Shown here in pieces: positions 1 through 64,000 of a stretch of 64,000 bases of DNA. Positions within the stretch are counted from its first letter, which is position 1. Every line of letters begins with the position of its first letter. Below the pieces are notes generated by a model. That model ran no database searches. It was not told the DNA's origin and worked only from the letters and a program-made list of their open reading frames with translations. The stretch is taken from the NCBI GenBank assembly GCA_002421665.1, contig DISH01000007.1:17278-81277 (forward strand). Reading direction: 5' to 3'. This stretch comes from Candidatus Omnitrophica bacterium UBA6215 (GTDB taxonomy: Bacteria; Omnitrophota; Gorgyraeia; Pluralincolimonadales; Pluralincolimonadaceae). Made by a program: the position numbers and the translations under genes.

Positions 1-1023
1 CTTTTCATACCATCGCACCTTATTAGAAAAACAAAGTGCGGGAAACCATTTAATAAGATATTCTGCCGTTCCTTTGACCCATCTTTCATTTCTATTTCGA
101 AATTGTAAATAGTCATCTGGAAATTCTTCGTAACAAATTACATCATCAACAAATATTCCCTCGTATCCCCTCTCCCTTATAATAGAGGAAAACGCCAAAT
201 CTTCTGTAATTGTATCGGGAAACCCTCCCGCTTCTTTCCACACATCGGAGCGTATCAGCGCGCCATGTCCATAAAACATAACGAAACCGAAGTAGTTTTT
301 AGCAGGAAGATAATATTTCCAATGAAGGTCCGTATTAAGCGAGAGGTCCTTTGTAAAGCTATTTCTTTGCTCTGGATCGGATCTTTGGTTTGCCTGAATG
401 AAACCTATTGAACTACTTATGGAAAAATATGGCAATAACCGTTTAATAAAACTCTTGGGCAGCGTTCCATCGGCATCCGATATTGAAAAATAATCATATT
501 TACCGCTAATCATTCCCAACGCATGATTCAGATTTCCTGCCTTGAATCCTTTCTTCAAATCTCTTCTTATCAAATATAGATGACCGGGATTCCTTGATAC
601 AAAGTCATCGATTCTGCGCAATATTTCATGATCTGTACTATCATCGAGAATATAAACATCATAATTGTCATAATCTTGGCATAGACAAGAAAGCGCCGCT
701 CTTTCGCTAAAATCATTCATTGTGGTATACAGAATGGCAACTTTCGGATGAGGAATGCTTAAAATATCCGAGGTGATCTTGGGTGTTTTACAAAAAATAG
801 AAAAAAAGCTTATTGTAAGATGGTATATCCCGTAAAACCAAAATAGATCCAATAATGCAACAAAACATACTATATATATACGCACTATAAGGGATTCCTG
901 TGTTCTGAAATTTACCATTATCTTGGGATTAAAATATGCTGCGACTAAAAACCACAACCCCAATATAACCAAGAACATCAGGTTGTCTTTATGATACTTT
1001 CCGCCTGTGATAGGTTTTTTCAT
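1..1023 (-). CDS. Glycosyltransferase family 2, membrane-anchored, processive-type; 5' partial (C-terminus beyond window start)
   Basis: Own translation of the minus strand from ATG at 1021-1023: MKKPITGGKYHKDNLMFLVILGLWFLVAAYF... with N-terminal TM helices, a DxD motif (ILDDSTDHE) and a QxxRW-like motif (QFRNRNERW). Not in the ORF track because it runs off the window edge. AT-rich (~35% GC). Confidence 0.6.
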   Translation of the reverse strand, partial: MKKPITGGKYHKDNLMFLVILGLWFLVAAYFNPKIMVNFRTQESLIVRIYIVCFVALLDLFWFYGIYHLTISFFSIFCKTPKITSDILSIPHPKVAILYTTMNDFSERAALSCLCQDYDNYDVYILDDSTDHEILRRIDDFVSRNPGHLYLIRRDLKKGFKAGNLNHALGMISGKYDYFSISDADGTLPKSFIKRLLPYFSISSSIGFIQANQRSDPEQRNSFTKDLSLNTDLHWKYYLPAKNYFGFVMFYGHGALIRSDVWKEAGGFPDTITEDLAFSSIIRERGYEGIFVDDVICYEEFPDDYLQFRNRNERWVKGTAEYLIKWFPALCFSNKVRWYEK

Positions 1024-1218
1024 GGCTTTATTACTCCTTGCATTTCTATACGTTGCGGCTTATAATTTTACCATAAATATGAATAAGAAAACTGACTCTC
1101 AGCTGAATGATGCCGCAAGTGTTTGCTATTTAGCGGTCTCTTTGTTTCTGGGACTTCTGTATATTTACCTGCACAGGGGCCTACTTTCCTATTTTTTAAA
1201 TTTTTTTATACCTATAAA

Positions 1219-3105
1219 ATGATAGGGCTTATTTATCTTCTGGTTTTTAATACATTTGTATTTATTGCCTACTTCATATTTGCCGCCAAGCTACGGTTTA
1301 ATTCAGCCGACAGAATAGTATTTGCTTTGGTGCTGAGCTCCCTCCAAATCATAGTAACTCAAACCCTGCTAGGCATACTAGGAATATTAAACCCTCTTTG
1401 TGCACAAGTATGCAATGCCATGATTTCTTTTTTAATTATTGGCTTTTCGCTGAGATTGTCTGGTAATTATGATTTTGGTTCTATTAACCTAATTAATCCG
1501 GCTGCCATTTCAAATTGGAAAACGCTACTTTTTATAGCCCTCATCCTGGTTTCGTATTCACTGGTTCTCTTTTTAGCTGTAATAACACCTCCTTTTAGTT
1601 GGGATAGTCTTACTTTCCATCTGCCGGCTGTTATTTGCTGGGTAAAATCATCGAAACTGGTTCTTACGCAGCCTATAAGGCATATGTCATACTACCCACA
1701 AAACGGAGAACTTTTTACTCTATGGATTTTTCTTCTTACCAAAAAACTCAATTTATTAAACTTGGTGCAATTACCTTTCGCTTTTCTCCTCGCGATTTCC
1801 ACATACAGTGTAAGTAAAAAAATGAACTTAAGCAACTCATTCCTTGCGTTCCCATTGATACTGCTTACCCCCGTTATCATGATTCAGGCGACGACTAGTT
1901 ACGTGGATATAATATTCGCCGCCTTTTTTATTTCAACCTTAAACTTTCTAATAGGCTATTTTATCAGCAAAAGAAGCCTTTATCTCATACTTGCAAGCAT
2001 CTCAATGGGGCTTTTCTGCGGAATTAAGCCTGTCGGTTGGATAGCCTCTTCGATATTTATAATATTTCTAATTTTTCACTATTTATCTAATAGAAATGCT
2101 GTTCGAGCAAGAACTATAATCGGCTCCATTCTATGCGTGTTAATTGCCGGCGGATTCTGGTATGTTCGAAATCTGATTCTGACGGGAAACGTCAATTTCC
2201 CTTATAATGTCAGGATTTTTGGGATAACTATTATGAAAGGCCTTAAAGAAGCGAACTGGAATATGTATTTTGAAAAATGGTTTGTTGATAACAGATGGGA
2301 ATGGTGGTTTTATCCCATTTATGAAAGAATTCGCGGCGATCTCGTATATAGTATTGAAAGCGGGTTTGGGGCGCAATTCATTTTAGGCGTAGCAAGCGTC
2401 TTCTACTCATTTTATATTGCAATTATTAAAAAAGATAGGTTGGCGTTCTTTGTATTTACCTTATTTCCGGCAACCATATTTTTGCTTTTTAATGTGCAGG
2501 CTTGCCCTTTTCCAAGGTACGTACTTTTTCTATGCGCCCTTTCTGCGTTGGCAATAATTTATGTCCATAATCATCTTAAGTCCCTTTATAAAAATATACT
2601 AGACGCCTTTATTATTACCGTGATATTTTTCTCGTTTTTAACCGTAATATTTAGAATAAACCCTCATCAAGAAAGAACACTGAATTACTACATCGCACAT
2701 AAGAATATTCCCGCGTACACCTATCTTGGCTGGGAGTACGGAGAATTAGCGGATACCTGGGGATGGCTTGATGATAACACCGAGGCTGGATCGGTAGTTG
2801 CTTATAATTATACTGAATTAATCACATATTTATACGGAACCAAATTCAATAAAAACATAGTTAATATTAATACTTCCGATAACACATATAAAAATGCTAC
2901 ACGAGCAGCCAGCTACGAGGAATGGGTTGATAAGCTAAGATACTACGAGGTTTCCTATTATTATCTTGTAACACAGAATAATGATATAAACAACAAACAC
3001 AAAGATATTGTATGGATTAAAGAACATCCTGAAATATTTATTAAATTAAAGGAATGGCCGTATTCGTCTTTCGGAAACATTGCATTATACAAAATACAGC
3101 CTTAA
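1219..3105 (+). CDS. Polytopic membrane protein, GT-C-like (ArnT/PMT, GT39/GT83-like) glycosyltransferase candidate; N-terminal boundary uncertain (possible frameshift with ORF 1007..1222)
   Basis: 660-aa ORF has >10 predicted TM helices followed by a soluble C-terminal domain. It is adjacent and divergent to a GT2, like polyprenyl-P-sugar synthase + GT-C pairs (ArnC/ArnT, GtrB/GtrC). Start taken at the internal ATG at 1219 (MIGLIYLL). A hydrophobic 71-aa ORF in another frame (1007..1222) may be a displaced N-terminus. AT-rich. Confidence 0.4.
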   Translation: MIGLIYLLVFNTFVFIAYFIFAAKLRFNSADRIVFALVLSSLQIIVTQTLLGILGILNPLCAQVCNAMISFLIIGFSLRLSGNYDFGSINLINPAAISNWKTLLFIALILVSYSLVLFLAVITPPFSWDSLTFHLPAVICWVKSSKLVLTQPIRHMSYYPQNGELFTLWIFLLTKKLNLLNLVQLPFAFLLAISTYSVSKKMNLSNSFLAFPLILLTPVIMIQATTSYVDIIFAAFFISTLNFLIGYFISKRSLYLILASISMGLFCGIKPVGWIASSIFIIFLIFHYLSNRNAVRARTIIGSILCVLIAGGFWYVRNLILTGNVNFPYNVRIFGITIMKGLKEANWNMYFEKWFVDNRWEWWFYPIYERIRGDLVYSIESGFGAQFILGVASVFYSFYIAIIKKDRLAFFVFTLFPATIFLLFNVQACPFPRYVLFLCALSALAIIYVHNHLKSLYKNILDAFIITVIFFSFLTVIFRINPHQERTLNYYIAHKNIPAYTYLGWEYGELADTWGWLDDNTEAGSVVAYNYTELITYLYGTKFNKNIVNINTSDNTYKNATRAASYEEWVDKLRYYEVSYYYLVTQNNDINNKHKDIVWIKEHPEIFIKLKEWPYSSFGNIALYKIQP

Positions 3106-3124
3106 ATATACTCAAAATAAATCT

Positions 3125-3553
3125 TTATCCCTGTATATCCTTCTTCCCGAAAACCCGCACCCTGTTCTTCGACAAAACCTCTATGGCCCTGTCCGGGTCG
3201 TCGAAACGGAATACCACTATGGCGTTGTCGGCGTTCTTCTCTACGAACGCGTACATATATTCGAGGTTTATCCCGTTATCATCGAGTATCTTGAGGATAA
3301 CCGCGAGCCCTCCGGGCCGGTCGCTTACCTCAACAGCCACTATGTCGGTGATGGAGGCCACGAAACCGTTCTTTTTGAGAAGTTCCAGCGCCTTTTCCGG
3401 CTTATCGACTACCATGCGCAGAATACCGAATTCCTCGTTCTCGGCTATCGTAAGGGCCTTGATATTTACGGACGCTTCTCCCAAAACACGGGCCGCGTCA
3501 TAAAGCCTGCCTCTCCTGTTCTCAAGGAATACCGAAAGCTGGGTGATCTTCAT
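3125..3553 (-). CDS. ACT domain protein (PaaK-associated regulatory ACT protein)
   Basis: 142 aa with tandem ACT-like beta-alpha-beta-beta-alpha-beta pattern (MKITQLSVFLENRRGRL...). It sits immediately downstream of the phenylacetate-CoA ligase, a conserved pairing. Confidence 0.75.
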   Translation of the reverse strand: MKITQLSVFLENRRGRLYDAARVLGEASVNIKALTIAENEEFGILRMVVDKPEKALELLKKNGFVASITDIVAVEVSDRPGGLAVILKILDDNGINLEYMYAFVEKNADNAIVVFRFDDPDRAIEVLSKNRVRVFGKKDIQG

Positions 3554-3554
3554 A

Positions 3555-4856
3555 TTATATGTTCCTTTTATCTATGACGCGCTTGGCTTTGCCTTCACTC
3601 CTGCTTATCGTTTTCGGCTCTACCAGCCGCACGTCCACTCCTACGCTTAACACCGATTCGATCTCCTTCGATATGCGATGTTCAAAATGCTGCAGGTTCT
3701 TCACCTCATCGGAGAAGAACGATTCGTTGAGCTCTACGAGCACCTCAAGCTTGTCGAGCCCGTTCTTCTCCCTCTCGACCACAAGCTGGTAATGCGGCTG
3801 CGTCCCTTCGATGGCAAGCAGGACCTCTTCTATCTGCGAAGGGAAGACGTTTATCCCCCTTACTATTATCATGTCGTCAGTGCGGCCCAGGACCTTGCTT
3901 ATGCGGGGAGAGGTGCGCCCGCATTCGCACGTTCCGTAATCTATGCTTACGATATCCCTCGTCCGGTACCTGATAAGGGGCATCCCGACTTTCGTTATGG
4001 ACGTCAACACAAGTTCTCCCGGCATACCCGCGGGCAGGACCTCGAGGGTCTTGGGGTCGATCACTTCGGGATAGAATACATCGGATTGTATGTGGAGGCC
4101 TTTCTTGAGGTGGCACTCACACGCCACTCCCGGCCCGATTATCTCGGATAAACCGTAAATATCCACGGCGCTTATGCCCCAAGTCCGCTCTATCTCCTTG
4201 CGCATCGCCTCGCTCCAGGGTTCCGCGCCGAATATGCCTATCTCCCAACTGCTCTCCGCGGTCCGCACTCCCGACTCCCTGGCCGTCTCCGCCATATATA
4301 ACGCATAAGACGGCGTGCACGCCAACAGACGCGGCTTGAAATCCTCCAATATCTTCAACTGCCTCTTGGTCTGGCCCGATGAACACGGAATTACCGTAAG
4401 CCCGAGCTTTAAACTGCCGTAATGCAGGCCCAGCCCTCCGGTAAATAACCCGTAACCGTAGGCGATCTGTATCATGTCCCCGGGGACAGCGCCGGCGCAG
4501 CAGAGAGAACGCGCTATCACCTCACTCCACAGGTCAAGGTCTTCCCGCGAATAACCGGACACGACAGGGTTGCCGGTCGTCCCGCTCGAGACGTGCAATT
4601 CCGCGATGCCGGTTACCGGCTTGGAAAAGATCCTGAAAGGATAGTTGTCCCTCAGGTCATCCTTGACCGTAAAAGGCAGCCTGGTTATGTCGTCTATGGA
4701 CTTTATATCCTTGCGGGATATTCCCGCGTTCTCAAGTCTATCCCTGTAAAAAGGAGATCCATCGCAGACTCTCTTAAGCATGCCGTTAAGACGTTCGCTC
4801 TGGACATCCTTGAGCGCGCCCGGGCTGATGCATTCCATCTTCTCGTTAAAGATCAT
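3555..4856 (-). CDS. paaK: Phenylacetate--CoA ligase family (PaaK / F390 synthetase-like adenylate-forming enzyme)
   Basis: 433 aa with typical PaaK N-terminus (RLENAGI..., ...TSGTTGNPVV...) and AMP-binding motifs. Conserved context with iorAB. Confidence 0.85.
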   Translation of the reverse strand: MIFNEKMECISPGALKDVQSERLNGMLKRVCDGSPFYRDRLENAGISRKDIKSIDDITRLPFTVKDDLRDNYPFRIFSKPVTGIAELHVSSGTTGNPVVSGYSREDLDLWSEVIARSLCCAGAVPGDMIQIAYGYGLFTGGLGLHYGSLKLGLTVIPCSSGQTKRQLKILEDFKPRLLACTPSYALYMAETARESGVRTAESSWEIGIFGAEPWSEAMRKEIERTWGISAVDIYGLSEIIGPGVACECHLKKGLHIQSDVFYPEVIDPKTLEVLPAGMPGELVLTSITKVGMPLIRYRTRDIVSIDYGTCECGRTSPRISKVLGRTDDMIIVRGINVFPSQIEEVLLAIEGTQPHYQLVVEREKNGLDKLEVLVELNESFFSDEVKNLQHFEHRISKEIESVLSVGVDVRLVEPKTISRSEGKAKRVIDKRNI

Positions 4857-5332
4857 CTCTCCGCCTCGCCGCGTCCCAACAGGAAGATACGCTTATTCTC
4901 TTCTGTGTCTTTCTTCAATTTTGCCTTGATCGCTTCCAGCCAGCTGCTTTCTTTTATTTCCAGGAAAGACGACAGCGCACCGAGCATATATGTGTTCAGG
5001 AACATGGCCTTTCCCTTGACGGCCGCGTGCCCTTTCTCCAGGTAAGCGGACAGGTCGATGCCTCCCGGCTTGAGCTCGTCCTTCATACGCGAATATTCAG
5101 ACTTATGCAGGCATATTATCGCGTCCGCGCTGCCGGTGAACGGCAAGGGAGACAGTACCGAATCGCCGAAACGCACGAACGACTCTACCGAGCCCCCGCG
5201 CTGCGACATGCCTTTCACCTCCGACTTCTTTACATGGTAACCGTCGAACATGGCGGCAAGCGCGCAGACTTCCGCCGCCGTCAAGACCCCCTGCCCTCCT
5301 ATACCATAGAATAACACGTTGACCGTTCTCAT
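4853..5332 (-). CDS. iorB: Indolepyruvate:ferredoxin oxidoreductase beta subunit
   Basis: 159 aa, MRTVNVLFYGIGGQGVLTAAE... pyruvate/ketoisovalerate oxidoreductase gamma-type domain. 4-nt overlap with paaK. Confidence 0.85.
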   Translation of the reverse strand: MRTVNVLFYGIGGQGVLTAAEVCALAAMFDGYHVKKSEVKGMSQRGGSVESFVRFGDSVLSPLPFTGSADAIICLHKSEYSRMKDELKPGGIDLSAYLEKGHAAVKGKAMFLNTYMLGALSSFLEIKESSWLEAIKAKLKKDTEENKRIFLLGRGEAER

Positions 5333-7098
5333 TTTTTAACCGGGGATATCGCCCCAAACTTGCAGATATTAGAACACAGCCCGCACCCTACGCATAAAGA
5401 TCCGTTTATGCTTACGGCACCGTCTTCTTCAACGATAGCCGGGCAATCCAGAAGCAGGCACTGGCGGCATTTTTTACATTTGTCGTTGTCTATCTTCATC
5501 GCCGGGGCGCGCGAACGGTCGATCATCTTGCACGGATAGCGGGCTATTATGACCGACAGTTTGTCCTCTTCAAGCCTCTTATCCAGGGTCTTGCGGAATT
5601 TTTCTATATCGTAAGGGTCGACCACGTCAACGTTATCCGCTCCGGCGGCGAGGCATATCTTTTCAAGGGACAGTTTTTTCGTCACGGCACCCTGCAAAGT
5701 TACTCCCGTAGCAGGGTTCTGCTGGCCTCCGGTCATCGCGGTAATGGAGTTATCCATTATTATCACAACACCCTTCGTTGCGTTATAGGCCGCGCTTATG
5801 AGGCCGTTTATCCCCGTGTGTATGAAGGTGGAATCGCCTATCACGGCCACGGCCTTATGGTCCTTCTGCATCTTGCTTATGCCTTCGAAGAACGGTATGC
5901 TCGAGCCCATGCACGTCTGCGTATGTAACGCGGCCAAAGGTTCAAGTGCGCCCAAAGTATAACATCCTATATCTCCCGCGACATAGACCCCCGCTTTTTT
6001 AAGGGCGTAGAACGCCGGACGGTGCGGGCATCCGGGGCACAGGAGCGGACGCCGGGCCTTGCGCGAGGAAAGCCCCCTCTCCTCGCCCTTAACGATGCAT
6101 TTAACGGCCTGCGGCTCCAGTTCACCGCAAAGCCATGAAGGTTTCTTCCCTGTAACGGCTATGCCGTCCATTTTTATCATCTCTTCAAGGAAAGGCTCGA
6201 GCTCTTCTACCACATAAAGTTTTTCAACGTTGCGCGCGAAGTCCCTGACCTTGTCCGAAGGGAAAGGATAAGGCATTCCCAGCACCAGAGTTGATGCCTC
6301 AGGGTAGGCCTCTTTAACGTAAAGCGCGGATACCCCGCTCGTTATAAAACCTATCTTCCTGTCCTTGATCTGCGCGACGTTAAGAGCGGTCTTCTCCGAG
6401 AAATCCCGGAGTTTAAGCATGCGCTGTTCAAGGTCCAGGTGCCTGAAACGCGCGTGCCCGGGGATCATGACATATTTCTTCGGGTTCTTATCAAGGGCCT
6501 TCCTGTCGAAGGAGCGTACCTGCCCGGTCTCGAAAGATTCTTTAGTATGCGAGACACGCATAGTAAGGCGCAGCAGGACCGGGATATCAAAACGTTCGCT
6601 TATCTCGAAAGCTTCTTTCACGAAATGATACGCCTGCGAAGGGGATGACGGTTCAAGCAAGGGCATCTTGGCGTATGGCGCGACCCGGCGGGTATCCTGT
6701 TCGTTCTGTGATGAATGCATTCCGGGATCATCGGCGACCACCGCGACAAAACCCGCGTTCACGCCGCTGTAAACGGTGGTCATCAGCGGGTCCATGGCGA
6801 CGTTGAGCCCGACGTGTTTGCAGGCGGTCAACGCGCGCTTTCCGGCAAGGGAAGCTCCGAACGCCGCCTCATAGGCGACTTTCTCGTTCACGGCCCACTG
6901 GGCCTCAAGGCCCTTAAAAGTTCCGAGCGTCTCGAGAATTTCGGTTGACGGGGTACCCGGATAGGCCGAGGCAAAACAAACACCCGAAGCTGCGGCTCCC
7001 CAGGCAACGGCTTCGTTACCGGACAAAAACACTTTCTTCTTATTATTATTGTTCGAGAGGTCCATTTGAGGTGTTATCATTGTATCACAAATGGACAA
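5329..7098 (-). CDS. iorA: Indolepyruvate:ferredoxin oxidoreductase alpha subunit (TPP-dependent, 2x[4Fe-4S])
   Basis: 589 aa with TPP-binding region and two C-terminal ferredoxin Cys motifs (CKKCRQC...CP, CVGCGLCSNIC). The true start may be an internal Met (7080 or 7065). Confidence 0.9.
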   Translation of the reverse strand: MSICDTMITPQMDLSNNNNKKKVFLSGNEAVAWGAAASGVCFASAYPGTPSTEILETLGTFKGLEAQWAVNEKVAYEAAFGASLAGKRALTACKHVGLNVAMDPLMTTVYSGVNAGFVAVVADDPGMHSSQNEQDTRRVAPYAKMPLLEPSSPSQAYHFVKEAFEISERFDIPVLLRLTMRVSHTKESFETGQVRSFDRKALDKNPKKYVMIPGHARFRHLDLEQRMLKLRDFSEKTALNVAQIKDRKIGFITSGVSALYVKEAYPEASTLVLGMPYPFPSDKVRDFARNVEKLYVVEELEPFLEEMIKMDGIAVTGKKPSWLCGELEPQAVKCIVKGEERGLSSRKARRPLLCPGCPHRPAFYALKKAGVYVAGDIGCYTLGALEPLAALHTQTCMGSSIPFFEGISKMQKDHKAVAVIGDSTFIHTGINGLISAAYNATKGVVIIMDNSITAMTGGQQNPATGVTLQGAVTKKLSLEKICLAAGADNVDVVDPYDIEKFRKTLDKRLEEDKLSVIIARYPCKMIDRSRAPAMKIDNDKCKKCRQCLLLDCPAIVEEDGAVSINGSLCVGCGLCSNICKFGAISPVKK

Positions 7099-7194
7099 AA
7101 AACGAGCAAAGAAAACAAATAATATCTTAATTGACGATAAGGACCGGCACCGAAATAAGGACTTCTACAGCCACATCGGGCGCTTGAACACACT

Positions 7195-9465
7195 TTATAA
7201 CTTCTGAGATGCGACGGCAAGCCTTGCCAAAAGGTACGATACCGTAGATTCAGCCCCCTGGTTAAGGTTAATATAGCCTTCTCCTACTCCGTCATAACAA
7301 CCGCCCGTAGTCCTGTCATAAACAACCTGTTTCAGGCAGTTGTCGCCTAAAAACCAGTTGAAGACCTCATGCATAGACTTCTTATAAATATCGCCCCCGA
7401 CTATTGAATACGCCGTGGCAAGCGCACAAACCATCGCCGAGACATCTTCCGGCTGCTGGTCAAAATACCGGCGTTCTCCGGTTTTATGGTGCCAGCCGTC
7501 CTGGCCTATAGGTGCATACATCCCGTCCAGAAAAGTTTGCCGCATCAGGAAATCAAGCGTCTTTTTACCTATATCCAGGTATTCGCTATTGCCGGTACGT
7601 TGGTACCCCAGGATAAGGGCCTCGGGTAAAACCGCATTCGAATAAGTCAGATAGTTCTCAAACCACTGCCAATCCTTGGAAGATACCCCGCGATAAAGGG
7701 ATACGAGCCTGTCGCAATGCGCGATCAGCTCCTTCTCCATGTCCTTCCCGGCGATCTCCCTGGTCTTGTTCAAAAGAAGGCAGATACCCTTAATATAAAA
7801 TGCGACGGATCTCGGGGATTCGGGCATCTTATATTTTTCTATCCTTTTCTTAAAAAGTGACACGGCTTTATCTCTCACGCTGTCCGGAAGAAAATCGGAA
7901 GCGGCAACAACCCCTAATGCCCAGATAACCCTTCCATTGGCATCATCAAGGTTCTCTTTTTTATTAAGTTCAACGTCTATAGTCCTGTCAGAGCCCACAT
8001 AATTGTAAAAAATACCTTCTTCCTGCATAACAAACTCGATAAAACGTAAATATATCACTATGCGCTTAAGCAGATCGCTTTTCTGTTTATCGAGAGAAAC
8101 GGCCTTGACCGCCCTTCCTAACTCTCCGTAATATAAACACGCGACTATAAGCGCCCGCGCATTGTCATCGAGCGTATATCCCGAGGAAACGGCCGGTAAA
8201 GAGAGCCGGGAAAATTGTATTATCCCGAAGCTGTCTGTAAGGTGGAACATATGGCTAAGGTTGATCCGGGGGATTTTTTTACGGGCGCTTACTTCGGCGA
8301 TATCTCGGGAGAATTTTGAGAACAGCTTTGAATATTCGATGGCAACATTCTCCCATGTCATATTACGGGTCCTGAAATAGGCGTTCTTCCCGAGCTGTTC
8401 CCTGAGGGAGGGATCATTTAAAAGTTTTGCCAGGGCGTCTGCATAGGAACCGGGGTCCCTGAAATCCACCAGAATCCCGACTTCCGGGGTCACTATCTCT
8501 TTGGCCTGCGCAAAAGGAGTGGAAATAACCGTCCTACCGGATCCCATGGCATAAGAAAGAGTCCCTGAAACGGCCTGATTCGGATTAAGGGAAGGCGATA
8601 TGTAAATATCCGCAGCCCTTAAGAACTGGAGGAGCTCATCCAGAGTGACATATTCATTATAAAAATTCACATGGGAGGACAGCCCAAGATCGCGAACTTT
8701 CTTTATCAGGGAATTGCGGTATGCCTCCCCTTCCTCTTTCAGCACGTTCGGATGGGTAACGCCCAGGATTATATAGATCAGCTCCGGGTGGTCCTTGGCT
8801 ACCTTGGGCAGGGCCTCTATTACATATTCTATCCCCTTTCCCCTGCTCAGGAATCCGAACGTCAGGAGGACCACTTTATTGGAAAAATGCAAAGCGGATT
8901 TGGGCTTAACGCTTGAGGTATAGGGGATCGAATGGATCCCGTGAGGGATGACCGATATCTTTTCCCCGGGTATCCCGTATTCCCGGACAAGGATTTCCCT
9001 CGAAAGCCTGGTCATAACCGTTACGCCGTTCGCTTTTTCGGCTATCGAGCGCACTGCGCCGCAAAGGTCTTCTCCCTGCAAAGGCAGGACACTATGAAAG
9101 GTCACGACCGATGGTTTTTTTAACGCATCCAGGAAAGATATTATATAAGAGCCGTGATCCCCCCCAAAGATGCCGAACTCATGCTGGATATTCACAAGTT
9201 TGACATCTTCCATAGCATTGATCTTTTCAGCCGTATCGATATACTCCTGCCTGGAAAATTGGTCTATTTGAAAAATGACCTTCCTCGGGTATTTATAACG
9301 GGATATATCATCGATATTCACAGCCGTTATACATGACTCGATGGCAGGCCCAAGCAAGTCATCCATGGCAGTCGTAAGGTCCGCGGTAAAGGTGGCGATA
9401 CCGCACTCCCTGGGAGGAAAAGTGGACAGGTAAATTATTTTAGGAGATCTCTTTGCTTTTAACAA
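7195..9465 (-). CDS. Fusion protein: N-terminal GT4 (group 1) glycosyltransferase + C-terminal (alpha/alpha)6-toroid glycoside-hydrolase-like domain (GH63/GDE-like)
   Basis: The N-terminal ~380 aa carry the GT-B/GT4 signature (SLNPNQAVSGTLSYAMGSGRTVISTPF ... E..G.). The C-terminal ~350 aa have the six-hairpin glycosidase pattern (WQWFENYLTYSNAVLPEALILGY..., ...QGAESTVSYLLARL). Fusion call based on continuous 756-aa ORF. Confidence 0.55.
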   Translation of the reverse strand: MLKAKRSPKIIYLSTFPPRECGIATFTADLTTAMDDLLGPAIESCITAVNIDDISRYKYPRKVIFQIDQFSRQEYIDTAEKINAMEDVKLVNIQHEFGIFGGDHGSYIISFLDALKKPSVVTFHSVLPLQGEDLCGAVRSIAEKANGVTVMTRLSREILVREYGIPGEKISVIPHGIHSIPYTSSVKPKSALHFSNKVVLLTFGFLSRGKGIEYVIEALPKVAKDHPELIYIILGVTHPNVLKEEGEAYRNSLIKKVRDLGLSSHVNFYNEYVTLDELLQFLRAADIYISPSLNPNQAVSGTLSYAMGSGRTVISTPFAQAKEIVTPEVGILVDFRDPGSYADALAKLLNDPSLREQLGKNAYFRTRNMTWENVAIEYSKLFSKFSRDIAEVSARKKIPRINLSHMFHLTDSFGIIQFSRLSLPAVSSGYTLDDNARALIVACLYYGELGRAVKAVSLDKQKSDLLKRIVIYLRFIEFVMQEEGIFYNYVGSDRTIDVELNKKENLDDANGRVIWALGVVAASDFLPDSVRDKAVSLFKKRIEKYKMPESPRSVAFYIKGICLLLNKTREIAGKDMEKELIAHCDRLVSLYRGVSSKDWQWFENYLTYSNAVLPEALILGYQRTGNSEYLDIGKKTLDFLMRQTFLDGMYAPIGQDGWHHKTGERRYFDQQPEDVSAMVCALATAYSIVGGDIYKKSMHEVFNWFLGDNCLKQVVYDRTTGGCYDGVGEGYINLNQGAESTVSYLLARLAVASQKL

Positions 9466-9471
9466 GGGGCA

Positions 9472-10497
9472 TCAATTACTGTTTTTAAGTTCTTTCAAAA
9501 TTTCCTCCATATCAACGGATTTTGCCGCTATAAGCCTGTCGGCCGCGCCATAATAGATATATAACCTGCCGCCTTTTACTATGGCGCTCGTAGGGAACAC
9601 TACGTTATTGACATCTCCGCGTTTCTCCCATGGCTCTGCCGGGGAAAAGATGGGCCTTTTCAGGCGGCCTACGACCTTAGACGGATCGTCAATATCCAGC
9701 AATGCGGCGGCCGCGTGATAGATCCTTCCATAGCGAGAGTCTTCAACGGCATGATAAATCAACAACCAACCGTCTTCGGTTTCGATAGGCGGACATCCCC
9801 CGCCTATGTTCCTGCTCTCGAACCCGTATTCGGGGTCCAATAAAACGAACTTGCCCAGGTCCCTGAGATTATCTCTCCAGTAATCGTCGGTAAGGTCCTT
9901 GAAATCCTCGAAATATATCCCCTGTATCCCCGGAAGGATGCGGTGGACCAATAAAAATTTATTATTGAATTTCTTCGGGAAGATAAAAGCGTCCTTCTCC
10001 CAGAGCAATATATCATCGCCCTGCCTGTGCCTTATATATGATTCGAAGATAAAGTACTTCTCCCTCATCCTGATTTTAGAAGAGCCGAAGAGGCTGCCCG
10101 CTTCGGCATAGGTAATGCGCGGCGAGATCACCCCATGCTTGACAAAACTGACAAGGTCCGTGCTTGTAGCGTAAGCAAACAGGGCGTTCCTACCGTCGTA
10201 AGCCGTATAAAAAAGATAATATATCCCGTCCAGAAAAACTATTCGCGGGTCTTCCACGCCCATTTTCTCGTAATCATATTCCGGAAAAAGGACCGGCTTA
10301 TCAAACCTTTCCACGGCCTTATTATCAACCAGCCTGCAGCGGCCTATAGATGAGGACATGTCCCCGCGCCTGATGCCCCTGTAAAACATGTGGGTTACAC
10401 CGTCCAACTCGACACAGGCAGGATTCAATACCGCCTGGTTATCAAACCCGTTCTCCGAACTTTCAAGTACGATACCTTCATTTTTGACTTTGATCAT
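9472..10497 (-). CDS. GH130 family glycoside hydrolase/phosphorylase (PH1107-related, DUF377)
   Basis: 341 aa with GH130 hallmarks (GVEDPRIVFLDGIYYLFYTAYDG..., 5-bladed beta-propeller pattern). Confidence 0.7.
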   Translation of the reverse strand: MIKVKNEGIVLESSENGFDNQAVLNPACVELDGVTHMFYRGIRRGDMSSSIGRCRLVDNKAVERFDKPVLFPEYDYEKMGVEDPRIVFLDGIYYLFYTAYDGRNALFAYATSTDLVSFVKHGVISPRITYAEAGSLFGSSKIRMREKYFIFESYIRHRQGDDILLWEKDAFIFPKKFNNKFLLVHRILPGIQGIYFEDFKDLTDDYWRDNLRDLGKFVLLDPEYGFESRNIGGGCPPIETEDGWLLIYHAVEDSRYGRIYHAAAALLDIDDPSKVVGRLKRPIFSPAEPWEKRGDVNNVVFPTSAIVKGGRLYIYYGAADRLIAAKSVDMEEILKELKNSN

Positions 10498-10527
10498 TAT
10501 ATATTTATTAAGAACCCCTCTCCGGTC

Positions 10528-11910
10528 TTATTTAGAACCCAGCTTCCTTAAGTTGCCTCCCTTATGCAAGTGCTCCTCAATCTGCTCAAGGGTAAGTCCC
10601 TTGGTCTCAGGAACGCATAAATAGCAGTATACTATACCAGCCAAACAGACCGCGGCGAACAGCCAGAAGGTCCCGGCCTTGCCGAGTTTATCGGTCAGGG
10701 TCAGGAAAGTCGCCGCCACCAGCATGTTGAAACCCCAGTTGGCGACAGTCGCCAAACTCATAGCCCTGCCGCGAACCTTTAACGGATATATCTCGGCGAT
10801 GATAAGCCAGAATATAGGGCCCAAGCTTATTGCAAAAGAGGCTATATAAAACAGGACGCTGCCCACAGCTATCCACTTAAGCATCCCTGACAACGTCGCC
10901 GTATTGAAAGCAAAACCGAGGACAGCCAGGCTCAAGCACATGCCTGTCATGCCGATATACAACAGAGGCTTACGGCCAAGTTTGTCCAAAAGCCAGATGG
11001 CGACCAAGGTCATAAGGACGTTCACGGTCCCCACGCCGACGGTAGCCAGTATGGCAACCTTGTGGGAACCGAATCCTGCAAACTCAAATATGGTAGGCGC
11101 ATAATATATTATGGTGTTTATCCCGGTCGCCTGCTGGAAGAACGCAAGCGCGATGCCGACTACAAGAGCAGGCCTGACCCACGGCTTGAATACCTGGTCC
11201 CAGGAACATTCTTTTTCGGCAGCGGTCCTGGAGATGCCTTCGATCTCCTTCTCGACCGATCCTTCGGTATGCGTGCGCCTTAATACGTCTTTAGCCCGGT
11301 CTATAAAACCGCGCGAGACAAGCCAGCGCGGGGATTCGGGCAGGAATATCATCCCTATCAGAAGGATGGCGGCGGGAACCGCGCCGAACGCGAACATCCA
11401 ACGCCATTCGTCCTTGCCGAGGGTAAGCGCATAATCAACCAGGTATGAAACCACGATACCGCACGTGATCATCAGCTGGTTCAAGGACACCAACGCTCCC
11501 CTGACATCGGGCGGGGATATCTCGGAAATGTAAAGCGGGGCAACATAAGAGGCCACGCCTATTGCAAGCCCGATCAAAAAACGAAAGGCGATCAATAAAG
11601 GTATGCTGGGAGATAATGCCGCACCGATGGCGCCGGCGGAAAAAAGTACGGCTGTGAGCACAATGCTGCGCCGGCGGCCCAGGCGATCGGCCATAGCGCC
11701 GCTGAACGCTGCGCCGATGACCGCGCCCAACAAAACCGCGCTTACCACCTTTTCCACAAGAACAGCACTAAGGCTGAACTGGTCTTTGATATAGAGAATA
11801 GCGCCCGAGATGACCCCGGTATCGTAACCAAAGAGCAGGCCGGCTAAAGCCGCAACAAAAGCGATAATGTAAATAATAAAAAGGTTATTATGCCCTTTAG
11901 GCTCTGCCAT
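10528..11910 (-). CDS. MFS sugar porter family transporter
   Basis: 460 aa, 12 TM, with sugar-porter motifs (DRLGRRRSI, PESPRWL, PETKG). Confidence 0.85.
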   Translation of the reverse strand: MAEPKGHNNLFIIYIIAFVAALAGLLFGYDTGVISGAILYIKDQFSLSAVLVEKVVSAVLLGAVIGAAFSGAMADRLGRRRSIVLTAVLFSAGAIGAALSPSIPLLIAFRFLIGLAIGVASYVAPLYISEISPPDVRGALVSLNQLMITCGIVVSYLVDYALTLGKDEWRWMFAFGAVPAAILLIGMIFLPESPRWLVSRGFIDRAKDVLRRTHTEGSVEKEIEGISRTAAEKECSWDQVFKPWVRPALVVGIALAFFQQATGINTIIYYAPTIFEFAGFGSHKVAILATVGVGTVNVLMTLVAIWLLDKLGRKPLLYIGMTGMCLSLAVLGFAFNTATLSGMLKWIAVGSVLFYIASFAISLGPIFWLIIAEIYPLKVRGRAMSLATVANWGFNMLVAATFLTLTDKLGKAGTFWLFAAVCLAGIVYCYLCVPETKGLTLEQIEEHLHKGGNLRKLGSK

Positions 11911-11925
11911 ATCCTTTTCCCCCGT

Positions 11926-13203
11926 TTAGAAGGTTACGCCCACACGTGCGCCGACCACAAGGGCGTCATCTATATCCTTGTCTCCGCCGTGGGGATTGAT
12001 TATATACTGGAGATCGGGCTGGAGATACAGCCACTTGTTCACGGCGATCTTATAGGTAGCTTCTACGACCATCTCATATTTCTGGCGGGTACCGCCGGAA
12101 TCCGTCTCATACTTGCCCAGCTGTCTGCTCCATTTGCCGTAGGCATAACCGATACCGGCGATGTCATCCCCTCTTCCGGGTATAAGCCCCTTATAGGTCA
12201 GGCCCGCATCTATAAAGAAAGGCATCTCGTTAACATCATCCGGCTGCCATGTTACCACAAAGAACGGTGTGAACCCTTCGTCGGCCGTGCCGGACTCGCG
12301 GTAAAGCATCTGGTCTACATGCAGGTAAAGACCGTAGTTGCCGTGGCGCCTCTTCGGGTCCAGCCCGCTAAGGGCGCAGGAATTGCCGTTCTCGTCCTCA
12401 TAAAGGTCGGTAAAACGGCCCGAGCTGTAAAAAAGGCCGAGCTTATAATTGCCCGGCATGCCCTTGGAACCTTCAGCCTGGTTATTCAGGTAACTGAACT
12501 CCTGGATAAAGAGCAGGCCCTTGTTCCTGCGCCAGGAGAAATCCGCGCCGTGCGCGTCCATGCGAGCAATCTTCGGGTCCTGGTGGTAGATACCGCCCTT
12601 CCAGGTAAAAGAATCCGTCGGGCTCGCCCTGAGGCGCGCGCCCCAAGTCGCCGTAGGATAAGTTGTGAAGAAAAAGTTTATCGGCAGGTTGATCGGGCAT
12701 CCGTCGATAGAGTTCGTAAGGAATATCCAATACAACGGTGACTGGGCAAAATCGTCTCCTGTCCCAAGACGGCCCAACTTAAGGCTTACTTTATCATCAA
12801 GCATAGCCTGCTCAAGGTACAGGTTATATAAACGTATCTCTTCCGAGCCGTAAATGCTCGAAGGCGGGAAGCGGTTGCCTATATCGTCGCTTAAGTTATC
12901 GCCCTGGCGGTATACGCCGGAGGCATGGGACTGCAGGCCGGCCAACCCGCATAGCTTCTCCATGTCAAAATTCACGTCAAGGCCGGTGGAAGAGTCATAA
13001 CGGAAACGGCGGCCATCCTCTCCGCCGGATACGTTCCCCAGAAGGTCTGTCACGTAAGTTCCGGTAAAATCTATTCCCTTATCGGAAAGCTTCTGCCTTT
13101 GCCCCGCCCAATCGCCGAGCAAGTACTGGCCGTCCCACCAAGACCCGAAAACGCAGGTTTGGGACACAAGAAGCAAAAGTATGGCGAAAAATAATTTTTT
13201 CAT
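11926..13203 (-). CDS. oprB: Carbohydrate-selective porin, OprB family (outer membrane)
   Basis: 425 aa with signal peptide, beta-strand-rich sequence ending in aromatic-X-F (VGVTF). OprB-like N-terminus (WWDGQYLLGDWAGQRQKL). Confidence 0.6.
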   Translation of the reverse strand: MKKLFFAILLLLVSQTCVFGSWWDGQYLLGDWAGQRQKLSDKGIDFTGTYVTDLLGNVSGGEDGRRFRYDSSTGLDVNFDMEKLCGLAGLQSHASGVYRQGDNLSDDIGNRFPPSSIYGSEEIRLYNLYLEQAMLDDKVSLKLGRLGTGDDFAQSPLYWIFLTNSIDGCPINLPINFFFTTYPTATWGARLRASPTDSFTWKGGIYHQDPKIARMDAHGADFSWRRNKGLLFIQEFSYLNNQAEGSKGMPGNYKLGLFYSSGRFTDLYEDENGNSCALSGLDPKRRHGNYGLYLHVDQMLYRESGTADEGFTPFFVVTWQPDDVNEMPFFIDAGLTYKGLIPGRGDDIAGIGYAYGKWSRQLGKYETDSGGTRQKYEMVVEATYKIAVNKWLYLQPDLQYIINPHGGDKDIDDALVVGARVGVTF

Positions 13204-13232
13204 CCGCCCTTATTATATAACGCTGAGTAAGA

Positions 13233-14171
13233 TTAGCAAGGGATTTTTCTGACTGCGTCGGAAAATTCGGAGGCGGCCCGATATGGCGGCGTGAAATCAA
13301 GGACGGCCTTAAGCCGTCCTATATCATATACCCTGTCCTTAGATAAAAACTTTACGTATTTGCCTATAACCGGCATGAACATCACCGCACGGGTCAATGA
13401 CCGCGGCAATATAAGAGGCCGGTTTACGCCAAGCGCCTTTGAGGCGATCTCAAAAAGTTGGCGCACGGTCAATACCTCTTCATCGGCGATATTGAATATC
13501 TCCCCCTCCGCGCGGGGGTCTTCCATACAGCGTACAAAACACGCCGCGACATTGCGTACGGAGACCAGGTGCAGGCGCACATCGGCGGCAAAGTAAGGTA
13601 TGATAAATAACCGGAACCGGGCAATTTTCGCCAAAAGCGGCATCTGGTGCGGTTCGCCTTCCCCGTAAACCATGCACGGGCGCAAGATCAACATAGGAAG
13701 GCCTTTTTCACGGAATCCGACGGCGATCTTTTCCGCTTCCATCTTTGAAACGCCATACTTATTGGTAGGCTTATACGGCAGGTCTTCTCTTAAGGGTATT
13801 TCGGTATTGCCTGAATTCACGGCTACCGAACTGGTATAGAGGAATTTTTTGACACCGCGTTCCAGCGCGAAACGGCAGATGTTTTCCGTCCCGATCACGT
13901 TGATACGCTCGAGCGTCTGTGCGTCGTTGCCGACAAACCCCGCGCAATGGAATATAACGTCCCAATTCCCGCGGACGGAATCCAGTGAAGGCCTGTCGGT
14001 AATATCGGCGTAAATGATCTCGACCTTTTTGTCCTTCAAGGGCGAGACATTCGAAGTATTACGCGCCAGCGCCGTCAAATCGGTATATCCGCCGGCGATG
14101 AGTTCGTCAACCAGGAACCTGCCTAAAAATCCGGTGGCACCTGTAATAAGTATCTTTATATCGCGGTCCAA
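13233..14171 (-). CDS. NAD-dependent epimerase/dehydratase (SDR family)
   Basis: 312 aa, N-terminal Rossmann GATGFLG, catalytic Y..K (YGVSK). Confidence 0.8.
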   Translation of the reverse strand: MDRDIKILITGATGFLGRFLVDELIAGGYTDLTALARNTSNVSPLKDKKVEIIYADITDRPSLDSVRGNWDVIFHCAGFVGNDAQTLERINVIGTENICRFALERGVKKFLYTSSVAVNSGNTEIPLREDLPYKPTNKYGVSKMEAEKIAVGFREKGLPMLILRPCMVYGEGEPHQMPLLAKIARFRLFIIPYFAADVRLHLVSVRNVAACFVRCMEDPRAEGEIFNIADEEVLTVRQLFEIASKALGVNRPLILPRSLTRAVMFMPVIGKYVKFLSKDRVYDIGRLKAVLDFTPPYRAASEFSDAVRKIPC

Positions 14172-14204
14172 TCGCGCCTCAAAAAAAGAACATCCGTAAC
14201 CGGA

Positions 14205-14660
14205 CTAAGGGCAAGCAGCCGGGGCGGCATTGATCCTTGAATACAGCTCATCCGATACATACTTTCCAAGTGAATAATTCCCGCAATATACCACTACCTC
14301 GGATTTGTTCTCGCCCGCGGGACGGATGACGATCCCGACTTCGGTCGTATTTATACAAGACTTGAATAATATGTCGAAGCCTATGGCCGTGATCAGATAG
14401 TCCTTCCTGTCCTTCTTTAATATCTCGGCCTGCATCTTTTTAAGCGTAGATATTGCCAGATCGAACAGCTTATCCCTTTCGATCTCATATCCCCTTACAT
14501 AATGGTGGTCCGAGGAAACCACATCATGGACATTTAATCCAAAAAACTCCTGCCTTATCTCGGTGGTAGAGCAACCCTGAAACGCCAACGGCAAGAGAAA
14601 CGCCAGCAAAAGCCCCAGACAGCGGACAAAACCGCCTTTAACCAAAACCGTCTTTTCCAT
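14205..14660 (-). CDS. Hypothetical lipoprotein
   Basis: 151 aa with signal peptide and lipobox (LAFQGCS). No recognisable domain. Confidence 0.4.
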   Translation of the reverse strand: MEKTVLVKGGFVRCLGLLLAFLLPLAFQGCSTTEIRQEFFGLNVHDVVSSDHHYVRGYEIERDKLFDLAISTLKKMQAEILKKDRKDYLITAIGFDILFKSCINTTEVGIVIRPAGENKSEVVVYCGNYSLGKYVSDELYSRINAAPAACP

Positions 14661-14869
14661 TTTTATCTTCCTTTATCAGGTAAACCAAAACCGCTTTAAG
14701 CGGTTAAATATAATTGGGGGGGTTCCTTTCTCCTGAGCCGAGGAAAAACCTCTCTACTCTTTTATACGCCGCCCAATGTAACAATTACCTTAATATATGC
14801 CAAATTCTGCGAATCGGAGAGGTAATTCCTCGCTGATTACTGGTGTGGTGAGATAAAAACAGAGTTCTA

Positions 14870-15424
14870 TTACTCTTTCCCCCCAATAATTATCTCTACT
14901 TTTCCGTCAGACCTTGGTTTAATAATCTGCCCCACCACAGGTTTGCTATAGACAGCTTGGTCAACACCATCCACTTTCCATCCTTGCGAAGATAAATATT
15001 CTTTTATTTGCTCAGCGAATTGAAATGCTTCTTGGTCGCCCATAACTGCTGTAATCACGATAGTCTTATCTTTTTCGCTCGGAAGATGCGCCTGGAGAGC
15101 CAAGGCTACTTGTTGATTAAAAATTCGCGGCGTCTTTCCGATATTAACTTCTCCAGCGGTTATTCCACCTTGTTGATTACGACTAGTGACATTGTATACT
15201 TTCTTATCCTTATTTTCTTCCTTATTGAATATTTTGGTCACCCCCCAAATTATTCCTGTTCCTATTAGGATTACCATTACAGGAATTAAAAGATATTTGA
15301 AATATGGCTTTGCCCATACACCTTTATTTTCTTTCAAATCATCATTCTTAAAAATATTTACAATCCCGGCGGTTGTGCCGCCTTTTTGACTTTCACTTTT
15401 TACATTGATTATTTTTTTAGCCAT
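14870..15424 (-). CDS. Hypothetical single-pass membrane protein with internal repeat; AT-rich
   Basis: 184 aa with one TM and an internal repeat (SESQKGGTTAGIVNI / SRNQQGGITAGEVNI). ~35% GC versus ~55% in flanks. Lies immediately downstream of the tRNA cluster. Confidence 0.35.
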   Translation of the reverse strand: MAKKIINVKSESQKGGTTAGIVNIFKNDDLKENKGVWAKPYFKYLLIPVMVILIGTGIIWGVTKIFNKEENKDKKVYNVTSRNQQGGITAGEVNIGKTPRIFNQQVALALQAHLPSEKDKTIVITAVMGDQEAFQFAEQIKEYLSSQGWKVDGVDQAVYSKPVVGQIIKPRSDGKVEIIIGGKE

Positions 15425-15450
15425 ATTGTACTATTTTATTTTCCTAAATT

Positions 15451-15528
15451 TGGGGTGGGTGACGGGGGTCGAACCCGCGACAACGGGAGCCACAGTCCCG
15501 TGCTCTAACCAACTGAGCTACACCCACC
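15451..15528 (-). tRNA. tRNA-His (anticodon GTG)
   Basis: Manual cloverleaf: G-1 + GTGGGTG acceptor, anticodon loop CTGTGGC, T-loop TTCGACC, discriminator C, encoded CCA. Confidence 0.85.
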
Positions 15529-15648
15529 GCAAGATCTGTATATGTTTATCTTATCCCTCGCCTAAACGCTCGCATTTTTTACGTAAAACGTAAAAAATAC
15601 TTCGCAGGCTTCGGGATGAATTCACTACTTCCGTAAACGGGAATTCTA

Positions 15649-15725
<77 letters not shown>

Positions 15726-15757
15726 GTATTTCTCTACCCCCTATATAGGGGAAATTA

Positions 15758-15835
15758 TGGTCGGGGCGCTCGGACTTGAACCGAGGACCTTCTGCTCCCA
15801 AAGCAGACGCGCTAGCCAAACTGCGCTACGCCCCG
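15758..15835 (-). tRNA. tRNA-Pro (anticodon TGG)
   Basis: Manual cloverleaf: acceptor CGGGGCG/CGCCCCG, anticodon loop TTTGGGA, T-loop TTCAAGT, discriminator A, encoded CCA. Confidence 0.85.
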
Positions 15836-15903
15836 GGATAAAAAATCGCTCCCGTTCGTCGGGGAGCGGCGCGATTTCCCATTGAGATTTTACCAATTCA
15901 GGC

Positions 15904-15933
15904 TTGCAAAGTCAAACCCTTTTAATATAGAAT
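15904..15933 (+). promoter_or_regulatory. Putative sigma70-like promoter for the AsmA-family gene (TTGCAA -35, TAGAAT/TATAGA -10), possibly leaderless
   Basis: TTGCAA at 15904-15909 and TATAGAAT at 15926-15933, with 16-18 nt spacer. Start codon at 15941 leaves almost no leader. Confidence 0.3.
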
Positions 15934-15940
15934 ACTACCT

Positions 15941-18862
15941 ATGCAGGAGCAGCCAAGACCGAGGGGTGTCCCCTTTTTACAGAAATTATTCTTCCTTTTC
16001 ATACTGCTCGCCGTATTCGGCTCCATAGGACTGTGGTATGTCAACGAATATATCATGCCTACAAAAGGCAGGGCGCTTGTCCTTGATTACCTCGCCGGGG
16101 CAACGGGCCGCGAGATAGTCCTCGGGGACGTCTATTACAACCCCCTGCGCGGGATAATACTCAAGGACCTGTCGATCTCCGATGAAAAGAAGTATAACCG
16201 CAAGTTCCTTGAGGTTAAAAAACTTTACCTGAACATTCTTTACCTCCCGCTGCTGCAGGAGAAGAAGTTCGTCGTCTCATCGGTAAGGATCGAATCCCCC
16301 AAGATATACCTTACCGTCAACGAGATGAACGAGTGGAACTTCTCCTCCCTGCTGTTCCTGAAACAGGCGGAAGGCCGGCCGGAGAACGTCCTGGTCAACA
16401 GCATCTCGGTATCCGGAGGTACATGCGTATTCGAGGACCTGGCTACCGAACCCGACTTCAAGCAGGAGATCAAGGACGCGGACCTGTCCGTTTCCCTCTC
16501 TTATCCGCTAAAGGTCAAATTCAGGATGAATTCGGAACTCGTCATGGCGCAAAAGAACTCCGTATCGGCCGACGGGGAATTCTACCCGGCAAGCGGCAAT
16601 ACAGCCGTAAACCTCAGGATAAAGAACGTGCCGCTCTCGGAATTCAAGCCGTACTATGACGGTATGCCCTTCAAGTCCCTTTCCGGCAACCTTACGGGGA
16701 ACATAAGTTGTGTTTACGCGCCGGGCAAAAGCCTGGCTGTGGCAACGGTCTCTTCCGTTTCCGGAGTAGAGCTGGAACGTGATGACTTCAAAACAAAAGG
16801 CATCGTCGACCTGACCGGAAAGATGTTAATAGACCTCAAAGACGCTTCAAAGCTTAAAATGCCGTGCGTCATAACGGCATCCGCCAAAATAGACAGGCTG
16901 GACCTCTCTTCTTCCGGCTCATCGCCCGTTTTCGCGGTCAAAGGCGATATAAACGCCAACGGAAAATTCATACTTGACCTTAAAGACAGGAAGGTGCCTG
17001 TTAAATTTACGGCGGACACGCTGCTTCGCGATACAAGGATAAACGGCATACCGACGTTCGGCGCCATAGACAGGATAAACGGAAAGATATATTTCGATGA
17101 AACGAAACTTTGGACCGACCTGCTAAAAGGCTTAGCCAAGGGCTTCGATTGTGTATTTTCCGGAAGCATAAAGGATTATTCCGATCCTTACCTCAACCTG
17201 ACCGCCAGGACGGAACTGGACCTGGCGAGAATGGGTGAAATCATACCGCCGGAACTCAAGGAAAAACTAAAAGACTACAAATTCAGCGGGATCAGCAAAG
17301 TCGCCCTTAACGTTAACGGGCCGCTAAAGGGACAGGACAAGACGCCTCTCTCTTATACCGTTACGTCCGAACTACTGGATTGCAGCGTTAAACCGGAATT
17401 CCTGGACAAGCCCGTCAGATCGATAAACGGCTGCCTTTTAATAAAAGAGGATTCGTTATCTCTAAAGAACATAACCTCATTCTATGATGACAAGAAATAC
17501 CTGCTTAGCGGCGAGATAAAAGATTTCAAATCCCCGGCATGCGACATCTCGCTTTCCTCAGACGAACTTACGTTGAAAGCTGTCTTCAAGTCCGGGGATG
17601 ACTCACTGGTATTCAGCAGGTTCGACGGCAGGTACAGGGACAGTATCTTCAACCTTTCCGGGTCTGTTTCGGGGGGCATAGAACCGTCCCTGGAAATAAA
17701 GGGCACCCTTAAAACCAATATAGCCGAGATGGCGGCATATATATCGAAAGGAACCAGGGAATTTTACGATAAAATAGACCCGCGCGCCTCGGTCTATGCA
17801 GCTTTTGCGTTCAAGGGCAAAAGCCGGGACGAGGCCACCTGGAAAATAGACCTTACAAAACTGGAGGTAAAATCGGGCACGGAGAACGTTGTCCTTTTCG
17901 GGTCCGTCGCCAACCTAAAGGACCCTTCCCTGGATATAAGGGGCAGTCTCGACACCAATATCGAAGAGTTGAGGAAATACCTGCCCAAAGAACAGGCCGG
18001 ACTGCTTGAACAGAACGGTATCAAAGGCGGCGTCTCTTTAAAATTCGTCTTTAAAGGCAGGCAGAACGATATGGATTCCTGGGACGTTAACCTTGTGGCA
18101 GATTCTCCCCTCCTCGATGCCAGGAAACTCAAGTTCGATTCGGTCCACTTGGAAGGAAAATTCGTCGGGAAATATCTGACCGTATCAAGGCTGACCGCAA
18201 ACCCTTATGACGGTTCGCTTGCGGTAAATGCAGTCTTTGATTTCAATAAAGATAAGCCGCAATATGTGGCCCATATAGGCGCGCGCGACATCGATATCGG
18301 CAGGTGGAAGAACGATACTGAAATGAAAGACAAAAAATTGAGCGGGCGTTTTTCCGCGAACGCCGACCTCAGCGGGACCTCGGGCGAGCCCGGGACACTA
18401 AAAGGCGGAGGAAGTTTCAGGATATCCGACGGAAGTTTCTGGGAACTGCCCGTCTTCTCGGGACTGGCCAATATACTCTATATACCGAAGGTAAACAAGA
18501 TAGTATTCGGCCAGGCGCAGGGCACCTTTACCGTTGCGGAAATGAAGGTCCGCACTGATGACACCAAGATGAGTTCCCCGCAGATGGACCTCATCGGAAA
18601 CGGTACGGTCGATTTCGACGGAAATCTGGATTTCCAGGTCACGGCCGTATTCGATAAAGCCCTTATCCAGATACCCTCGTCCCTTGGACCTTTCCGCGAC
18701 TTGCTGATAGACAAGGACGGACGCTATCTCGGGGATATCAATCTAAACGGGACGACAAAAGAACCTAAGTTCGACCCGAAACCTCCGCGGCTGGACAAGA
18801 TCTGGAACAACAGGCTGTTCGACAATATCAAGAAAGGTATTTTCGGAGACAGTTCAGAATAA
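15941..18862 (+). CDS. AsmA-family protein (outer-membrane biogenesis / intermembrane lipid-transport TamB-like)
   Basis: 973 aa with an N-terminal TM anchor followed by a long beta-rich periplasmic region. AsmA-like N-terminal region (LKDLSISDEK..., VSSVRIESPKIYL). Confidence 0.6.
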   Translation: MQEQPRPRGVPFLQKLFFLFILLAVFGSIGLWYVNEYIMPTKGRALVLDYLAGATGREIVLGDVYYNPLRGIILKDLSISDEKKYNRKFLEVKKLYLNILYLPLLQEKKFVVSSVRIESPKIYLTVNEMNEWNFSSLLFLKQAEGRPENVLVNSISVSGGTCVFEDLATEPDFKQEIKDADLSVSLSYPLKVKFRMNSELVMAQKNSVSADGEFYPASGNTAVNLRIKNVPLSEFKPYYDGMPFKSLSGNLTGNISCVYAPGKSLAVATVSSVSGVELERDDFKTKGIVDLTGKMLIDLKDASKLKMPCVITASAKIDRLDLSSSGSSPVFAVKGDINANGKFILDLKDRKVPVKFTADTLLRDTRINGIPTFGAIDRINGKIYFDETKLWTDLLKGLAKGFDCVFSGSIKDYSDPYLNLTARTELDLARMGEIIPPELKEKLKDYKFSGISKVALNVNGPLKGQDKTPLSYTVTSELLDCSVKPEFLDKPVRSINGCLLIKEDSLSLKNITSFYDDKKYLLSGEIKDFKSPACDISLSSDELTLKAVFKSGDDSLVFSRFDGRYRDSIFNLSGSVSGGIEPSLEIKGTLKTNIAEMAAYISKGTREFYDKIDPRASVYAAFAFKGKSRDEATWKIDLTKLEVKSGTENVVLFGSVANLKDPSLDIRGSLDTNIEELRKYLPKEQAGLLEQNGIKGGVSLKFVFKGRQNDMDSWDVNLVADSPLLDARKLKFDSVHLEGKFVGKYLTVSRLTANPYDGSLAVNAVFDFNKDKPQYVAHIGARDIDIGRWKNDTEMKDKKLSGRFSANADLSGTSGEPGTLKGGGSFRISDGSFWELPVFSGLANILYIPKVNKIVFGQAQGTFTVAEMKVRTDDTKMSSPQMDLIGNGTVDFDGNLDFQVTAVFDKALIQIPSSLGPFRDLLIDKDGRYLGDINLNGTTKEPKFDPKPPRLDKIWNNRLFDNIKKGIFGDSSE

Positions 18863-19436
18863 GCGGGCGCGCCTTCTTCAATGCCCTCGCGCGATGGCTC
18901 ACCGAGTTCTTGCGCGATGCGGATACTTCGGCAAAGGTCCTGCCGAAAGCCGGATAGAAAAAAACGGGATCATAACCGAATCCTCTGCAGCCTTTAGGCT
19001 CGCAGGTTATCATTCCTCTGCATTCCCCCCTGACCGTCTTCACACTGCCTTCCGGAGTCGAAACAGCAATGACGGAAACGAACCTGGCTTTCCTCTTCGC
19101 TTTGGGAATACCCGAAAGCATCCTGAGCAATTTACGGTTGTTGGCTGCGTAATCCGCCCCTCCGCCCGCGAACCTGGCGGACCTGACACCCGGCCGGCCC
19201 CCCAATACGTCGACCATAAGGCCGGAATCATCGGCGAGGGCGGGCTTTCCGGTAAATCCGGCTATCTTCACGGCTTTAAGCCTGGCGTTCTCTTCGAACG
19301 TCCTGCCGGTCTCCCTGACTTTCGGAGCAGAAGGAAAATCTTTGAGGTCCAGCACTTTAATGCCCAAACCCCTGAGGAGGGCCTTGAGTTCATGCTTCTT
19401 CTGGCTGTTACGGGACGATATGACGATCTCTCGCAT
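18828..19436 (-). CDS. rdgB: Non-canonical purine NTP pyrophosphatase (dITP/XTP pyrophosphatase, RdgB/HAM1)
   Basis: 202 aa, SRNSQKKHE...GFGYDPVFF motif. Confidence 0.85.
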   Translation of the reverse strand: MREIVISSRNSQKKHELKALLRGLGIKVLDLKDFPSAPKVRETGRTFEENARLKAVKIAGFTGKPALADDSGLMVDVLGGRPGVRSARFAGGGADYAANNRKLLRMLSGIPKAKRKARFVSVIAVSTPEGSVKTVRGECRGMITCEPKGCRGFGYDPVFFYPAFGRTFAEVSASRKNSVSHRARALKKARPLILNCLRKYLS

Positions 19437-20159
19437 TTATATCCCCAGAAGTTTTTTCTGTATATCGATAAGCTGGCCTATACCTTTCTTCGCCAGGCCG
19501 ATAAGTTCTTCGAGCTCTTCCCCGTCAAAAGGCTCGCCTTCCGCCGTCCCCTGTATCTCTATGAACTTACCCCTTCCCGTCATGACTATATTCATATCCA
19601 CATCCGCCTTGGAATCTTCCTCAAAAGCAAGGTCCAGGACAGGCTGTCCTTTTATCATGCCGACACTCGTAGCCGCAACATAATCGAGTATGGGCAGTTT
19701 CGCGAATACGCCTTTCTTCTTCATCGCCGACAATGCGTCCGCCAACGCGATAAAACTTCCTGTTATCGAGGCACAACGCGTTCCGCCGTCAGCCTGCAGA
19801 ACGTCGCAGTCTATCCAAACAGTCCGCTCCCCGAGCGCGGGAAGGTCAACAACCGCCCTTAACGAACGGCCTACAAGCCTCTGTATCTCGTGCGTCCTTC
19901 CGCCTATCGCACCCTTGACGGCTTCCCTCTGGACCCTCTGCTGGCAAGACCGCGGAAGCATCCCGTATTCCGAGGTCACCCACCCGGTACCTTTACCTTT
20001 CAGGAACTGGGGGACATTCTCATCTACCGACGCGGAACAAACAACCTTGGTATCACCAAGCTCTATAAGGCATGAGCCCTCGGCAAACTTAAGGTAATTA
20101 CGCGTAATGTTGACCTTTCTCAGGATCTCCGCTCCCCTGCCGTCGTTTCTTATTATCAT
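19437..20159 (-). CDS. rph: Ribonuclease PH
   Basis: 240 aa, RNase PH signature (LRAVVDL...[22 protein letters not shown]). Confidence 0.9.
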
Positions 20160-20678
20160 CTATATACCCTTTCCTGTATGGTCTATCGCCACTATAGCGG
20201 GAAAATCCTTGAGCTTCAACCTGTACACAGCTTCCGCCCCAAGGTCTTTATAAAGGACGGGCTTTGCCTCGGTTATCCTCTCGGACAAATATGCTCCTGC
20301 CCCGGCTATCGTAATGAAGTAGACCGCCTTAAATTTCTTTATGGCACGCCTTACGTCCTCCGAACGCGCGCCTTTACCTATCATACCCCTGAGCCCCGAC
20401 TTTAACAGGTGCGGGGTAAAAAGATCCATCCTGTTAGACGTGGTAGGACCGCATGAGCCTGCGGCTCTTCCTGGACAGGCGGGTGTAGGACCAGCATAAT
20501 ATAACGTCTGGCCTTTTATGATCGACGGGATTTTGCCGGAGCATATGGATTTAACGAACCTGAAGTGCGCCTGGTCACGGGCGGTATAGATATAACCGTT
20601 AAGCGACACTTCATCGCCCGCCTTAAGGCTTCTTATGGTCTTGTCCGTAAGCGGCAGGTGGATGGTCCTTACCTTCAT
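20160..20678 (-). CDS. fumB: Fumarate hydratase class I, beta subunit (Fe-S hydro-lyase, tartrate/fumarate family)
   Basis: Start placed at internal Met (MKVRTIHLPL...), giving an ATGA overlap with the fumA stop. C-terminal catalytic domain of two-subunit class I fumarase. Confidence 0.85.
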   Translation of the reverse strand: MKVRTIHLPLTDKTIRSLKAGDEVSLNGYIYTARDQAHFRFVKSICSGKIPSIIKGQTLYYAGPTPACPGRAAGSCGPTTSNRMDLFTPHLLKSGLRGMIGKGARSEDVRRAIKKFKAVYFITIAGAGAYLSERITEAKPVLYKDLGAEAVYRLKLKDFPAIVAIDHTGKGI

Positions 20679-21517
20679 ATGGTCTTCGACGCGCTCCTGG
20701 TCGCGTGGCATGATATGCTTACACAAACAGGCAGTCCGGCAATATGCGTAGGATAATCCTCTATATTTACGCCCAGGCAGGTAGCTCCTCCTCCAAAACC
20801 CATAGGGCCTATCCTGAGCGCATTTATGCGTTTTCTTAACGATCTCTCTATAGTGGCGATATGGGGTTTACGGCTAACTCGGCCGACGGGACGCAAAAGG
20901 GCTTCCTTAGCCAGGATGCAGGCCTTGTCCAGGGTCCCCCCTATCCCGACACCGATTATGTACGGAGGGCAAGCGTCAGCGCCCGCTTTCCTGACGGCTT
21001 CAACTACAAAATCTGATACCTCTTTCGCGCCGTGCGTGGGGTTGAACATCCTGATAGATGTCTTGTTCTCGCTTCCGAAGCCTTTCGGCATTACCGTTAT
21101 CTTCAGCCTGTCCCCGGGAACTATCCTGGTATGTATCACCGCCGGGGAATTATCGCAGGTATTCTTCCTGAGGAACGGATCGGAAACCACGGATTTGCGC
21201 AGGAATCCCTTCTTGTAACCCAAGCGCACACCGCCGTTGACCGCCTTCGAAAGATCCCCCCCGGTTATAATGACCTTTTGTCCGATAGCCAGGAATACCT
21301 CTGCCATGCCAGTATCCTGGCATATAGCTGTCTTTGAGCGCCCGGCCACCTCTGCGTTCTCAACGAGTATTCCGAGGACCCTTTTCGCTTTACCGGGTTT
21401 CTGCGCTTGATACGCTTTTTTAAGCGCCCTGAGGACGTCTTTGCGCAATACGAAATTAGCTTCCATGGACAGGGCAGATACCGCGGACTCTATCTTCTTT
21501 ACGCTTATCTTCCTCAT
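20675..21517 (-). CDS. fumA: Fumarate hydratase class I, alpha subunit
   Basis: 280 aa with the N-terminal Fe-S-binding domain of class I fumarase (Cys ligands CQDTG..., ...CPPY..., ...CHATRS). Confidence 0.85.
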   Translation of the reverse strand: MRKISVKKIESAVSALSMEANFVLRKDVLRALKKAYQAQKPGKAKRVLGILVENAEVAGRSKTAICQDTGMAEVFLAIGQKVIITGGDLSKAVNGGVRLGYKKGFLRKSVVSDPFLRKNTCDNSPAVIHTRIVPGDRLKITVMPKGFGSENKTSIRMFNPTHGAKEVSDFVVEAVRKAGADACPPYIIGVGIGGTLDKACILAKEALLRPVGRVSRKPHIATIERSLRKRINALRIGPMGFGGGATCLGVNIEDYPTHIAGLPVCVSISCHATRSASKTI

Positions 21518-22224
21518 TTTATGCCTTCTATCTTATGCAGCTGGGGTATCACCCTGACATCTTTCAGTTTTTCCCGGGCCTTCTTCTGCCATTCCAATAT
21601 CCTCGCGTTGTCGGGCTTGCCCCTGAATTCCCCGAATTCAGACGCAGGCTGCAGGATAAACGGGATACTCCTGTCGATGCCCTCTACCAGGCCTATAGCC
21701 TTCTCCATATCGGCCCAATCCGTTTCATCTGTCACAACAACCTTAACGAACACGCTCCTGGCCCTGGCAATATCAAGGAACTTCGCGTGCTCCTCCCAAA
21801 AATGCTTGTCCTTCGTCGAGGACGGCAGCTTTATATCCATGGCGATCACATCCAATTCATTTATGATCTCGCAAAGCTTGTCCGGCAGGGTGCCGTTCGT
21901 ATCCAAGTGTATCCTGTAACCTCTGTCCCTGAGCGCCGGCAGCAGGCATTTCAGGAAATTCGAATGCAACAGGGGCTCTCCGCCCGTTATAGTTACTGCC
22001 CCCGCTTTCTTCTGCGGATTGGCATCTATTATCTTATCGACAACCGACCTTATTGAAGAATCTGCCGGGGCTTCGGATTGCGGGGTATCACAAAAAGTAC
22101 AGCGCATATTGCAACCATGGAAACGCACGAAGATATGTTCGTCGCCCGCATGTACGCCTTCCCCCTGGATAGAGAGGAATATTTCGGTGACCTTAGCAGT
22201 GGGTTGTTTGAATACTATCTTCAT
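21514..22224 (-). CDS. queE: 7-carboxy-7-deazaguanine synthase (radical SAM)
   Basis: Start at internal Met (MKIVFKQPTAKVTEIFLSIQGEG) with ATGA overlap on the queC stop. Radical SAM Cys triad CNMRCTFCDT. Confidence 0.85.
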   Translation of the reverse strand: MKIVFKQPTAKVTEIFLSIQGEGVHAGDEHIFVRFHGCNMRCTFCDTPQSEAPADSSIRSVVDKIIDANPQKKAGAVTITGGEPLLHSNFLKCLLPALRDRGYRIHLDTNGTLPDKLCEIINELDVIAMDIKLPSSTKDKHFWEEHAKFLDIARARSVFVKVVVTDETDWADMEKAIGLVEGIDRSIPFILQPASEFGEFRGKPDNARILEWQKKAREKLKDVRVIPQLHKIEGIK

Positions 22225-22904
22225 CTCTCGACCAAAGGATCCTTTACGCCCGCCTGGTTGAAACCTTTTGTCCTCAACGTGCACGAATCGCATTTAAGGC
22301 ACGGGCGCTTCCCGCCCGAATAGCACGACCATGTCAACTCGTGGGGAACGCCGAGCTTCCTGCCCAATTTTACTATCTCGGCTTTGGTCATGTTTATCAG
22401 CGGGGCGAGGACTTCCATCCTCCTTTTCTCTATACCCGCTTTCGTCCCGAACCTTATGAGCTCGTTGAATATCCTGTAATGGCGCGGCCTGCAATCGGGA
22501 TAGCCGCTGTAGTCAACCGCGTTCGCACCTATGAATACAGCAGAGGCGCCGATGGCTTCCGCGTAAGAAACGCCAAAACTCAGGAAGACCGTATTCCTTG
22601 AAGGCACATAGGTCGAAGGTATCTTCCTGCCTATGTGTCGTCCTTTAGGAACGGCCATCCTCTTGTCCAACAGCGCGCTGCCTTTCCACGGCATCCTGAA
22701 TGAGACTACTTCATACGGTACGCCGCGCACACGAGCTATCCTCTTGGCAAGCCTGATCTCTTTCTTATGCCTTTGCCCGTAATCAAAGATAAGGCATCGG
22801 CAGTCATACCCTATGTTCGCGGCGTAATAGAGGACCGTCGCGGAGTCCATCCCGCCCGAAAGCAGGACTACGGCCTTACGCGGAATCCTCGAACGGCCTT
22901 TCAT
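22221..22904 (-). CDS. queC: 7-cyano-7-deazaguanine synthase
   Basis: 227 aa, PP-loop SGGMDS and C-terminal Zn Cys cluster (CLKCDSC). Confidence 0.9.
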   Translation of the reverse strand: MKGRSRIPRKAVVLLSGGMDSATVLYYAANIGYDCRCLIFDYGQRHKKEIRLAKRIARVRGVPYEVVSFRMPWKGSALLDKRMAVPKGRHIGRKIPSTYVPSRNTVFLSFGVSYAEAIGASAVFIGANAVDYSGYPDCRPRHYRIFNELIRFGTKAGIEKRRMEVLAPLINMTKAEIVKLGRKLGVPHELTWSCYSGGKRPCLKCDSCTLRTKGFNQAGVKDPLVER

Positions 22905-23275
22905 TCAAAATATGACGCGCAGGAATCTTTGGTTTCCCACACGCTCACTTTCTTTATGGAGACCTTTGAAACGCTGCCGTTAAGCGATTGCTTCAGGCTC
23001 TTGTAGATATATTTCGCGATATTCTCTGCGGAAGGGTTCTCTTTCCTGAAAAAAACTATGCCGTTGAGGTCACGATGGTCCAAGGTCTCAAGCACCGCGC
23101 CTAATTTCTTTCTTAAGTCCTTGAAATCTATCGTGAGCCCGCCCGAATCAAGTTTTCTCGATGTCACAAAAACCTCGACATCCCAATTATGCCCATGCAG
23201 CGATTCGCACTTTCCCTTATATCCCTTCAGCCTGTGCGCGCCGCTGAAACCAGATCTTACCGATATCTCAAACAT
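22901..23275 (-). CDS. queD: 6-carboxy-5,6,7,8-tetrahydropterin synthase
   Basis: 124 aa, CxxHGH motif (CESLHGHNW) of the PTPS/QueD family. Confidence 0.9.
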   Translation of the reverse strand: MFEISVRSGFSGAHRLKGYKGKCESLHGHNWDVEVFVTSRKLDSGGLTIDFKDLRKKLGAVLETLDHRDLNGIVFFRKENPSAENIAKYIYKSLKQSLNGSVSKVSIKKVSVWETKDSCASYFE

Positions 23276-24068
23276 CCTTCACCTGTTCCGCCCTCTCTAT
23301 CTCCTTGCCGAGGAACTTCCTTGCAACCGAAAGGAACTTATCCGGGGAATCACTGACATAGAACTTCGCGCGACCGGTCCTCTTGCCCTGATATTTGGCC
23401 CCGCATTCTTCGAGAAGGTTCTTCGCCTCCTTTGCGGTCTCCTCCGCGGAATCGACAAGCCTGACGGAATCCCCGAGGGCCCTGCCGATCGCTTTTCTCA
23501 TAAGAGGGTAATGGGTGCAGCCCAGTATTATGGTATCGATACCCTTGCCCTTAAGCCCCGAGAGATATTTCCTTGCCACCGTGTCGACTATACCGTCGCC
23601 CGACCATCCTTCTTCTACCAACGGGACAAAAAGCGGGCAGCTTTTGCTAAAAACCTTTATCCCGGGGTTAACGGACTTTACTTCGCATTCATATGCCCTG
23701 CTCGCCACGGTAGCATGCGTGCCTATGACACCTATTCTGCCGTTCCTGGTCGAGCGTATGGCAGCCTTCGCCCCGGGCTTTATCACCCCTATTATGGGAA
23801 TACTGAAATACCTGCTCAGGAAAGGCAGGCCAATGGCTGAGGACGTATTGCAGGCTATAATTATCAGTTTGACGTTAAAATTCAAGAGAAAGAGGACGTT
23901 CTCTATGGAGAACTTCTTGATCGTAGCCTCGGACTTTGTCCCATAAGGGACACGCGCCGTGTCGCCGAAGTAAATTATATCCTCGTTCGGCATCTCTTTC
24001 ATCAGCTGTTTGACGACCGTCAACCCGCCGACGCCTGAATCAAAAACACCTATTGGCCTGTCATTCAT
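23268..24068 (-). CDS. murI: Glutamate racemase
   Basis: 266 aa, DSGVGGLTV and GCTHYP motifs. Confidence 0.9.
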   Translation of the reverse strand: MNDRPIGVFDSGVGGLTVVKQLMKEMPNEDIIYFGDTARVPYGTKSEATIKKFSIENVLFLLNFNVKLIIIACNTSSAIGLPFLSRYFSIPIIGVIKPGAKAAIRSTRNGRIGVIGTHATVASRAYECEVKSVNPGIKVFSKSCPLFVPLVEEGWSGDGIVDTVARKYLSGLKGKGIDTIILGCTHYPLMRKAIGRALGDSVRLVDSAEETAKEAKNLLEECGAKYQGKRTGRAKFYVSDSPDKFLSVARKFLGKEIERAEQVKDV

Positions 24069-25153
24069 TGTGTAAACCCATCCGTCGATTCATATATCTT
24101 CTTATAGTTCAGTATGCCCCTGGCGATAGCCGAAGCCACCGCGTCCCGGTAAGCGGAGCTCTTCAGGTTCTTCTCTTCCGAAATATTCGATATAAAACCC
24201 ACTTCGACCAGTACCGCCGGCATCTGGGCGCCTTTTAACACGCAAAACCGCGCGCTCTTTACGCCGCGGTTCTTTAAAGACGTGGATTCATCGACCGCCT
24301 TTGCTATGTGCCTGGCAAGCTCGATCGACTCCTGGCGGTTTTCCGTGTAAACAAGGTCCCACACCGTCGCCTCAAGATCGGTATTCCTGTGAAGGAATGA
24401 AGAATCGTCGAATTTAAGGAAAGAATCCTCTGCCGCCTGTACCGCACGCGCGTTGTCGTCTACGGCATCCGAAAGGTAATACACCTCAAAACCCCTCGCA
24501 CCTTTGAGCCTGGCGGAATTGGCATGTATGCTCACAAAAAAATCGACGTCGTTTTCGTTGGCTATCTGCGCGCGCCTCGCGAGGGGAATGAACTTATCCC
24601 TGTCGCGGGTCATTATACACTCAACTCCGTTTTCGCTAAGTTTACTCTTGACGCGTTTGGCAATATCAAGGACTATGTCTTTCTCCTTGAGCCCGGTCCT
24701 GCCTATGGCGCCAGGGTCATCACCGCCATGGCCCGGATCCAGGACTATTTTCCTTATAAGGTACTTCTGGGTTATAGGGGGCTGCGGTCCCTTGGTTATC
24801 CGGGGAGGCCCCAATATCACCCCTATCCTGTCTATTGCAAAATCGGCGGGTATGCAGACGGCCCCCTCATGGAAGGCCGCCGGGGAACTCATGCGTTCAG
24901 GCCTGCCGTTTACTACGGCATATTCCATTCCCAGGTAAAAAGAGAAAACCTTCCCTTCCTTAATGAGGGCGGCTCTCCTGGCTATAGGGTCCCACTCGCA
25001 ACCGGCCTTGTAGTAGTTGGCGATAAGCGCGAGAGGGATGTAATCCCTGCCGTCTATCCTAACGATACTTGAAGACAGGGCCCCTTTTAAAGATGTCCTC
25101 CTCGGTACGGTAGCGCAGCCGGCCGTAAACAAAAGGACGCCCGCCAAGGTCAA
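24065..25153 (-). CDS. N-acetylmuramoyl-L-alanine amidase (Amidase_3 family, AmiC-like with N-terminal targeting domain)
   Basis: 362 aa with signal/lipoprotein-like N-terminus and catalytic domain LDPGHGGDDPGA...HANSA...E. Confidence 0.85.
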   Translation of the reverse strand: MTLAGVLLFTAGCATVPRRTSLKGALSSSIVRIDGRDYIPLALIANYYKAGCEWDPIARRAALIKEGKVFSFYLGMEYAVVNGRPERMSSPAAFHEGAVCIPADFAIDRIGVILGPPRITKGPQPPITQKYLIRKIVLDPGHGGDDPGAIGRTGLKEKDIVLDIAKRVKSKLSENGVECIMTRDRDKFIPLARRAQIANENDVDFFVSIHANSARLKGARGFEVYYLSDAVDDNARAVQAAEDSFLKFDDSSFLHRNTDLEATVWDLVYTENRQESIELARHIAKAVDESTSLKNRGVKSARFCVLKGAQMPAVLVEVGFISNISEEKNLKSSAYRDAVASAIARGILNYKKIYESTDGFTQ

Positions 25154-25188
25154 TGCTATGATCTTTCTGATAGTATTCTCCCCATTAA

Positions 25189-25539
25189 TGGTGGAGGCGC
25201 GGGGATTCGAACCCCGGTCCTTAAGTCACTCGCTAAGAGCTCCTACGCGCGTTTCCTGCAATTTATCGTCTCGCCGATACGGTCGCGCAAGCAGGCCCGC
25301 TACCGTAAAGGCCAGCCTTTGTTGTATCTTGTCCCTTCCCCCCAAAGGCGAGAAGAAAGTGACCAGCCTGCTGCGGCGTCACATCCGGCCTCGCAGGCAA
25401 GACCGGAGGACGTGCTGCAATTAAGCAGCTAGCGCGAGTTCATTCGCGTTTAACTTTGTTGTCAGGTTTTAACGAGGCCACCTGACACCCTCGGCGCGCA
25501 ACCCTTAACCCGCTTCTTAAGTCGAAACCTTTCGCCCCC
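25189..25539 (-). ncRNA. ssrA: tmRNA (SsrA), ~351 nt
   Basis: Minus-strand RNA begins GGGGGCGAAAGGUUUCGAC and ends GGGGUUCGAAUCCCCGCGCCUCCACCA (tRNA-Ala-like acceptor with G3-U70 and T-arm). Internal tag ORF ends ...GCG AAU GAA CUC GCG CUA GCU GCU UAA (..ANELALAA*). Directly downstream of smpB. Confidence 0.85.
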
Positions 25540-25992
25540 TTATTCTTTTCCGCGTATCTCGCGCCTTAACTCCCTGTCGGAATCGCGGCGTTTGATATCT
25601 TCGCGTTTGTCATAGAGCTTCTTGCCCTGGGCCAGGGCCACTTCTACCTTCGCCATGCCTCTCTTGAAATATATCTTAAGGGGCACGAGCGTCAGCCCTT
25701 TCTGCGTAAGCCGCCCGAGTATCTTCCTTATCTCGGACTTATGCATAAGCAGCTTGCGCTTCCTCTTAGGCTCGGGGGCAAATCTCCCGGCCTGAGGATA
25801 AGGCGTTATATGCATATTATAAATAAATATCTCGTCTTCGTCTATCCTGGCGAAACTGTCCTTGAGGTTGGCCTTTTTGTCCCTCAACGACTTGACCTCG
25901 GACCCTTGAAGCACTATACCGGCCTCAAAAGACTCGAGGATATGATAATTGTGCCTGGCCTCCCTGTTTGTCGCAACCGTCTCGTCCGCCAT
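25540..25992 (-). CDS. smpB: SsrA-binding protein
   Basis: SmpB signature (TVATNREARHNYHILESFEAGIVLQGSEVKSLR...) and C-terminal basic tail. Start placed at internal Met (MADETV). Confidence 0.9.
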   Translation of the reverse strand: MADETVATNREARHNYHILESFEAGIVLQGSEVKSLRDKKANLKDSFARIDEDEIFIYNMHITPYPQAGRFAPEPKRKRKLLMHKSEIRKILGRLTQKGLTLVPLKIYFKRGMAKVEVALAQGKKLYDKREDIKRRDSDRELRREIRGKE

Positions 25993-26098
25993 TTTAGTCG
26001 GTAATAATATAACATATACGCTCAAAATAAGGCAACCTTTTTATGGTTGCAAATTCGGCCGATAATCGGTATAATTTACTAAGTTTTTAAAGAAAACC

Positions 26099-28126
26099 AT
26101 GGAAGATAACCTTAAGACATTCCTTTCGCTGGTCAAAGTCAACCGGTTCGAGGAAAGATATTCCAAAGATATTACCCCGGATACCTATTTCGGTTTTCCC
26201 CTGGAAAGTATAATACAGGCCGAAAAACGGCTTACTTCCCGGGAAGAACCCTCCGTAGGATATTTCTCTATGGAATACGGCTTGGGAACCAGCATATACA
26301 ACAGCTATAAGTCTTCCTCCCCGCTCTCCGAACCCAATACCCTTCCCAGGCAGAACATATTTTCCAATATGAGGATAAGGGACTACTATTTCCAATTCAG
26401 CATCGGAGAACGCATGATCGACCTGCCGATATACAGCGGAGGCCTCGGCGTCCTCGCGGGAGACAGCCTGAAATCCGCGGCGGACCTTAACGTCTCCCTG
26501 GCCGCGGTCGGTATTCTTTGGAGAAAGGGGTACTTCAAGCAGAATTTCTGGTTTAAGGACGGGCAGGTTCCCGAAGAACTTAATTGGGACCCCTACTCAT
26601 ATCCCGGCCTGATCCCCCTGGACACCGTCATAACCTTGCCTCTTAAAAACGGCGATCTGCTCCTTAGGCTGTGGAAATATTACGTATACAGCTATGACAA
26701 AAAACACACCGTTCCTCTTATACTTTTGGATTCGGACGTGGAAGGCAACCCGCCGGAATCGAGAGGTTTGACGGACCAGCTCTACAGGAGCGATAACTCA
26801 TACTTCAAGATAATGCAGAGGGTCATATTGGGTATCGGCGGCATCAAGGCCTTCGGGGCCCTCGGATATAATATACACAAGTATCACCTGAACGAGGGAC
26901 ATGCTGCAATGGCGCTTGTCGAGATGGCCGACTCGCTTGACAAAAGCAACCTTGCTTCGCTGGAGAACAATTTTGTCTATACCTGCCATACGCCTGTGGC
27001 TGCAGGACACGACCGTTTCCCGATAAAAGAACTCGAGAAGATACTGCCTGACGAAAATATAGACTTCATAAAGAAGAACGGCGCCGAAGACAGCACCGCT
27101 AACCTGACCGTCCTGCTCCTGAATTGCTGCAGGAGCGTAAACGCGGTCGCCAAGAAACACGGCGAGATCACGCGGCTGCAATTTCCCCAATTTGCGCCAA
27201 AGATACAATCTATAACCAACGGTATCCACATTCCCACCTGGATATCCGATGACATAGCGCAGCTTCTCGAAAAATACAGCAACAGGACCGGAACCTGCTC
27301 ATCAGGGCATATGGACCTTCTCGACCTCGAGAATCTAAGGGCAGATGAAAACTTCAGGGCGGACCTCTGGAAAGCCCATCAGGCCAATAAACGCAAGTTA
27401 TCGGAAATATTCGCGAACTGGGACATAAAAGATAACTGCTTTACATTGTGCTGGGCAAGAAGGATAGCGGCTTATAAGAGGCCAAGCCTGCTTTTTCAGG
27501 ACCCGAGACGCCTGGTTGAGATAGCCGAAAAATACGGCCCTATACAGATAATCATAGCCGGTAAGGCCCATCCGAACGACAGCCTTGTGGGAACATATAT
27601 CAACAACATAATGAACACGATAGATTCCCTGGGTTCGAAAGGTTCCGTCCTGAGGATAATAATGCTGGAAAACTATGACATCTTCTTCGGGAAGCTCCTT
27701 ACCAGCTCCGTAGACGTATGGTTGAACAATCCCCTCCCCCCGTTCGAGGCATCCGGGACAAGCGGGATGAAAGCAATACTCAACGGGGTCCTGCAATTGT
27801 CGACCCTCGACGGCTGGGTGGTAGAGGCAGCCGACGCATCCGAGAACCCCGACGCCAACATAGGTGAGATATTCGGCTACAGGCATAATAGCGGCGACCC
27901 TATCGGTAACGAGCTTGACCTGCGCCTCGATTCGGACTCGGCTCAGTTGTATGAAGCCCTTGAAAAGATGGTCAAGCTTTATTACGAGACGGATAAGAAC
28001 GGAAAAACAGATATCGGTTCAAAATGGATCGATATTATGTTAAACTGTATCAAACAAAGCCATTATTTCAACACGTGCAGGATGGTCGGTGAATACCGGG
28101 ACAGGATGTGGTTCGTAAAAGATTAG
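26099..28126 (+). CDS. glgP: Alpha-glucan phosphorylase (GT35; PLP-dependent, archaeal/short-type glycogen/maltodextrin phosphorylase)
   Basis: 675 aa with PLP-Lys motif EASGTSGMK and a phosphorylase core (GGLGVLAGD). Confidence 0.85.
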   Translation: MEDNLKTFLSLVKVNRFEERYSKDITPDTYFGFPLESIIQAEKRLTSREEPSVGYFSMEYGLGTSIYNSYKSSSPLSEPNTLPRQNIFSNMRIRDYYFQFSIGERMIDLPIYSGGLGVLAGDSLKSAADLNVSLAAVGILWRKGYFKQNFWFKDGQVPEELNWDPYSYPGLIPLDTVITLPLKNGDLLLRLWKYYVYSYDKKHTVPLILLDSDVEGNPPESRGLTDQLYRSDNSYFKIMQRVILGIGGIKAFGALGYNIHKYHLNEGHAAMALVEMADSLDKSNLASLENNFVYTCHTPVAAGHDRFPIKELEKILPDENIDFIKKNGAEDSTANLTVLLLNCCRSVNAVAKKHGEITRLQFPQFAPKIQSITNGIHIPTWISDDIAQLLEKYSNRTGTCSSGHMDLLDLENLRADENFRADLWKAHQANKRKLSEIFANWDIKDNCFTLCWARRIAAYKRPSLLFQDPRRLVEIAEKYGPIQIIIAGKAHPNDSLVGTYINNIMNTIDSLGSKGSVLRIIMLENYDIFFGKLLTSSVDVWLNNPLPPFEASGTSGMKAILNGVLQLSTLDGWVVEAADASENPDANIGEIFGYRHNSGDPIGNELDLRLDSDSAQLYEALEKMVKLYYETDKNGKTDIGSKWIDIMLNCIKQSHYFNTCRMVGEYRDRMWFVKD

Positions 28127-28235
28127 GCGGGCCGAAGTGGCGGAACTGGCATACGCGCTACGTTCAGGGCGTAGTGACCGTAAGGTCTTGAGAGTTCAAA
28201 TCTCTCCTTCGGCACCATAAAAAGGAGGCCGGAAG

Positions 28236-28706
28236 ATGGCTATACCCGCAAAGCTCAAGAAGTACCTGGACTCCAATAAGGTCAAATATAAAACCCTCAA
28301 ACACAAACTGGCATACACTGCCCAAGAGATAGCCGCAGCGCAGGAAGTCCCGGGAAAACAGGTCATAAAATCAGTCCTGGTAAAAACCGATAAAGGTTTT
28401 GCGCTCGCAGTCCTGCCGGCTATACACCTGATAGACCTGAAAAAACTCAAGTCCGCGCTCAAATGCAAATCCCTGAAGATCGCCACCGAAAAAGAGATGG
28501 AAAAGACCGTTCCCGATTATAAGCCGGGAGCTATGCCTCCATTCGGCGCCCTCTTCGGGCTCGATACCGTAGCGGACAAGATCCTCAAAGAAGACATAGA
28601 AATAGTATTTAACGGCGGCACTCATACCGACACGGTCAAGATGAAATATTCCGATTTCGAAAAACTCGCCGGGCCAAAAATCGCCGACTTCGGAAAACAC
28701 ATCTAG
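28236..28706 (+). CDS. YbaK/ProX-type aminoacyl-tRNA deacylase domain protein
   Basis: 156 aa YbaK/EbsC-like fold (...KSVLVKTDKGFALAVLP...GAMPPFG...). The next gene starts immediately at the stop. Confidence 0.65.
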   Translation: MAIPAKLKKYLDSNKVKYKTLKHKLAYTAQEIAAAQEVPGKQVIKSVLVKTDKGFALAVLPAIHLIDLKKLKSALKCKSLKIATEKEMEKTVPDYKPGAMPPFGALFGLDTVADKILKEDIEIVFNGGTHTDTVKMKYSDFEKLAGPKIADFGKHI

Positions 28707-31700
28707 ATGGAAAGCGGGAAACGCGAGCTTTCCAGGATCTCCAAAAGACTTACGGACTTCCTCCAGGAACTCCCCCGCCCCGGTTATCTTTGGCCGTATT
28801 CCGTAACTTATCTTCTTGATAAATTCGGCAAAATAAAAAGAGGTAAGTTCAGATATGCCACGCCGGGACAGCACAATTTCGTGATGTCCGAAATAATCGT
28901 CAGAAAAGCCCTCGCCAAGATCATCTACCGGAATACCGCATGGCTCGAGAGAAGCTACAGGAGGGAAAAGAGGTCTATAAACAAGAGGCTCTGCACCCTT
29001 TACGGGACGGTCGAAGACTGTCAAGCCGACGATATCTCTGTAACACCTGGTGCCTTGCGCGAGATATTCCTGCTTGAAAAACGCAAAACCAGCCTGGACA
29101 AGATGCTTGCCGACAAACGGCTTGAAATACAAGGCAAGGTCCTGCATGATTTCATGTCCATATTCGAGGATGATATCAGGAAGGCCAGCAGCATAGAGGA
29201 CTTCACGGACTTTTCGCAGATATTTGCGAACCTAAGGGACGGGGTAAGATCAAACGATAACTATAAAATAAATGAGGCCGTAAACGCGCTTTCGGAAAAG
29301 CTGGTAGTCCCTTCCGAACTTCTTTCCAGAAGGATAATAGGCCACCGCTTGGGCGACCATGAACTCAGCCTTCTGGGAAAGTTCACCAGGGAACTTGATA
29401 ATTACCCGGAATACAAGGATGCCGTCGCCAACCTGAGGGATTTCGGGAGGTATCGCAAGGCAGTCCTGTTAATAGACCAGCTCCGCAAAAGCAAGGATAT
29501 CCTTATCCCCCCTCCTTTCGTAAAAGGCACAAAAGCCCGGATATATGAGGGTCTGACCCGATCGATGCGCCTTTTCTTCGCGACGATGATAGCGATAATA
29601 CCTACCCTCACCGTGTACGGCATCGGGGGAATAAGCCATCTGCCGTTATGTACTTTCATGTGGATGGCAGCTTGTTTCGGGGTTACGTACTATATATCAT
29701 GGCAGCCCTCCCATAAAATGGCCCTGTTCCTGGTCAGCCTTATGGTAAACACACCCGGGCATAAAATGCTCCCGGAGCTCGGAAAATACATAGACTCCAA
29801 CTATACGGAAGACAAGCCGCTTAAAATATCCTATGTAACGGCTAAAAAAAGCGATACGGAATCGGATGCCGAGATAGCCATATTTTATTTCAGGAAAACC
29901 ATCGAAGCCCTGAGGCCGACCCTCGAGACTTTCGGGAAAAAGATATTGCTCGTCATCACTTTCTGGTCGGATACGAAAAATGACAGCATCATAGAATATG
30001 AGGTAAAAAGGCTCGAAGAATTTTCCAGGGAACATCCCTATGATAACCTTGAATTCCTTTACCTGAACAGGTCTAAAAGCGAATGGTTCGACAACACAAA
30101 GCTCGGCATGATAAGAATAGGCGGTTTTGCCGGTAAGGTTGGCGGTATAGGCAACCTGATGCACCTGATGAACACCGGCCAGACCAAACCTTATCTCTTT
30201 ACCGACGAAGGCTTCGAATTCACCCAGAACAGGAATAAACCCCTTATTTGCAGGGTGTGGTCGACGAACCTCGTGAAGGCACTGGGCGTCGACACCGGTA
30301 AGGAGCAGATAACCTCCGAACGGGCCGCCGAACGTATCTTGCGCGGCGACGATATAGATATAGACCCGTCCAGGATATCCGAGTTCTGCGTTATCATGGA
30401 CGATAAGAACGAGCTGTATGCCGGCGAGCTTGAAAAAGCGCTTGCAATACTCCTGCACCCGGAAAACGAACACATAGTGATCGCCCAGCCCCATATAGCC
30501 ATCACCCCTCCTTACCTCAACGGCAAGGCCAAGGAAAGCATCTACTGGAAGATAATGAAGAATGAGCGCGATATAGAGAACGAGATAAACATGAAAGTCA
30601 TCTCCGGGATATACGGCAAGGAGCGCGCATTCTTCGGCAAAGGTTTCGCCAGGACAAAGATATATTACGACAGGGTATTTAAACCTGAGACCCTCTCTCC
30701 TGCCAAGGTTTTGTCCCATGACTGGCAGGAATCGATATTCAGCAGGAACTGCGAGGGCCTTTTGGGTGCCAAGAGGTTTATCGTGAAGAAGGTCTCGGAA
30801 AAACCAGGTTCCGCAGTCCTGAGGATAGACCTTGCCAATACCACAAGGTTCGTACGCCTTGAGAGGGACGCGCAAAAAGACGTACTCGTCTATCATCTCG
30901 ATATCGCTTCCGGGGAATACCGGTTCGTCAGGAAATTCCGCCGCCTGGAAAACCTGGATATGGACGAGGTGGTCAAATACACGGCGAATTTCTACAATAA
31001 TGCGGTCATTGTAGGCGAACGCGACCAGCTGCATTTCGTCACTTACATTATCCGCGACGTCAGGTGGCTTATCGGCGATTTCCAGGCCATAAGGACCCTT
31101 ATATCCTACCGCAGGATACTCACATATTACCACCAGTGGCACCTTAGCTGGGCCATCGGAAGGCTCCTCTCCGATCCCATGCTTTTCTGTTTCATAATAT
31201 TAATGTGCCTCCTTTGGATATTCCCGTTCATCCTTGTAGTGCCGACTAACTCAAATGCGTATTGGATAACTCTTGTCCTATCCTTCTTCGGGATCATATT
31301 TGTCCACAGGTTCATCGACCCCGTAAGGTATATCTTCCGCAGGGCGCGCGCCGAAGGCAGACCTATACGCCCCCTCTCCTTCTCTCTTGAGCTCGTAGAC
31401 CAGTTCTTCGACAGCATCCTCCAGGCGATGGAAACTACCGTGTCTTCTCTGCAGTTAACGGTCATAAAACCGCTGCTTTCATATTCGATATACAAATCAG
31501 AAAAAATCAATAAGGTCCCGGAATGGAAAACTTCCAGTACCCTTTCACTTATGGAGCTCGAGGGCAGGATAACCAGGAACGAGTTCAAGGACATCAGGAT
31601 AGAAGAAGCCCAGAAGATGGGCCTTATAATATCCGCCATAGCGGCAATATACATAATCACGGGCATAGCGCCGATAACGGTTTTCGGCATATTCGGTATA

Positions 31701-34700
31701 CTGCCTTGGGCAGGTTCGCTTATCTTCGGCCGTTACGCTATCTCCGCTATAGGTAAAGTGCGCGACCTTAATACCCGCAAGGCCACTATACAGGAAAGGA
31801 CAAAAAGGCTGTATGTCATAATATCCGCTATCCTTCTCCTGCTGGTAACATTGTCCGCGCTCAGGGACATCCCTAGCTACAATAAACACGACCTTATTAA
31901 ATTCGTCCTCCCGGAATCAAGGGAAAGGTTCAGCTATTCCGCCGAAGAAGAGAGGCTCCTTGGAAAGATGCGCAAGGACCTCGAAAAGATCGAGTTCTAT
32001 ATACCCGACAGGATAGTCGACAGCAAGCTCTCTCCCGTGCTTAAATCCCGCGAGGGAAAGACAAAGCTGATGGCCGAGGTCCTTCCCGTAGAGGATAAAC
32101 TCTCCAGAGCAATACCTCTCTTAAGGCCCGTCACGCGGGATGCTGTAGCTCCCATAATAACCGAGGCGGTCTCCCCCCTCGAAGAACCGGAGCTCTCCGA
32201 CCTGACGGCTTTCAGGGATTTTTTCTCCGCTTCCCACAAGATGGGAAAAAGAAGGCTGTTCACTTCTACTGCCCTCGCCGGGACAAAAATAGCGCTCTCC
32301 ATGCAGTTCTCCGCCGCGGCTATAGCGATAACTGCCGTAGACAGGGTCGAGGGATTGGGCATGATAGCGCGTTACGGCAAGGAATACCCGTGGTTCAATG
32401 TACTCGACCCCCTTACGGGACAGTTCTGGTTCGAGACAAGCAGGGAAACCGGGCTTTCAATGAAAGATATAGCGGAGGTATTCAGGTGGGAGGACACAAA
32501 GAAATACTGGAATGCCGATTTTGCCAAGAAGAAGGGCATCTGGAAACGCTATGAATACCTCCAGAGAGGAATATTATCCCTGTACTATTCCGGATTAGAG
32601 GTCAACGAGCAGAACCTTAGGAAATTCTTTGCTGAATACGACAAGATGCCGCAATTCAGGAAAAAATACCCGGCAGTCCCTCTCAAACCTTTCCGGCTTG
32701 TACCTGAACCGGCAAAGACCCTTCTGCAGCTCATTGGAACGGTAACTTTCTATGTCCCTGTAATCGAGATCATCCCCGCAACCGAGATACCTTTCGGGAC
32801 TATATTAGGCATAGTGGAAACGGTGGTAGCCGGTAAACAAGGTAAGCTGGAATACCTTATAGTAACAGGCATGAAGAACGGCTTGTCCACCGAGGAAGTA
32901 ATGGAACACCTCGGCTTCGACTATGTAAACTATGCATGGCGCAAGACGCGTATCCCGTCAGAAATATATGATGTCAACCGGCAAAGGTTCCTCGCCGATT
33001 ATAAGAAAAAGGGCGTCGATAAGGTTGACTACGAAAGAAGCGACATAAAACTTATATGCATACTCTCCGATTACAGGATGGCCCTCGATACCCGGGAAAC
33101 CCTGGGGTATGAAGAGAAGCCGTCGAATCCCCAGATCAAGGAGACGGCGGACGCGCTGCGCGGATATCTTGTAGACATATGGAACGACGTACAAAAACGT
33201 TATCCGGAGCTCGAAGACGGCATAAAGGCAAAAGGTATAGGCGAATACCTTGCTATTTCATATTACGTGATGTCACGCAGGTATGGATGGGGTCTCGAAC
33301 AATACCTTGATTTCCTTGGCCCGCAGCTAAAGAAGGCCGTAGAGTTAAAGGATAAAGGCATCACTCTCGATGATAGAACGATATATGAGATCATGTTCAA
33401 TAACGAGATACTCCAGAAGGGCCTCTATGACGATCCCAGACTCCAACCGGAAAAGAACGCTGTCTTGATATCCCGCCTGGACAGGCAGATCGAAAAACAA
33501 TCGGATGCCGGCAAGCAGATGACAGGATATATCTGGCTGTCTTCCCTTATGCTGGATGCCGAAAAGAACGGCATAAAAGTTGATCCCGGCGAATTCGCCT
33601 TGAAGTTCATGGAGATATACGAGACGGGGCTGTCGCTGGGCTATACAGAAATACCATGGTGGGAAAAATGCGGATACCTTACCCTGATATACTACAAGGC
33701 CGGGTTCGGGACCACTATGGAACTTTTCGACTACTTCAAGAACGAATTCAGCATGTCCAACACGTGGCTCAAGGATAAACTTCCTCTCCCGGAAGGGTTC
33801 GTACACGGTGTAATGGAAACTACTTATAGGGACATGGGGTACGGCAGTGACCAGGCTGCAATATTGGAAACGCAGACTCCTGAGAAACTTAAGTTTGACA
33901 TGGCATATGAGTTCCTGGCAGCGCTCGTGATAGAGACAGAAACTAACAAACTCAAAATTTCACCCGAAGACCTGGCCTCGGAGTTCATGGCCTTTTACAG
34001 GACCGGATCCGCTTCGGGGTACAACAGGATACCATGGTGGAACATAAGCGGTTACCTGATGCTTGAATACGAAAAGAACAGGGCATTTCACGGATGGGAG
34101 AACATAGACGATTATTTTGCGTACTACACTCCGTTGTTCGCATCCATAAACAAGTGGTTTACGCAGGACCTAAGCCTTCCCGAAGGATTTGAATATGAGA
34201 ACGCTTTCCGCCTCGAGATATTGAAACGTAAGCTGGATCATGATCCCAGGCATGCAAAGGATGGCAGCCGGTCATTACAGGTCATTAAAGACACGGCGGA
34301 GAACCAGACCCCCGTCATCAAACGGTTCAACGCCTATATGACACTAGCCAGGCTTAAAGAGGACTATGCCCTGGATTTCGGGCGGCAACTGGACGATACG
34401 GAAGTCCTGCATTTGGCGGGAATACTCACGACCTTCTGGACCGAACTGCCGGTCAAATATCCGAACCTCCCCCTCTTCGTTCCCGGTATCATTGAAAAGA
34501 TAGCCATTAATTCTCTCGCATTCAATGACTACCGCGATGTTGAAAAAGCTGCTTTCCTCCAGCAGATAAACAGTCTCTGGGATTTAAAAGTGCCCGGGCC
34601 GATAGAATCGGGGATAAGAAAAGAGGTTGAAGAGAAGACAGGCATAGACCTGGATGATGAACGGATCCTTCATTACACCACCTTACAAACGGCCATCGGC

Positions 34701-36233
34701 ATACTCGACAGCCTGGGCGCAGCGGTCATCGAACCGGACATAGTAAGGACCTTACAGCTACGCCAGGCGATCAGGTCCGTTTCTAAACAATATCCCGACC
34801 TGGAGCTGCTCAAACAAGGCAATGCCGAATGGATGGCCGTGTACGCCCTGAAAAAGAAACTGACATTTTATGAGCTCCAGGAGAAATATCTTAAGCCGAT
34901 ACAGCAGATATATAAAGACGCGGCAAACGCCTACTTCCCGAGAGAGATAGATATCATGACCGGGAAACTTAAGGATATAAACGAAAGGGACATCGGGGTA
35001 ATAACTGATATATACGGGCTGAAGGACAAGGGTTTCGCGGCGCAGCCTAAGATAAGCGCGAACGACGTTATCGTAAATGTCATATGGTATCACCTGCAGA
35101 GGGCTTACGATATAGGCATACCCGAGAAAGACATCCCGGTATTCTTCAGGGTATTAAGAGCGGTAAAAGAGAATGACCTCGCGCACTTGGTCTCGATAGA
35201 GTCGGCGGATGAGCTTTCCAAATGGCAGGAAAAGATGGATTCCGCTTCATTTCGCCTCATGACTCTTTATAATGACCCGCGGTCAAGGAAAAAATTCAAG
35301 TCCCCGCCGGACTTCCTTTACAAGTTCCTGTCGAACAGCACCGCGGTCAGGGAGAACCCGGCTATCAGCTCCAAGTTAAGTTCGATCAGGTCCGCGGACG
35401 AAAAGGTCGCCGACTCGCTTGAATTCCTCTGGCCGCTTCTTATGACACTGGAAAATATCTCCCCTTCGGTCATGGAGAATATAGTATCCAATATGAGCTA
35501 TGTGACATCCTCATACAAGGAGCTACTGGGCATGCAGCCTGAAAAGGACTCTGCCGTTGAGTTCAATGAGGCGGTCAATGTCTACCTGACCGGGGAATAC
35601 GGAAAGTTCCTCATAAGGCAAAAAACGAACTACCAAAGGGCGCAGTCTTCGTGGTGGACAAACTACATAGTAAAACTCAGTTACAGGAGGCTGTTTAACG
35701 AGAACCTTGATGAGGCGGAAAGGACAAACCGCAAAATATTGAAGAACATGCAGGTATGGTTCGACAGGGAAAAACTTAAGAACCCGCATAGCTATGTCCT
35801 CAAAAAGATAGTGGAAAACCTTATCGAACACGGTTCGATAAAAAGGATCGGGCTCATGAGGCCTGTCTATAGCGGCAAGAACGAATACAAAAACCGTATA
35901 CTCAGGCTCAACAGATATATTAACCGGCTCGATTCGGAGATAGCCCTGTTAAAATCCGAAAACCGCTATTCTGCCGACCTTGAAAAAATATCGGCCAAAG
36001 CAAAAGAAGATCTCGCGGAAATCGAAAAATCTCCTTCTGAACTCACAAAAAAAGCCATAGAAGCCGAGAGACTCCTGCTTTTCTACAGACAGGTACATAA
36101 CAGGGATTCTTTGTTCCTTACGGCTATGATAGCTGCCGGAATGATAGGTACTATACTGCTATCCCGCCTTATTCTTTTAGTCAAAATAATGTTATCCGGC
36201 ATTGTGCGCCGCCTGCACCCGCTAGAATCCTAG
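28707..36233 (+). CDS. Giant (2508 aa) polytopic membrane protein. Core is OpgH/MdoH- or cyclic-glucan-synthase-like processive GT2 glycosyltransferase flanked by TM bundles. Followed by ~1450-aa alpha-helical extension with tandem ~125-aa repeats and a C-terminal TM anchor.
   Basis: Uninterrupted 7.5-kb ORF. TM clusters at aa ~295-345, ~785-850, ~930-1010 and at the C-terminus. Between the first two clusters: DxD (VIMDDKNE), LSHDWQES (compare OpgH LSHDFVEA / BcsA TED) and RDVRW (compare OpgH RDRRW / QxxRW). Repeats FMEIYETGLSLGYTEIPWW... / FMAFYRTGSASGYNRIPWW... at ~33606-34360. Confidence 0.5.
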   Translation: MESGKRELSRISKRLTDFLQELPRPGYLWPYSVTYLLDKFGKIKRGKFRYATPGQHNFVMSEIIVRKALAKIIYRNTAWLERSYRREKRSINKRLCTLYGTVEDCQADDISVTPGALREIFLLEKRKTSLDKMLADKRLEIQGKVLHDFMSIFEDDIRKASSIEDFTDFSQIFANLRDGVRSNDNYKINEAVNALSEKLVVPSELLSRRIIGHRLGDHELSLLGKFTRELDNYPEYKDAVANLRDFGRYRKAVLLIDQLRKSKDILIPPPFVKGTKARIYEGLTRSMRLFFATMIAIIPTLTVYGIGGISHLPLCTFMWMAACFGVTYYISWQPSHKMALFLVSLMVNTPGHKMLPELGKYIDSNYTEDKPLKISYVTAKKSDTESDAEIAIFYFRKTIEALRPTLETFGKKILLVITFWSDTKNDSIIEYEVKRLEEFSREHPYDNLEFLYLNRSKSEWFDNTKLGMIRIGGFAGKVGGIGNLMHLMNTGQTKPYLFTDEGFEFTQNRNKPLICRVWSTNLVKALGVDTGKEQITSERAAERILRGDDIDIDPSRISEFCVIMDDKNELYAGELEKALAILLHPENEHIVIAQPHIAITPPYLNGKAKESIYWKIMKNERDIENEINMKVISGIYGKERAFFGKGFARTKIYYDRVFKPETLSPAKVLSHDWQESIFSRNCEGLLGAKRFIVKKVSEKPGSAVLRIDLANTTRFVRLERDAQKDVLVYHLDIASGEYRFVRKFRRLENLDMDEVVKYTANFYNNAVIVGERDQLHFVTYIIRDVRWLIGDFQAIRTLISYRRILTYYHQWHLSWAIGRLLSDPMLFCFIILMCLLWIFPFILVVPTNSNAYWITLVLSFFGIIFVHRFIDPVRYIFRRARAEGRPIRPLSFSLELVDQFFDSILQAMETTVSSLQLTVIKPLLSYSIYKSEKINKVPEWKTSSTLSLMELEGRITRNEFKDIRIEEAQKMGLIISAIAAIYIITGIAPITVFGIFGILPWAGSLIFGRYAISAIGKVRDLNTRKATIQERTKRLYVIISAILLLLVTLSALRDIPSYNKHDLIKFVLPESRERFSYSAEEERLLGKMRKDLEKIEFYIPDRIVDSKLSPVLKSREGKTKLMAEVLPVEDKLSRAIPLLRPVTRDAVAPIITEAVSPLEEPELSDLTAFRDFFSASHKMGKRRLFTSTALAGTKIALSMQFSAAAIAITAVDRVEGLGMIARYGKEYPWFNVLDPLTGQFWFETSRETGLSMKDIAEVFRWEDTKKYWNADFAKKKGIWKRYEYLQRGILSLYYSGLEVNEQNLRKFFAEYDKMPQFRKKYPAVPLKPFRLVPEPAKTLLQLIGTVTFYVPVIEIIPATEIPFGTILGIVETVVAGKQGKLEYLIVTGMKNGLSTEEVMEHLGFDYVNYAWRKTRIPSEIYDVNRQRFLADYKKKGVDKVDYERSDIKLICILSDYRMALDTRETLGYEEKPSNPQIKETADALRGYLVDIWNDVQKRYPELEDGIKAKGIGEYLAISYYVMSRRYGWGLEQYLDFLGPQLKKAVELKDKGITLDDRTIYEIMFNNEILQKGLYDDPRLQPEKNAVLISRLDRQIEKQSDAGKQMTGYIWLSSLMLDAEKNGIKVDPGEFALKFMEIYETGLSLGYTEIPWWEKCGYLTLIYYKAGFGTTMELFDYFKNEFSMSNTWLKDKLPLPEGFVHGVMETTYRDMGYGSDQAAILETQTPEKLKFDMAYEFLAALVIETETNKLKISPEDLASEFMAFYRTGSASGYNRIPWWNISGYLMLEYEKNRAFHGWENIDDYFAYYTPLFASINKWFTQDLSLPEGFEYENAFRLEILKRKLDHDPRHAKDGSRSLQVIKDTAENQTPVIKRFNAYMTLARLKEDYALDFGRQLDDTEVLHLAGILTTFWTELPVKYPNLPLFVPGIIEKIAINSLAFNDYRDVEKAAFLQQINSLWDLKVPGPIESGIRKEVEEKTGIDLDDERILHYTTLQTAIGILDSLGAAVIEPDIVRTLQLRQAIRSVSKQYPDLELLKQGNAEWMAVYALKKKLTFYELQEKYLKPIQQIYKDAANAYFPREIDIMTGKLKDINERDIGVITDIYGLKDKGFAAQPKISANDVIVNVIWYHLQRAYDIGIPEKDIPVFFRVLRAVKENDLAHLVSIESADELSKWQEKMDSASFRLMTLYNDPRSRKKFKSPPDFLYKFLSNSTAVRENPAISSKLSSIRSADEKVADSLEFLWPLLMTLENISPSVMENIVSNMSYVTSSYKELLGMQPEKDSAVEFNEAVNVYLTGEYGKFLIRQKTNYQRAQSSWWTNYIVKLSYRRLFNENLDEAERTNRKILKNMQVWFDREKLKNPHSYVLKKIVENLIEHGSIKRIGLMRPVYSGKNEYKNRILRLNRYINRLDSEIALLKSENRYSADLEKISAKAKEDLAEIEKSPSELTKKAIEAERLLLFYRQVHNRDSLFLTAMIAAGMIGTILLSRLILLVKIMLSGIVRRLHPLES
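33606..34360 (+). repeat. Two diverged tandem protein-level repeats (~125 aa each) inside the giant ORF (IPWW..GYL..LPEGF module)
   Basis: Aligned by eye: FMEIYETGLSLGYTEIPWWEKCGYLTLIYYKAG...LPLPEGF versus FMAFYRTGSASGYNRIPWWNISGYLMLEYEKNR...LSLPEGF. Preceded by a weaker third copy. Confidence 0.6.
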
Positions 36234-37763
36234 GTCCCTGTCAAGACTCCTGTAATTGACCGCTTCGGAAATATGCTCCGCGCTTATTACCTCTTTGCCT
36301 GAAAGGTCTGCTATGGTCCTGGCTATCTTGAGGACTTTATCGTATCCGCGGGCGCTTAGGCCCAGTTCCAGTATAGCCAACTTTAACAACTCGGACGCTT
36401 CTCTATCGGTAACGCAATATTTTTCTGTATCTTTCGACCCTAAACGGGCATTACAGGATATAGAAATTCCTTCGTACCTGCATTTTTGGATAGCCCTGGC
36501 ATTCTCAACCCTTTGCCTTATAGTCTCGGATGACTCTCCGCGGCTTTTACCCGACATCTCTTTGTATTTAAGCGAGGGGACTTCCAGATGTATGTCTATC
36601 CTGTCAAGCAGCGGGCCCGATACCTTTGAAAGATAGCGCTGGATCATAGGCGGCGTACAGTGACATTCCCTCTTAGGGTCCGTAAAATAGCCGCACGGGC
36701 ACGGATTCATTGCCGCTACAAGCATAAATTTAGCCGGGTACCTTAAGCTGGTAGAAGCCCTGGATATCACCACCTCCCCTCCTTCCATCGGTTGGCGAAG
36801 CGCCTCAAGGGCATCCCTCCTGAACTCAGGCAATTCGTCAAGAAACAGGACCCCGTTATGCGCGAGACTGATCTCGCCCGGCCTGAGCCTGGTCCCTCCT
36901 CCTACGAGTCCCGCATATGAAATCGTGTGGTGCGGCATCCTGAACGGCCTTCGGGATATGAGATGATTACCAGAATTTAGGAGCCCGGAGACACTATGCA
37001 CCTTGGTCGTTTCAAGCATTTCCTCGAACCTCAGATCGGGCAATATAGTTATGAGCCGCTGCGCAAGCATCGTCTTGCCCGAACCGGGAGGGCCTATCAT
37101 TATCACGTTATGCCCGCCTGCCGCAGCCACTTCAAGGCCGCGTTTGACATGCCATTGACCCTTAACATCGCTGAAATCCATCTCCTGGCCGGCGCCTGCT
37201 GCGTAACAATCTTCCGTCCCTGCGGTAGTATCCGAGGGCGCTATGCCCGAAACCCCCTTTAGGAAATCGACCACATCCCCTAACCTTCGGGCCGGGTATG
37301 TCTTTATCCCGCGCACCACTCCCGCCTCTTTTGAGTTCCCTTGCGGTATGATTATAACGGTATCTTTTCCGCTTATACCGGGTGCTGAGATCATAGGCAA
37401 CATCCCGTTTATGGGCCTCAAACTTCCATCCAGTGAAAGCTCTCCGCAAAAGACCTTGTCTCCCACAAGACACTGATCCAACTCCCCGGTTGCCGCCAAT
37501 ATCCCTACAGCTATCGCCAGGTCATACCCCGCACCTTCCTTGCGCAAATCGGCGGGGGCGAGGTTGATAGTTATCCTCTTCGGAGGGAACTTAAACCCTG
37601 AATTTTTTATCGCGGATATTACCCTGTCTTTGCTCTCTTTTACCGCCGTATCGGCGAGGCCCACGATATTAAAACACGGGAGTCCGCCCGTTATATCCAC
37701 TTCAACCTCAACTTTCCTGGCTTCGATCCCCCATAGACTCCTGCTCTCAACTTTAGCAAGCAT
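36222..37763 (-). CDS. comM: Mg-chelatase-like AAA+ ATPase YifB/ComM family
   Basis: Start at internal Met (MLAKVES...). Lon-like N-domain, Walker A GPPGSGKT, ChlI-type C-terminus. Confidence 0.85.
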   Translation of the reverse strand: MLAKVESRSLWGIEARKVEVEVDITGGLPCFNIVGLADTAVKESKDRVISAIKNSGFKFPPKRITINLAPADLRKEGAGYDLAIAVGILAATGELDQCLVGDKVFCGELSLDGSLRPINGMLPMISAPGISGKDTVIIIPQGNSKEAGVVRGIKTYPARRLGDVVDFLKGVSGIAPSDTTAGTEDCYAAGAGQEMDFSDVKGQWHVKRGLEVAAAGGHNVIMIGPPGSGKTMLAQRLITILPDLRFEEMLETTKVHSVSGLLNSGNHLISRRPFRMPHHTISYAGLVGGGTRLRPGEISLAHNGVLFLDELPEFRRDALEALRQPMEGGEVVISRASTSLRYPAKFMLVAAMNPCPCGYFTDPKRECHCTPPMIQRYLSKVSGPLLDRIDIHLEVPSLKYKEMSGKSRGESSETIRQRVENARAIQKCRYEGISISCNARLGSKDTEKYCVTDREASELLKLAILELGLSARGYDKVLKIARTIADLSGKEVISAEHISEAVNYRSLDRDLGF

Positions 37764-37765
37764 TG

Positions 37766-38143
37766 TCAGCTCCAGAATGCATCCGTTATAATCTCTATGT
37801 TCTTTATATTGTCTTTGCCGTCGAACAGGACCGATATGCAATCAAACCTAGAATCCCGCTCAAGCATATTGTTCTTCAACTGGAAGAACAATGCGGACCT
37901 GCGTATATGGAATTTCTTCGCCTCGTTTATCGTTTCATAAGGTAACCCATGTTCGTCATCGTTGCGGGAACGGACCTCGACAAAGACCAATACGTCGCCA
38001 TCTTCGGCTATTATGTCTATCTCCCCGGATTTACACCTGAACTTTCGCGCGATTATACGGTATCCGCGGGCCGCGAGCAAATCTGCAGCGCGGTCTTCGG
38101 CGAGGTCCCCTAACTGCCTATTCCCCATCCCCAAACGCTTCAA
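37766..38143 (-). CDS. yraN: YraN family (UPF0102) endonuclease
   Basis: 125 aa, ...[21 protein letters not shown]... PD-(D/E)xK motif. Classic neighbour of comM/yifB. Confidence 0.75.
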
Positions 38144-38375
38144 GAACGGCCTTCTCGAGTTCCTTCTTTACTTCATCATTCAATGGATAAGCCGTCGGAT
38201 ACCATTTCCCGTCATTGCCCGACTGCTGCGGGCCCGAGACAAATACCCCTTTCTTGCCTTCCACTACCCTGAATCCCTTCACGAGGAATTCCTCGCCTAT
38301 CGAAACGTCCGCTATGGCTTTCAACGGACCTTCCCCGTCGAACCTGTACAACCGTTTTACACTGAAACTGAGCAT
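38118..38375 (-). CDS. spoVG: SpoVG family protein
   Basis: 85 aa, ...[43 protein letters not shown]... resembles SpoVG (...[34 protein letters not shown]...). Confidence 0.7.
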
Positions 38376-38466
38376 ATAAACGCCCTCCTTTCTTTAGCCG
38401 CTTCATGCGGTCAAAGAAATAGACGTAAAAAGCCTCAGATTTCTTTCAAATTATTTGGGAATATTT

Positions 38467-39495
38467 TTAGAACCTGTAATACATCCCGAGGGAGGTTATC
38501 GAACCCGAGTATTTTTGGGCGGGATAATTGGACTTGTTCTGGCGGTAGGAATAATTCAAACCCAGGGTAGCGTTCTTCGTAATATCATAATAAAGGGATG
38601 CGCTGGTCACCCAGCCCCTGTCGTGTTCACGGGTCGTGGGATCATCCGGTATGGTCCTGCCCGAATAGTACCTGAACTGCCTGTAATACGACGCATAGGC
38701 GCTAAGCTTCTTGGTTATAAGGTATATCGCGGAAGCGCCCAGCTTGGTGGAATCATAATCATAATAATCCAGGTAACTGTCATTGGAGTCGTTCTTGAAG
38801 TATTCCCCGAACACCTTGAACATGGATTTCTTCATATACATGCCCAGGCTGTAATCCAGGGTGTTCCTCCTGTCTACCCTGTCATAATCAGAGAACCCGC
38901 CCCAACCGTTGAAGGCTTTTCTGTCGGAGAAATTCTTGTAATAATACTGATATTCGAAGGCGTGGAAGAAATTGTTGGGCAGCTTTTGCTTGATGACGAT
39001 GCCGGCCTTATCGCCGACATATTCGCCGTTATCGTTCTTCTGGTACTCCATCATCTCTATGTCATTATACGCGTTCACGGTTATGCCGCCGAAGAGCCTT
39101 CCCTCGAATCCTATTTTCAGGTCCGTATCTATAAGGCTGGCTGAAGTCGCCTCCCAGTAAGTTATGTCGTGGGTGGAAGCTTCAAAAAAGAAATCCCACC
39201 TGCCGTTCATGGGATATGATATGCTTCCGTCGATTATGAATTCCGAGAATGTGTCGGCTTTTCTCTGGGGATCCAGGAAAACGTTGTCGTCATACCCTTG
39301 CGCGGCGGATACCAGCAGCTTGGTCTTGTACCTCTTGTGCTCGCGGAGGGTCTCAACTTTTTTATATGACCTCTCTTCGGCCCTGCCGAGGAACTTTTCG
39401 GTCGTCTCTTCTTCCTTCATATCCGCTGCGCCGGCAAAACCGCCGAAGAATGCCATAGCGACAAACACAGCCGCAACAAAGTTGAGTTTTTTCAT
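38467..39495 (-). CDS. Putative outer-membrane beta-barrel protein (uncharacterised)
   Basis: Signal peptide (MKKLNFVAAVFVAMAFFGGFAGA), alternating amphipathic beta-strand pattern, C-terminal ...YYRF. Confidence 0.45.
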   Translation of the reverse strand: MKKLNFVAAVFVAMAFFGGFAGAADMKEEETTEKFLGRAEERSYKKVETLREHKRYKTKLLVSAAQGYDDNVFLDPQRKADTFSEFIIDGSISYPMNGRWDFFFEASTHDITYWEATSASLIDTDLKIGFEGRLFGGITVNAYNDIEMMEYQKNDNGEYVGDKAGIVIKQKLPNNFFHAFEYQYYYKNFSDRKAFNGWGGFSDYDRVDRRNTLDYSLGMYMKKSMFKVFGEYFKNDSNDSYLDYYDYDSTKLGASAIYLITKKLSAYASYYRQFRYYSGRTIPDDPTTREHDRGWVTSASLYYDITKNATLGLNYSYRQNKSNYPAQKYSGSITSLGMYYRF

Positions 39496-39516
39496 AAGAT
39501 GCGATCCCATCATACG

Positions 39517-40386
39517 TTACGGGCCTGAAGGGGGCGTGTAATGCGTTACCCCGTGCGAATTATCGGAAGGGCATACACCGCCTTCCAGCCTGTTGTCATC
39601 AGCCACCCGGTCTTCCACCTTCCTTATATCTTCCGTTTCGAAGACCTGCTCCTTAAAATCTTCCTGCCTGTCAACGGCATCCTGCAGCTCCTGCAAATTC
39701 CCGAATTGTCCGGACCTGTCGGAAGAAGAGGACTTACCGCGCTCTAAATGTTCATTAAGTTCACCGCGCCAGCTGCTCCAGTCTCCCAAGTCCTTCTTAG
39801 TCAACTCTATCAATTCTCCGGGGGCCTGGAACCTGTCGATGAATACCTCCCATCCTTCCCTTACGTATATCTCCTTGATGAGCTTTCCCTGCTGGTCATA
39901 GGATTGGACGAATATCTCGTCCTCAAAAGCCTTGACGTTGTCCTTATTGTCGCGGACGATCACATCCCATCCGCTGCCTCTGGCCCCGGCTACGATCGTC
40001 GGCGTCTTTATGTCGAACGAGGCCTCTTTCTTAAGGCTCTTTACCAGCGAACGTATCCTTCCCTGGGGGAGTTCTATCCTGTTAAGGGATTTCCCCCGCA
40101 ATATTGCCGTAGAGCTCTCTTCCAGCCGGATAACGTTCTTGCCGTCCTTATCGAAAGATATCTCTATGGCAGACTCTTTCCCTGTCCTGGCGGAATCTCC
40201 GTCGGAAAGCGTCATGCCTTCCTTCGCCGGGTCCCAGGAAACCTTGCCAGACTTCTGGATATTCACGTCCCCTTCGACAAAGATGACCTTTGCCGTCTTT
40301 TCCGTATCCTTGGCCGCAAAAAGCAAACCTTGGAATATGAACCCTGCGGCGATCACGAGAAAAAATACCGCGAAAAATCTTTTCAT
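39517..40386 (-). CDS. Secreted FecR-domain-like protein (hypothetical)
   Basis: 289 aa with signal peptide and a FecR-like beta-sandwich pattern (VIFVEGDVNIQKSG...). Weak assignment. Confidence 0.35.
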   Translation of the reverse strand: MKRFFAVFFLVIAAGFIFQGLLFAAKDTEKTAKVIFVEGDVNIQKSGKVSWDPAKEGMTLSDGDSARTGKESAIEISFDKDGKNVIRLEESSTAILRGKSLNRIELPQGRIRSLVKSLKKEASFDIKTPTIVAGARGSGWDVIVRDNKDNVKAFEDEIFVQSYDQQGKLIKEIYVREGWEVFIDRFQAPGELIELTKKDLGDWSSWRGELNEHLERGKSSSSDRSGQFGNLQELQDAVDRQEDFKEQVFETEDIRKVEDRVADDNRLEGGVCPSDNSHGVTHYTPPSGP

Positions 40387-40401
40387 CTCTCCTTTTGCTC
40401 C

Positions 40402-41133
40402 TTATCGGGTGCCGAAATTAGTCTTACTGCCTTCCCTGCGGGCGTCCGACACGTCCTCTTTCTGCCCGGAGGGCCTGCTCCCGGAGGGACCGTCGTCCTT
40501 GTTCTCCTTGCTCTTTATCAGGAGTTTCCACGGGTGGCGTTTTACATCGTCGCTGAACTCCTTGAGGTTCTCGGAAGAATCCTTCAGGTTCACCATCACG
40601 GCCCTTATGTCGTCCTTATTGTCTACAAGCACGCCGTCCGCGTCATTCATCAGCTTCTGGAGGTCCTGCATCGCCGAGTCGAGCCTGGCGGCAAGGGTCT
40701 TACCCATCTCTATAAGCTCTTCCATCTCAAAAGGATCTATACCCGTTATAGTAGAGCCTTTTGCCACGAACGGCGACCCTTTGGACCCGCCGGTTATCTC
40801 TATATACTTCTCGCCTATAAGACCCGTGGTGCTTATCCTTATCTTGGAGTCCTGTCTTACCTTTGCATCACCGCTCAATATGAGGCTCACGAGGACCTTG
40901 GTCTCGTCATCTTTATAGGTATGGCTGACCTTTTCCACTTCTCCGATTTCCACGCCCGCCAGCTTCACCGGGGCTTTATCCTCGAGCCCGCTGACATAAT
41001 CGAATATTACGTTCAGCTTATAGTCGTCCTTCCCTTTTTTTATCCCTCCCATCGAAGTAAATATGTAAAGAAAAACCAACGCCGCGGCGACGACCACTAC
41101 CCCGGTCTTTGTTTCATTATTGATATTGATCAT
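40402..41133 (-). CDS. mlaD: MlaD (Mce-domain) phospholipid ABC transporter substrate-binding component
   Basis: 243 aa with N-terminal TM and an Mce domain (...VKLAGVEIGEVEKV...). Confidence 0.8.
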   Translation of the reverse strand: MININNETKTGVVVVAAALVFLYIFTSMGGIKKGKDDYKLNVIFDYVSGLEDKAPVKLAGVEIGEVEKVSHTYKDDETKVLVSLILSGDAKVRQDSKIRISTTGLIGEKYIEITGGSKGSPFVAKGSTITGIDPFEMEELIEMGKTLAARLDSAMQDLQKLMNDADGVLVDNKDDIRAVMVNLKDSSENLKEFSDDVKRHPWKLLIKSKENKDDGPSGSRPSGQKEDVSDARREGSKTNFGTR

Positions 41134-41145
41134 ACGTGACTCCTT

Positions 41146-41949
41146 TTATTTTGTAAGCTCTTCCAGATAACCTTCGTCCGGCGCAAAGAACTGCATCGGC
41201 CCCTCTATGGTACCGTTTATAAACTGTTGTATATATTCATTCTTTGAGTTCTTTATCTCTTCCTTGGTACCTATCTGCAGCACCTTGCCCTTATAGAGCA
41301 TGACTATCCTGTCGGCTATCCTGAAGACGGAATTCATATCATGGGTCACGACGACGGACGTAATAGATAACGCGGAACCGAGGTCAAGGATCAATTTGTC
41401 CACGACGGCTGTGACCACGGGATCGAGTCCCGCGGAAGGCTCATCGTAAAATATTATCTCCGGATCAAGGGCTATCGCACGGGCAAGGCCGACGCGTTTC
41501 TTCATGCCGCCCGAGAGCTGCGACGGCATGAGGTGCCCGAAACCGCGCAGGCCGACCTGGTTCAGTTTCATCTTTACCATTATCTTGATGATATGGTCGT
41601 CGAGCTTGGTATGCTCTTTCATCGGCAGGGCAATGTTCTCCTCCACCGTCAATGAATCGAACAGCGCGGCAGACTGGAAAAGCATGCCGAACCTTTTCCT
41701 GACGCAGTCCATCTTGTCCTCGTTCGCGCGGGTGATATCCTGCCCGAAGAGGGATACCCTTCCCTTGTCCGGCTTCAACTGCCCGATGATATGGCGCAGG
41801 AGCGTTGACTTGCCGCATCCGGAGCCTCCGACAATGACAAGCGTCTCGCTCTTATAGACCTCGAGATTGATACCGTCGAGGACCTTACGGCCGTCGAAAT
41901 TCTTCTCGAGATTCTCTACTTTTATTACGGTTTCTCTTTTTTCGGTCAT
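41146..41949 (-). CDS. mlaF: MlaF ABC transporter ATP-binding protein
   Basis: Walker A GGSGCGKST, signature LSGGMKKRV, Walker B IIFYDEP. Confidence 0.9.
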   Translation of the reverse strand: MTEKRETVIKVENLEKNFDGRKVLDGINLEVYKSETLVIVGGSGCGKSTLLRHIIGQLKPDKGRVSLFGQDITRANEDKMDCVRKRFGMLFQSAALFDSLTVEENIALPMKEHTKLDDHIIKIMVKMKLNQVGLRGFGHLMPSQLSGGMKKRVGLARAIALDPEIIFYDEPSAGLDPVVTAVVDKLILDLGSALSITSVVVTHDMNSVFRIADRIVMLYKGKVLQIGTKEEIKNSKNEYIQQFINGTIEGPMQFFAPDEGYLEELTK

Positions 41950-41961
41950 GGCATTATACCG

Positions 41962-42756
41962 CTATACGTTCGAGAAATAGAATATACCGGTCAAAACGGC
42001 GTCGGCCAGTATTATAAGGATGAAACTGATGACGACGCTCATGGTCGTCGAGCGTCCGACGCCTTCGGCGCCGCCCTTTGTATTGAGGCCCTCATAACAT
42101 CCTATAAGGGCTATTATCATCCCGAATACAACACTCTTGAGCAGACCGGTCATGACGTCTTTCATGACCAGGAATTCAAAATTTGTCTTTATGTACAGGC
42201 CGGGGTTTATCTTGAGATTGTATACGCCCACTATATAACCGCCGATCATGCCTATGAGGTCTCCCATGATCGTAAGCGCGGGAAGCATGACTATCAGGGC
42301 GAGAAAACGGGGGACTACCAGGAACCTTATGGGGTTAAGCGCCATCGTCTCAAGCGCCTCTATCTGCTCGGTGACCTTCATTGTACCCAACTCCGCGGCT
42401 ATTGCGGAACCGACACGCCCGGCTACCACAAGCGCTATAAGGATAGGCCCGATCTCGCGGCACATCGAGACGCTTATGAGAGCGGCCACGAACTTGACCG
42501 CCCCGAGTTGGTTGAGCTGGTAGGCGCCCTGCATGGCAAGGACCATGCCGATAAAAAGCGCGACGAAAAATACGATAAGCAAAGATTGCACGCCCGCGAA
42601 GACCATCTGGGCGAATATATAACGCCTTCCGATGAATTTACCCCTGAATGGGGCAAAAAAAAGCCAATACAACGTGTTGAAAAACAGCTCAAATACGTCC
42701 CATATCGCCGCGCCCGCGTTAAGGGTCATCCTACCTATGGACTGAAATATACTCAT
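41962..42756 (-). CDS. mlaE: MlaE ABC transporter permease
   Basis: 264 aa with 5-6 TM helices, MlaE/YrbE family pattern. Confidence 0.85.
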   Translation of the reverse strand: MSIFQSIGRMTLNAGAAIWDVFELFFNTLYWLFFAPFRGKFIGRRYIFAQMVFAGVQSLLIVFFVALFIGMVLAMQGAYQLNQLGAVKFVAALISVSMCREIGPILIALVVAGRVGSAIAAELGTMKVTEQIEALETMALNPIRFLVVPRFLALIVMLPALTIMGDLIGMIGGYIVGVYNLKINPGLYIKTNFEFLVMKDVMTGLLKSVVFGMIIALIGCYEGLNTKGGAEGVGRSTTMSVVISFILIILADAVLTGIFYFSNV

Positions 42757-42774
42757 CTGCCGCCTCGCGTTGTC

Positions 42775-43107
42775 CTAGAACGATTTGACCGCGTCTTCTT
42801 CGTTCGGCTGGATATCAAAAAGCTTCTCCAGCTTGGTTATCTCGAACAGACCTTTTACTTTAGGGGAAAGATTAGTGAGCTTTAATTTGCCGCCCGCGCT
42901 CTTTATCTTCTGATGGGCTTCAACCAGTGTCGCAAGCCCGGAAGAATCCACATAGGCGACATTCAAGAGGTTGACCACAACTTTAAGGTTCTTCGAATCG
43001 AGCACTTTCAGGAAGGACTTCCTGAATTCCGGGGAAGAGTTGAAATTTATCTCTCCGTCAACCGTCAAAACTACGACATCACCCGACTGTTTTTCTTTGA
43101 TCACCAT
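42775..43107 (-). CDS. STAS-domain anti-sigma-factor antagonist (SpoIIAA/MlaB-like)
   Basis: 110 aa with phosphorylatable Ser motif YVDSSGLATLV. Confidence 0.8.
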   Translation of the reverse strand: MVIKEKQSGDVVVLTVDGEINFNSSPEFRKSFLKVLDSKNLKVVVNLLNVAYVDSSGLATLVEAHQKIKSAGGKLKLTNLSPKVKGLFEITKLEKLFDIQPNEEDAVKSF

Positions 43108-43519
43108 TGGGTTTTCCTCCAGTAATGGATTTTATCATCTTTATCTCATTTCCGCTATCATTAAATTCAACTTTATCCATCAGGTTCTTTATAAGAAAGA
43201 GCCCTCTCCCGCCGTGTTTGAGTATATTCTCTTCGGAGCGCGGGTCAGGGACGGTGTCGAATTTAAAACCCTTGCCTTTGTCCCTTACTATGACCTCCAG
43301 GTTCCCGTCTGAAATGAGGTATTCGATAACCACGGGAAGCCCGCTGTCAAGTTTGTTACCGTATTTTATCGCGTTGATCACGGCCTCTTCCAGGCAAAGC
43401 CTCAGGTCGAAAAGGGACTCTTTTGAGAACTCCATTCCTTCCAGGAAATCGGCAAGTTTTGTTGATGCGGTCTTTATATGCTTGGGATCACTCGGTATCT
43501 CGAATCTCATGCGCTTCAT
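43079..43519 (-). CDS. Anti-sigma regulatory factor Ser/Thr kinase (SpoIIAB/RsbW-like, HATPase_c)
   Basis: 146 aa with N-box ([11 protein letters not shown]), G-boxes (DKGKGF, HGGRGL). Confidence 0.7.
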
Positions 43520-44475
43520 TCGGTCGAAAAAGCTCCTATCTTCCTGTATTTTTCGTACCTGGCTTCCAGGAGGTCATCAGGAGCGGCCTCTGAAAGTTCT
43601 TTCAAATGTTTCTTCACAGACTCCTTGATAGAAGCGGCCATCTTCTGGGGATCGCGATGCGCACCGCCAAGCGGCTCAGCCACAACTTCATCTATGAGCC
43701 CGAGTTCCAGGAGTTCCTGGCCCGTGAGCTTAAGGGCTTTGGCGGCATCAGGAGCCCTTGTCCTGTCCTTCCACAGGATCGCCGCGCAGCCTTCCGGAGA
43801 TATAACCGAGTAATACGCATTTTCAAGTACACAAATCCTGTCGCCGATACCTACACCCAGCGCACCGCCAGAACCGCCTTCTCCAATAACGTAGCAGACT
43901 ATAGGCACCCTGATCCTGGCCATCTCCATCAGGTTAAGGGCAATGGCCTCAGCCTGCCCTCTCTCTTCGGCTCCTATACCGGGATATGCCCCGGGGGTAT
44001 CTATGAAAACTACTATGGGGAGCTTGAACTTTTCGCCCATCTTCATTACCCTCATGGCTTTCCTGTAACCTTCGGGATGCGCGGAACCGAAATTCCTCAT
44101 AAGGTTCTCTTTTGTATCGCGACCCTTTTGGTGTCCCATGACCACGACTTTGGTATCGTCTATCCTGGCAAAACCGCAGATGAGCGCCTTATCGTCCCCG
44201 AACACCCTGTCCCCATGCACCTCGGTAAAATCTGCCATCATAAGGCTTATATAATCCAGGGTATAAGGCCTCTTTGGATGCCGCGCTATCTGGACCCTCT
44301 GCCAGGGGGTAAGCGACTCGAAGACCTCATGCTTGACTTTGTCAAGCTTGTCTTCCAGCTTCTTTATCTCGGATGAGAGGTCGATATTCTCGGAAGAAGT
44401 GAATTTCTTGAGCTCTTCGATCTTGCGCTCAAGTTCCAGGATGGGTTTCTCGAAATCCAGACCGGTTCCGTTCAT
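43516..44475 (-). CDS. accA: Acetyl-CoA carboxylase carboxyltransferase alpha subunit
   Basis: 319 aa AccA signature. Confidence 0.9.
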
Positions 44476-44485
44476 ATTATGGGCT

Positions 44486-45388
44486 TCAGTCCACTATTGT
44501 GACTTCCGTGCCTTCGGGAAGGATATCATAAAGCTCCTCGACTTCGGGATTCCGCATCCTGACGCACCCGGCAGTAGCCTGTTTCCCTAAGGAACCGGGA
44601 TCGGTAGTTCCGTGTATGCCGTAGCCTTCCTTGTCAAAACCCATCCAGCGGGTCCCAAGTATGTTCTCCGGTGAAGTAGGGGGTATGGCCTTCCCGTCCT
44701 TGTACCAGACCGGATCGACAAGTTTCGTGGTTATCCTGAACGTCCCGACGGGGGTGCAGTTATTTGTCCCCGTCGATACCTTATATGTCTTTATGACATC
44801 ATCGTTCTGTTTGAGCATAAGCAGGTTCTGGGACTTATCCACGACCACGCTGAACCTGACCGTTACGACCTTAAGCCTCTGGCCCAGCCTTATCGTGTTG
44901 CCAGATATATTATTAGATCTCCTTAATAATTCTACCGTAGTGCCGAACACCTTGGCTATTTTGACCAGCGAATCGCCGGCCTGCACCGTATACTCCTTGC
45001 TGCAGCTATCCACATAGGGCGAGAAGAGTATCTCCATGTTCAACTCTTCTATCTTAGGCCCGGCATCCTTGACTATATCGGCATCGGGATATGACTCAAA
45101 GGCTTTTTTATAAGAATCGCGCGCGTCGACAAGCTTTCCCTGTTTCTCGTAAATGGCACCGAGCACAATAAGCGCCTCTCCGGCCTTCTTGCTCTCGGGA
45201 TATTCCGCCACGACTTTTTCAAGTTCTTTTATGGCCTCATCGGCCTTGCCGTCCTTATCAAGAGACCTGGCGCTGTTTATCAGGCCGGATTCCTTAGACC
45301 CTATGGATAACTTGGGCAGGACGAACACAGCCAGTGCTATCGCTATGATTATAACGATTGCGATCGGGATATAAGTCCTGAATTTCAT
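44486..45388 (-). CDS. L,D-transpeptidase (YkuD) with TPR-like and LysM domains
   Basis: LysM ([17 protein letters not shown]...). Catalytic HGT...GCVRM motif at C-terminus. Confidence 0.8.
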
Positions 45389-45407
45389 CTTTTAACGCTT
45401 CCCCTTT

Positions 45408-45857
45408 CTATACCATCACGAGTGTAGCTATTACTATCCCCAAAAAGGAACCGACAAATACCTCAAAAGGCGTATGCCCTATAAGTTCCTTAAGCCTGTC
45501 TTCCTGTATCTTCCTTCTCCAATATATGTCGTCCATTATCTTGTTCAGTATCTCGGCCTGCTGGCCTGTTGCGCGCCTTACGCCCTGTGCGTCAAAAGCT
45601 ATAACCATGGCAAACACCAGCGTAGCGATAAAAATGGTCGAACCAAAGCCTTCCTGTATGCCCACTGAGGTCGCCAAAGCCATGGCCCCTGCCGAGTGGG
45701 CGCTTGGCATTCCGCCGGTACCGACAACCCACCTGAAGTTGAACTTCTTCTCTTTTATGGTATTTATTATTATCTTCAACGCCTGCGCGGTGATCCAGCT
45801 AAGGACGGTGGAAATAAAGACCTTGTTCTGGAATAAAGCGAGTAATGAGTTATCCAT
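45408..45857 (-). CDS. Divergent PAP2-family membrane protein (DUF212)
   Basis: 149 aa, ...GGMPSAHSA... motif. Confidence 0.7.
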   Translation of the reverse strand: MDNSLLALFQNKVFISTVLSWITAQALKIIINTIKEKKFNFRWVVGTGGMPSAHSAGAMALATSVGIQEGFGSTIFIATLVFAMVIAFDAQGVRRATGQQAEILNKIMDDIYWRRKIQEDRLKELIGHTPFEVFVGSFLGIVIATLVMV

Positions 45858-45902
45858 TTGCCGAATATTATACTATATTTTACCCTTGTTGGATATCACT
45901 TT

Positions 45903-46463
45903 TTAGGACGAATGCATAAGGGCAAGGGCTTCGGCGCGCGTCTTCTCGTTCTCCCTGAAGACCCCCCTTACGGCACTTGTAACGGTAGATATGCCCGGCT
46001 TCTTCAAGCCCCTCATTGACATGCATAGATGTTCGGCCTCTATGACAACCATGCACCCGCGCGGTTTCAATACCTTCATTATAACCTCGGCGATCTGCGT
46101 GGTCAATCTTTCCTGGACCTGCGGTCTCTTCGCAAGTATATCTATAGCCCTTCCCAGTTTGCTCAAACCGGTAACCCTTCCCTCCCTGGGTATATAGGCT
46201 ATATGCGCCCTTCCCAGGAACGGCAGAAGATGGTGCTCACAAACCGAATACAAAGGTATGCCTTTTAACAATATTATCTCCTCATGTTTCTGGTCGAGAA
46301 CCACCTCGAGTTCTTTAGCGGGGTTCTCCTTTATCCCTGAAAATATCTCCTCGTACATCTCGGCTACCCTGCGCGGGGTCTCCAGCAGGTCCTTCCGTTT
46401 AGGGTCTTCTCCGACCGCTTCCAATATCATATACACTGCCTTCATTATCTTCTTTTTGTCCAT
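45903..46463 (-). CDS. folE: GTP cyclohydrolase I
   Basis: 186 aa, ...[10 protein letters not shown]... motif. Confidence 0.9.
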
Positions 46464-46475
46464 CTATGCTCTCCT

Positions 46476-47828
46476 CTATTTTCCTATACAGAAACTCGAG
46501 AAGACCCTGTCGAGGATATCCTCGTCGAAAGTCTCTCCCGCTATTTCACTTATATGGTCAAGGCATTCCCTTATGTCGACCGCCGCCAACTCGGCGGATT
46601 GCCCTCCTTCAACGGCCCCCAGGGCCCTGCTTGCCGCTTCTGCGGCCTGCCTGCAAGCCTCTTTCTGCCTGAGGTTAGAGATCGCGCAGCCCTCTTGTCC
46701 GATTACGGCGCCTCCGAAGACGGCCTCGGCCATGGCAGTCCTCAACTTATCTATAGCATAACCTTTTTTGGCGGAAACCTCAACAGTTCCCGGGGCCTTG
46801 AAATCTATCTTGCGGGGTAAGTCCGACTTATTGATCACTATTATGCGCGGCCTGCCTTCCGTATCCTTGAGCAATGCGGTGTCTTCGCCGCTAAGCGGTA
46901 CTCCCGCATCCAGCACAAGCATTACCAGAGAAGCATTCTTGATATGCTCGCGGCTTCTTATGATCCCCTGCTTCTCCACGATATCCGCGCTGGAGGTTAT
47001 TCCCGCAGTATCGATAAGCCTGAAAGGTATTCCTTCGATATCTGCATATTCCTCTATAGAATCCCTTGTGGTACCCGGCACATGGGTCACTATAGCCCTC
47101 TCTTTTTTCAGGAGGGCGTTGAGCAGGCTGGATTTTCCGACGTTCGGTTTCCCGCATATTACGCAGGAAACCCCTTCGCGCATTATTATACCTTTATTGG
47201 CGCTGTCGGCCAGTTTTTTAAGGGAAAAAAGGACGGATCCAAGCCTTTCTTTCGTGCAGGCCTCGGATATTATCTCGAGGTCCTCCTCGGGAAAGTCAAC
47301 GGACGCCTCTACTCCCGCCAATATGGATATTACCTCGTCTTTTATGCCCTTGACCGCGGCAGAAAGCCCTCCATCAAGCCGTTCCAGGGCCATGGCCATA
47401 GAACTGTCCGTCTTCGATCTTATGATGTCAAGAACGGCCTCGGCCTGGGCAAGGTCTATCCTCCCATTGATGAAAGCGCGCCTGGTGAACTCTCCGGGTT
47501 CGGCAAGCCTGGCGCCGGCCCTCAAAGCTCCGGAAAGGACTTTCCTGAGCGGCACCACTCCCCCGTGACAGCTTATCTCTGCCATGTCCTCTTTCGTGTA
47601 GCTCTTCGGTGCCCGCATTACCGCCAGCAGGGCTTCGTCTACATCCAAATCACCGTCCATGACCCGGCCGTAATGAATGGTAAATGACTTGAAAGTAGAA
47701 GGCGCTTTCCCCGTCTTGGACCTGAAAATCCTGCCGGCGATCTCAAGGCAGCGGTTTCCGCTCAAGCGGACGATACCTATAGCGGATTCTCCGATGGGGG
47801 TGGATATAGCCGCTATAGTGTCTTCCAT
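46476..47828 (-). CDS. mnmE: tRNA modification GTPase MnmE
   Basis: Start at internal Met (MEDTIAAISTP...), G-domain GKPNVGKSSLLN, C-terminal CIGK. Confidence 0.9.
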   Translation of the reverse strand: MEDTIAAISTPIGESAIGIVRLSGNRCLEIAGRIFRSKTGKAPSTFKSFTIHYGRVMDGDLDVDEALLAVMRAPKSYTKEDMAEISCHGGVVPLRKVLSGALRAGARLAEPGEFTRRAFINGRIDLAQAEAVLDIIRSKTDSSMAMALERLDGGLSAAVKGIKDEVISILAGVEASVDFPEEDLEIISEACTKERLGSVLFSLKKLADSANKGIIMREGVSCVICGKPNVGKSSLLNALLKKERAIVTHVPGTTRDSIEEYADIEGIPFRLIDTAGITSSADIVEKQGIIRSREHIKNASLVMLVLDAGVPLSGEDTALLKDTEGRPRIIVINKSDLPRKIDFKAPGTVEVSAKKGYAIDKLRTAMAEAVFGGAVIGQEGCAISNLRQKEACRQAAEAASRALGAVEGGQSAELAAVDIRECLDHISEIAGETFDEDILDRVFSSFCIGK

Positions 47829-47835
47829 ATCTATT

Positions 47836-49188
47836 TTATGCTGTTTGTTCATAATTGCCGGCCTTTTTCCCAAGGTAGTCAAGCGCTTCCCCGACTACGA
47901 ACAGCGAGCCGGTCACCAGGACCATGTCGGAAGGCCCGGCCTCCCTCAGGGCCAGCTCTACGGCTTCTTTGACATTAAAAGTCGATACATATTTATCTGC
48001 GTAGCCGGGAACGTCCGCCTTGACCTTTTCGGGCGGGATAGCACGCGGTGTAGCTGCAGTCGTAAGGAATATACTGTCGGCTATCGGGAACAGGTTCGCC
48101 GATATCCCGGCTATGTCCTTGCCCGAAGAGACCCCGAAGACCATCAACAGTCTTTTATACTTGAATATCTCTTTTACGGAATCGCGCAAGGCTTTCGCTG
48201 AAGCCTCGTTCTGCGCGCCATCGAGAACCACCAGGGGCGAGTTCCCGAATACCTGAAGTCTTCCCGGCCACCTGACATTTTGGACGCCTTTGGCTATATC
48301 GCGCGAGGAGACGGTCATACCCTTATCTGCAAGGGACTCAATTATGCCTATAGCGGTCGCGGCATTCGCCGCCTGATGCCTGCCGAGCAACGGTGTCCTG
48401 AGCATCGGGTAGTCTCCTGACAGGCCCCGGACATTGAAAGTCTGGCCATGCTCGTCAAATTCCACGATCTCATATGATATATCCCTGCCAACCGCATACA
48501 GTTTAGCGTTCTTGGCGGAAGCCGCACCGGTTATGCACGACATAACGGCGGGGTCCTGCTGTGCGGTAACAACGGTACAACCGTCCTTAATGATCCCGCA
48601 TTTCTCTTTTGATATCGCTTCCAGGGTCTTGCCGAGCTTGTCGGTGTGGTCAAAACTTATAGGGGTTATGCCTATGGCCAGGGGGTCTACTATATTCGTT
48701 GCATCAAGCCTTCCGCCCATCCCTACCTCCACTACCGCCACTTCTACCTTTTTTATCCCGAAGAACAGTAATGCCAGGGCCGTGTAGACCTCAAAAAACG
48801 ACGGCGGGCCGAACTTTGAGGATTTCGAGAAGTTATCCACGAACAGTTTTATCCTGCCGACAAGGGCGGCTATCTCCTGCTCGTTTATCGCCCTGTCCCT
48901 GGGGAACGATACTCTTATGCGCTCGCTGAAATTTATAAGGTGCGGGGATGTATATAATCCCGCTTTCACCCCGCTTTCCTTTAGGATTGAATAAATAAAG
49001 GCACAGGTGGATCCTTTGCCTTTTGTGCCGGCGACATGTATGGTCTTGAAATTTTTCTGCGGGTTACCGAGGCCGTCGAGCAGGGCGCGAACCCTGCTTA
49101 ATTTCATCGCGCCCTGGTAATTGAAATCCGAGTTCTTTTCATAATCAATGAAGGATTCGAGGTATCGTATCGCTTCCTGATACGTCAT
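47836..49188 (-). CDS. folC: Folylpolyglutamate synthase / dihydrofolate synthase
   Basis: 450 aa Mur-ligase-family FolC (HVAGTKGKGST). Confidence 0.85.
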   Translation of the reverse strand: MTYQEAIRYLESFIDYEKNSDFNYQGAMKLSRVRALLDGLGNPQKNFKTIHVAGTKGKGSTCAFIYSILKESGVKAGLYTSPHLINFSERIRVSFPRDRAINEQEIAALVGRIKLFVDNFSKSSKFGPPSFFEVYTALALLFFGIKKVEVAVVEVGMGGRLDATNIVDPLAIGITPISFDHTDKLGKTLEAISKEKCGIIKDGCTVVTAQQDPAVMSCITGAASAKNAKLYAVGRDISYEIVEFDEHGQTFNVRGLSGDYPMLRTPLLGRHQAANAATAIGIIESLADKGMTVSSRDIAKGVQNVRWPGRLQVFGNSPLVVLDGAQNEASAKALRDSVKEIFKYKRLLMVFGVSSGKDIAGISANLFPIADSIFLTTAATPRAIPPEKVKADVPGYADKYVSTFNVKEAVELALREAGPSDMVLVTGSLFVVGEALDYLGKKAGNYEQTA

Positions 49189-49191
49189 TGA

Positions 49192-50760
49192 TCAATGCCT
49201 GAAATGCCGTATTCCGGTCATTACCATGGCTATACCGGCTTTGTCGGCGGCCTTTATGGAATCTTCGTCCTTGATCGAACCGCCCGGCTGCATTATCGCC
49301 GATATCCCGGCCTTTCCGGCCAACTGGACCGAATCAGGCTTGGGAAAAAACCCGTCGGTGGCAAGACAGGCTCCCTTTGCTTCCTTGCCGGCCTTCCTTA
49401 CAGCTATCCTGGCCGAATCGACCCTGCTTGGCTGACCGCCCCCTATACCGACAGTCCTTTCGTCCCTGGCTACCACTACGGCGTTAGACCTGACATACTT
49501 GGCGACTTTCCAGGCAAAGATAAGGGATTTCAAGTGTGCGGCGGAAGGCTTCCTTCTTGTCACCGTCTTAAGATCCTCCGGACCGGCATCCATAAGGTCC
49601 TGTTCCTGGAGCAAAAGACCGCCCTCTATCTTCTTCAGGTCGCACGAGTATATACCTTTATCAGAGCGGTCATGCGGATATCCGTATTCTATGACCCTGA
49701 GGTTCTTTTTTTCTTTCAATATATCAAGGGCGCCCGTGTCGTAAGCCGGGGCTATAACGCATTCCATGAAACCGGATTCCGTTATGGCCTTCGCGGTCTT
49801 CACGTCAACCTTCCTGTTTAGGCCGATTATTCCGCCAAATGCGGAAAGCGGGTCGCAGGCAAAAGCATCCTTGTATGCCTTATCAAGTTTTGTAGAAGAA
49901 GCCACGCCGCAGGGAGAATTATGCTTTACTACACAGGCCGTAGGCGTTTGGAAATCGTTGGCTATCTGTATAGCGCCCTGCAGGTCGAGGAAATTATTGA
50001 AAGAAAGTTCCTTCCCGTGCAGCTGTTTCATGCCGCCGAAACCGTACTTGGGCTTGGCTGAATCAGCATAAAATGCGGCTTTCTGATGCGGATTCTCCCC
50101 GTAACGCAGGCCCTGGGCCCTCTCGAATACCAGGTGGAGGATCTCGGGGAACTTGTCCTTAAGGGGGGCGAATTTCCCGCCCAGGAAGGAGTAGATGCCG
50201 GCATCGTATTTTGCGGTGTGGCCGAATGCTTCAACGGCCAGCGTTTCGAGCGTCTCCTCCGATAAGCAGCAGCCTTTCTCCTGCAGCTCCATCAATATCC
50301 TGAGGTACCTGTCGGGGTTGCATACCACGGCCACGTCCCGGTAGTTCTTGGCCGCCGAACGCAGCATCGCAGGCCCGCCTATATCTATCATCTCAATGGC
50401 GTCTGTAAGTTTTACCTTAGGGTTACGGACGGTCTCCTCAAAGGGATAGAGATTGACCACAACCATGTCTATCAGGCCGATCTTATGCTTCTTTACCTGC
50501 GCCATATGCTCACGCTCGCTGCGTATAGCAAGGATCCCTCCGTGTATCTTGGGATGCAGGGTCTTGACGCGGCCGCTGAGCATCTCGGGAAAACCGGTGA
50601 CATCCGAAACGGCCTTTATCTTTATCTTGTTTTCGCGAAGGGCCTTGGCCGTCCCTCCCGTAGAGATTATCTCAACACCGAGTTTCTCGAGGCCCTTGGC
50701 GAAATCTACTATGCCTTTTTTGTCTGAAACGCTGATCAGGACACGCTTAATTTTAGCCAT
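49192..50760 (-). CDS. purH: Bifunctional AICAR transformylase / IMP cyclohydrolase
   Basis: 522 aa, MGS-like N-domain (MAKIKRVLISVSDKKG) + AICARFT domain. Confidence 0.9.
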   Translation of the reverse strand: MAKIKRVLISVSDKKGIVDFAKGLEKLGVEIISTGGTAKALRENKIKIKAVSDVTGFPEMLSGRVKTLHPKIHGGILAIRSEREHMAQVKKHKIGLIDMVVVNLYPFEETVRNPKVKLTDAIEMIDIGGPAMLRSAAKNYRDVAVVCNPDRYLRILMELQEKGCCLSEETLETLAVEAFGHTAKYDAGIYSFLGGKFAPLKDKFPEILHLVFERAQGLRYGENPHQKAAFYADSAKPKYGFGGMKQLHGKELSFNNFLDLQGAIQIANDFQTPTACVVKHNSPCGVASSTKLDKAYKDAFACDPLSAFGGIIGLNRKVDVKTAKAITESGFMECVIAPAYDTGALDILKEKKNLRVIEYGYPHDRSDKGIYSCDLKKIEGGLLLQEQDLMDAGPEDLKTVTRRKPSAAHLKSLIFAWKVAKYVRSNAVVVARDERTVGIGGGQPSRVDSARIAVRKAGKEAKGACLATDGFFPKPDSVQLAGKAGISAIMQPGGSIKDEDSIKAADKAGIAMVMTGIRHFRH

Positions 50761-50811
50761 ATTTTCTCCTATAGGGACATTTTACCAAATCGGTGGGCTT
50801 AAAACAATGTA

Positions 50812-51384
50812 TCAGTATTTTAGAAGGCGGGATTCCTGCCTGTAGAGCTGTATCTCCCGGCGGAGAACGGCTATCTCTTCCTCTAAAGGAGTCAGCTCCC
50901 GCATCGATTTCTCTATGCTGCCGCGCAATTCCGCCTGTTCCTGGTCCGAAAGGTTCAGCTTCTTGTTCCCGAGCAATCCGTTCTGGTTCTTTATGGAGCT
51001 CTTAATGGAAGCCGCGCGGGCTTCCTTGCCCGCCAGCTTCATCTTTATCTCTTCTATTTTAAGATTTACTCTCTGCCTGTCCGGCTCAAGTCGTGAAGAC
51101 AGCTCCTTTGTCTTTGCGTAGAGCTCTTTCCTTGCGGCCTTAAGCTCTTCTTCCAATTCCATTATTTTTGAATTGACCTCTCCCTGTCTTGTCCTGAATT
51201 CACCCTTAAGGGTCTCTATCTGGGCATCGATATCCGCTTTCTTATCCAGGACTTCCTTGAAAGACGGATCAAAATCCACGAGAGCGGATTTGATCTCTTC
51301 GATATTCTGACGGGGGCCGCATCCGCAGACAAAGAATAAGAAAACCAAAACAACGGCAGAAAGGGAAAATACTCTGCTGTTCAT
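50812..51384 (-). CDS. Hypothetical coiled-coil lipoprotein
   Basis: 190 aa with signal peptide + lipobox (FFVCGCG), remainder predicted coiled coil. Confidence 0.4.
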   Translation of the reverse strand: MNSRVFSLSAVVLVFLFFVCGCGPRQNIEEIKSALVDFDPSFKEVLDKKADIDAQIETLKGEFRTRQGEVNSKIMELEEELKAARKELYAKTKELSSRLEPDRQRVNLKIEEIKMKLAGKEARAASIKSSIKNQNGLLGNKKLNLSDQEQAELRGSIEKSMRELTPLEEEIAVLRREIQLYRQESRLLKY

Positions 51385-51388
51385 TGTC

Positions 51389-52606
51389 TTATGCCGCAGC
51401 CGTCTTAGACTCTGACGGTTTGGATTCTTTTGCGGCGGTCTTATTTTGTTTTGCTACGGACGGGACAAGCCTGGTTATCTCCCCATCCTCGATAGGTTCA
51501 TAATAGGTAAATATCTGTCCCTCATAATTCCTGAGGGTAAAGGCGCCCTTCTGCTGCGATATGACATAATTGGGCGCTACGGGTATCTTTCCGCCCCCTC
51601 CTGGCGCATCGACCACATAAGTGGGCACGGCATATCCGGAAGTATGCCCGCGAAGTTTCTCCATTATGTTTATACCGGTGGATATAGGCGTCCTGAAATG
51701 GCTTATTCCTTTAGCCGGATCGCACTGGTATATGTAATACGGGCGTACACGCGCCTTTAAGAGCTCGTGCATAAGCCTGCGCATAGTGGAAAGCCTGTCA
51801 TTGACACCGCGCAAAAGTACTGTCTGGCTGCCGAGAGGTATACCGGACTCTACAAGCATGTCACAAGCCTTTTTACAGCGCTTCGTGATCTCTTTAGGGT
51901 GGTTAAAATGCAGGGATATCCATATAGGCCCGTATTTTTTGAACATGGATACAAGATTTTCGGTCACCCTCATCGGCACCGTCACCGGCATCCTTGTCCC
52001 GAGGCGTATAAACTCTATGTTAGGTATGGCCCTGAGATTCTTGAGTATATCCTCCAAGGTCTCGTCCGGGAGCATGAGAGGATCTCCGCCGGAGATCAGA
52101 ACGTCGCGTATCCTGCGGTTCGCCTTAAGGTATTCGTATGCTTTTTCGAAGTTTTGGGGGCTGGTAAGGTGCGCTTCGGAGCCTACTATCCTGCGCCTGG
52201 TGCAATGACGGCAATACATCGCGCACTTTTCCGTGACCAGGAGCAGGACCCTGTCCGGGTACCTGTGGACAAGCCCGGGTACGGGAGAATCCTTATCCTC
52301 GCCGCACGGATCTTCCATGTCGTTGGGGGAAACATCGAATTCCTCGGACGCGGGTATGCACTGCTTCCTTATCGGGCAAGTCGGCCTCATGGTATCTATC
52401 ATGGACAGCCAATACGGGGTTATGGCCATCAAGAGCCTTCCCTTGCTCCTCTTGACGCCTATCTCCTCCGAAGGGGTAAGTTTGATGACTTCCTTAAGGC
52501 CGTCATAGGTCATGATCCTGTTCCTGATCTGCCAATGCCAATCTTCCCAATCCGTTTCAGGCACATCCTTCCAATGCTCGGCTATGGAATTAGCGGAAGT
52601 TATCAA
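51389..52606 (-). CDS. kamA: L-lysine 2,3-aminomutase (radical SAM, PLP)
   Basis: 405 aa. N-terminus WEDWHWQIRNRI matches the KamA family, radical SAM CAMYCRHCTRR. Confidence 0.8.
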   Translation of the reverse strand: MITSANSIAEHWKDVPETDWEDWHWQIRNRIMTYDGLKEVIKLTPSEEIGVKRSKGRLLMAITPYWLSMIDTMRPTCPIRKQCIPASEEFDVSPNDMEDPCGEDKDSPVPGLVHRYPDRVLLLVTEKCAMYCRHCTRRRIVGSEAHLTSPQNFEKAYEYLKANRRIRDVLISGGDPLMLPDETLEDILKNLRAIPNIEFIRLGTRMPVTVPMRVTENLVSMFKKYGPIWISLHFNHPKEITKRCKKACDMLVESGIPLGSQTVLLRGVNDRLSTMRRLMHELLKARVRPYYIYQCDPAKGISHFRTPISTGINIMEKLRGHTSGYAVPTYVVDAPGGGGKIPVAPNYVISQQKGAFTLRNYEGQIFTYYEPIEDGEITRLVPSVAKQNKTAAKESKPSESKTAAA

Positions 52607-53649
52607 CGCAGGCTCCTTTCGTGTAGGACGAGACTACCGTTTTTCGTATGTCTTTCGATCGCCACATCCAGTATCCTGTTCATCAGGGCGGGATAATCCA
52701 GACCCGCGCATTTGGCAATAAAAGGAAAATTTGAATCGATCGGATCGAGCCCGGGAAGAGGGTTTATCTCCAACACATAAGGCACCCCTTCCTTGTCCAG
52801 TATTATATCCACCCGTGAAAGGTCTACGCAGCCCAAGGCGTTGAATGCCTTTATGGCCGTATCTCCCACCAAGGCCTCTTCCTGCTTCGTCAGCCTTGCG
52901 GGACAATGCCATATGGGGCTCAATCCCTTACTGTCTTCGACCTCTTTCTCGAATTCCTTGACCTTCCATGTATAGAAAAACTCGCCCGAAGCCCTGCAAT
53001 TAGAAAAATCTATCTCCAATATAGGGAGCACCGCGGGGGGTGAATTACCTATTATGCCGACCGTCAATTCCCTTCCTTCTATAAACTCTTCGACAAGTAT
53101 CTCCTGCCGGTATGTCTTGTAAGTCTTACAGACCTCTTTCTCGAGTTCTGCCCTGTTACGGACCACGCTTGTTATGGTTATTCCTTTCCCCGAGCCTTCC
53201 CTGTTCGGCTTGACTATTAACGGATACCTGAGGCCCTCATCGGATATTTCAGCCGGCTCTTCTATAAGCTTGTAGCGCGGTGTGGGTATCCCGGCCTGTT
53301 CGAATATCTTTTTAGTAAATGCCTTGTCAAGAGAAGCGCTGAGGGCAAGGACCCCCGAACCGGTATATGGTACGCCTAAAAAATCCAGGATGGCCGGAAC
53401 CTGCGCCTCCCTGGACTCGCCGTTTATCCCTTCGGCTATGTTAAAAACTATATCTATCTTGTTAGACTGGAGCCAATTAAGGAGCCCTTTATCGGCCTCA
53501 ACCAGGAATACTTCGTTCCCCCTCGAACGCAATCCGTTTGCGATCGCTTCTATGGTCTCCTTGCTGTCAAATTCCGAATAATAATCATCCGGAAGCCCTT
53601 CCTCTACCTTCCTTTTGAGATTATAAGTGAAAGCCACTTTTTGGCCCAT
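52603..53649 (-). CDS. D-alanine--D-alanine ligase family ATP-grasp enzyme (paralog 1)
   Basis: 348 aa Ddl-like N-domain/ATP-grasp (...VLEINPLPGL...). 4-nt overlap with kamA. Confidence 0.7.
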   Translation of the reverse strand: MGQKVAFTYNLKRKVEEGLPDDYYSEFDSKETIEAIANGLRSRGNEVFLVEADKGLLNWLQSNKIDIVFNIAEGINGESREAQVPAILDFLGVPYTGSGVLALSASLDKAFTKKIFEQAGIPTPRYKLIEEPAEISDEGLRYPLIVKPNREGSGKGITITSVVRNRAELEKEVCKTYKTYRQEILVEEFIEGRELTVGIIGNSPPAVLPILEIDFSNCRASGEFFYTWKVKEFEKEVEDSKGLSPIWHCPARLTKQEEALVGDTAIKAFNALGCVDLSRVDIILDKEGVPYVLEINPLPGLDPIDSNFPFIAKCAGLDYPALMNRILDVAIERHTKNGSLVLHERSLR

Positions 53650-54672
53650 CTATAACATACCGTACCTTTCCAACGCGCAGTCGATGATCCTGTTTATGAT
53701 ACTGTTATAAGATATCTTCATGTACCTTGCAACCACCATAAAAACATCCTCGGTAGATAAAGAGGGCAACGGATTGATCTCCAGGACATACGGGTTGCCG
53801 CGCTTATCCACTCTTATATCGACCCTGCCAAAATCCCTGCACTCCACGGCATTATATGCCTTCAGCGCGACATCCTTGAGTTTTTTCTCCAACGCCCTTG
53901 TTATCCTGGAAGGGCATACATAGCACAACGTATTCGAGTGTATCCTGGAAAATGTGTAACACAGGTCTCCGAGGTTGGTCTTCCCGTTGATGCTTATCTG
54001 GACGACCGGAAGGGCCTCGGCATCCTTGCCGTTGCCGATCACGGGAACGGTGAATTCCGAACCTGTTATGAAACTCTCCACCAAAGCAGGCTGTTTATAC
54101 GTACGTATAACCCATTCCGCCTGCCTGATAAGGTCTTTCCTGTTCTTTACGATAGACTTATCGCTTATCCCCTTGCTTGAACCCTCCTGTCGGGGTTTTA
54201 CTATAAGCGGGAAGTCTGCGCCCGTTCCGTCTACCTTCCCGGCATCGGATACCTGGAAAAAAGACGGGGTCGGCACGCCTTCGGACATCAGCACTTTCTT
54301 CGCCATTACCTTATCGAGGGTCAGCCCTAAACTGAGGCCGTCTGCGCCGACAAAAGGTATTCCTTCCATCTCCAAAATCACGGGTACTTCGGATTCCCTG
54401 TTGCGGCCCGACAGCCCTTCGGCAATATTAAATACTATGTCGACATCCAGTTTCTTGATGCGGCGCAAGAGATTCCTTACGTTACCGATCTTGACGACCT
54501 TATGCCCACCCGATTCTATAGCGTCTTTTATGACCTCTATAGTATCCGGATGGTCAAACTCCGCATTGGCATCCTCGGGATCGGAATCCTTCAATATATA
54601 GTCCGGCTTGATGTCGTAGGTCAAGCCCACTATCTTGCGCGCCTTCTTTTTTTTTGCTCCAATATTTGCCAT
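53650..54672 (-). CDS. D-alanine--D-alanine ligase family ATP-grasp enzyme (paralog 2)
   Basis: Start placed at internal Met (MANIGAKKKK...). Same family as paralog 1 (...VLEINPLPSL...). Abuts the stop of paralog 1. Confidence 0.7.
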   Translation of the reverse strand: MANIGAKKKKARKIVGLTYDIKPDYILKDSDPEDANAEFDHPDTIEVIKDAIESGGHKVVKIGNVRNLLRRIKKLDVDIVFNIAEGLSGRNRESEVPVILEMEGIPFVGADGLSLGLTLDKVMAKKVLMSEGVPTPSFFQVSDAGKVDGTGADFPLIVKPRQEGSSKGISDKSIVKNRKDLIRQAEWVIRTYKQPALVESFITGSEFTVPVIGNGKDAEALPVVQISINGKTNLGDLCYTFSRIHSNTLCYVCPSRITRALEKKLKDVALKAYNAVECRDFGRVDIRVDKRGNPYVLEINPLPSLSTEDVFMVVARYMKISYNSIINRIIDCALERYGML

Positions 54673-54692
54673 AATCCTCGTCCGGGGATACA

Positions 54693-54733
54693 AAAAAAGA
54701 AGGGACTTCCCCATTTAGAAGTCCCTTCTTTTA
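54693..54733 (-). terminator. Rho-independent terminator hairpin (AAGAAGGGACTTC-loop-GAAGTCCCTTCTT) followed by a U7 run on the minus strand
   Basis: Perfect 13-bp inverted repeat with 8-nt loop. Minus-strand transcript of the 54782..55477 gene would terminate before the ddl paralog 2 start. Confidence 0.6.
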
Positions 54734-54781
54734 AAGTGCTAGTTGAAAATATCCAACTTTTGGTACCAGTCCCTCCCTAAC

Positions 54782-55477
54782 CTATTTTTTCTTCCATTTG
54801 TCGACGATCTCAGACATCATCTTGCCGGCTATATCTTTCGAGCCGAGGCCAAAGGCTAACCCTAAGGCCAGACCGGTGGCGGCCAAGGCTACTACCACCG
54901 CCGTGTCCAGGATGAAAGTCCTGACGCCCAACATCGGGAGAACGGTTAGAACCGTAATTACTACTATTGATATCTGGGCTATCTGGCCGAGATTCTTTGC
55001 CGAAGCAACGCCGGCATTGGATGCCGTCGTCCTGACTATGGAACCTATCAGAGCGGCGAAGAAGAGGCCGAGTACGAGCACAAATATGCTCAAGATCACC
55101 ATGCCCGCGTATTTTACTGCTCCATCAAGGAAGCTGCCCGCCATAACATCCGGATTTGGATTCACAAGGTTGAGGGTTATTATCACGACCACCAACGCCA
55201 TAAGCCAGTAGATGACCACACCGATAAGTTCGGATAAGGTATGCTTGATCTCACCTTTGGCAAGAATGCTGGCGATCCCCGCCTTCTCAGATAAGACATC
55301 AAAACGAGCAACTTTAAGGACTTGTACTACCACCTTCTCAATAACCTTCGCGATTATTATACCGGCTATGAATACAATTAACGCGACGATTATTTTCGAA
55401 AGGTAGAGCGCTAAATTACTCCATACCTGGCTCCAGGTATCGAGAATAATCTGGACTGCCTGTCCTCCCTGATCCAT
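54782..55477 (-). CDS. Membrane protein with repeated conserved TM-helix modules (MscS-N-terminal-like TM_helix repeats)
   Basis: 231 aa with five hydrophobic helices of a repeating pattern. No channel domain. Confidence 0.35.
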   Translation of the reverse strand: MDQGGQAVQIILDTWSQVWSNLALYLSKIIVALIVFIAGIIIAKVIEKVVVQVLKVARFDVLSEKAGIASILAKGEIKHTLSELIGVVIYWLMALVVVIITLNLVNPNPDVMAGSFLDGAVKYAGMVILSIFVLVLGLFFAALIGSIVRTTASNAGVASAKNLGQIAQISIVVITVLTVLPMLGVRTFILDTAVVVALAATGLALGLAFGLGSKDIAGKMMSEIVDKWKKK

Positions 55478-55639
55478 CTTACCCCCTCCTTTCAGGTTTT
55501 TATCTCAACTACTATCCCTGTTTGTCTTTATTTATAACATAAATATATTTTTTGTCAAGCACTTTTTCCAGATTTAGCAATAAATTCCTATACCGCGTAA
55601 GATCAATATGCTATAATCGTAAAAACAAACGCGGAGACA

Positions 55640-56203
55640 GTGATGAAATACCCCGAAAAATATTTTGTGAGCGCAATTTTTTGCCTTATAGCGGTATTGC
55701 TGCCGCAGGAGACCCGGCCGGCCGATACAAGGACCATAATGCAGATGATGACACAGGCGAGCCAGATGTTGTGCGCCGGAGATTATGATAAAACTATCGA
55801 AAAATGTAACGAGATACTCAGGATAGAGCCAAGATGTTCCGGCGCTTACTATGTAAGGGGATTCGCGTACAGATATAAGGAAGATTATGACCGCTCGATA
55901 ATGGATTTCACCCAGACTATAAGGATAGATCCGAAATACGCAGCCGCGTATTACGGGCGCGCATTATCATATGCCTACAAACAGATGTATGCCGAGGCGA
56001 TCTCGGACTTCACGTCAGCTATAGCTATCGACCCTAAATACACTGACGCATATTTCAACAGGGCCCGGGTTTATTATGATACGGAAGAATACGACAAGGC
56101 CTGGGGTGATGTTAGAAAAGCCAGGGCCCTTGGTTTGGAAACGGACCTTATGTACAAAGGCTTCATCAGGAAACTCCAGGAAGCCTCAGGAAGGTTTCAG
56201 TAA
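55640..56203 (+). CDS. TPR-repeat lipoprotein/secreted protein
   Basis: Four to five 34-aa TPR units (AYYVRGFAYRYKEDYDRSIMDFTQTIRIDPKYAAAYYGRALSY...). Confidence 0.75.
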   Translation: MMKYPEKYFVSAIFCLIAVLLPQETRPADTRTIMQMMTQASQMLCAGDYDKTIEKCNEILRIEPRCSGAYYVRGFAYRYKEDYDRSIMDFTQTIRIDPKYAAAYYGRALSYAYKQMYAEAISDFTSAIAIDPKYTDAYFNRARVYYDTEEYDKAWGDVRKARALGLETDLMYKGFIRKLQEASGRFQ

Positions 56204-56751
56204 TAATGCACTCCGCTCTCTAGCTGTTTTACTTCCTTGACTGTGCCGTCGGGATTAAGATAGATCTCGGCATTAGGCATATATTTCTGCCCTTTAATCG
56301 TTACCTGCTGGTGTATCATCATGCCCATAAGATTCCCGTCCTCGGAAAGTATCGCAAAATCCCGGTTATGGAGTTTTATACCTTCGATGGTCGTAGGTTC
56401 GGCGAGCGGCCAGATATATAATTTACCCGATTCGTACAATTCCGTCAGGTAATTAGCCGCACATTTCTTTCCGTCAATGACGGTCTGGGATGCAAGGCGG
56501 ATCTGCTTGACCTTTCCTGAAGGGTAAAACACGATATTATAATTGGCGGCGGCCCTGAGGCCGTTTACGGTAACGGGCCTCTTCGGATGGACCCAGTAAA
56601 CCTTCCCGGATTTATAATAGCCTACCTGCGTACCCCGGGAAAAGACCGTATCGCCGAACTTCATATCTTTCTCGAGGACCTCTGCAGTAACACATGGCTG
56701 CAAAAAAACCACTACGGCAGCCAACAGATATACGGCAAAGCCCTTTATCAC
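56197..56751 (-). CDS. Secreted protein with MORN/YwqK-like repeats
   Basis: Signal peptide. Repeating ~23-aa units (YKSGKVYWVHP, YPSGKVKQIRL, YESGKLYIWPL, NPDGTVKEVKQL). Confidence 0.35.
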   Translation of the reverse strand: MIKGFAVYLLAAVVVFLQPCVTAEVLEKDMKFGDTVFSRGTQVGYYKSGKVYWVHPKRPVTVNGLRAAANYNIVFYPSGKVKQIRLASQTVIDGKKCAANYLTELYESGKLYIWPLAEPTTIEGIKLHNRDFAILSEDGNLMGMMIHQQVTIKGQKYMPNAEIYLNPDGTVKEVKQLESGVHYY

Positions 56752-56752
56752 C

Positions 56753-57028
56753 TTAAGCCCCTTTCTTCCTGTCGGGGAAAAAAGCCAGTATAATAAGTCC
56801 GAAGACGCTCAACAATCCAAGCAAGCCCCATGTCCCTCTATATCCCTTACCCCTGGCATAATTCCATAATCCCCATATGAACAATAATATCCCGCCCCAT
56901 GCGAAAACGGCTGCCACCCACATCACAATACCTATGTTAATATAATAGCTTGCGGCGAACCCGATTACCTGCGCGAGCATACCGCACAATATACCGACAT
57001 TGGTCTTTCTCCTGAACTCCTCGATCAT
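56753..57028 (-). CDS. Small membrane protein (3 TM), unknown function
   Basis: 91 aa, strongly hydrophobic, basic C-terminus. Confidence 0.3.
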   Translation of the reverse strand: MIEEFRRKTNVGILCGMLAQVIGFAASYYINIGIVMWVAAVFAWGGILLFIWGLWNYARGKGYRGTWGLLGLLSVFGLIILAFFPDRKKGA

Positions 57029-57031
57029 AAA

Positions 57032-57868
57032 CTACCCCCTTTCATGCCTGAGATAATGATAAAGATATTCCTGCGCGTAGCCTGCATATGGACCGAACCG
57101 GGACCGCGCGAATTCCGCAACCGCCTTAGGAGAAGTGTCCCTGCCTTCGAAATATAATCTCTCTATGCCCCTCTTTATCCAAACATCCACGGGAAAGGCT
57201 TCATACTTGCCGAAAGAAAACAATAAAACGCAATCCGCAACTTTATCTCCTACCCCTCTAAGGCATATAAGCGCCTTCTTGGCCTGCTCATAGTTTAATT
57301 CCCCGACAGCATCCAAGTCAATGGCTTTCTCGGACACCATCCGGGCGGTATTTTTTAAATATCCGGCCCTGAAACCGAGCCCCAGGGACCTTAGGGTTCT
57401 CAGGTCCGCACGCGCTATACTGTCCGCTCCGGGAAAGGAATATCTTTCCAGATCACCCAGGACAAGCCGTTGGCCGAACCTTACGGACAGGCCCGCTATC
57501 ATCTTCTTTATGCGCGGTATGTTCGTATACGAAGAAAGTATAAAAGATGCCAGGCATTCCCAGCGGTCCTGGTTAAGTATCCTCAAGCCGCGGAACCTGT
57601 CTATGGCTTTTTTTACGTGAGGATCTCTTCCTATTTGCTTATATATGGAAGTCAGGTCTTCATCGAGGCCGAAGTAACGCGCAATATCATCCCTGTTCAC
57701 AGGCGAGCTTGTCTCCACCGCCAGCCCGGATCCGCCAAGGGAAACCTTGACTATCGCTTTGCCTATAACGCCTGCATAACAGCCGCCGAAGTCCTCCCAG
57801 CGAAAAGCCTGGCCGCACTCCAGCGTATGTTCGAGGTTAAGATCGGAAACGGGTAAGATGAACTTCAA
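57032..57868 (-). CDS. ogg: 8-oxoguanine DNA glycosylase (Ogg, HhH-GPD superfamily)
   Basis: OGG_N-like start (LEHTLECGQAFRW) and HhH-GPD motif LRGVGDKVADCVLLF with catalytic K/D. Confidence 0.75.
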   Translation of the reverse strand: MKFILPVSDLNLEHTLECGQAFRWEDFGGCYAGVIGKAIVKVSLGGSGLAVETSSPVNRDDIARYFGLDEDLTSIYKQIGRDPHVKKAIDRFRGLRILNQDRWECLASFILSSYTNIPRIKKMIAGLSVRFGQRLVLGDLERYSFPGADSIARADLRTLRSLGLGFRAGYLKNTARMVSEKAIDLDAVGELNYEQAKKALICLRGVGDKVADCVLLFSFGKYEAFPVDVWIKRGIERLYFEGRDTSPKAVAEFARSRFGPYAGYAQEYLYHYLRHERG

Positions 57869-57880
57869 TTACATGCCCCT

Positions 57881-58438
57881 TTATCGCACCACCTTCGGCA
57901 GGACTATCCCCTGCTGCGCCTGGTACTTGCCTTTCCTGTCCTTATAAGTGACCTCCGGGACTTCCTCTCCTTCATAGAAGAGCAGCTGGGCTATCCCCTC
58001 GTGGGAATATATCTTTGCGGGATGCGGCGTTGTGTTAGATACAGCCATTGTCAGGAATCCTTCCCATGTAGGCTCAAGAGGACTGATATTTGTAAGTATC
58101 CCGCAACGGCAATACGTGGATTTCCCGAAACATATGGCTATTACTTTTTCGGGTATCCTAAAGTACTCGAACGAACGCGCCAGCACAAAAGAGTTGGGCG
58201 GGATGACGCATTCCTTGCCCTTGAAGTCTATAAAGGAATGGGGATCGATATTCTTCGGGTCCATGACGGGGTTGCCCGTTCCGACAAAGACCTTGTATTC
58301 ATCATGGACGCGTATGTCGTAGCCGAAACTCGACAGCCCGTAACTTATATGGCCCTCCGAGACCTGATGGTCCAGGAACGGTTCGATCATCCCGGCCTCG
58401 AGGGCCATCTTCTTTATCCAGCGATCTGACCTAATCAT
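57881..58438 (-). CDS. dcd: dCTP deaminase
   Basis: 185 aa with typical Dcd N-terminus ([21 protein letters not shown]...). Confidence 0.85.
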
Positions 58439-60745
58439 TTAACCGCACTTGGAATAACCGCAACCCTTGCACACCATGCAGCCTTCGACATGCTGCAGCG
58501 CGCCGCCGCAATCCGGGCAAACCCCTACCACATTACCAAGTTTATTCTTGGCTTTAGGTTGCTCCGCTACCGTCTCCGAAGGCACTTCCGCGGGTTTTTT
58601 GGTATTGAGCAGGCGCCTTTCTATCACCTTTGCCAGGGCATCGGCGCATGAGAATATCCTGCCGCCTTTTTCCCACGAAGGGTTGGGACAGCGTATGCCG
58701 TTGAGCTGTTCTATTATGGAATGCGTATCGAGGCCGCAGCGCAAGGCAAGGGATACCAGCCTGCCTATCGCCTCGAGTTGGCTGGCCGAACATCCGCCGG
58801 CCTTGCCCATCTGGGTGAATACCTCGAAAGGCATCCCGTTCTCATCTTCGTTTATAGTGATGTAGAGGTTCCCGCAACCTGTCAGGATCTTCGTTGTCGT
58901 TCCCCTTACGACTTCCGGTCTGGGGCGCGGCGAAGTCCTCGCCTTATCCTCCTGCCTCGGCAAGGCTGCTGCCTCGGTTCCCCCGGCATGCGCTTCTTTT
59001 CGCTCAGCGCTATCTTTAGAGCGTGCTATATAAAGGACCTGCTCTTCACGGCTGCCGTCGCGGTATATCGTAACCCCTTTGCACCCCATCTTATAGGCCA
59101 ACAGGTATACCTCGCGCACATCGTCCGGAGTAGCGCTATTGGCAAAATTCACGGTCTTCGATACTGCGTTATCGGTATATTTCTGGAACGCGGCCTGCAT
59201 CCTTATGTGCCATATGGGGGCTATGTCGTGGGCCGTCACAAATACCCTCTTTACGTCTTCCGGGACCTCCTCTATGTCGTGCAGGGTCCCTTTTTCTGCT
59301 ATCTTCTTCATCAATTCTTCGGAGTAGAAACCGCGTTCTCTCGCCGCTTCCTCAAAAAGCTTGTTGGTCTCGACCAGCCTGGTCTTGTCCATCACCTCGC
59401 GGTAATAGGACAAGGCAAAGAGAGGTTCCACCCCGCTGGAGGTATCGGCTATTATAGAAAGCGTCCCGGTCGGGGCTATCGTAGTAAGGGTCGCGTTCCT
59501 CATGCTCGGGCCGTCAGAATATACGGAATCCTTGAAATTCGGAAAGGTGCCTCTCCTTAGCGCCAGTGCGTGCGATTCCCTCCTGGCCTCTTCCTGGATG
59601 AAAGACATGACCTTCTCGGCTATCTCAATAGCTTCGTCCGAATTATACGGGACACCCATCTTTATGAGCATCTCGGCAAAGCCCATAACGCCCAGGCCTA
59701 TCTTTCGGTTGGCCTTGGTCATCATCTCTATCTGCTGGAGAGGGAATTTGTTCATGTCTATGACGTTATCCAGAAAATGGACCGCAAGGCGGGTTGTCTC
59801 GCGCAGTTTCTCCCAGTCTACCTGCGGGGAAGACATGTCCGTCTTTACCATCTTTACGAGATTTATGGAACCCAGGTTGCAGCTCTCATACGGCAAGAGG
59901 GGCTGTTCGCCGCACGGATTAGTCGATTCTATCTGGCCTACCTGAGGGGTCGGGTTGGATTTATTTATCCTGTCCAGGAAGATTATGCCGGGTTCGCCGT
60001 TCTTCCATGCCCTCTCTACTATCATGTCAAATACCTTGCGAGCGTTCAGTTTCCCGATAACCTTTTTATTGTGCGGGGATATAAGGTCATATTCTTCATC
60101 GCGCTCGACCCTCTTCATGAACTCTTCAGTTATCGCGACTGAAATATTGAAATTTGTTATGTCCCTGTCCGTCTCCTTGCACTTAATGAAATCCAGTATA
60201 TCAGGGTGGTCTATCCGCAATATGCCCATGTTAGCCCCGCGGCGCGTGCCTCCCTGCTTTACCGCGTGCGTGGCAGCGTCAAATACCTTCATGAACGAGA
60301 CCGGACCGCTGGCTATCCCTCCGGTCGTCTTGACCATGGAGTTGGCCGGGCGAAGCCGAGAGAAAGAAAAACCCGTGCCGCCACCCGAACGGTGTATGAG
60401 AGCGGTATTCTTTATGGTCTCGAATATCGATTCCATCGAATCGTCTATCGGCAGGACGAAACAGGCCGACAACTGTTGCAATTCGCGTCCGGCATTCATC
60501 AGGGTAGGCGAATTCGGAAGGAAATCCAGGTTACTTATTACGGCACAAAATTCATCTTCCAGCTTTGATGCATTATAATCGGGGTCATAATATAAATCCG
60601 CTGAAGCTATATTGCGCGCTACCCTCCTGAACAATTCCTCGGGAGTCTCTAACGGTTTTCCCTCCGGGTCCTTCCTGAGGTATCTCTTCTCGAGTACCTT
60701 CCTGGAGTTTGCCGATAACCCGTTCTCTATTCTTGTATCTCCCAT
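58439..60745 (-). CDS. nrdJ: Class II (adenosylcobalamin-dependent) ribonucleotide reductase with C-terminal Zn-ribbon
   Basis: 768 aa NrdJ pattern (ten-stranded barrel region, ...NPCGEQPLLPYESCNLGS...). C-terminal CPDCGG...CMVCKGCG. Confidence 0.9.
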   Translation of the reverse strand: MGDTRIENGLSANSRKVLEKRYLRKDPEGKPLETPEELFRRVARNIASADLYYDPDYNASKLEDEFCAVISNLDFLPNSPTLMNAGRELQQLSACFVLPIDDSMESIFETIKNTALIHRSGGGTGFSFSRLRPANSMVKTTGGIASGPVSFMKVFDAATHAVKQGGTRRGANMGILRIDHPDILDFIKCKETDRDITNFNISVAITEEFMKRVERDEEYDLISPHNKKVIGKLNARKVFDMIVERAWKNGEPGIIFLDRINKSNPTPQVGQIESTNPCGEQPLLPYESCNLGSINLVKMVKTDMSSPQVDWEKLRETTRLAVHFLDNVIDMNKFPLQQIEMMTKANRKIGLGVMGFAEMLIKMGVPYNSDEAIEIAEKVMSFIQEEARRESHALALRRGTFPNFKDSVYSDGPSMRNATLTTIAPTGTLSIIADTSSGVEPLFALSYYREVMDKTRLVETNKLFEEAARERGFYSEELMKKIAEKGTLHDIEEVPEDVKRVFVTAHDIAPIWHIRMQAAFQKYTDNAVSKTVNFANSATPDDVREVYLLAYKMGCKGVTIYRDGSREEQVLYIARSKDSAERKEAHAGGTEAAALPRQEDKARTSPRPRPEVVRGTTTKILTGCGNLYITINEDENGMPFEVFTQMGKAGGCSASQLEAIGRLVSLALRCGLDTHSIIEQLNGIRCPNPSWEKGGRIFSCADALAKVIERRLLNTKKPAEVPSETVAEQPKAKNKLGNVVGVCPDCGGALQHVEGCMVCKGCGYSKCG

Positions 60746-60768
60746 AACTTACCCCCTTTCCAACCCAA

Positions 60769-60797
60769 AGTATAGTCAAGCCCTAGTAGCTTGTCAA
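60769..60797 (-). promoter_or_regulatory. Near-consensus sigma70 promoter for nrdJ (TTGACA -17 nt- TATACT) with GGGGG Shine-Dalgarno 8 nt before ATG
   Basis: Minus-strand read: TTGACAagctactagggcttgacTATACT. -35 at 60792-60797, -10 at 60769-60774. The ATG at 60745 is preceded by aaagggggtaagtt. Confidence 0.5.
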
Positions 60798-60831
60798 GAA
60801 AAAAATACCATATATTGTGGCTCCCGTCGAC

Positions 60832-60867
60832 AAAAACCCCTTATTTTGTGTTTAAAACGGGGTTTTT
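60832..60867. terminator. Symmetric hairpin AAAAACCCC-(18 nt)-GGGGTTTTT; possible bidirectional intrinsic terminator downstream of rtcB/small ORF
   Basis: 9-bp stem (4 G:C + 5 A:U) with U/A runs on both strands. Lies between the small ORF and the nrdJ promoter. Loop is long, so weak. Confidence 0.3.
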
Positions 60868-60894
60868 GCTAAAACCAAATCCTCCTATGGAAGG

Positions 60895-60963
60895 CTACTT
60901 CTTCTTTGATTTGCTCTTGGTTTTTTTGGTCTTCTTCTTGCTTGCACAGCAACAGCAACCCAT
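60895..60963 (-). CDS. Candidate small ORF (22 aa) MGCCCCASKKKTKKTKSKSKKK with strong RBS
   Basis: Own translation. ATG at 60963-60961 preceded by AAAGGAGGG (7-nt spacing). Stop TAG at 60897-60895. Sits 15 nt downstream of rtcB stop. Low-complexity, so may be spurious. Confidence 0.3.
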   Translation of the reverse strand: MGCCCCASKKKTKKTKSKSKKK

Positions 60964-60978
60964 ATTCTTTCCCTCCTT

Positions 60979-62433
60979 TTACCCCTTGACCGAGATCAAG
61001 GGAACCGTCATCGCGACTCTCTCCGCGATACCGGCATTGTGCACTACATCGACTACCTGAGCCACATCTTTATATGCGCCCGGGGCTTCTTCCGCGACGC
61101 CAGATAAACTGTGTCCTTTGATGATTATACCACGTTCTTTTAATTGCGCAACTAAATCTTTTCCGCGCCATCTTTTTTTTGCGGACTCACGCGATGATAT
61201 CCTGCCCGCGCCGTGTATCGACGTCCCGAACGTCTCATCCATCCCTTTTTGCGTGCCGTGCAGTATATAAGAGCGTGTCCCCATCGTCCCGCCGACAAGT
61301 ACAGGCTGCCCGACGGCCCTGTAAGCGGACGGCACTTCGGGACGACCCGGGCCGAACGCGCGCGTTGCGCCTTTCCTGTGCACTATAAGTTGCTTCTCGA
61401 CGCCGTCGACCTTGTGTTTTTCCGTCTTTGCGGTATTATGGCCTACGTCGTAAAGGGTCGTGACCGTTCCTTCGTTGACACCGAGCGCAGAACGCAGCGC
61501 TTTTCTCGTAAGATGCGCTATGACCTGCCTGTTCGCGAACGCGGCGTTGATCCCGCAGTTAACGGCCTTGAAATACCTCCTGCCCTCTTCGCTCTTGAAA
61601 GGCGCGCAGACAAGCTCCCGTTCGCGGACAGGGATATCGTATCTCCTTGAAGCGGATTCCAGCGTCTTAAGATAGTCCATGCCTATCTGGTGGCCGAGGG
61701 CACGGCTGCCGCAATGTATCGATATAAGCACCTGCCCCCTGAACAAACCGAAAACCCGCGCAGAATCCTCATCAAATATCTCTTCGACGGCCTGGACCTC
61801 AAGATAGTGGTTGCCCGAACCAAGCGTGCCGATCTGGCTCGACCCGCGCCGCTTCGCCTCGTCGCTTACCGTATCGGGATCGGCGCCATTGACGCAGCCC
61901 TCTTCCTCGGTAAAGATCAGGTCTCCGGGTGTCCCGTAGCCCCTCTCAACGGCGAATCTTGCGCCCTTAACCAGGACGTCGTTTATCTCGTTCTTCGATA
62001 ACTTTATCCTGCCTTCCGAGCCTATACCGGCGGGAACGGTGCGGAATAATTCATTGGCGAGATTTTCTTCCTTCCCTTTCAGATCGTCGCGCGTCAACCC
62101 GGTCTTGAGCGTGCGCACACCGCAGTTGCAATCGAAGCCGACCCCTGCGACGGATATGACGCCATCCTGCGTATCGAAAGCACCGATGGCGCCTATCGCG
62201 AACCCGTAACCCGGGTGGATATCGGCCATCGCAAGCGAGGCCTTCTGTATACCGGGCAGGCAGGCGACGTTGCGTATCTGGACCAAGGCATTCCATTCCT
62301 TGCCGCGGCTAACGTCATCTACGAGATGCTTTATAAGGTCCTTGTCGGCATAGATCTTCCCCGGCACAAACATCTCGCCGGACTTCGGTATCTCCCAGAC
62401 AAGCTCGCTTATTTGCTTGAGCTCGATGCTCAT
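60979..62433 (-). CDS. rtcB: RNA-splicing ligase RtcB
   Basis: Start at internal Met (MSIELKQ...), ATGA overlap with archease stop. RtcB metal-binding His/Cys pattern. Confidence 0.9.
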   Translation of the reverse strand: MSIELKQISELVWEIPKSGEMFVPGKIYADKDLIKHLVDDVSRGKEWNALVQIRNVACLPGIQKASLAMADIHPGYGFAIGAIGAFDTQDGVISVAGVGFDCNCGVRTLKTGLTRDDLKGKEENLANELFRTVPAGIGSEGRIKLSKNEINDVLVKGARFAVERGYGTPGDLIFTEEEGCVNGADPDTVSDEAKRRGSSQIGTLGSGNHYLEVQAVEEIFDEDSARVFGLFRGQVLISIHCGSRALGHQIGMDYLKTLESASRRYDIPVRERELVCAPFKSEEGRRYFKAVNCGINAAFANRQVIAHLTRKALRSALGVNEGTVTTLYDVGHNTAKTEKHKVDGVEKQLIVHRKGATRAFGPGRPEVPSAYRAVGQPVLVGGTMGTRSYILHGTQKGMDETFGTSIHGAGRISSRESAKKRWRGKDLVAQLKERGIIIKGHSLSGVAEEAPGAYKDVAQVVDVVHNAGIAERVAMTVPLISVKG

Positions 62434-62858
62434 ACATCCACCACGCACTGCAGGTAATGGCTGCCGTCCCTGAACTCGTATTTCAACCCGAAATATGTCG
62501 CGGCCTTGACCTCCGTTCTTACGGAATGTTTTTTGGGGTCAATCTTCTCGCCGAAGGCCGTGCCTTTAAGCCGGTACACGTCGTAACCGAAAGGTTCTAT
62601 GGACTCGACCTTGAAATCCTTGAAAACCGTCTTCTTTAGATCAGATTGGGTGAGCAATTTATTGAGCCATTCGACGAACAGCGCGGGGATGTCGCGGGCT
62701 TCACAGGATATATCTACAGAGGTTTTCTTCTTGACCTTCTTGAGGTCAACCATTATATCGAACAAAGCCTTTCCGCCCTGGACGAACGTTCGTTCAAGCG
62801 TCCTGTCCCAGGCGCGGATTCCGATATCGGATTCATGTTCGAGAAATTCGTAGGGCAT
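62430..62858 (-). CDS. Archease (RtcB activator)
   Basis: 142 aa, MPYEFLEHESDIGIRAWDRTLE... archease N-terminal motif, immediately upstream of rtcB. Confidence 0.85.
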   Translation of the reverse strand: MPYEFLEHESDIGIRAWDRTLERTFVQGGKALFDIMVDLKKVKKKTSVDISCEARDIPALFVEWLNKLLTQSDLKKTVFKDFKVESIEPFGYDVYRLKGTAFGEKIDPKKHSVRTEVKAATYFGLKYEFRDGSHYLQCVVDV

Positions 62859-62868
62859 GACGGCCCTT

Positions 62869-63618
62869 CTATTTCTTGGCCTTCCCCTGGTTGGCGACGG
62901 CTTCCATCGCCTTCTTTACTTCTTCGGGATCGCCGAGATAATAGTGCTTGATAGGTTTAAGGTTATCATCGAGCTCATAAACAAGCGGCATACCGGTAGG
63001 TATATTAAGCCCGACGATCTCCTCATCGGATACGTTATCGAGATATTTCACGAGCGCGCGAAGCGAATTCCCGTGCGCAGCGATGATGACGCGTTTACCG
63101 CTCTTTACCACGGGCGCTATCGTCTCGTGCCAGTACGGCAGGAAACGCGCTACCGTATCCTTAAGGCACTCGGTCAAGGGGACCTCATCAGGTTCAAGAC
63201 CCTCATACCGCGGGTCTTTCGCGGGATTGCGAGGGTCGTTTTTCTCGAGCACTGGAGGAGGGGTATCATAACTGCGGCGCCATACCAACACCTGCTGGTC
63301 GCCGTATTTCGCGGCCGTCTCGGCCTTGTTCAATCCCTGCAGGGCACCGTAATGCCTTTCGTTCAGGCGCCACGAATTATATACGGGTATCCACATGAGG
63401 TCCATCCCGTCAAGCGTTATCCAGAGTGTACGTATGGCCCTCTTAAGGACGGAGGTAAAAGCCACATCAAAGACAAATCCTTCTTTCTTCAATACTTCTC
63501 CGGCTTTCTTAGCCTCGGAAAGGCCCTTCTCCGAAAGATCGACATCGGTCCAGCCGGTAAAACGGTTCTCCTTGTTCCAGGCGCTCTCGCCATGGCGCAG
63601 CAGCACGATCTTATACAT
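62869..63618 (-). CDS. gpmA: 2,3-bisphosphoglycerate-dependent phosphoglycerate mutase
   Basis: 249 aa with the GpmA catalytic His motif [10 protein letters not shown] and the RHG family pattern. Confidence 0.9.
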
Positions 63619-63647
63619 TACTGTCTCCTTTTTGTAAGCGGTATCTA

Positions 63648-64000
63648 TTATATATTAAAAGCGTCCTCGAATTCAACATCGTCAAAACCGCCGCCCGCCT
63701 TCTCGACATCCATGAACCGCTCTATTATGCTGCCTTCCTGGAGGAAGCGCGATACTTCGGTAAATATACCTCCAGCCGCATAGCCGCCGGAATAGTTCTT
63801 CATCCACCTCGCGGAACGGTCTATCGCAGGCTTAAGGAGTATAAGGTTCTCCTTGGCTCGGGTCGCCGCCACATAGAACAAACGGCGTTCTTCCTCTATC
63901 GCGTCCTCATCGTCTATGGACTGGTAAGAAGGAAGGTGCCCCTCGGCGACATATATAAGGAATACCGTGTGCCATTCGAGGCCTTTCGCCGAATGTATGG
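63648..64000 (-). CDS. UvrD/PcrA/Rep-family DNA helicase, C-terminal fragment (N-terminus beyond window end)
   Basis: Own extension of ORF to the window edge gives ...[14 protein letters not shown]...[21 protein letters not shown] (helicase motif VI region). Confidence 0.7.

Follow-up and report, generated by a model that had tools for sequence, protein, structure and literature searches.

A predicted giant Cgs-type glycan synthase at the end of a probably co-transcribed, apparently lineage-specific gene string in Omnitrophota

Within the stretch of Candidatus Omnitrophica bacterium UBA6215 DNA analysed here (64,000 nucleotides, the window), four co-oriented genes follow one another almost without interruption, namely glgP, encoding an alpha-glucan phosphorylase, a tRNA-Leu(CAG) gene, a ybaK-like gene and a giant open reading frame (ORF). 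As judged from sequence comparisons, the giant gene and its neighbours represent a lineage-specific juxtaposition and not a module that makes and breaks a glucan. We consider it fairly probable that the locus is a historical gene string, likely co-transcribed, which carries an autonomous processive synthase of the Cgs/BcsA type. The grouping would thus be historical, not functional: glgP-tRNA-ybaK would form the older unit, and in one genus-level clade the giant gene would fill a slot of variable content that separates ybaK from comM.

All four genes lie on the + strand. Only 4 nt separate glgP (26099..28126; 675 aa) from the tRNA gene (28131..28217) and 18 nt separate the latter from ybaK (28236..28706; 156 aa), whereas ybaK and the giant ORF (28707..36233; 2508 aa) have no spacer at all: the ybaK stop codon at 28704-28706 is followed directly by the ATG at 28707, the junction (TAG-ATG, 28704..28709, +) reading ...ATC TAG ATG GAA.... 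The original prediction had described the three ORFs as co-oriented and tightly spaced, with the ybaK stop abutting the giant start at 28706/28707, and direct reading of the sequence agrees on both points. Its three-gene operon, however, stands in orientation and spacing but not in gene number, since the 109-nt spacer at 28127-28235 holds the overlooked tRNA-Leu(CAG), which makes four genes. To the left, the cluster is bounded by the divergent tmRNA and smpB genes (25189..26025, -), the former matching Rfam RF00023 at 170.6 bits (tag ANELALAA according to ARAGORN) and the latter PF01668 at E 3.7e-61. The right boundary is a convergent gene for a comM/yifB-type Mg-chelatase-like ATPase (36222..37841, -; PF01078, PF13541 and PF13335), which overlaps the giant ORF by 12 nt and is intact at this locus; in two related loci, L001 and L013, comM is truncated by a serine-recombinase island. 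Internal terminators had been proposed as a check on the operon, and a simple scan of the + strand found no convincing one between the genes, only weak matches inside ORFs. With a single strand, short spacers and no internal terminator, layout and scan are those of an operon; on this layout co-transcription of the four genes is probable, and so is translational coupling of ybaK to the giant ORF through TAG-ATG. Horizontal acquisition of the giant gene was considered on the basis of composition and set aside (GC 0.48-0.49, against 0.49-0.53 in the flanks, the skew shift reflecting only the strand switch), as was an association with defence systems, PADLOC giving no matches for any of the three proteins.

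The product of glgP can be assigned to the GT35 alpha-glucan phosphorylases, as had been predicted. It scores 405 bits against TIGR02094 (E 6.6e-121; cutoff 191.7), with residues 108-671 covering profile positions 13-598 of 600, matches PF00343 and aligns end-to-end with its nearest solved chain, 9l6i, an 'alpha-glucan family phosphorylase' (E 8.9e-68). The translation also contains EASGTSGMK, an instance of EASGTxxMK, which we take to be the pyridoxal-phosphate lysine motif of GT35 phosphorylases. With the cutoff passed and this lysine kept, the protein appears to be an ordinary member of the TIGR02094 phosphorylases (GT35, short archaeal/bacterial type). GT35 enzymes cleave alpha-1,4-glucans, the product being glucose-1-phosphate. 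Upstream of glgP lies a sigma-70-like promoter candidate (26047..26075, +; TTGCAA-17-TATAAT, 10/12 to consensus). Its -10 block, AATCGGTATAAT, is unchanged in 7/7 relatives, with indels elsewhere in the spacer; transcription of all four genes probably starts from this conserved element. A second signal possibly resides inside the 3' end of glgP, as an excess of synonymous-site conservation at 28004..28091 (+) suggests: 13 of 16 codons are invariant there, against a glgP background of 30.5% (max-window shuffle P = 0.006), and nucleotide invariance is 0.91, the same as in the tRNA. Embedded in glgP, this segment might serve the tRNA gene downstream as a promoter or as a processing signal. The scan of 28004-28091 revealed no sigma-70 consensus match of 9/12 or better; TTCAAA (28019)-17-TAAACT (28042) is invariant in 7/7, yet reaches only 8/12 of consensus. 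RNA structure was also tried as the source of the constraint and rejected, the folding z of -1.98 being weak and unconvincing.

The tRNA-Leu(CAG) gene, detected by ARAGORN and by Rfam RF00005 (49 bits, E 1e-9), is equally placed in L001, L006, L007, L009, L010, L012 and L013, and its anticodon stem carries a compensatory change from A-U to G-C among clade members. Behind it, the spacer to ybaK varies in length by indels, and the GGAGG Shine-Dalgarno sequence of ybaK (28224..28228, +; read directly) is conserved across the clade. The identity originally given to the ybaK-like gene fits equally well: its product is classified, by profile and alignment, as a free-standing YbaK/ProX-type aminoacyl-tRNA editing-domain protein, matching PF04073 (tRNA_edit) over profile positions 1-123 of 123 with 98.9 bits (cutoff 25.5; E 2.9e-28). 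Its nearest solved chain is 3op6 (E 4.6e-36, end-to-end), deposited as 'uncharacterized protein', and E. coli YbaK (2dxa) is farther away at E 5.9e-8. The lysine of its VIKSVLV segment aligns with that of VYKTLLV in 2dxa, presumably the catalytic lysine, and this core residue of the editing fold is kept together with the GxxPP loop. The full-length PF04073 match, the alignment with 3op6 and the retained lysine are shared with free-standing YbaK/ProX (INS-like) trans-editing proteins, but the product differs from YbaK proper in that its 53.1 bits against the YbaK_EbsC equivalog TIGR00011 (Cys-tRNA(Pro) deacylase) fall below the cutoff of 153.25. The JGI label 'Ala-tRNA(Pro) deacylase' is an automatic one.

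Among seven genome loci, most carry the label Candidatus Omnitrophota, in agreement with the taxon. The order smpB, glgP-tRNA-ybaK-giant, comM is found in L001, L006, L007, L009, L010 and L012, and in L006 and L007, where the loci are long enough, queC/D, murI and the amidase gene are colinear too. The four-gene order is confined to a genus-level clade in which the flank (queE/C/D, murI, amidase, tmRNA, smpB, comM) is itself colinear, and no conservation of the order beyond this general colinearity was found. Midpoint rooting of an NJ tree places the outgroup L013 outside this clade, at a distance only slightly exceeding that between the two subclades. L013 retains the flank and glgP-tRNA-ybaK (77% and 83% amino acid identity), and tblastn detects no trace of the giant gene there; instead, only a gap of 66 nt, taken up by a 27-nt inverted repeat, separates ybaK from the 3' end of comM. 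This gap could have arisen by deletion instead of reflecting ancestral absence. The repeat was considered as an intrinsic terminator and dismissed, as the scan did not call it and it is only an inverted repeat with 27-nt arms. In L014, autotransporter genes occupy the slot after ybaK, and in L015 and L016 ybaK stands alone. Conservation of the neighbourhood in relatives had been put forward as a check on the original prediction, and the outcome speaks largely against it. More distant giant homologues sit amid unrelated genes: one with 56% identity is flanked by an S4_2 gene and the gene for NAD kinase, and one with 38% identity by TPR genes on one side and a CHASE2-GGDEF gene on the other. The adjacency to glgP and ybaK is lost in this way at the loci L002/L011 and L003-5.

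These patterns bear on what the neighbours might have to do with one another. The original prediction was of a self-contained module of glucan synthesis and turnover, the role of the YbaK-type fold being left unexplained. Spelled out as a dedicated operon, the giant synthase would make a glucan, the phosphorylase would degrade or trim the same polymer and YbaK would be an accessory. Co-orientation, tight spacing and the lack of a convincing terminator are all in keeping with it, the order is kept in seven genomes, the giant ORF does contain a Cgs-like glycosyltransferase (GT) module, and Cgs itself couples a synthase with a phosphorylase domain. The proposal is nevertheless highly improbable. 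The phosphorylase is of the GT35/TIGR02094 type and alpha-1,4-specific, not of the GH94 beta-1,2 type found in Cgs, and inverting GT-A synthases of the Cgs/BcsA fold are expected to form beta linkages; an alpha-1,4 phosphorylase does not fit a beta-linked product, and thus the chemistry of the proposed module is mismatched. Moreover, L013 has glgP-tRNA-ybaK without the giant gene, giant homologues occur elsewhere without glgP and ybaK, and the order is conserved only alongside the whole colinear flank.

In a looser form of metabolic coupling, glucose-1-phosphate released by the phosphorylase from stored alpha-glucan would feed the donor supply of the synthase, so that the two proteins would act on different polymers and co-expression would still be useful. 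Besides the nature of the glgP product, two relatives lend themselves to this idea: the split synthase homologue of L018 is preceded, at a distance of 2 kb, by a glgC-like NTP_transferase gene, and in P0010 the GT module is fused to GDE_C, a glycogen-debranching-type domain. L018, however, is a single distant case with a 2-kb gap and one intervening ORF, none of glgA, glgB, glgC and galU was seen among the annotated genes of the window, and the adjacency to glgP is lost in L002/L011 and L003-5, all of which makes such coupling quite unlikely.

The junction between ybaK and the giant gene deserves separate consideration. Its zero-length form, ATCTA(G/A)ATG, is present in 7/7 related genomes, with the stop varying between TAG and TAA, and it persists at about 25% nucleotide divergence, whereas the tRNA-ybaK and smpB-glgP spacers have indels. 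This persistence could mark a real link between the two genes within the clade. Were they a functional pair kept together by translational coupling, the editing protein might proofread for the 2,508-codon ORF or exert an aminoacyl-ester activity on the polymer; both the abutment and the retained lysine and GxxPP loop would be expected. We know of no precedent for such a pairing, and the distribution of the genes renders it very unlikely, as the database that yields 323 ybaK homologues, mostly from Omnitrophota, contains 6 of the giant gene, L013-L016 have ybaK but not the giant gene, and L002/L011 and L003-5 have the giant gene but not ybaK. A historical string with the giant gene in the ybaK-comM slot remains our preferred reading.

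The giant synthase belongs to a rare, undescribed family: searches of 5.8 billion clusters and of 1.84 billion cluster representatives yielded 6 homologues and 44 relatives, respectively. Full-length homologues share 94, 74, 74, 74 and 56% identity with it, and a 1611-aa homologue with 38% identity and 45% query coverage is missing residues ~1115-2020. Searches of Pfam, NCBIfam and PADLOC with the whole ORF and five overlapping pieces gave no usable family match (best PF13632, E 0.19), and PDB sequence searches with the single sequence and with a 7-sequence profile of the N-terminal module gave none; the full-length profile retrieved from the PDB only a keratin coiled coil, weakly, and the GT module had no tblastn match among plasmids or phages. 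The catalytic module comes into view with a 19-sequence alignment (A3). Compared with the PDB, this profile finds Cgs/NdvB at E 1.2e-6, aligned motif by motif, and the AF2 model built on it (pLDDT 85.7, pTM 0.86) supersedes an earlier AlphaFold model from a shallow 7-sequence alignment (pLDDT 49.5), which had matched Cgs weakly at E 0.03. With Foldseek, the newer model retrieves Cgs 8rf9 at E 2.9e-9 (TMq 0.53 over 738 columns) and 8rfe at 2.8e-8, followed in a second tier by BcsA 5ej1 (4e-5) and hyaluronan synthases (4e-5 to 6e-4). Model, Foldseek and profile thus converge on a GT-A glycosyltransferase domain of the Cgs/BcsA type at aa 354-806 (29766..31124; this and all further features of the giant ORF are on the + strand), and the glucan-synthase-like character that had been predicted is borne out for the catalytic module.

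The motifs of this domain can be read against those of Cgs, for which residue numbers and catalytic roles (D624, D626, the catalytic base D739, R773) are taken from PMC10901819. In the HMM alignment, the DxD-equivalent IMDDKNE (30393..30413) falls on TLDADT, with D565 on D624 and K567 on D626; the canonical D-x-D is therefore missing, the sequence being D565-D566-K567 with lysine instead of the second aspartate. D-[DN]-K-N is found in 13/19 family members, and D-x-D/N is kept in 6 distant ones. The catalytic-base motif SHDWQES (30714..30734) aligns with LSHDLLEG, placing D672 on D739, and at least 90% of the 19 sequences keep S-H-D. RDVRWLIGD (R786 W787; 31053..31079) corresponds to the RW motif of processive synthases; it aligns with RQHRWARGDWQ, placing R786 on R773, and R-x-x-R-W-x-x-G-D is present in 14/14 members covering the region. 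D565 is invariant in 19/19, and D672, GKG and the QP proline persist in nearly all members, even at about 25% identity. Between the base and the RW motif, a beta-rich insertion (aa ~690-767, 30774..31007; five strands, model residues 339-391) is present in 13 family members and coincides with the site at which the L018 gene is broken into two ORFs. A PilZ-like c-di-GMP receptor was considered for this insertion and discarded, as the RxxxR...DxSxxG motif was not seen by eye.

The lysine could mean either that the enzyme is inactive or that it uses a different donor chemistry. A catalytically dead scaffold or adhesin that keeps only the synthase fold would explain why the second Asp of DxD is replaced in 13/19 members and why about 70% of the protein lacks a recognisable fold; the priming residue of Cgs, Y694 (the site of the Tyr-linked primer; PMC10901819), moreover aligns with E626 in the HMM alignment, although the loop alignment is uncertain at 12% identity. 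Retention of the nucleotide-binding Asp, the base, GKG, the QP proline and RW down to about 25% identity is nonetheless hard to explain without catalysis, so that a dead protein is unlikely. Metal-independent GT-A enzymes using basic residues exist.

The remainder of the giant protein can be described as a succession of regions around the GT-A domain. A soluble N-terminal region of unrecognised fold and without family match (aa 1-280, 28707..29546) recurs in P0006 and, with weaker conservation, in P0007, P0008 and the 953-aa ORF of L018. Two predicted membrane helices precede the GT domain (aa 289-307 and 312-332, 29571..29702), as seen in a hydrophobicity scan and as long helices in the first model. 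Behind the domain, a membrane region (aa 807-1052, 31125..31862) is predicted to comprise about five transmembrane helices as well as interface helices, with hydrophobic peaks at aa 827-845, 852-870, 974-992, 990-1008 and 1034-1052 in the scan and helices also in the model. Hydropathy scan and models thus give a total of seven predicted helices (2 + 5), plus a C-terminal anchor. Between predicted TM7 and TM8 lies a region of ~1,420 aa (aa 1053-2473, 31863..36125) whose fold is unrecognised, Pfam and PDB searches giving no match; it is predicted to be extracytoplasmic because the number of helices is odd and the charges are mildly biased (6 K/R against 2 D/E before TM7, 4 against 4 after). It includes an internal duplication of IPWW...LPEGF units (aa 1627-1698 and aa 1753-1828, 33585..34190), which share 41% identity over 64 aa (E 2e-13) in a targeted BLASTP of the two segments, unlike self-BLAST of the whole protein, in which repeats were not found. 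The conserved C-terminal module (aa 2021-2508, 34767..36230; coiled-coil-like at aa 2387-2449) recurs in P0006, in the 2,300-aa proteins P0031/34/36/39 and in the giants P0018 and P0027, and ends with the predicted membrane anchor (aa 2474-2492, 36126..36182; hydrophobicity 2.2) and a K/R-rich tail. The synthase module is also embedded in several giant proteins of 4,700-7,400 aa, and in relatives it is fused to six-hairpin glycosidase-type domains, GDE_C in P0010 and PF10091 in P0047.

Taken as a synthase in its own right, the giant protein alone would act as an inverting and processive glycosyltransferase embedded in the membrane, in the manner of Cgs and BcsA. Its cytoplasmic GT-A domain would take a nucleotide sugar, with D565 binding the nucleotide and D672 serving as base, while R786 and W787 would hold the acceptor and the growing beta-linked glycan would be threaded through the helices that follow. 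The seventh helix would place ~1,400 residues outside the cytoplasm, where they presumably hold or process the polymer, and the last helix would re-anchor the chain. A bolder version, possible but rather doubtful, has the giant ORF as the founding, active member of an undescribed Cgs-related class, in which lysine would replace aspartate for metal-independent donor binding, a beta domain would lie beside the active site, and an extra helix would export ~1,400 residues of new fold that would hold or remodel a novel beta-glycan on the surface of Omnitrophota, taken to be ultra-small and host-attached.

Tight, co-oriented genes with suggestive names, such as a phosphorylase beside a synthase, may represent a lineage-specific juxtaposition, and an 'empty' spacer may be a tRNA gene. 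At the same time, a giant ORF that is blank in standard annotation can now be interpreted as a processive glycan synthase of the Cgs type whose donor-binding motif is altered, and its D-D-K in place of D-x-D is a natural variant that glycosyltransferase enzymology can test. Omnitrophota, uncultured and very small, presumably depend on hosts, and a putative envelope-polysaccharide machine whose module recurs in their giant proteins would provide a testable approach to how their surface is built or decorated.

Among known systems, Cgs is closest, giving both the best profile match and the best fold match. Both are very large multi-domain inner-membrane proteins, by prediction in the case of the giant ORF, whose GT-A domain, of the GT84 type and docked under membrane helices, is preceded by an N-terminal domain and two helices, and their nucleotide-binding Asp, catalytic-base SHD, GKG and RW motifs align. 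They differ in identity (~12%), in D-A-D against D-D-K and in the ~80-aa beta insertion that the giant ORF has between base and RW. Cgs has six membrane helices and all its domains in the cytoplasm (PMC10901819), against seven predicted helices plus a C-terminal anchor here. The length-controlling phosphorylase of Cgs is a GH94 domain, unrelated to GT35 (PMC10901819); no GH94 domain (PF17167/PF06165-type) was found in five overlapping segments of the giant ORF at E up to 10, nor by PDB match, and at the sequence level neither Pfam segments nor the PDB profile matched a six-hairpin cyclase domain. BcsA and the hyaluronan synthases share with the giant ORF the cytoplasmic GT-A domain, the combination with an own translocation channel and the RW motif, but their query-normalised TM of 0.27-0.39 is lower than that of Cgs; furthermore, no PilZ domain was found, and Pfam GT2 remained under threshold, with only PF13632 at E 0.19. 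Finally, OpgH/MdoH, the glucosyltransferase of osmoregulated periplasmic glucans, presumably has the same SHDxxE and RDxRW-type motifs and the same GT-plus-membrane layout as the giant ORF, and is offered here as a lead.

The cluster forms a plus-strand island surrounded by minus-strand housekeeping genes. Its three open reading frames (ORFs) lie exactly where the original prediction had placed them, all on the plus strand: glgP (26099-28126, 675 aa), ybaK (28236-28706, 156 aa) and a giant ORF (28707-36233, 2,508 aa). The predicted abutment of the last two also holds, with the giant ORF's ATG directly adjoining the ybaK stop TAG (28704-28706). The three-gene observation thus stands, although it left out a tRNA gene: most of the 109-nt glgP-ybaK "spacer" (28127-28235) is filled by a tRNA-Leu(CAG) at 28131-28217 (ARAGORN), which scores 49 bits against Rfam RF00005 (gathering score 29). 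This tRNA is absent from the whole-window Rfam pass at the gathering threshold, in which three tRNAs and the tmRNA were listed; the omission looks like a filter effect on a long-variable-arm tRNA, which reaches its 49 bits when searched singly. The true spacers measure 4 nt (glgP-tRNA), 18 nt (tRNA-ybaK, including a GGAGG Shine-Dalgarno sequence) and 0 nt (ybaK-giant ORF). To the left lie queE, queC, queD, a racemase, an amidase, the tmRNA and smpB, all on the minus strand; to the right, a convergent comM/yifB-type ATPase gene (36222-37841) shares 12 nt with the giant ORF, and FecR-like and Mla genes follow beyond it.

This layout favours co-transcription of the four genes. A candidate σ70-like promoter (TTGCAA-17-TATAAT, 26047-26075, plus strand) is located upstream of glgP, and its -10 block is unchanged in seven genomes despite indels in the spacer around it; a terminator scan from this promoter up to the convergent comM revealed no convincing plus-strand terminator. 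The proposed operon is therefore retained as a probable transcription unit, but one of four genes rather than three, and in itself it is ordinary. A 25-nt insertion with a hairpin (GCAACC-N7-GGTTGC) occurs in the smpB-glgP spacer (26030-26060) of the window and L006 only, and swaps the -35 region of the other genomes for a different, equally good hexamer. The zero-length ybaK/giant ORF junction is found in 7/7 genomes, with TAG or TAA as the stop, which suggests that the two are translationally coupled. Further upstream, the 3' end of glgP (last ~120 nt; 28004-28091) is invariant to the same degree as the tRNA, with 13 of 16 codons invariant at synonymous sites (background 30.5%; shuffle P = 0.006), and appears to carry a second signal at the nucleotide level on top of its coding function. 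This signal could be an embedded promoter or processing signal for the tRNA-Leu; a TTCAAA-17-TAAACT element in this 3' end is invariant, yet agrees with the consensus at only 8/12 positions.

Whether these genes also form a functional module is a separate matter, and the evidence says that they do not. Synteny is conserved in part of the relatives: the four-gene order is present in six loci (L001, L006, L007, L009, L010 and L012), whose flanks are colinear too, and the shared order therefore reflects close relatedness. It is not seen in L013, which falls outside this clade in a midpoint-rooted NJ tree. There, the queE-queC-queD-racemase-amidase-tmRNA-smpB flank and glgP-tRNA-Leu-ybaK (77% and 83% aa identity) are kept, the 66 nt after ybaK are taken up by an inverted repeat with 27-nt arms, beyond which lies the comM 3' end, and no trace of the giant gene is seen. 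Nor does the four-gene order occur in L014 (YbaK 76%), where autotransporter genes lie between ybaK and comM, and neither glgP nor the tRNA was found within 865 nt upstream of ybaK. Given these differing contents, the slot between ybaK and comM behaves as a variable site of which the giant gene is one occupant. More distant ybaK homologues stand alone. The giant gene likewise changes company: its 56% homologue sits between an S4_2 gene and an NAD kinase gene, its 38% homologue has TPR genes on one side and a CHASE2-GGDEF gene on the other, and no partner gene is common to these two contexts and that of the window clade. In L015, from more distant Omnitrophota, a tRNA-Leu(CAG) (7923-8007) lies ~1 kb upstream of a ybaK homologue (9001-9471) with era in between, which suggests that the tRNA-Leu(CAG)-ybaK linkage is old and loose, and that it is earlier than the adjacency of either glgP or the giant gene.

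The comM gene itself is whole in the window, whereas only its C-terminal ~120-130 aa are left in L001 and L013, where it is cut (10406-12438 and 9537-11560, respectively) by an island that opens with a large serine recombinase (Resolvase/Recombinase/Zn_ribbon_recom); in L001 the island further includes HTH regulators and a GmrSD-like gene. Within this lineage, comM resembles a hot spot for integration. A 348-aa minus-strand ORF without a Pfam match (38467-39513) adjoins comM, also stands beside it in L006 and L014, and has its C-terminal 65 residues matched at the L007 cut end. At the other end of the window, positions 1-4000 have a low GC content (0.37-0.43 vs ~0.50 elsewhere), contain a plus-strand 660-aa ORF without a Pfam match (1123-3105), and may be foreign DNA.

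The two smaller proteins are readily identified. glgP is an ordinary GT35 alpha-glucan phosphorylase, scoring 405 bits against TIGR02094 (cutoff 191.7), with 9l6i as the closest solved chain (E 8.9e-68) and the PLP-lysine motif EASGTSGMK. The ybaK product consists of a YbaK/ProX-type editing domain on its own (PF04073, E 2.9e-28) and keeps the lysine aligned with E. coli YbaK; it falls under the YbaK_EbsC equivalog cutoff (53 vs 153 bits), and its resemblance to the uncharacterised 3op6 (E 4.6e-36) is far closer than that to E. coli YbaK (E 5.9e-8). GT35 enzymes use alpha-1,4-glucans as substrates, and beta linkages are made by inverting GT-A synthases. In the large membrane glucan synthase Cgs, the phosphorylase partner is a GH94 domain (PMC10901819). 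The chemistry of a GT35 phosphorylase does not fit a Cgs-type synthase. The self-contained glucan synthesis and turnover module originally proposed is thus not supported, in view of L013 and L014, the unrelated neighbours of the giant-gene homologues and this mismatch. A weaker link between glgP and the giant gene would run through glucose-1-phosphate supply, in keeping with a glgC-like NTP_transferase gene 2 kb upstream of a split giant-gene homologue in L018. Adjacency without a shared function remains the preferred reading. More promising than the four genes as a genuine sugar module is a minus-strand carbohydrate-uptake/processing cluster at 7195-13203, encoding a 756-aa GT4 glycosyltransferase, a GH130 beta-mannoside-type phosphorylase, an MFS sugar transporter and an OprB carbohydrate porin.

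The giant ORF had no match in Pfam, NCBIfam, PADLOC or PDB-sequence searches, and only six homologues among 5.8 billion protein clusters: five full-length (94, 74, 74, 74 and 56% identity) and a sixth of 1,611 aa (38%) that lacks residues ~1115-2020. Genome matches mostly carry the label Candidatus Omnitrophota; within one clade (L006, L007, P0003, P0053) this label conflicts with 'uncultured Planctomycetia' and 'Dehalococcoidales', and some of these bins are probably mislabelled or misbinned. An exhaustive HMM search of 1.84 billion representatives found the N-terminal module in 44 proteins, several of them 4,700-7,400 aa long. An alignment of 19 sequences, covering residues 354-1039 of the giant protein and its relatives, gave an AlphaFold model (pLDDT 85.7, pTM 0.86) whose best fold match is Cgs (E 2.9e-9, TMq 0.53, 738 columns), followed by cellulose synthase BcsA and hyaluronan synthases. 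Used as a profile against the PDB, this alignment matches Cgs/NdvB (E 1.2e-6), and its motifs pair with those of Cgs as IMDDKNE/TLDADT, QP/LQP, GKG/GKG, SHDWQES/SHDLLEG and RDVRWLIGDFQ/RQHRWARGDWQ. According to the Cgs structure paper (PMC10901819), UDP is coordinated by D527/D624, D739 serves as catalytic base, and R773 forms part of the RW motif; the aligned pairs are D565/D624, D672/D739 and R786/R773. D565 is invariant in 19/19 family members, at least 90% of them retain the S-H-D motif with D672, and all that span the RW region have this motif. The "synthase" label is therefore justified, as a real synthase-like module, for ~27% of the protein. Relatives with fused six-hairpin glycosidase-type domains (P0010, GDE_C; P0047, PF10091) fit a glycan-handling role of the family. 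The Cgs-like module also lies inside giants of 4,762-7,397 aa (P0010, P0017, P0018, P0024, P0027, P0042 and P0045), and P0010 has a methyltransferase domain beside its GDE_C domain.

Judged by its motifs and modelled fold, the giant ORF represents a Cgs-related, membrane-integrated and putatively processive glycosyltransferase family left blank by current annotation. In a term search of two Omnitrophota giant-protein papers, "glycosyltransferase" is absent from one (10.1101/2023.11.21.568195) and concerns solely capsule/LPS in the other (10.64898/2026.06.07.730766), and no such module is mentioned in either. The giant protein combines a modified donor-binding motif with a large region that has no recognisable fold and probably lies outside the cytoplasm. 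Cgs has six helices in all (PMC10901819), whereas seven are predicted around the giant protein's GT domain, two before and five after it (hydropathy scan and model). Because this number is odd and a mild positive-inside bias surrounds the seventh helix, residues 1053-2473 are predicted to lie outside the cytoplasm, re-anchored by a last helix (2474-2492). These ~1,400 residues, in which no fold is recognisable, include an internal duplication (1627-1698 vs 1753-1828, 41% identity), a coiled-coil-like stretch and, over the last ~490 residues, a module common to other family members. Cgs has a GH94 domain, whereas neither a GH94 phosphorylase nor a cyclase domain is detectable by sequence in the giant protein (Pfam segments, PDB profile). 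Unlike in Cgs, the catalytic base of the giant protein is separated from its RW motif by a five-stranded beta insertion (residues ~690-767). In L018 (5091-15044, GCA_035715825.1), from a distant organism, two neighbouring ORFs of 953 and 2,347 aa take the place of a single family gene, and the break falls exactly within this insertion. Finally, the primer tyrosine Y694 of Cgs is aligned to Glu626, and the second Asp of the Cgs DxD motif is replaced by Lys (D565-D566-K567), D-[DN]-K-N being found in 13 of the 19 family members and D-x-D being kept in six distant ones.

What the first reader, a model, noticed from the sequence alone, without database searches (positions are those of the whole stretch)
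28707..36233. Giant 2508-aa membrane protein: OpgH/cyclic-glucan-synthase-like glycosyltransferase core plus an uncharacterised ~1450-aa repeat-bearing extension
A single uninterrupted 7.5-kb ORF encodes a polytopic protein. Between two TM bundles sits a cytoplasmic domain carrying the processive-GT2 motif triad in OpgH-like form: DxD (VIMDDKNE), LSHDWQES (OpgH LSHDFVEA) and RDVRW (OpgH RDRRW). This is the architecture of osmoregulated periplasmic glucan synthase OpgH/MdoH and of the GT core of cyclic beta-1,2-glucan synthase. This protein is ~3x longer than OpgH. After a third TM cluster it continues into a largely alpha-helical region with no recognisable catalytic motifs, diverged tandem ~125-aa repeats and a C-terminal coiled coil + TM tail anchor. 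Unlike Cgs, there is no obvious GH94 phosphorylase domain. To my knowledge no glucan synthase with this extension has been described. The length and the diderm, possibly Omnitrophota-like background resemble the poorly understood giant genes of uncultivated bacteria.
Basis: partly seen in the sequence, partly recalled or inferred. Interest (0 to 1): 0.85.

Follow-up and report, generated by a model that had tools for sequence, protein, structure and literature searches.

The report
Giant OpgH/Cgs-like glucan synthase
This 2508-residue membrane protein from an uncultivated Omnitrophota bacterium has a real but very diverged sugar-polymer synthase core, related to the enzymes that make beta-1,2-glucans, fused to a roughly 1400-residue all-helical domain of unknown fold that probably lies in the periplasm.

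Summary
The ORF 28707-36233 (+) is real. It is uninterrupted, encodes 2508 aa, and recurs at full length in independent Omnitrophota assemblies, so it is not a chimera.

Curated models barely detect the core (Pfam Glyco_trans_2_3 E=0.19; NCBIfam MdoH E=0.34). An exhaustive profile search of 1.84 billion proteins found only 43 related clusters, many inside 4,700-7,400-aa giant proteins. [quoted passage not shown] It also matches E. coli OpgH (hhalign 94%; 22 bits against at most 2.7 for shuffles) but not BcsA or PgaC.

The Cgs UDP-binding Asp residues, catalytic base and RW arginine map to D422, D565, D672 and R786. The third DxD position is an invariant Lys (D-[DN]-K-N) throughout the giant branch. 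That branch also has a roughly 80-residue beta insertion and a GERD motif.

This is a new variant of a known kind. The product and the role of the extension are unknown.

The parts
28707..36233 (+). Whole ORF, 2508 aa plus stop codon
   Evidence: Full-length homologues at 56-96% identity occur in independent assemblies.
28707..29561 (+). N-terminal cytoplasmic helical domain, aa 1-285. It carries the conserved ELPRxGxLWP...FxYxTPxQH motif.
   Evidence: Invariant columns. The domain is shared with P0006, P0007 and P0008. No Pfam hit.
29562..29756 (+). TM1-TM2 hairpin plus a short hydrophobic segment, aa 286-350
   Evidence: Hydropathy and flanking charges.
29757..31166 (+). Cytoplasmic GT-A-type glycosyltransferase domain of the OpgH/Cgs (GT2/GT84) type, aa 351-820
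   Evidence: The family profile hits Cgs 8rf0/8rf9 at E 1.6e-6 and OpgH at hhalign 94% and 22 bits. AF2 gives a beta-alpha-beta pattern at aa ~372-565 with pLDDT 65-89.
29967..29975 (+). S421-D422-T423. D422 aligns with the UDP-binding D527 of Cgs and with the 'LSDS' of OpgH.
   Evidence: residue roles from PMC10901819.
30135..30155 (+). K477-V-G-G-I-G-N483. This is the KxGN motif (OpgH KRKSGNI).
   Evidence: K477 is nearly invariant and a Gly of this motif is invariant in A3.
30399..30410 (+). D565-D566-K567-N568, a degenerate DxD. D565 is invariant and aligns with Cgs D624. Lys replaces the third-position Asp.
30714..30722 (+). S670-H671-D672. D672 aligns with the catalytic base D739 of Cgs and with the SHD of OpgH.
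30759..31001 (+). Family-specific all-beta insertion, aa 685-765, between the catalytic base and the RW motif
   Evidence: It is present in the giant branch and absent in the small members. The shorter OpgH spacing between SHD and RDRRW was read by eye. AF2 gives five strands with pLDDT 62-82.
31014..31067 (+). G770-E-R-D773 motif and R783-D-V-R786-W787. The latter is the R/QxxRW motif, and R786 aligns with Cgs R773.
   Evidence: weak NCBIfam MdoH hit; hhalign.
31167..31868 (+). TM3-TM7 with a cytoplasmic helical loop (aa 873-968); the whole part is aa 821-1054
   Evidence: Hydropathy and flanking charges. The region is matched by the family profile in many relatives.
31869..36116 (+). All-alpha extension, aa 1055-2470, predicted to be periplasmic and bracketed by TM7 and TM8
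32328..33086 (+). Extension module A, aa 1208-1460. It is as conserved as the GT domain.
   Evidence: 86% identity to P0002 against 74% overall. Homologous patches in P0031/34/35/36/39, P0018 and P0027.
33240..34355 (+). Tandem repeats of about 125-150 aa: aa 1512-1587 (weak), 1600-1731 and 1726-1883
   Evidence: The middle part of the extension (about aa 1130-2020, which includes the repeats) has no counterpart in P0006.
34770..35846 (+). Extension module C, aa 2022-2380. It is conserved in every relative found to carry an extension.
   Evidence: P0006 E 9e-55; patches in P0031/34/35/39, P0018 and P0027.
35847..36116 (+). Coiled-coil-like segment, aa 2381-2470
   Evidence: Only weak SMC-like and keratin matches. 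Low pLDDT at its start.
36117..36230 (+). TM8 tail anchor (aa 2472-2494) plus a short basic C-terminal tail
28236..28706 (+). YbaK/aminoacyl-tRNA-editing-domain gene. Its stop codon abuts the start codon of the giant ORF.
   Evidence: Pfam tRNA_edit E 3e-28. The same arrangement is seen in L004 but not in L005 or L012.
26099..28126 (+). GT35-type alpha-glucan phosphorylase gene upstream. It is separated from the YbaK gene by tRNA-Leu at 28131-28217.
   Evidence: Pfam Phosphorylase E 8e-35; tRNA. Synteny is kept in L004 only. A promoter-like site lies at 26047-26075.

Best explanation
The gene encodes an inner-membrane, processive, inverting hexosyl (most likely glucosyl) transferase. It belongs to a deep, previously unannotated branch of the OpgH/cyclic-glucan-synthase clade of GT2.

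The cytoplasmic GT-A domain (aa 351-820) would bind a nucleotide-glucose through D422 and D565. It would use D672 as the catalytic base and R786/W787 to hold the acceptor end. It would feed the growing chain into a channel formed by TM3-TM6, as OpgH is thought to do.

In this branch the metal-binding third residue of the DxD motif is an invariant Lys (K567). This Lys may neutralise the diphosphate in place of Mg2+/Mn2+. This step is inferred.

After TM7 the chain leaves the cytoplasm. The 1400-residue all-helical extension is held at both ends by TM7 and TM8. It would sit in the periplasm above the channel and receive, guide or retain the nascent polymer. That would be a built-in counterpart of separate periplasmic partners such as BcsB or OpgG.

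What is shown: homology of the core to Cgs/OpgH, conservation of their catalytic residues, the helical nature of the extension, and its recurrence in distant relatives.

What is inferred: activity, donor, linkage, topology and the role of the extension.
For: (1) A family profile hits only Cgs/NdvB in the whole PDB (E 1.6e-6, three collinear stretches). It hits OpgH at hhalign 94% (E 1e-7) and at 22 bits against at most 8.3 and at most 2.7 bits for shuffles. BcsA and PgaC score below zero.

(2) The Cgs functional residues D527, D624, D739 and R773 (PMC10901819) align with D422, D565, D672 and R786. D565, S670 and E771 are invariant. K477, H671, D672, R783 and W787 are nearly invariant across 23 sequences at 20-67% identity.

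(3) Transitive links to recognised families exist. The small member P0033 passes Pfam's Glycos_transf_2 threshold (24.5 bits against 23.3). The member P0046 fuses this GT domain to a GH144 endo-beta-1,2-glucanase domain (Pfam E 2e-63; PDB 5gzh E 6e-45). P0046 also sits next to a gene that fuses an OEP domain to a GH144 domain.

(4) Glucose-1-phosphate metabolism lies nearby in two lineages: a GT35 phosphorylase here and in L004, and a GlgC-like nucleotidyltransferase in the Polyangiaceae locus. The 38%-identical relative P0006 sits among TPR, SGNH/GDSL-TPR, CHASE2-GGDEF and Wzz-like genes.

(5) The GT domain and extension module A are the most conserved regions. Extension modules A and C recur with the core in Myxococcota and in 5-6.5-kaa giant proteins.

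(6) Hydropathy and K/R counts place the GT domain inside and the extension outside.
Against: Curated models do not reach threshold: Pfam E 0.19, and the NCBIfam MdoH equivalog scores 9 bits against a cut-off of 884.

The narrow 7-sequence profile sees neither OpgH nor any PDB entry.

The AF2 model of the core is poor (mean pLDDT 52) and gave no significant Foldseek match, so the GT-A fold is not confirmed structurally.

The canonical DxD motif is not met: Lys occupies position 3.

The first UDP-binding Asp is Asn in many relatives.

The Cgs priming tyrosine Y694 has no conserved counterpart (my reading of the alignment; role from PMC11842490).

No OpgG/OpgD, GH144, GH94 or outer-membrane export gene was found among the window ORFs scanned (not every ORF was scanned).

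Neighbours are not conserved beyond the 74% identity level.

The GH144 and OEP links come from the most distant branch of the family (E 2e-5 to the core profile).

The topology rests on hydropathy only.
Confidence: 0.55

Rival explanations
1. The core is an active processive GT2 synthase, but the product is not a beta-1,2-glucan. It makes another surface or periplasmic polysaccharide. The helical extension then acts as a trans-periplasmic scaffold, as in synthase-dependent exopolysaccharide systems (BcsB/BcsC, PelB, AlgK and PgaA-like roles).
For: The only relative outside the immediate clade that shares both the N- and C-terminal modules (P0006, 38% identity) lies between TPR proteins, one of them with an SGNH/GDSL domain, a CHASE2-GGDEF cyclase and a Wzz/GNVR-AAA_31 gene. 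This is typical exopolysaccharide company.

The divergence from OpgH/Cgs is very large (22-30 bits). The active site is altered by the DxK motif, the beta insertion and the GERD motif. Specificity could therefore have changed.

The extension resembles helical-repeat proteins only generically.
Against: Among membrane GT2 synthases tested, only the beta-1,2-glucan enzymes are recognised by the family profile. BcsA and PgaC score negative, and no chitin, hyaluronan or cellulose synthase in the PDB reaches E<=10.

Family members are fused to or adjacent to GH144 beta-1,2-glucanase domains. Glucose-1-P enzymes are neighbours.

No exopolysaccharide genes flank the window gene.
Confidence: 0.27
2. 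The GT-like core is catalytically dead or repurposed, because the DxD motif is lost. The protein would then be mainly a structural or regulatory envelope protein, for example a membrane-anchored periplasmic scaffold or a morphology regulator that keeps only substrate binding.
For: Lys replaces the metal-binding Asp of the DxD motif throughout the giant branch. The first UDP-binding Asp is Asn in many members.

OpgH has regulatory roles beyond synthesis in other bacteria (cited in PMC11842490).

More than half of the protein is non-enzymatic-looking helical repeat and coiled coil.
Against: The catalytic base (SHD), the KxGN, HPxN...QP and FGKG motifs and the RxxRW motif are invariant or nearly invariant across sequences as low as 20% identical. 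The GT domain is the most conserved part of the protein. Such a pattern is not expected for a dead enzyme.

The D-x-K change is itself strictly conserved. That points to a functional replacement rather than decay.
Confidence: 0.12
3. The long ORF is an artefact: an assembly chimera, or a fusion of two genes through a sequencing error.
For: A related Polyangiaceae locus carries the protein as two adjacent genes, split after the SHD motif. Fusion and fission therefore do occur in this family.
Against: The same 2508-2515-aa ORF is found in at least six independent assemblies from different projects at 56-96% identity and aligns end to end. Composition is uniform across the ORF. Every region is under comparable conservation.
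Confidence: 0.01

Closest known systems
[quoted passage not shown]
   Same: It is the only solved protein that the family profile recognises (E 1.6e-6).

The order of motifs is the same: SD, KxG, D-x-[D/K], HPxN, QP, GKG, SHD, RxxRW-GDxQ. The UDP-binding Asp residues, the catalytic base and the RW arginine are conserved.

The GT domain lies between TM helices, and the protein is very large and multi-domain.
   Different: No GH189 cyclisation domain and no GH94 phosphorylase domain.

The priming Tyr694 is not conserved. The third DxD residue is Lys. There is an extra beta insertion of about 80 aa and a GERD motif.

The extension is predicted to be periplasmic and ends in a TM anchor, whereas the Cgs accessory domains are cytoplasmic.

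The match is only 30 bits, far outside GT84 as a family.
OpgH/MdoH, osmoregulated periplasmic glucan glucosyltransferase (E. coli b1049; GT2)
   Same: Collinear profile matches are found at the SDS/KxGN, SHD and RDRRW-plus-TM segments (22 bits against at most 8.3 for shuffles; hhalign 94%).

The SHD and RDxRW motif spellings are nearly identical. The enzyme is an inner-membrane synthase thought to release its product into the periplasm (PMC11842490).
   Different: OpgH has 847 aa and lacks the N-terminal domain, the beta insertion and the extension.

The NCBIfam MdoH equivalog scores 9 bits against a cut-off of 884.

OpgH has a canonical D-A-D motif. Its periplasmic partners OpgG/OpgD are separate proteins, and none was found among the window ORFs scanned.
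BcsA-BcsB cellulose synthase, including fused AcsAB forms (architecture only; from my own knowledge, not tested)
   Same: A membrane GT2 synthase is coupled to a large periplasmic domain that is held by a C-terminal TM anchor and sits over the translocation channel.
   Different: There is no sequence relationship: BcsA scores -7 to -9 bits. BcsB is rich in beta structure, with carbohydrate-binding and flavodoxin-like domains, whereas this extension is all alpha.
Giant multi-enzyme proteins of Omnitrophota ('Archaeovorins'; bioRxiv 10.1101/2023.11.21.568195 and 10.64898/2026.06.07.730766)
   Same: Same phylum. The same GT core is embedded in proteins of 4,762-7,397 aa. One of these also carries GDE_C and methyltransferase domains, which are domain types listed for such giants.
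   Different: Term searches of those two papers found GT5, GT1, starch-synthase and similar domains, but no mention of OpgH or GT2.

At 2508 aa this protein is below their 'giant' range, and it has no other recognisable enzyme domain.

Membership tests
Membrane-embedded processive GT2 synthases of the OpgH/Cgs (GT2/GT84) clade | Significant match to curated family models (Pfam Glyco_trans_2_3 / Glycos_transf_2; NCBIfam MdoH) | tested here: not met
   PF13632 gives E 0.19 and 12 bits against a cut-off of 27. NF003963 gives E 0.34 and 9 bits against a cut-off of 884.
Membrane-embedded processive GT2 synthases of the OpgH/Cgs (GT2/GT84) clade | Statistically supported homology to a characterised member | tested here: met
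   The family profile A3 hits Cgs 8rf0/8rf9 at E 1.6e-6 as the only PDB hits. OpgH gives hhalign 94% and 22 bits against at most 2.7 for shuffles. BcsA and PgaC score negative.
Membrane-embedded processive GT2 synthases of the OpgH/Cgs (GT2/GT84) clade | First nucleotide-binding Asp (Cgs D527, BcsA D179) | tested here: met
   D422 in S-D-T aligns with the 'SD' of Cgs and OpgH. It is Asn in many relatives.
Membrane-embedded processive GT2 synthases of the OpgH/Cgs (GT2/GT84) clade | DxD motif: both Asp residues present for NDP and metal binding | tested here: not met
   D565 (equivalent to Cgs D624) is invariant, but the third position is K567. The giant branch has D-[DN]-K-N, whereas the small members, OpgH and Cgs have D-A-D.
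Membrane-embedded processive GT2 synthases of the OpgH/Cgs (GT2/GT84) clade | Catalytic base Asp in the (S/T)(H/E)D motif | tested here: met
   S670-H671-D672 aligns with Cgs D739 and with the OpgH SHD. S670 is invariant, and H671 and D672 are at least 90% conserved.
Membrane-embedded processive GT2 synthases of the OpgH/Cgs (GT2/GT84) clade | Q/RxxRW motif followed by an interface helix and TM helices | tested here: met
   R783-D-V-R786-W787-L-I-G-D aligns with RQHRWARGD of Cgs and RDRRWCHGN of OpgH, and is followed by TM3-TM4.
Membrane-embedded processive GT2 synthases of the OpgH/Cgs (GT2/GT84) clade | GT-A fold of the catalytic domain | tested here: inconclusive
   AF2 gives a Rossmann-like beta-alpha-beta pattern for aa ~372-565 (pLDDT 65-89). 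The rest of the model is below 50, and Foldseek found nothing significant.
Membrane-embedded processive GT2 synthases of the OpgH/Cgs (GT2/GT84) clade | Catalytic domain on the cytoplasmic face | tested here: inconclusive
   Hydropathy and positive-inside counts are consistent with this. No dedicated topology predictor or experiment was used.
Membrane-embedded processive GT2 synthases of the OpgH/Cgs (GT2/GT84) clade | Makes a beta-1,2-glucan from UDP-glucose | not testable with these tools
   Only circumstantial evidence exists: GH144 fusions and neighbours in a distant branch, and glucose-1-P enzymes nearby.
[quoted passage not shown] | GH189-type cyclisation domain and C-terminal GH94 phosphorylase domain | tested here: not met
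[quoted passage not shown] | Priming tyrosine (Y694 in the A. tumefaciens enzyme) | tested here: not met
   In the alignment, Y694 falls opposite N625/E626 (my reading). No conserved Tyr is found there in the family. The role of Y694 is from PMC11842490.
OpgH/MdoH proper | Protein of about 850 aa working with separate periplasmic OpgG/OpgD | tested here: not met
   The protein is three times longer. No MdoG-type gene was found among the window ORFs scanned, and not every ORF was scanned.

The most novel reading that the evidence does not exclude
This family would be a new class of single-polypeptide synthase-plus-conduit machines. A metal-independent OpgH/Cgs-like glucan synthase, with Lys replacing the DxD metal ligand, would be covalently joined to a novel all-alpha periplasmic apparatus anchored at both ends in the inner membrane. 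That apparatus would shape, retain or export the polymer. The same membrane module would be the unrecognised anchor and polymerase around which some multi-thousand-residue Omnitrophota giant proteins are built.
Probability: 0.2. Interest if true: 0.8.

Novelty: new variant of a known kind. Interest (0 to 1): 0.6.

Why it matters
Beta-1,2-glucan synthases (OpgH, Cgs) matter for osmoadaptation, symbiosis and virulence, and only two architectures are known. This family would add a third, deeply diverged one.

It has an altered active site (D-x-K instead of DxD, plus an extra beta domain). It also has a very large built-in extracytoplasmic domain with no detectable relative among solved structures.

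The family is extremely rare: 43 clusters among 1.84 billion representative proteins. None of the members whose source names I looked up carries an annotation. It occurs in Omnitrophota and Myxococcota.

Its core also sits inside proteins of 4,700-7,400 residues. It therefore gives a first functional handle, a membrane-embedded sugar polymerase, on part of the 'dark' sequence of the giant proteins of uncultivated bacteria.

If the Lys really replaces the metal, it would be a natural example of a metal-independent member of a GT2 clade that is normally metal-dependent.

Tried and rejected
(1) Direct Pfam and NCBIfam scans of the whole protein gave only sub-threshold hits.

(2) PDB phmmer with the single protein, and hmmsearch with the narrow 7-sequence profiles A2 and A1, gave nothing relevant.

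(3) hhalign of A2 against OpgH was marginal (E 0.056). The A2 HMM against OpgH with 2000 shuffles was not significant.

(4) AF2 of the core (aa 275-1060) with 7 sequences gave mean pLDDT 52. Foldseek against the PDB returned noise.

(5) The search for homologous proteins with the 23-sequence alignment returned only one new protein, because of the word prefilter.

(6) The search for related loci with A3 failed because the alignment has no conserved 7-10-mer. A2 worked.

(8) I tested the idea that the hydrophobic stretch aa 1338-1375 is an extra TM segment. It is rejected because it contains acidic residues and is deleted in the Polyangiaceae-type relatives.

(9) The afdb50 fold library was unavailable.

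(10) A conserved operon partner was sought. The phosphorylase-YbaK synteny holds only among close relatives.

(11) Term searches of two papers on Omnitrophota giant genes found no mention of OpgH or GT2.
Full report
OBSERVATION

The window carries one uninterrupted ORF at 28707-36233 on the + strand. It encodes 2508 aa and starts with ATG. Base composition across it is the same as in the flanks (GC 0.48-0.49).

Kyte-Doolittle hydropathy shows hydrophobic segments at aa 288-333, 822-872, 970-1012, 1034-1054 and 2472-2494, and a weaker one at 1338-1370.

Internal repeats are real. aa 1607-1740 aligns with aa 1733-1883 at 33% identity, E 1e-19. A repeat HMM finds 1600-1731 and 1726-1883, and a third weak copy at 1512-1587, E 4e-4.

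The ORF is not an assembly artefact. Homologues of 2508-2515 aa at 94, 74, 74, 74 and 56% identity align end to end. They sit on independent contigs from JGI, NCBI and ENA. Seven GTDB genomes carry relatives at 64-96% identity. Five are named Candidatus Omnitrophota and two 'uncultured Planctomycetia'. The window also encodes AsmA/YhdP-like, MlaE/MlaF and OprB-porin proteins, so the host is diderm.

WHAT THE CORE IS

Off-the-shelf models barely detect it. Pfam Glyco_trans_2_3 gives E=0.19 at aa 758-851, and NCBIfam MdoH gives E=0.34 at aa 777-835. PDB phmmer gives nothing. A profile of the seven close homologues (A2, aa 275-1060) finds nothing in the PDB and does not score E. coli OpgH above shuffles.

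I then ran that profile exhaustively against 1.84 billion representative proteins. Only 43 had E<=1e-3 and 34 had E<=1e-10. No ordinary OpgH or GT2 sequences appeared. This is a rare, separate family.

Its members fall into five groups:
- The window clade.
- Proteins of 1,000-2,000 aa.
- Seven giants of 4,762-7,397 aa (P0010, P0017, P0018, P0023, P0027, P0042, P0044).
- Pairs of 'half' proteins.
- A few small proteins of 555-626 aa (P0029, P0033, P0041, P0043), plus P0046 and P0047.

An alignment of 23 diverse GT domains shows these shared motifs:
- a first beta strand followed by S-[DN]-T
- G-x-x-K-x-G-[NG]
- D-[DN]-K-N in the large proteins, against S-D-A-D-N in the small ones
- HPxN...QP
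- F/Y-G-K-G
- S-H-D-[WF]-Q-E
- in the large proteins only, a beta insertion of about 80 residues and a GERD motif
- R-D-x-R-W-x-x-G-D

[quoted passage not shown] The hit has E=1.6e-6 and 30 bits, in three collinear stretches that pair the motifs one for one.

Against E. coli OpgH, hhalign gives 94% probability, E 1.1e-7. hmmsearch gives 22.1 bits, where the best of 2000 shuffles reaches 8.3. In a second test OpgH scores 21.6-22.1 bits against at most 2.7 for shuffles, while E. coli BcsA (-7 to -9) and PgaC (-1 to -12) are not recognised. The relationship is therefore specific to the OpgH/Cgs clade, not to membrane GT2 enzymes in general.

The Cgs structure paper identifies D527 and D624 as the UDP ligands, D739 as the catalytic base and R773 as the RW arginine (PMC10901819). 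Through the alignment these correspond to D422, D565, D672 and R786 of the window protein.

Two transitive links reinforce this. P0033 passes Pfam's own Glycos_transf_2 threshold at the DxD region (24.5 bits against 23.3). P0046 joins this GT domain to a C-terminal domain that is a GH144 endo-beta-1,2-glucanase (Pfam PF10091 E 2e-63; PDB 8xul E 1e-61, 5gzh E 6e-45). Its upstream neighbour is a gene that fuses an OEP (TolC-like) domain to a GH144 domain.

WHERE THE CORE DEPARTS FROM THE KNOWN ENZYMES

The second Asp of the DxD motif is Lys in every member of the large-protein branch (K567 here). The small members, OpgH and Cgs have D-A-D.

The first nucleotide-binding Asp is Asn in many relatives.

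By my reading of the alignment, the Cgs priming tyrosine Y694 (PMC11842490) falls opposite N625/E626. No conserved Tyr is found there.

An insertion at aa 685-765 separates the catalytic base from the RW motif. AF2 predicts it as five beta strands with pLDDT 62-82.

The AF2 model of the whole core was poor (mean pLDDT 52). Only aa ~372-565 was confident, with a Rossmann-like beta-alpha-beta pattern, and Foldseek returned nothing significant. The GT-A fold is therefore inferred from homology and not confirmed.

THE EXTENSION

aa 1055-2508 has no Pfam hit and no PDB sequence relative even with a profile.

It is not a lineage-specific add-on. phmmer finds collinear homologous patches in several proteins. 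These are the 1611-aa relative P0006 (aa 2022-2488, E 9e-55), four proteins of about 2,300 aa (P0031, P0034, P0035, P0039), P0036, and the giants P0018 and P0027.

Alignments define module A (aa 1208-1460) and module C (aa 2022-2380). Module A is as conserved as the GT domain: 86% identity to P0002 against 74% overall. P0006 has no counterpart of the middle part of the extension (about aa 1130-2020), which includes the repeats.

P0031 comes from a Polyangiaceae (Myxococcota) MAG. In its locus the protein is split into two adjacent genes, immediately after the SHD motif. A GlgC-like glucose-1-phosphate nucleotidyltransferase lies upstream.

The extension is thus an all-alpha, partly repetitive structure with no detectable relative among solved structures. 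It ends in a segment with weak coiled-coil-type matches and a TM helix.

TOPOLOGY (INFERRED)

The predicted order is:
1. N-terminus inside
2. TM1-2 hairpin
3. GT domain inside
4. TM3-4 hairpin
5. basic loop inside (5 K/R just after TM4)
6. TM5-6 hairpin
7. basic loop inside (6 K/R, 2 D/E)
8. TM7 crossing outwards
9. extension outside
10. TM8 crossing inwards
11. short basic tail

The hydrophobic stretch 1338-1375 contains acidic residues and is deleted in the Polyangiaceae-type proteins, so it is not an obligatory TM segment. On this reading the 1400-residue extension is periplasmic and tethered to the inner membrane at both ends.

GENOMIC CONTEXT

Upstream on the same strand lie three genes:
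- a GT35-type alpha-glucan phosphorylase (26099-28126)
- tRNA-Leu(CAG) (28131-28217)
- a YbaK/tRNA-editing-domain gene (28236-28706), whose stop codon abuts the giant ORF's ATG

A promoter-like site precedes the phosphorylase gene. A ComM/YifB-like Mg-chelatase gene converges downstream and overlaps the giant ORF by 12 bp.

This arrangement is kept in the 74% relative. It is not kept in the 56-64% relatives, which sit in housekeeping surroundings. The 38% relative P0006 is flanked by TPR proteins, one with an SGNH/GDSL domain, a CHASE2-GGDEF cyclase and a Wzz-like gene.

No OpgG/OpgD, GH144 or GH94 gene was found among the window ORFs I scanned.

MECHANISM PROPOSED

The most likely function is a processive, inverting glucosyltransferase. 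It would polymerise glucose from a nucleotide sugar on the cytoplasmic face and thread the chain through its TM3-TM6 bundle, as proposed for OpgH. The tethered periplasmic helical domain would receive, guide or retain the polymer.

K567 may substitute for the divalent cation. This is inferred from its strict conservation at a metal-ligand position.

My confidence that this is an active polysaccharide synthase of this clade with an extracytoplasmic extension is about 0.55. My confidence that the product is specifically a beta-1,2-glucan is lower, about 0.3.

The rivals, with my confidence in each, are:
- an active synthase making a different polymer (0.27), supported by the company P0006 keeps
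- a repurposed or inactive GT-like scaffold (0.12), which the near-invariance of the catalytic motifs argues against
- an artefact (0.01)

COMPARISON AND NOVELTY

The protein works like OpgH/Cgs, but it is not a member of either family as curated. It fails the Pfam and NCBIfam thresholds and lacks the canonical DxD. It lacks the GH189 and GH94 domains and the priming Tyr of Cgs, and it is three times the size of OpgH.

The fused periplasmic, tail-anchored domain recalls BcsA-BcsB in architecture only.

None of the family members whose source names I looked up carries an annotation. Term searches of two papers on Omnitrophota giant genes found GT5, GT1, starch-synthase and similar domains, but no mention of OpgH or GT2.

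I rate it a new variant of a known kind: a known catalytic clade with an unusual active-site change, joined to a structurally novel extension. Interest is 0.6.

Noticed in passing
window 25189-26025 (- strand): A tmRNA gene (tag peptide ANELALAA) lies directly next to smpB (25540-26025).
   Followed up: no
window 28131-28217 (+): tRNA-Leu(CAG) sits between the alpha-glucan phosphorylase gene and the YbaK-like gene that abuts the giant ORF. A tRNA His/Arg/Pro cluster lies at 15451-15835 (-).
   Followed up: no
window 1-4000: This region has low GC (0.37-0.43 against about 0.50 elsewhere). The 660-aa ORF at 1123-3105 and the ORF at 3080-3577 have no Pfam hit. It may be a foreign island.
   Followed up: no
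window 7195-14171 (- strand): A carbohydrate cluster lies here: a 756-aa GT4-type glycosyltransferase, a GH130 mannoside-phosphorylase-like protein, an MFS sugar transporter, an OprB carbohydrate porin and an NAD-dependent epimerase.
   Followed up: no
window 15941-18862 (+) and 41146-42756 (-): An AsmA/YhdP-like 973-aa protein and an MlaE/MlaF-type ABC pair are encoded here. These are outer-membrane lipid-transport markers of a diderm envelope.
   Followed up: no
window 51389-54714 (- strand): Two tandem D-Ala-D-Ala-ligase-like ATP-grasp genes lie next to a lysine-2,3-aminomutase-like radical-SAM gene.
   Followed up: no
window 36222-37841 (-), 38467-41139: A ComM/YifB-like Mg-chelatase gene converges on the giant ORF and overlaps its last 12 bp. 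Beyond it lie a FecR-domain gene and two ORFs of 348 and 463 aa with no Pfam hit.
   Followed up: no
L014 5091-15044 (Polyangiaceae MAG GCA_035715825.1): This is a split-gene version of the family. A 953-aa N-half ends just after the SHD motif and is followed by the 2347-aa C-half P0031, so the GT domain is divided between two polypeptides. A GlgC-like NTP-transferase lies upstream and a lipoprotein-like gene downstream.
   Followed up: partly
L017 492-7176 (GCA_018238565.1): Family member P0046 has the GT domain plus a C-terminal GH144 beta-1,2-glucanase domain. It is preceded by a gene that fuses an outer-membrane OEP (TolC-like) domain to another GH144 domain. This looks like a possible dedicated beta-1,2-glucan export and processing locus.
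   Followed up: partly
L001 5173-18256: The 1611-aa relative P0006 is flanked by an SGNH/GDSL-TPR protein, a TPR protein, a CHASE2-GGDEF diguanylate cyclase and a Wzz/GNVR-AAA_31 protein. The locus looks like an exopolysaccharide locus.
   Followed up: no
proteins P0010, P0017, P0018, P0023, P0027, P0042, P0044: The same GT and TM core is embedded in proteins of 4,762-7,397 aa. P0010 also carries GDE_C (amylo-alpha-1,6-glucosidase) and methyltransferase domains. P0017 has no Pfam hit at all over 4,762 aa.
   Followed up: partly

Follow-up and report, generated by a model that had tools for sequence, protein, structure and literature searches.

The C-terminal extension of a giant protein from the Omnitrophota carries a tandem duplication of an approximately 126-residue all-helical module. 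The duplication is real and ancient, and the module, for which no functionally characterized relative could be detected, is an orphan in both sequence and fold. As a tentative reading, we propose that the array formed by these units could be a rigid accessory periplasmic scaffold beside a putative, very divergent OpgH-type synthase. The window analyzed here is a 64,000-nucleotide stretch of contig DISH01000007.1 from Candidatus Omnitrophica bacterium UBA6215, and all nucleotide positions refer to this window. Omnitrophota are an uncultured phylum of ultra-small, possibly host-dependent bacteria, and the source of this window is probably a diderm member. The window also encodes the diderm markers MlaD/E/F and an AsmA/YhdP-like protein. 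A monoderm Dehalococcoidales origin, suggested by the NCBI label of sequence P0003, was rejected in favor of Omnitrophota with a diderm envelope.

Tandem repeats within a giant protein

The giant open reading frame is predicted to encode, from the N terminus to the C terminus, a cytoplasmic helical region, two transmembrane (TM) helices, a GT2/OpgH-like region, five further TM helices, an all-alpha extension of approximately 1,400 residues, and a C-terminal TM anchor (Table 1). The initial annotation had placed tandem IPWW-containing repeats in this protein at positions 33606 to 34360, which correspond in frame to residues 1634 to 1884 and contain both of the strings that it quoted. Its two clear copies, here named U1 and U2, were readily recovered. 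IPWW occurs at residues 1649 and 1775, 126 residues apart, and PEGF at residues 1695 and 1825. By self-BLAST, residues 1608 to 1698 align with residues 1734 to 1828 at 39% identity over 95 columns (E = 1e-20). A profile-profile comparison based on six orthologues aligned the copies over 91 columns (probability, 99.7%; E = 1.6e-25), and a sliding hhalign scan gave a P value of 1e-20. The unit itself begins approximately 30 residues further upstream than was annotated, as it includes helices a and b from about residue 1604.

Table 1. Positions of the giant open reading frame and its parts within the window
Feature	Positions	Strand	Residues	Basis or remark
Giant open reading frame	28707..36233	+	2,508 aa	Open reading frame list and translation
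Putative very divergent GT2 (OpgH/MdoH-like) catalytic region	29799..31106	+	365-800	
Post-catalytic membrane region	31137..31871	+	811-1055	Kyte-Doolittle scan
Accessory insertion, ~909 aa	32043..34769	+	1113-2021	Gap map of P0006 in the alignment
Hydrophobic hairpin within the extension	32718..32816	+	1338-1370	Hydropathy peaks of 1.65-1.71
Unit U0, degenerate upstream copy	33162..33515	+	1486-1603	
Unit U1	33516..33893	+	1604-1729	Six helices, a to f
Unit U2	33894..34280	+	1730-1858	Six helices
Tentative truncated fourth unit (U3)	34281..34508	+	1859-~1934	Helices a and b only
C-terminal TM anchor	36114..36191	+	2470-2495	Hydropathy peak of 2.2; followed by a short RR-containing tail

The weaker upstream copy, U0, is likewise real, though partial. 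Residues 1511 to 1578 match residues 1780 to 1848 by self-BLAST (27.5% identity; E = 1e-4), and residues 1511 to 1614 match residues 1780 to 1883 by hhalign over 103 columns (P = 1.3e-6; probability, 90.6%). The unit HMM picks up U0 in all long orthologues. Helices c to f of this copy align with those of U2, in agreement with the helix pattern of the AlphaFold2 model, and the PWW motif is missing. The hhalign match extends beyond U2 and so implies that a truncated fourth unit begins there. We tentatively place the beginning of this partial copy after residue 1859, where AlphaFold2 models helices at residues 1869 to 1891 and 1897 to 1904 and where residues 1902 to 1934 weakly match residues 1483 to 1517 (hhalign P = 0.006). 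Apart from U0 to U3, the sliding hhalign scan of residues 1054 to 2470 found no significant repeats. A helix-turn motif, G-[LI]-x-x-x-[DE]-hydrophobic, appeared by eye to recur across the extension, and the scan gave no support for it.

Within U1, PWW occupies residues 1650 to 1652 and LPLPEGF residues 1692 to 1698; the equivalents in U2 are PWW at residues 1776 to 1778 and LSLPEGF at residues 1822 to 1828. Across the family, the IPWW motif is more accurately written as [IKM]-P-W-W, with the P and both W residues unchanged in both copies of every orthologue. They belong to a set of 24 columns with this property, and the 21 others include the L-P-x-G-F motif. PWW opens the very hydrophobic helix c. 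The units are rich in aromatic residues, with F, W, and Y making up 16 to 18% of positions versus 11% overall, and the conserved aromatics may do no more than pack the hydrophobic core.

The family is rare, consisting of about ten loci that mostly belong to Omnitrophota MAGs. Full-length orthologues share 94, 74, 74, 74, and 56% identity with the giant protein, and the unit HMM detected no variation in copy number among long orthologues at 56 to 96% identity. Purifying selection acts on the whole protein (dN/dS of 0.067 versus the 94% orthologue), and the units have dN/dS values of 0.075 to 0.165 compared to 0.049 for the catalytic region. The units are constrained, but more weakly than the core, which is what one would expect of an accessory structural part. 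A 1,611-residue homologue, P0006, retains the core, the last ~480 residues, and the C-terminal TM anchor. It lacks residues ~1113 to 2021 and hence any copy of the repeat. The array is thus dispensable in this short homologue, and the module is accessory.

Fold and relatives of the repeat unit

The repeats are predicted to fold as one continuous all-alpha domain. An AlphaFold2 model of residues 1486 to 1905 forms a single domain with 21 helices over 420 residues (pLDDT of 87.2, pTM of 0.81). Each unit contributes six helices, and the helix order c-d-e-f-a is repeated in three successive units. The high pTM points to one packed domain and argues against a beads-on-a-string arrangement.

We searched for relatives of the unit in both sequence and structure databases. 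An exhaustive HMMER profile search of 1.84 billion representative proteins, which is the valid negative for the orphan status of the unit, returned no match outside its own family. Another homologue search missed known positives and is uninformative, as the unit alignment retrieved nothing and the core alignment retrieved only P0006. A scan of metagenome contigs found the unit at only three orthologous loci. Pfam and NCBIfam models gave no significant family for the whole protein, for three segments of the extension, or for each unit. In profile searches of PDB sequences, the unit and full-length alignments hit nothing but a keratin coiled coil (E = 0.44), and Foldseek searches of the repeat model against the PDB and BFVD gave no significant match. 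Designed helical repeat proteins are among the weak, nonsignificant Foldseek neighbors of the repeat model. Overall, the description of the repeats as a module of as yet unassigned function in the C-terminal extension holds; the two outcomes that would have spoken against it, namely no significant repetition or resemblance to a familiar domain of unrelated function, were both looked for, and neither was found. A well-folded unit (pLDDT of 87) for which neither 1.84 billion representative proteins nor Foldseek against the PDB yielded a relative is a candidate for a new fold family. Whatever its function, the unit merits a Pfam entry and a structure.

A putative OpgH-like core and the side of the membrane

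Its motifs and sub-threshold profile matches suggest that the membrane core is, most probably, a very divergent family 2 glycosyltransferase of the OpgH type. Seven motifs, namely WSDT (420 to 423), GKVGGIGN (476 to 483), DDK (565 to 567), QP (594 to 595), FGKG (643 to 646), LSHDWQES (669 to 676), and RDVRWLIGD (783 to 791), are invariant in 7 sequences. They are colinear with the Escherichia coli OpgH motifs LSDS, KSGN, DAD, QxxP, WGHN, LSHDxxEA, and RDRRWxxGN, and in both proteins TM helices follow. An hhalign comparison of the core with E. coli OpgH (P = 0.0065 to 0.008) pairs WSDT with LSDS, MDDKN with LDADS, QP with QSSP, LSHDWQES with LSHDFVEA, and RDVRWLIGD with RDRRWCHGN. The real score of 27.0 was not reached by any of 300 shuffles (16.0 +/- 2.7). 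MdoH models are the top NCBIfam matches in 5/5 members, all below threshold (best E = 0.0024).

The likeness to OpgH/MdoH, the family 2 glucosyltransferase involved in making osmoregulated periplasmic glucans, is confined to the N-terminal core. The catalytic region differs from OpgH by two large insertions, and a beta-rich insertion lies at about residues 690 to 745. The core scores 10.9 bits against the NCBIfam MdoH model NF003963 (cut-off of 884) and 12 bits against Pfam Glyco_trans_2_3 (cut-off of 27; E = 0.19). OpgH has no counterpart of the ~1,400-residue all-alpha extension with its C-terminal TM helix and no similarity to the repeat unit. The AlphaFold2 model of the core (residues 1 to 1112) is poor, with a pLDDT of 50.8, and shows a beta-alpha-beta pattern at residues 372 to 600 that is compatible with a GT-A fold. 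The model is too weak to demonstrate such a fold, and a Foldseek search of the PDB with it, which found nothing significant, carries no meaning. The earlier placement of the repeats after a processive synthase is thus weakly supported, by the sub-threshold MdoH matches and the colinear OpgH motifs, whereas no curated GT2 threshold is passed and the core model is poor.

Scores below every curated GT2 threshold would also suit a protein that is not a polysaccharide synthase, with the array belonging instead to a large surface protein, anchored in the membrane, that would mediate contact with other cells or a host. The family is confined to the Omnitrophota lineage, in which large extracellular helical-repeat proteins are known (bioRxiv 10.1101/2023.11.21.568195) and a role in cell-cell or host interaction has been proposed for other very large proteins. 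We consider this explanation quite unlikely, given that the family keeps all seven colinear OpgH motifs unchanged with a score that no shuffle matched and that MdoH models rank first in every member examined.

After the catalytic region, a Kyte-Doolittle scan identified five hydrophobic helices, at residues 820 to 845, 851 to 873, 968 to 988, 990 to 1010, and 1031 to 1053. The loops between them alternate between 0 and 5 to 8 K/R residues, which under the positive-inside rule puts residue ~1054 on the outside. From hydropathy and the positive-inside rule only, the extension is predicted to lie outside the cytoplasm, between the TM helix at 1031 to 1053 and the C-terminal anchor. The C-terminal TM helix is conserved in P0006, and together with its RR tail it fits an out-to-in anchor.

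If this predicted topology were wrong, the arm would be a cytoplasmic regulatory or protein-docking domain, on the same side as all domains of the cyclic beta-1,2-glucan synthase Cgs. A segment at residues 900 to 925 or the hairpin at residues 1338 to 1370 could alter the TM parity, and the hairpin could be re-entrant, membrane-spanning, or part of a buried core. The extension is also K/R-rich and nearly free of cysteines. However, an additional TM helix at 900 to 925 would put loops with 8 to 9 K/R residues outside, and the fit of the C-terminal helix to an out-to-in anchor also speaks against a cytoplasmic arm, which on balance seems unlikely.

Possible roles of the array

The initial annotation had compared the repeats to the C-terminal length-control domain of Cgs, raising the idea of a product-length ruler that measures or trims the growing chain. 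Both proteins are giant single polypeptides (~2,800 residues for Cgs and 2,508 here) in which a membrane GT2, putative in the present case, is followed by large accessory domains (PMC11842490), and tandem modules of a fixed size could in principle serve as a physical ruler. In Cgs, however, the accessory domains are enzymes: besides an N-terminal domain, the protein has GT2, CGSTg (a transglycosylase), and GH94 domains that act in sequence, and length control is exerted by the GH94 phosphorylase (PMC11842490). The unit resembles neither GH94 nor any PDB chain in sequence or fold, although the PDB includes the Cgs structure 8RFE. No GH94 homology was detected by Pfam or NCBIfam on the extension or the units or by the PDB sequence profile searches, and the repeat unit does not show the (alpha/alpha)6-barrel catalytic fold of GH94. 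Chain 8rfe_A appeared in Foldseek only with the poor core model, at a nonsignificant E value of 0.22, and was absent for the repeat model. In addition, the unit is predicted on the opposite side of the membrane from the Cgs domain, the copy number is identical across the long orthologues, where a ruler would predict variation, and P0006 does without the whole array. The analogy with Cgs is not supported, and we regard a length ruler of this kind as very improbable.

Another explanation is that the unit is a dedicated carbohydrate-binding module, in which the aromatics of the PWW, GY, and LPxGF motifs would form a glycan platform repeated two or three times. The aromatic enrichment, the W, Y, and F positions that are invariant in both copies, and the predicted extracytoplasmic location adjoining a putative glycan synthase would all suit such a module. 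Known carbohydrate-binding modules are overwhelmingly beta-sandwiches, whereas the unit is modeled as all-alpha and has no match to a carbohydrate-binding module HMM in Pfam. Furthermore, the aromatics lie in strongly hydrophobic helices, where they may be buried, and the PWW motif has been lost in U0. A dedicated glycan platform is consequently rather unlikely.

Returning to the rigid scaffold that we tentatively favor, the array consists of an anciently duplicated six-helix module, with two conserved copies, one degenerate copy upstream, and a probable truncated copy downstream. The array sits in a lineage-specific insertion of ~900 residues within a ~1,400-residue arm that is predicted to be tethered to the membrane at both ends (TM helices at 1031 to 1053 and 2470 to 2495) and to be periplasmic in a diderm bacterium. 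A rigid array would add bulk to the periplasmic arm next to the synthase exit and could there retain or guide the nascent glycan or else a partner protein. Such a role would be functionally comparable to that of BcsB or of the helical-repeat scaffolds found in the periplasm in synthase-dependent exopolysaccharide systems.

The periplasmic part of BcsB, or of the fused BcsA-BcsB (AcsAB), is reportedly thought to guide the polymer. In those proteins, a GT2 membrane synthase is joined to a large periplasmic part with one C-terminal TM anchor at its end, and the giant protein, with its putative GT2 core and an arm predicted to be periplasmic, would follow the same architectural logic. BcsB differs in having beta-rich carbohydrate-binding and flavodoxin-like domains in place of an all-alpha arm, and no homology was detected between the two. 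The TPR, Sel1, and HEAT scaffolds of BcsC, PgaA, AlgK, and PelB offer a second parallel, being periplasmic tandem all-alpha repeats beside a glycan synthase. These repeats have a period of 34 to 45 residues and two helices, in contrast to 126 residues and six helices here, and the Pfam HMMs for TPR, HEAT, and Sel1 did not match the protein, the extension, or the units.

If the core is truly a divergent OpgH-like synthase, this family would represent a new design of fused polypeptide with which Omnitrophota make and export polysaccharide, and the repeat would be a novel helical domain with a periplasmic role in handling the polymer or docking partners. A bolder and rather doubtful extension of this idea is that the IPWW unit is the first of a new family of domains, serving as the cis-fused periplasmic glycan-handling part (for guiding, binding, or length setting) of an unrecognized, Omnitrophota-only class of OpgH-like synthases. 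One polypeptide would then perform the work that BcsB, OpgG/D, or TPR partners carry out in trans. For the present, practical use is restricted by the rarity of the family and the uncultured state of the organism.

Gene neighborhoods of the long forms contain housekeeping genes and are not conserved; they therefore offer no contextual support for a function. We also considered the insertion as a cis version of the TPR proteins encoded beside P0006 and rejected it, as hhalign gave P values of 0.34 and 0.81 and hence no homology. In favor of the scaffold reading, the neighborhood of P0006 is exopolysaccharide-like and includes, besides these TPR proteins, a CHASE2-GGDEF protein and a Wzz/GNVR-type kinase.

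Tandem units in the extension of the giant protein

Window positions 33606 to 34360 lie in frame within a single plus-strand ORF (28707 to 36233), whose translation places them at aa 1634 to 1884 of a giant protein of 2,508 aa. Both strings quoted in the initial annotation are present there: IPWW recurs at a spacing of 126 aa (aa 1649 and 1775), and PEGF is found at aa 1695 and 1825. The two clear tandem copies that it described, U1 and U2, were recovered by self-BLAST of the giant protein (aa 1608 to 1698 against 1734 to 1828; 39% identity over 95 columns, E 1e-20), by profile-profile comparison based on six orthologues (probability 99.7%, E 1.6e-25, 91 columns), and by a sliding profile scan along the full length of the extension (aa 1054 to 2470; P 1e-20). 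The weaker upstream copy, U0, also proved real in the scan (aa 1511 to 1614 against 1780 to 1883; P 1.3e-6, probability 90.6%, 103 columns), which gave one further weak match (aa 1483 to 1517 against 1902 to 1934; P 0.006) and no other significant internal repeat in that range. As the U0 alignment runs beyond the end of U2, a truncated fourth unit, U3, seems to start after aa 1859. The repeat as originally drawn stands, but its true start lies about 30 residues further upstream. The motif is [IKM]PWW, with PWW retained and the first position not strictly I.

Repeat units and predicted membrane segments of the giant protein
Feature	Residues (aa)	Window positions	Strand	Basis or remark
U0	1486-1603		+	Weaker upstream copy
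U1	1604-1729		+	Clear copy
U2	1730-1858		+	Clear copy
U3 (apparent, partial)	1859 to about 1934		+	Alignment past U2 and weak match
Two TM helices N-terminal to catalytic region	288-310, about 313-333			Hydropathy
Five TM helices after catalytic region	820-845, 851-873, 968-988, 990-1010, 1031-1053			Hydropathy
Hydrophobic hairpin	1338-1370	32718-32816	+	Hydropathy
C-terminal TM	2470-2495			Hydropathy

An AlphaFold2 model of aa 1486 to 1905, built from only six aligned sequences, had a mean pLDDT of 87.2, a pTM of 0.81, no residues below 50, and 21 helices, with six (a to f) per unit. Helix c, which is very hydrophobic, starts with PWW, and the loop preceding helix e is formed by LPxGF. The helix order c-d-e-f-a is seen three times in the model, independently supporting U0 and the partial U3, and the high pTM suggests a single packed all-alpha domain.

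The repeat is an orphan domain without detectable likeness in our searches. Against 1.84 billion representative proteins, the sole HMMER match of the unit profile was a member of its own family (P0002), in three stretches. No Pfam match was found for any unit or for three extension segments, and profile searches of PDB sequences returned none. Foldseek searches with the repeat model gave nothing significant among 350,542 PDB chains (best E 0.48, TM ≤0.17), the neighbors being GPCRs and designed helical repeat proteins, and a best E of 0.86 in BFVD.

When U1 and U2 were aligned from five sequences (the window protein and long forms P0002 to P0005), 24 columns were invariant over both paralogues, including P-W-W, G-Y, L-P-x-G-F, and several aromatics. 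The U1/U2 duplication is older than the split of orthologues that are 56% identical. Relative to a 94%-identical orthologue (L006), dN/dS was 0.067 for the whole gene, 0.165 for U0, 0.075 for U1, 0.128 for U2, and 0.049 for the catalytic region; the units are therefore under purifying selection, somewhat relaxed compared to the core. Aromatic enrichment in the units (16 to 18% versus 11%) is compatible with glycan binding and equally with a hydrophobic core.

Family distribution and the short form

The family comprises only six protein clusters among 5.8 billion; 185,579 species-representative genomes yielded seven loci, and JGI metagenome contigs yielded three. Five genome loci are labeled Candidatus Omnitrophota and two "uncultured Planctomycetia," and one NCBI protein (P0003) is labeled "Dehalococcoidales." Every complete long form (2,508 to 2,522 aa by the ORF-length field; 2,515 aa for P0003 and P0005) agrees in copy number, with two strong copies and a single weak one, and in where these copies lie. 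The same three matches occur on the truncated contig of L010, and that of L012 stops before the array.

A distant homologue of 1,611 aa (P0006; 38% identity; L001, 8001 to 12836), from contigs of about 30% GC, aligns to aa 1 to 1112 and 2022 to 2495 and lacks the intervening ~909 residues (aa 1113 to 2021), repeats included. The array is thus an accessory elaboration outside the conserved machinery. Among the neighbors of P0006 are two large TPR proteins, of which one carries a GDSL lipase domain, together with a CHASE2-GGDEF protein and a kinase of the Wzz/GNVR type. This looks like an exopolysaccharide-type neighborhood and agrees with such a role for the core. Long-form genes are surrounded by unrelated housekeeping genes.

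N-terminal core and predicted topology

The core is probably a very divergent OpgH-type GT2. The giant protein itself passed no curated model (Pfam Glyco_trans_2_3, E 0.19; NCBIfam MdoH, E 0.34). Scanned singly, all five family members matched MdoH model NF003963 (best E 0.0024), and four different MdoH models topped the NCBIfam list. With hhalign, the family profile matched the catalytic region of Escherichia coli OpgH at P 0.0065 to 0.008, with seven signature motifs in register (family/OpgH: WSDT/LSDS, GKVGGIGN/RKSGNIDD, MDDKN/LDADS, QP/QSSP, FGKG/WGHN, LSHDWQES/LSHDFVEA, and RDVRWLIGD/RDRRWCHGN), the family versions of which are invariant in 7/7 sequences. The true alignment score, 27.0, exceeded those of all 300 shuffled OpgH segments (mean, 16.0; standard deviation, 2.7; maximum, 26.0). 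The AlphaFold2 model of aa 1 to 1112 is poor (pLDDT 50.8), with a beta-alpha-beta pattern at aa 372 to 600; a Foldseek search with this model was uninformative, cyclic beta-1,2-glucan synthase (Cgs; 8rfe_A) coming fourth at E 0.22. Between the SHD and RDxRW motifs lies a beta-rich insertion (aa ~690 to 745; window 30774 to 30941) of five predicted strands (pLDDT 72 to 77). E. coli OpgH lacks this insertion, possibly a regulatory or ligand-binding insert.

With the catalytic region taken as cytoplasmic, loops with no K/R (aa 846 to 850 and 988 to 990) alternate with loops holding 5 to 8 (874 to 890, 950 to 967, and 1011 to 1030). On this pattern, residue ~1054 falls outside, and the final TM, which has an RR tail, reads as an out-to-in anchor. 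Hydropathy and loop charge therefore predict a periplasmic location for the ~1,400-aa arm and the repeats within it, with a membrane tether at each end. An extra TM at aa 900 to 925 is disfavored, as highly basic loops would then fall outside. The hairpin, containing Pro and Glu residues, sits mid-extension in otherwise soluble surroundings and could be re-entrant or transmembrane; no part of the gene has a lower dN/dS than the region around it (aa 1056 to 1485; 0.027).

The window also encodes an AsmA/YhdP/DUF748-like protein of 973 aa (15941 to 18862) and an MlaD/MlaF/MlaE operon with a FecR-domain neighbor (40402 to 42756), implying a diderm envelope, which fits Omnitrophota and not Dehalococcoidia. 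These markers contradict the label of P0003; Omnitrophota labels predominate among the orthologous MAGs.

Possible role of the array and its genomic setting

We infer, as the best-supported reading, that the array would form a rigid all-alpha accessory scaffold in the periplasmic arm, beside a putative glycan synthase, serving to hold or guide either the growing polymer or a partner. BcsB and periplasmic TPR scaffolds would be analogous in function, with no homology to the array. The initial annotation had also raised a product-length ruler by analogy with Cgs. This is not supported: length control in Cgs is enzymatic, via its GH94 domain (PMC11842490), to which the repeat unit has no similarity; the predicted membrane side differs; and copy number is fixed, with the array dispensable in P0006. 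As a whole, the giant protein seems to represent a new fused form of synthase, one that carries a periplasmic arm. What is noteworthy is a confidently folded domain that lacks relatives, combined with a putative new architecture for synthases in Omnitrophota; the family is, however, rare, its organism uncultured, and it has no associated phenotype.

Two further sizeable ORFs in the window, of 660 aa (plus strand; 1123 to 3105) and 347 aa (minus strand; 38467 to 39513), had no Pfam match. Upstream of the giant gene are a divergent glycogen-phosphorylase-like gene (26099 to 28126), a tRNA-Leu(CAG) gene (28131 to 28217), and a YbaK/aminoacyl-tRNA-editing ORF (28236 to 28706) whose stop abuts the ATG at 28707, suggesting cotranscription. 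A tmRNA gene (tag peptide ANELALAA) adjoins smpB on the minus strand (25189 to 26025), an ordinary arrangement.
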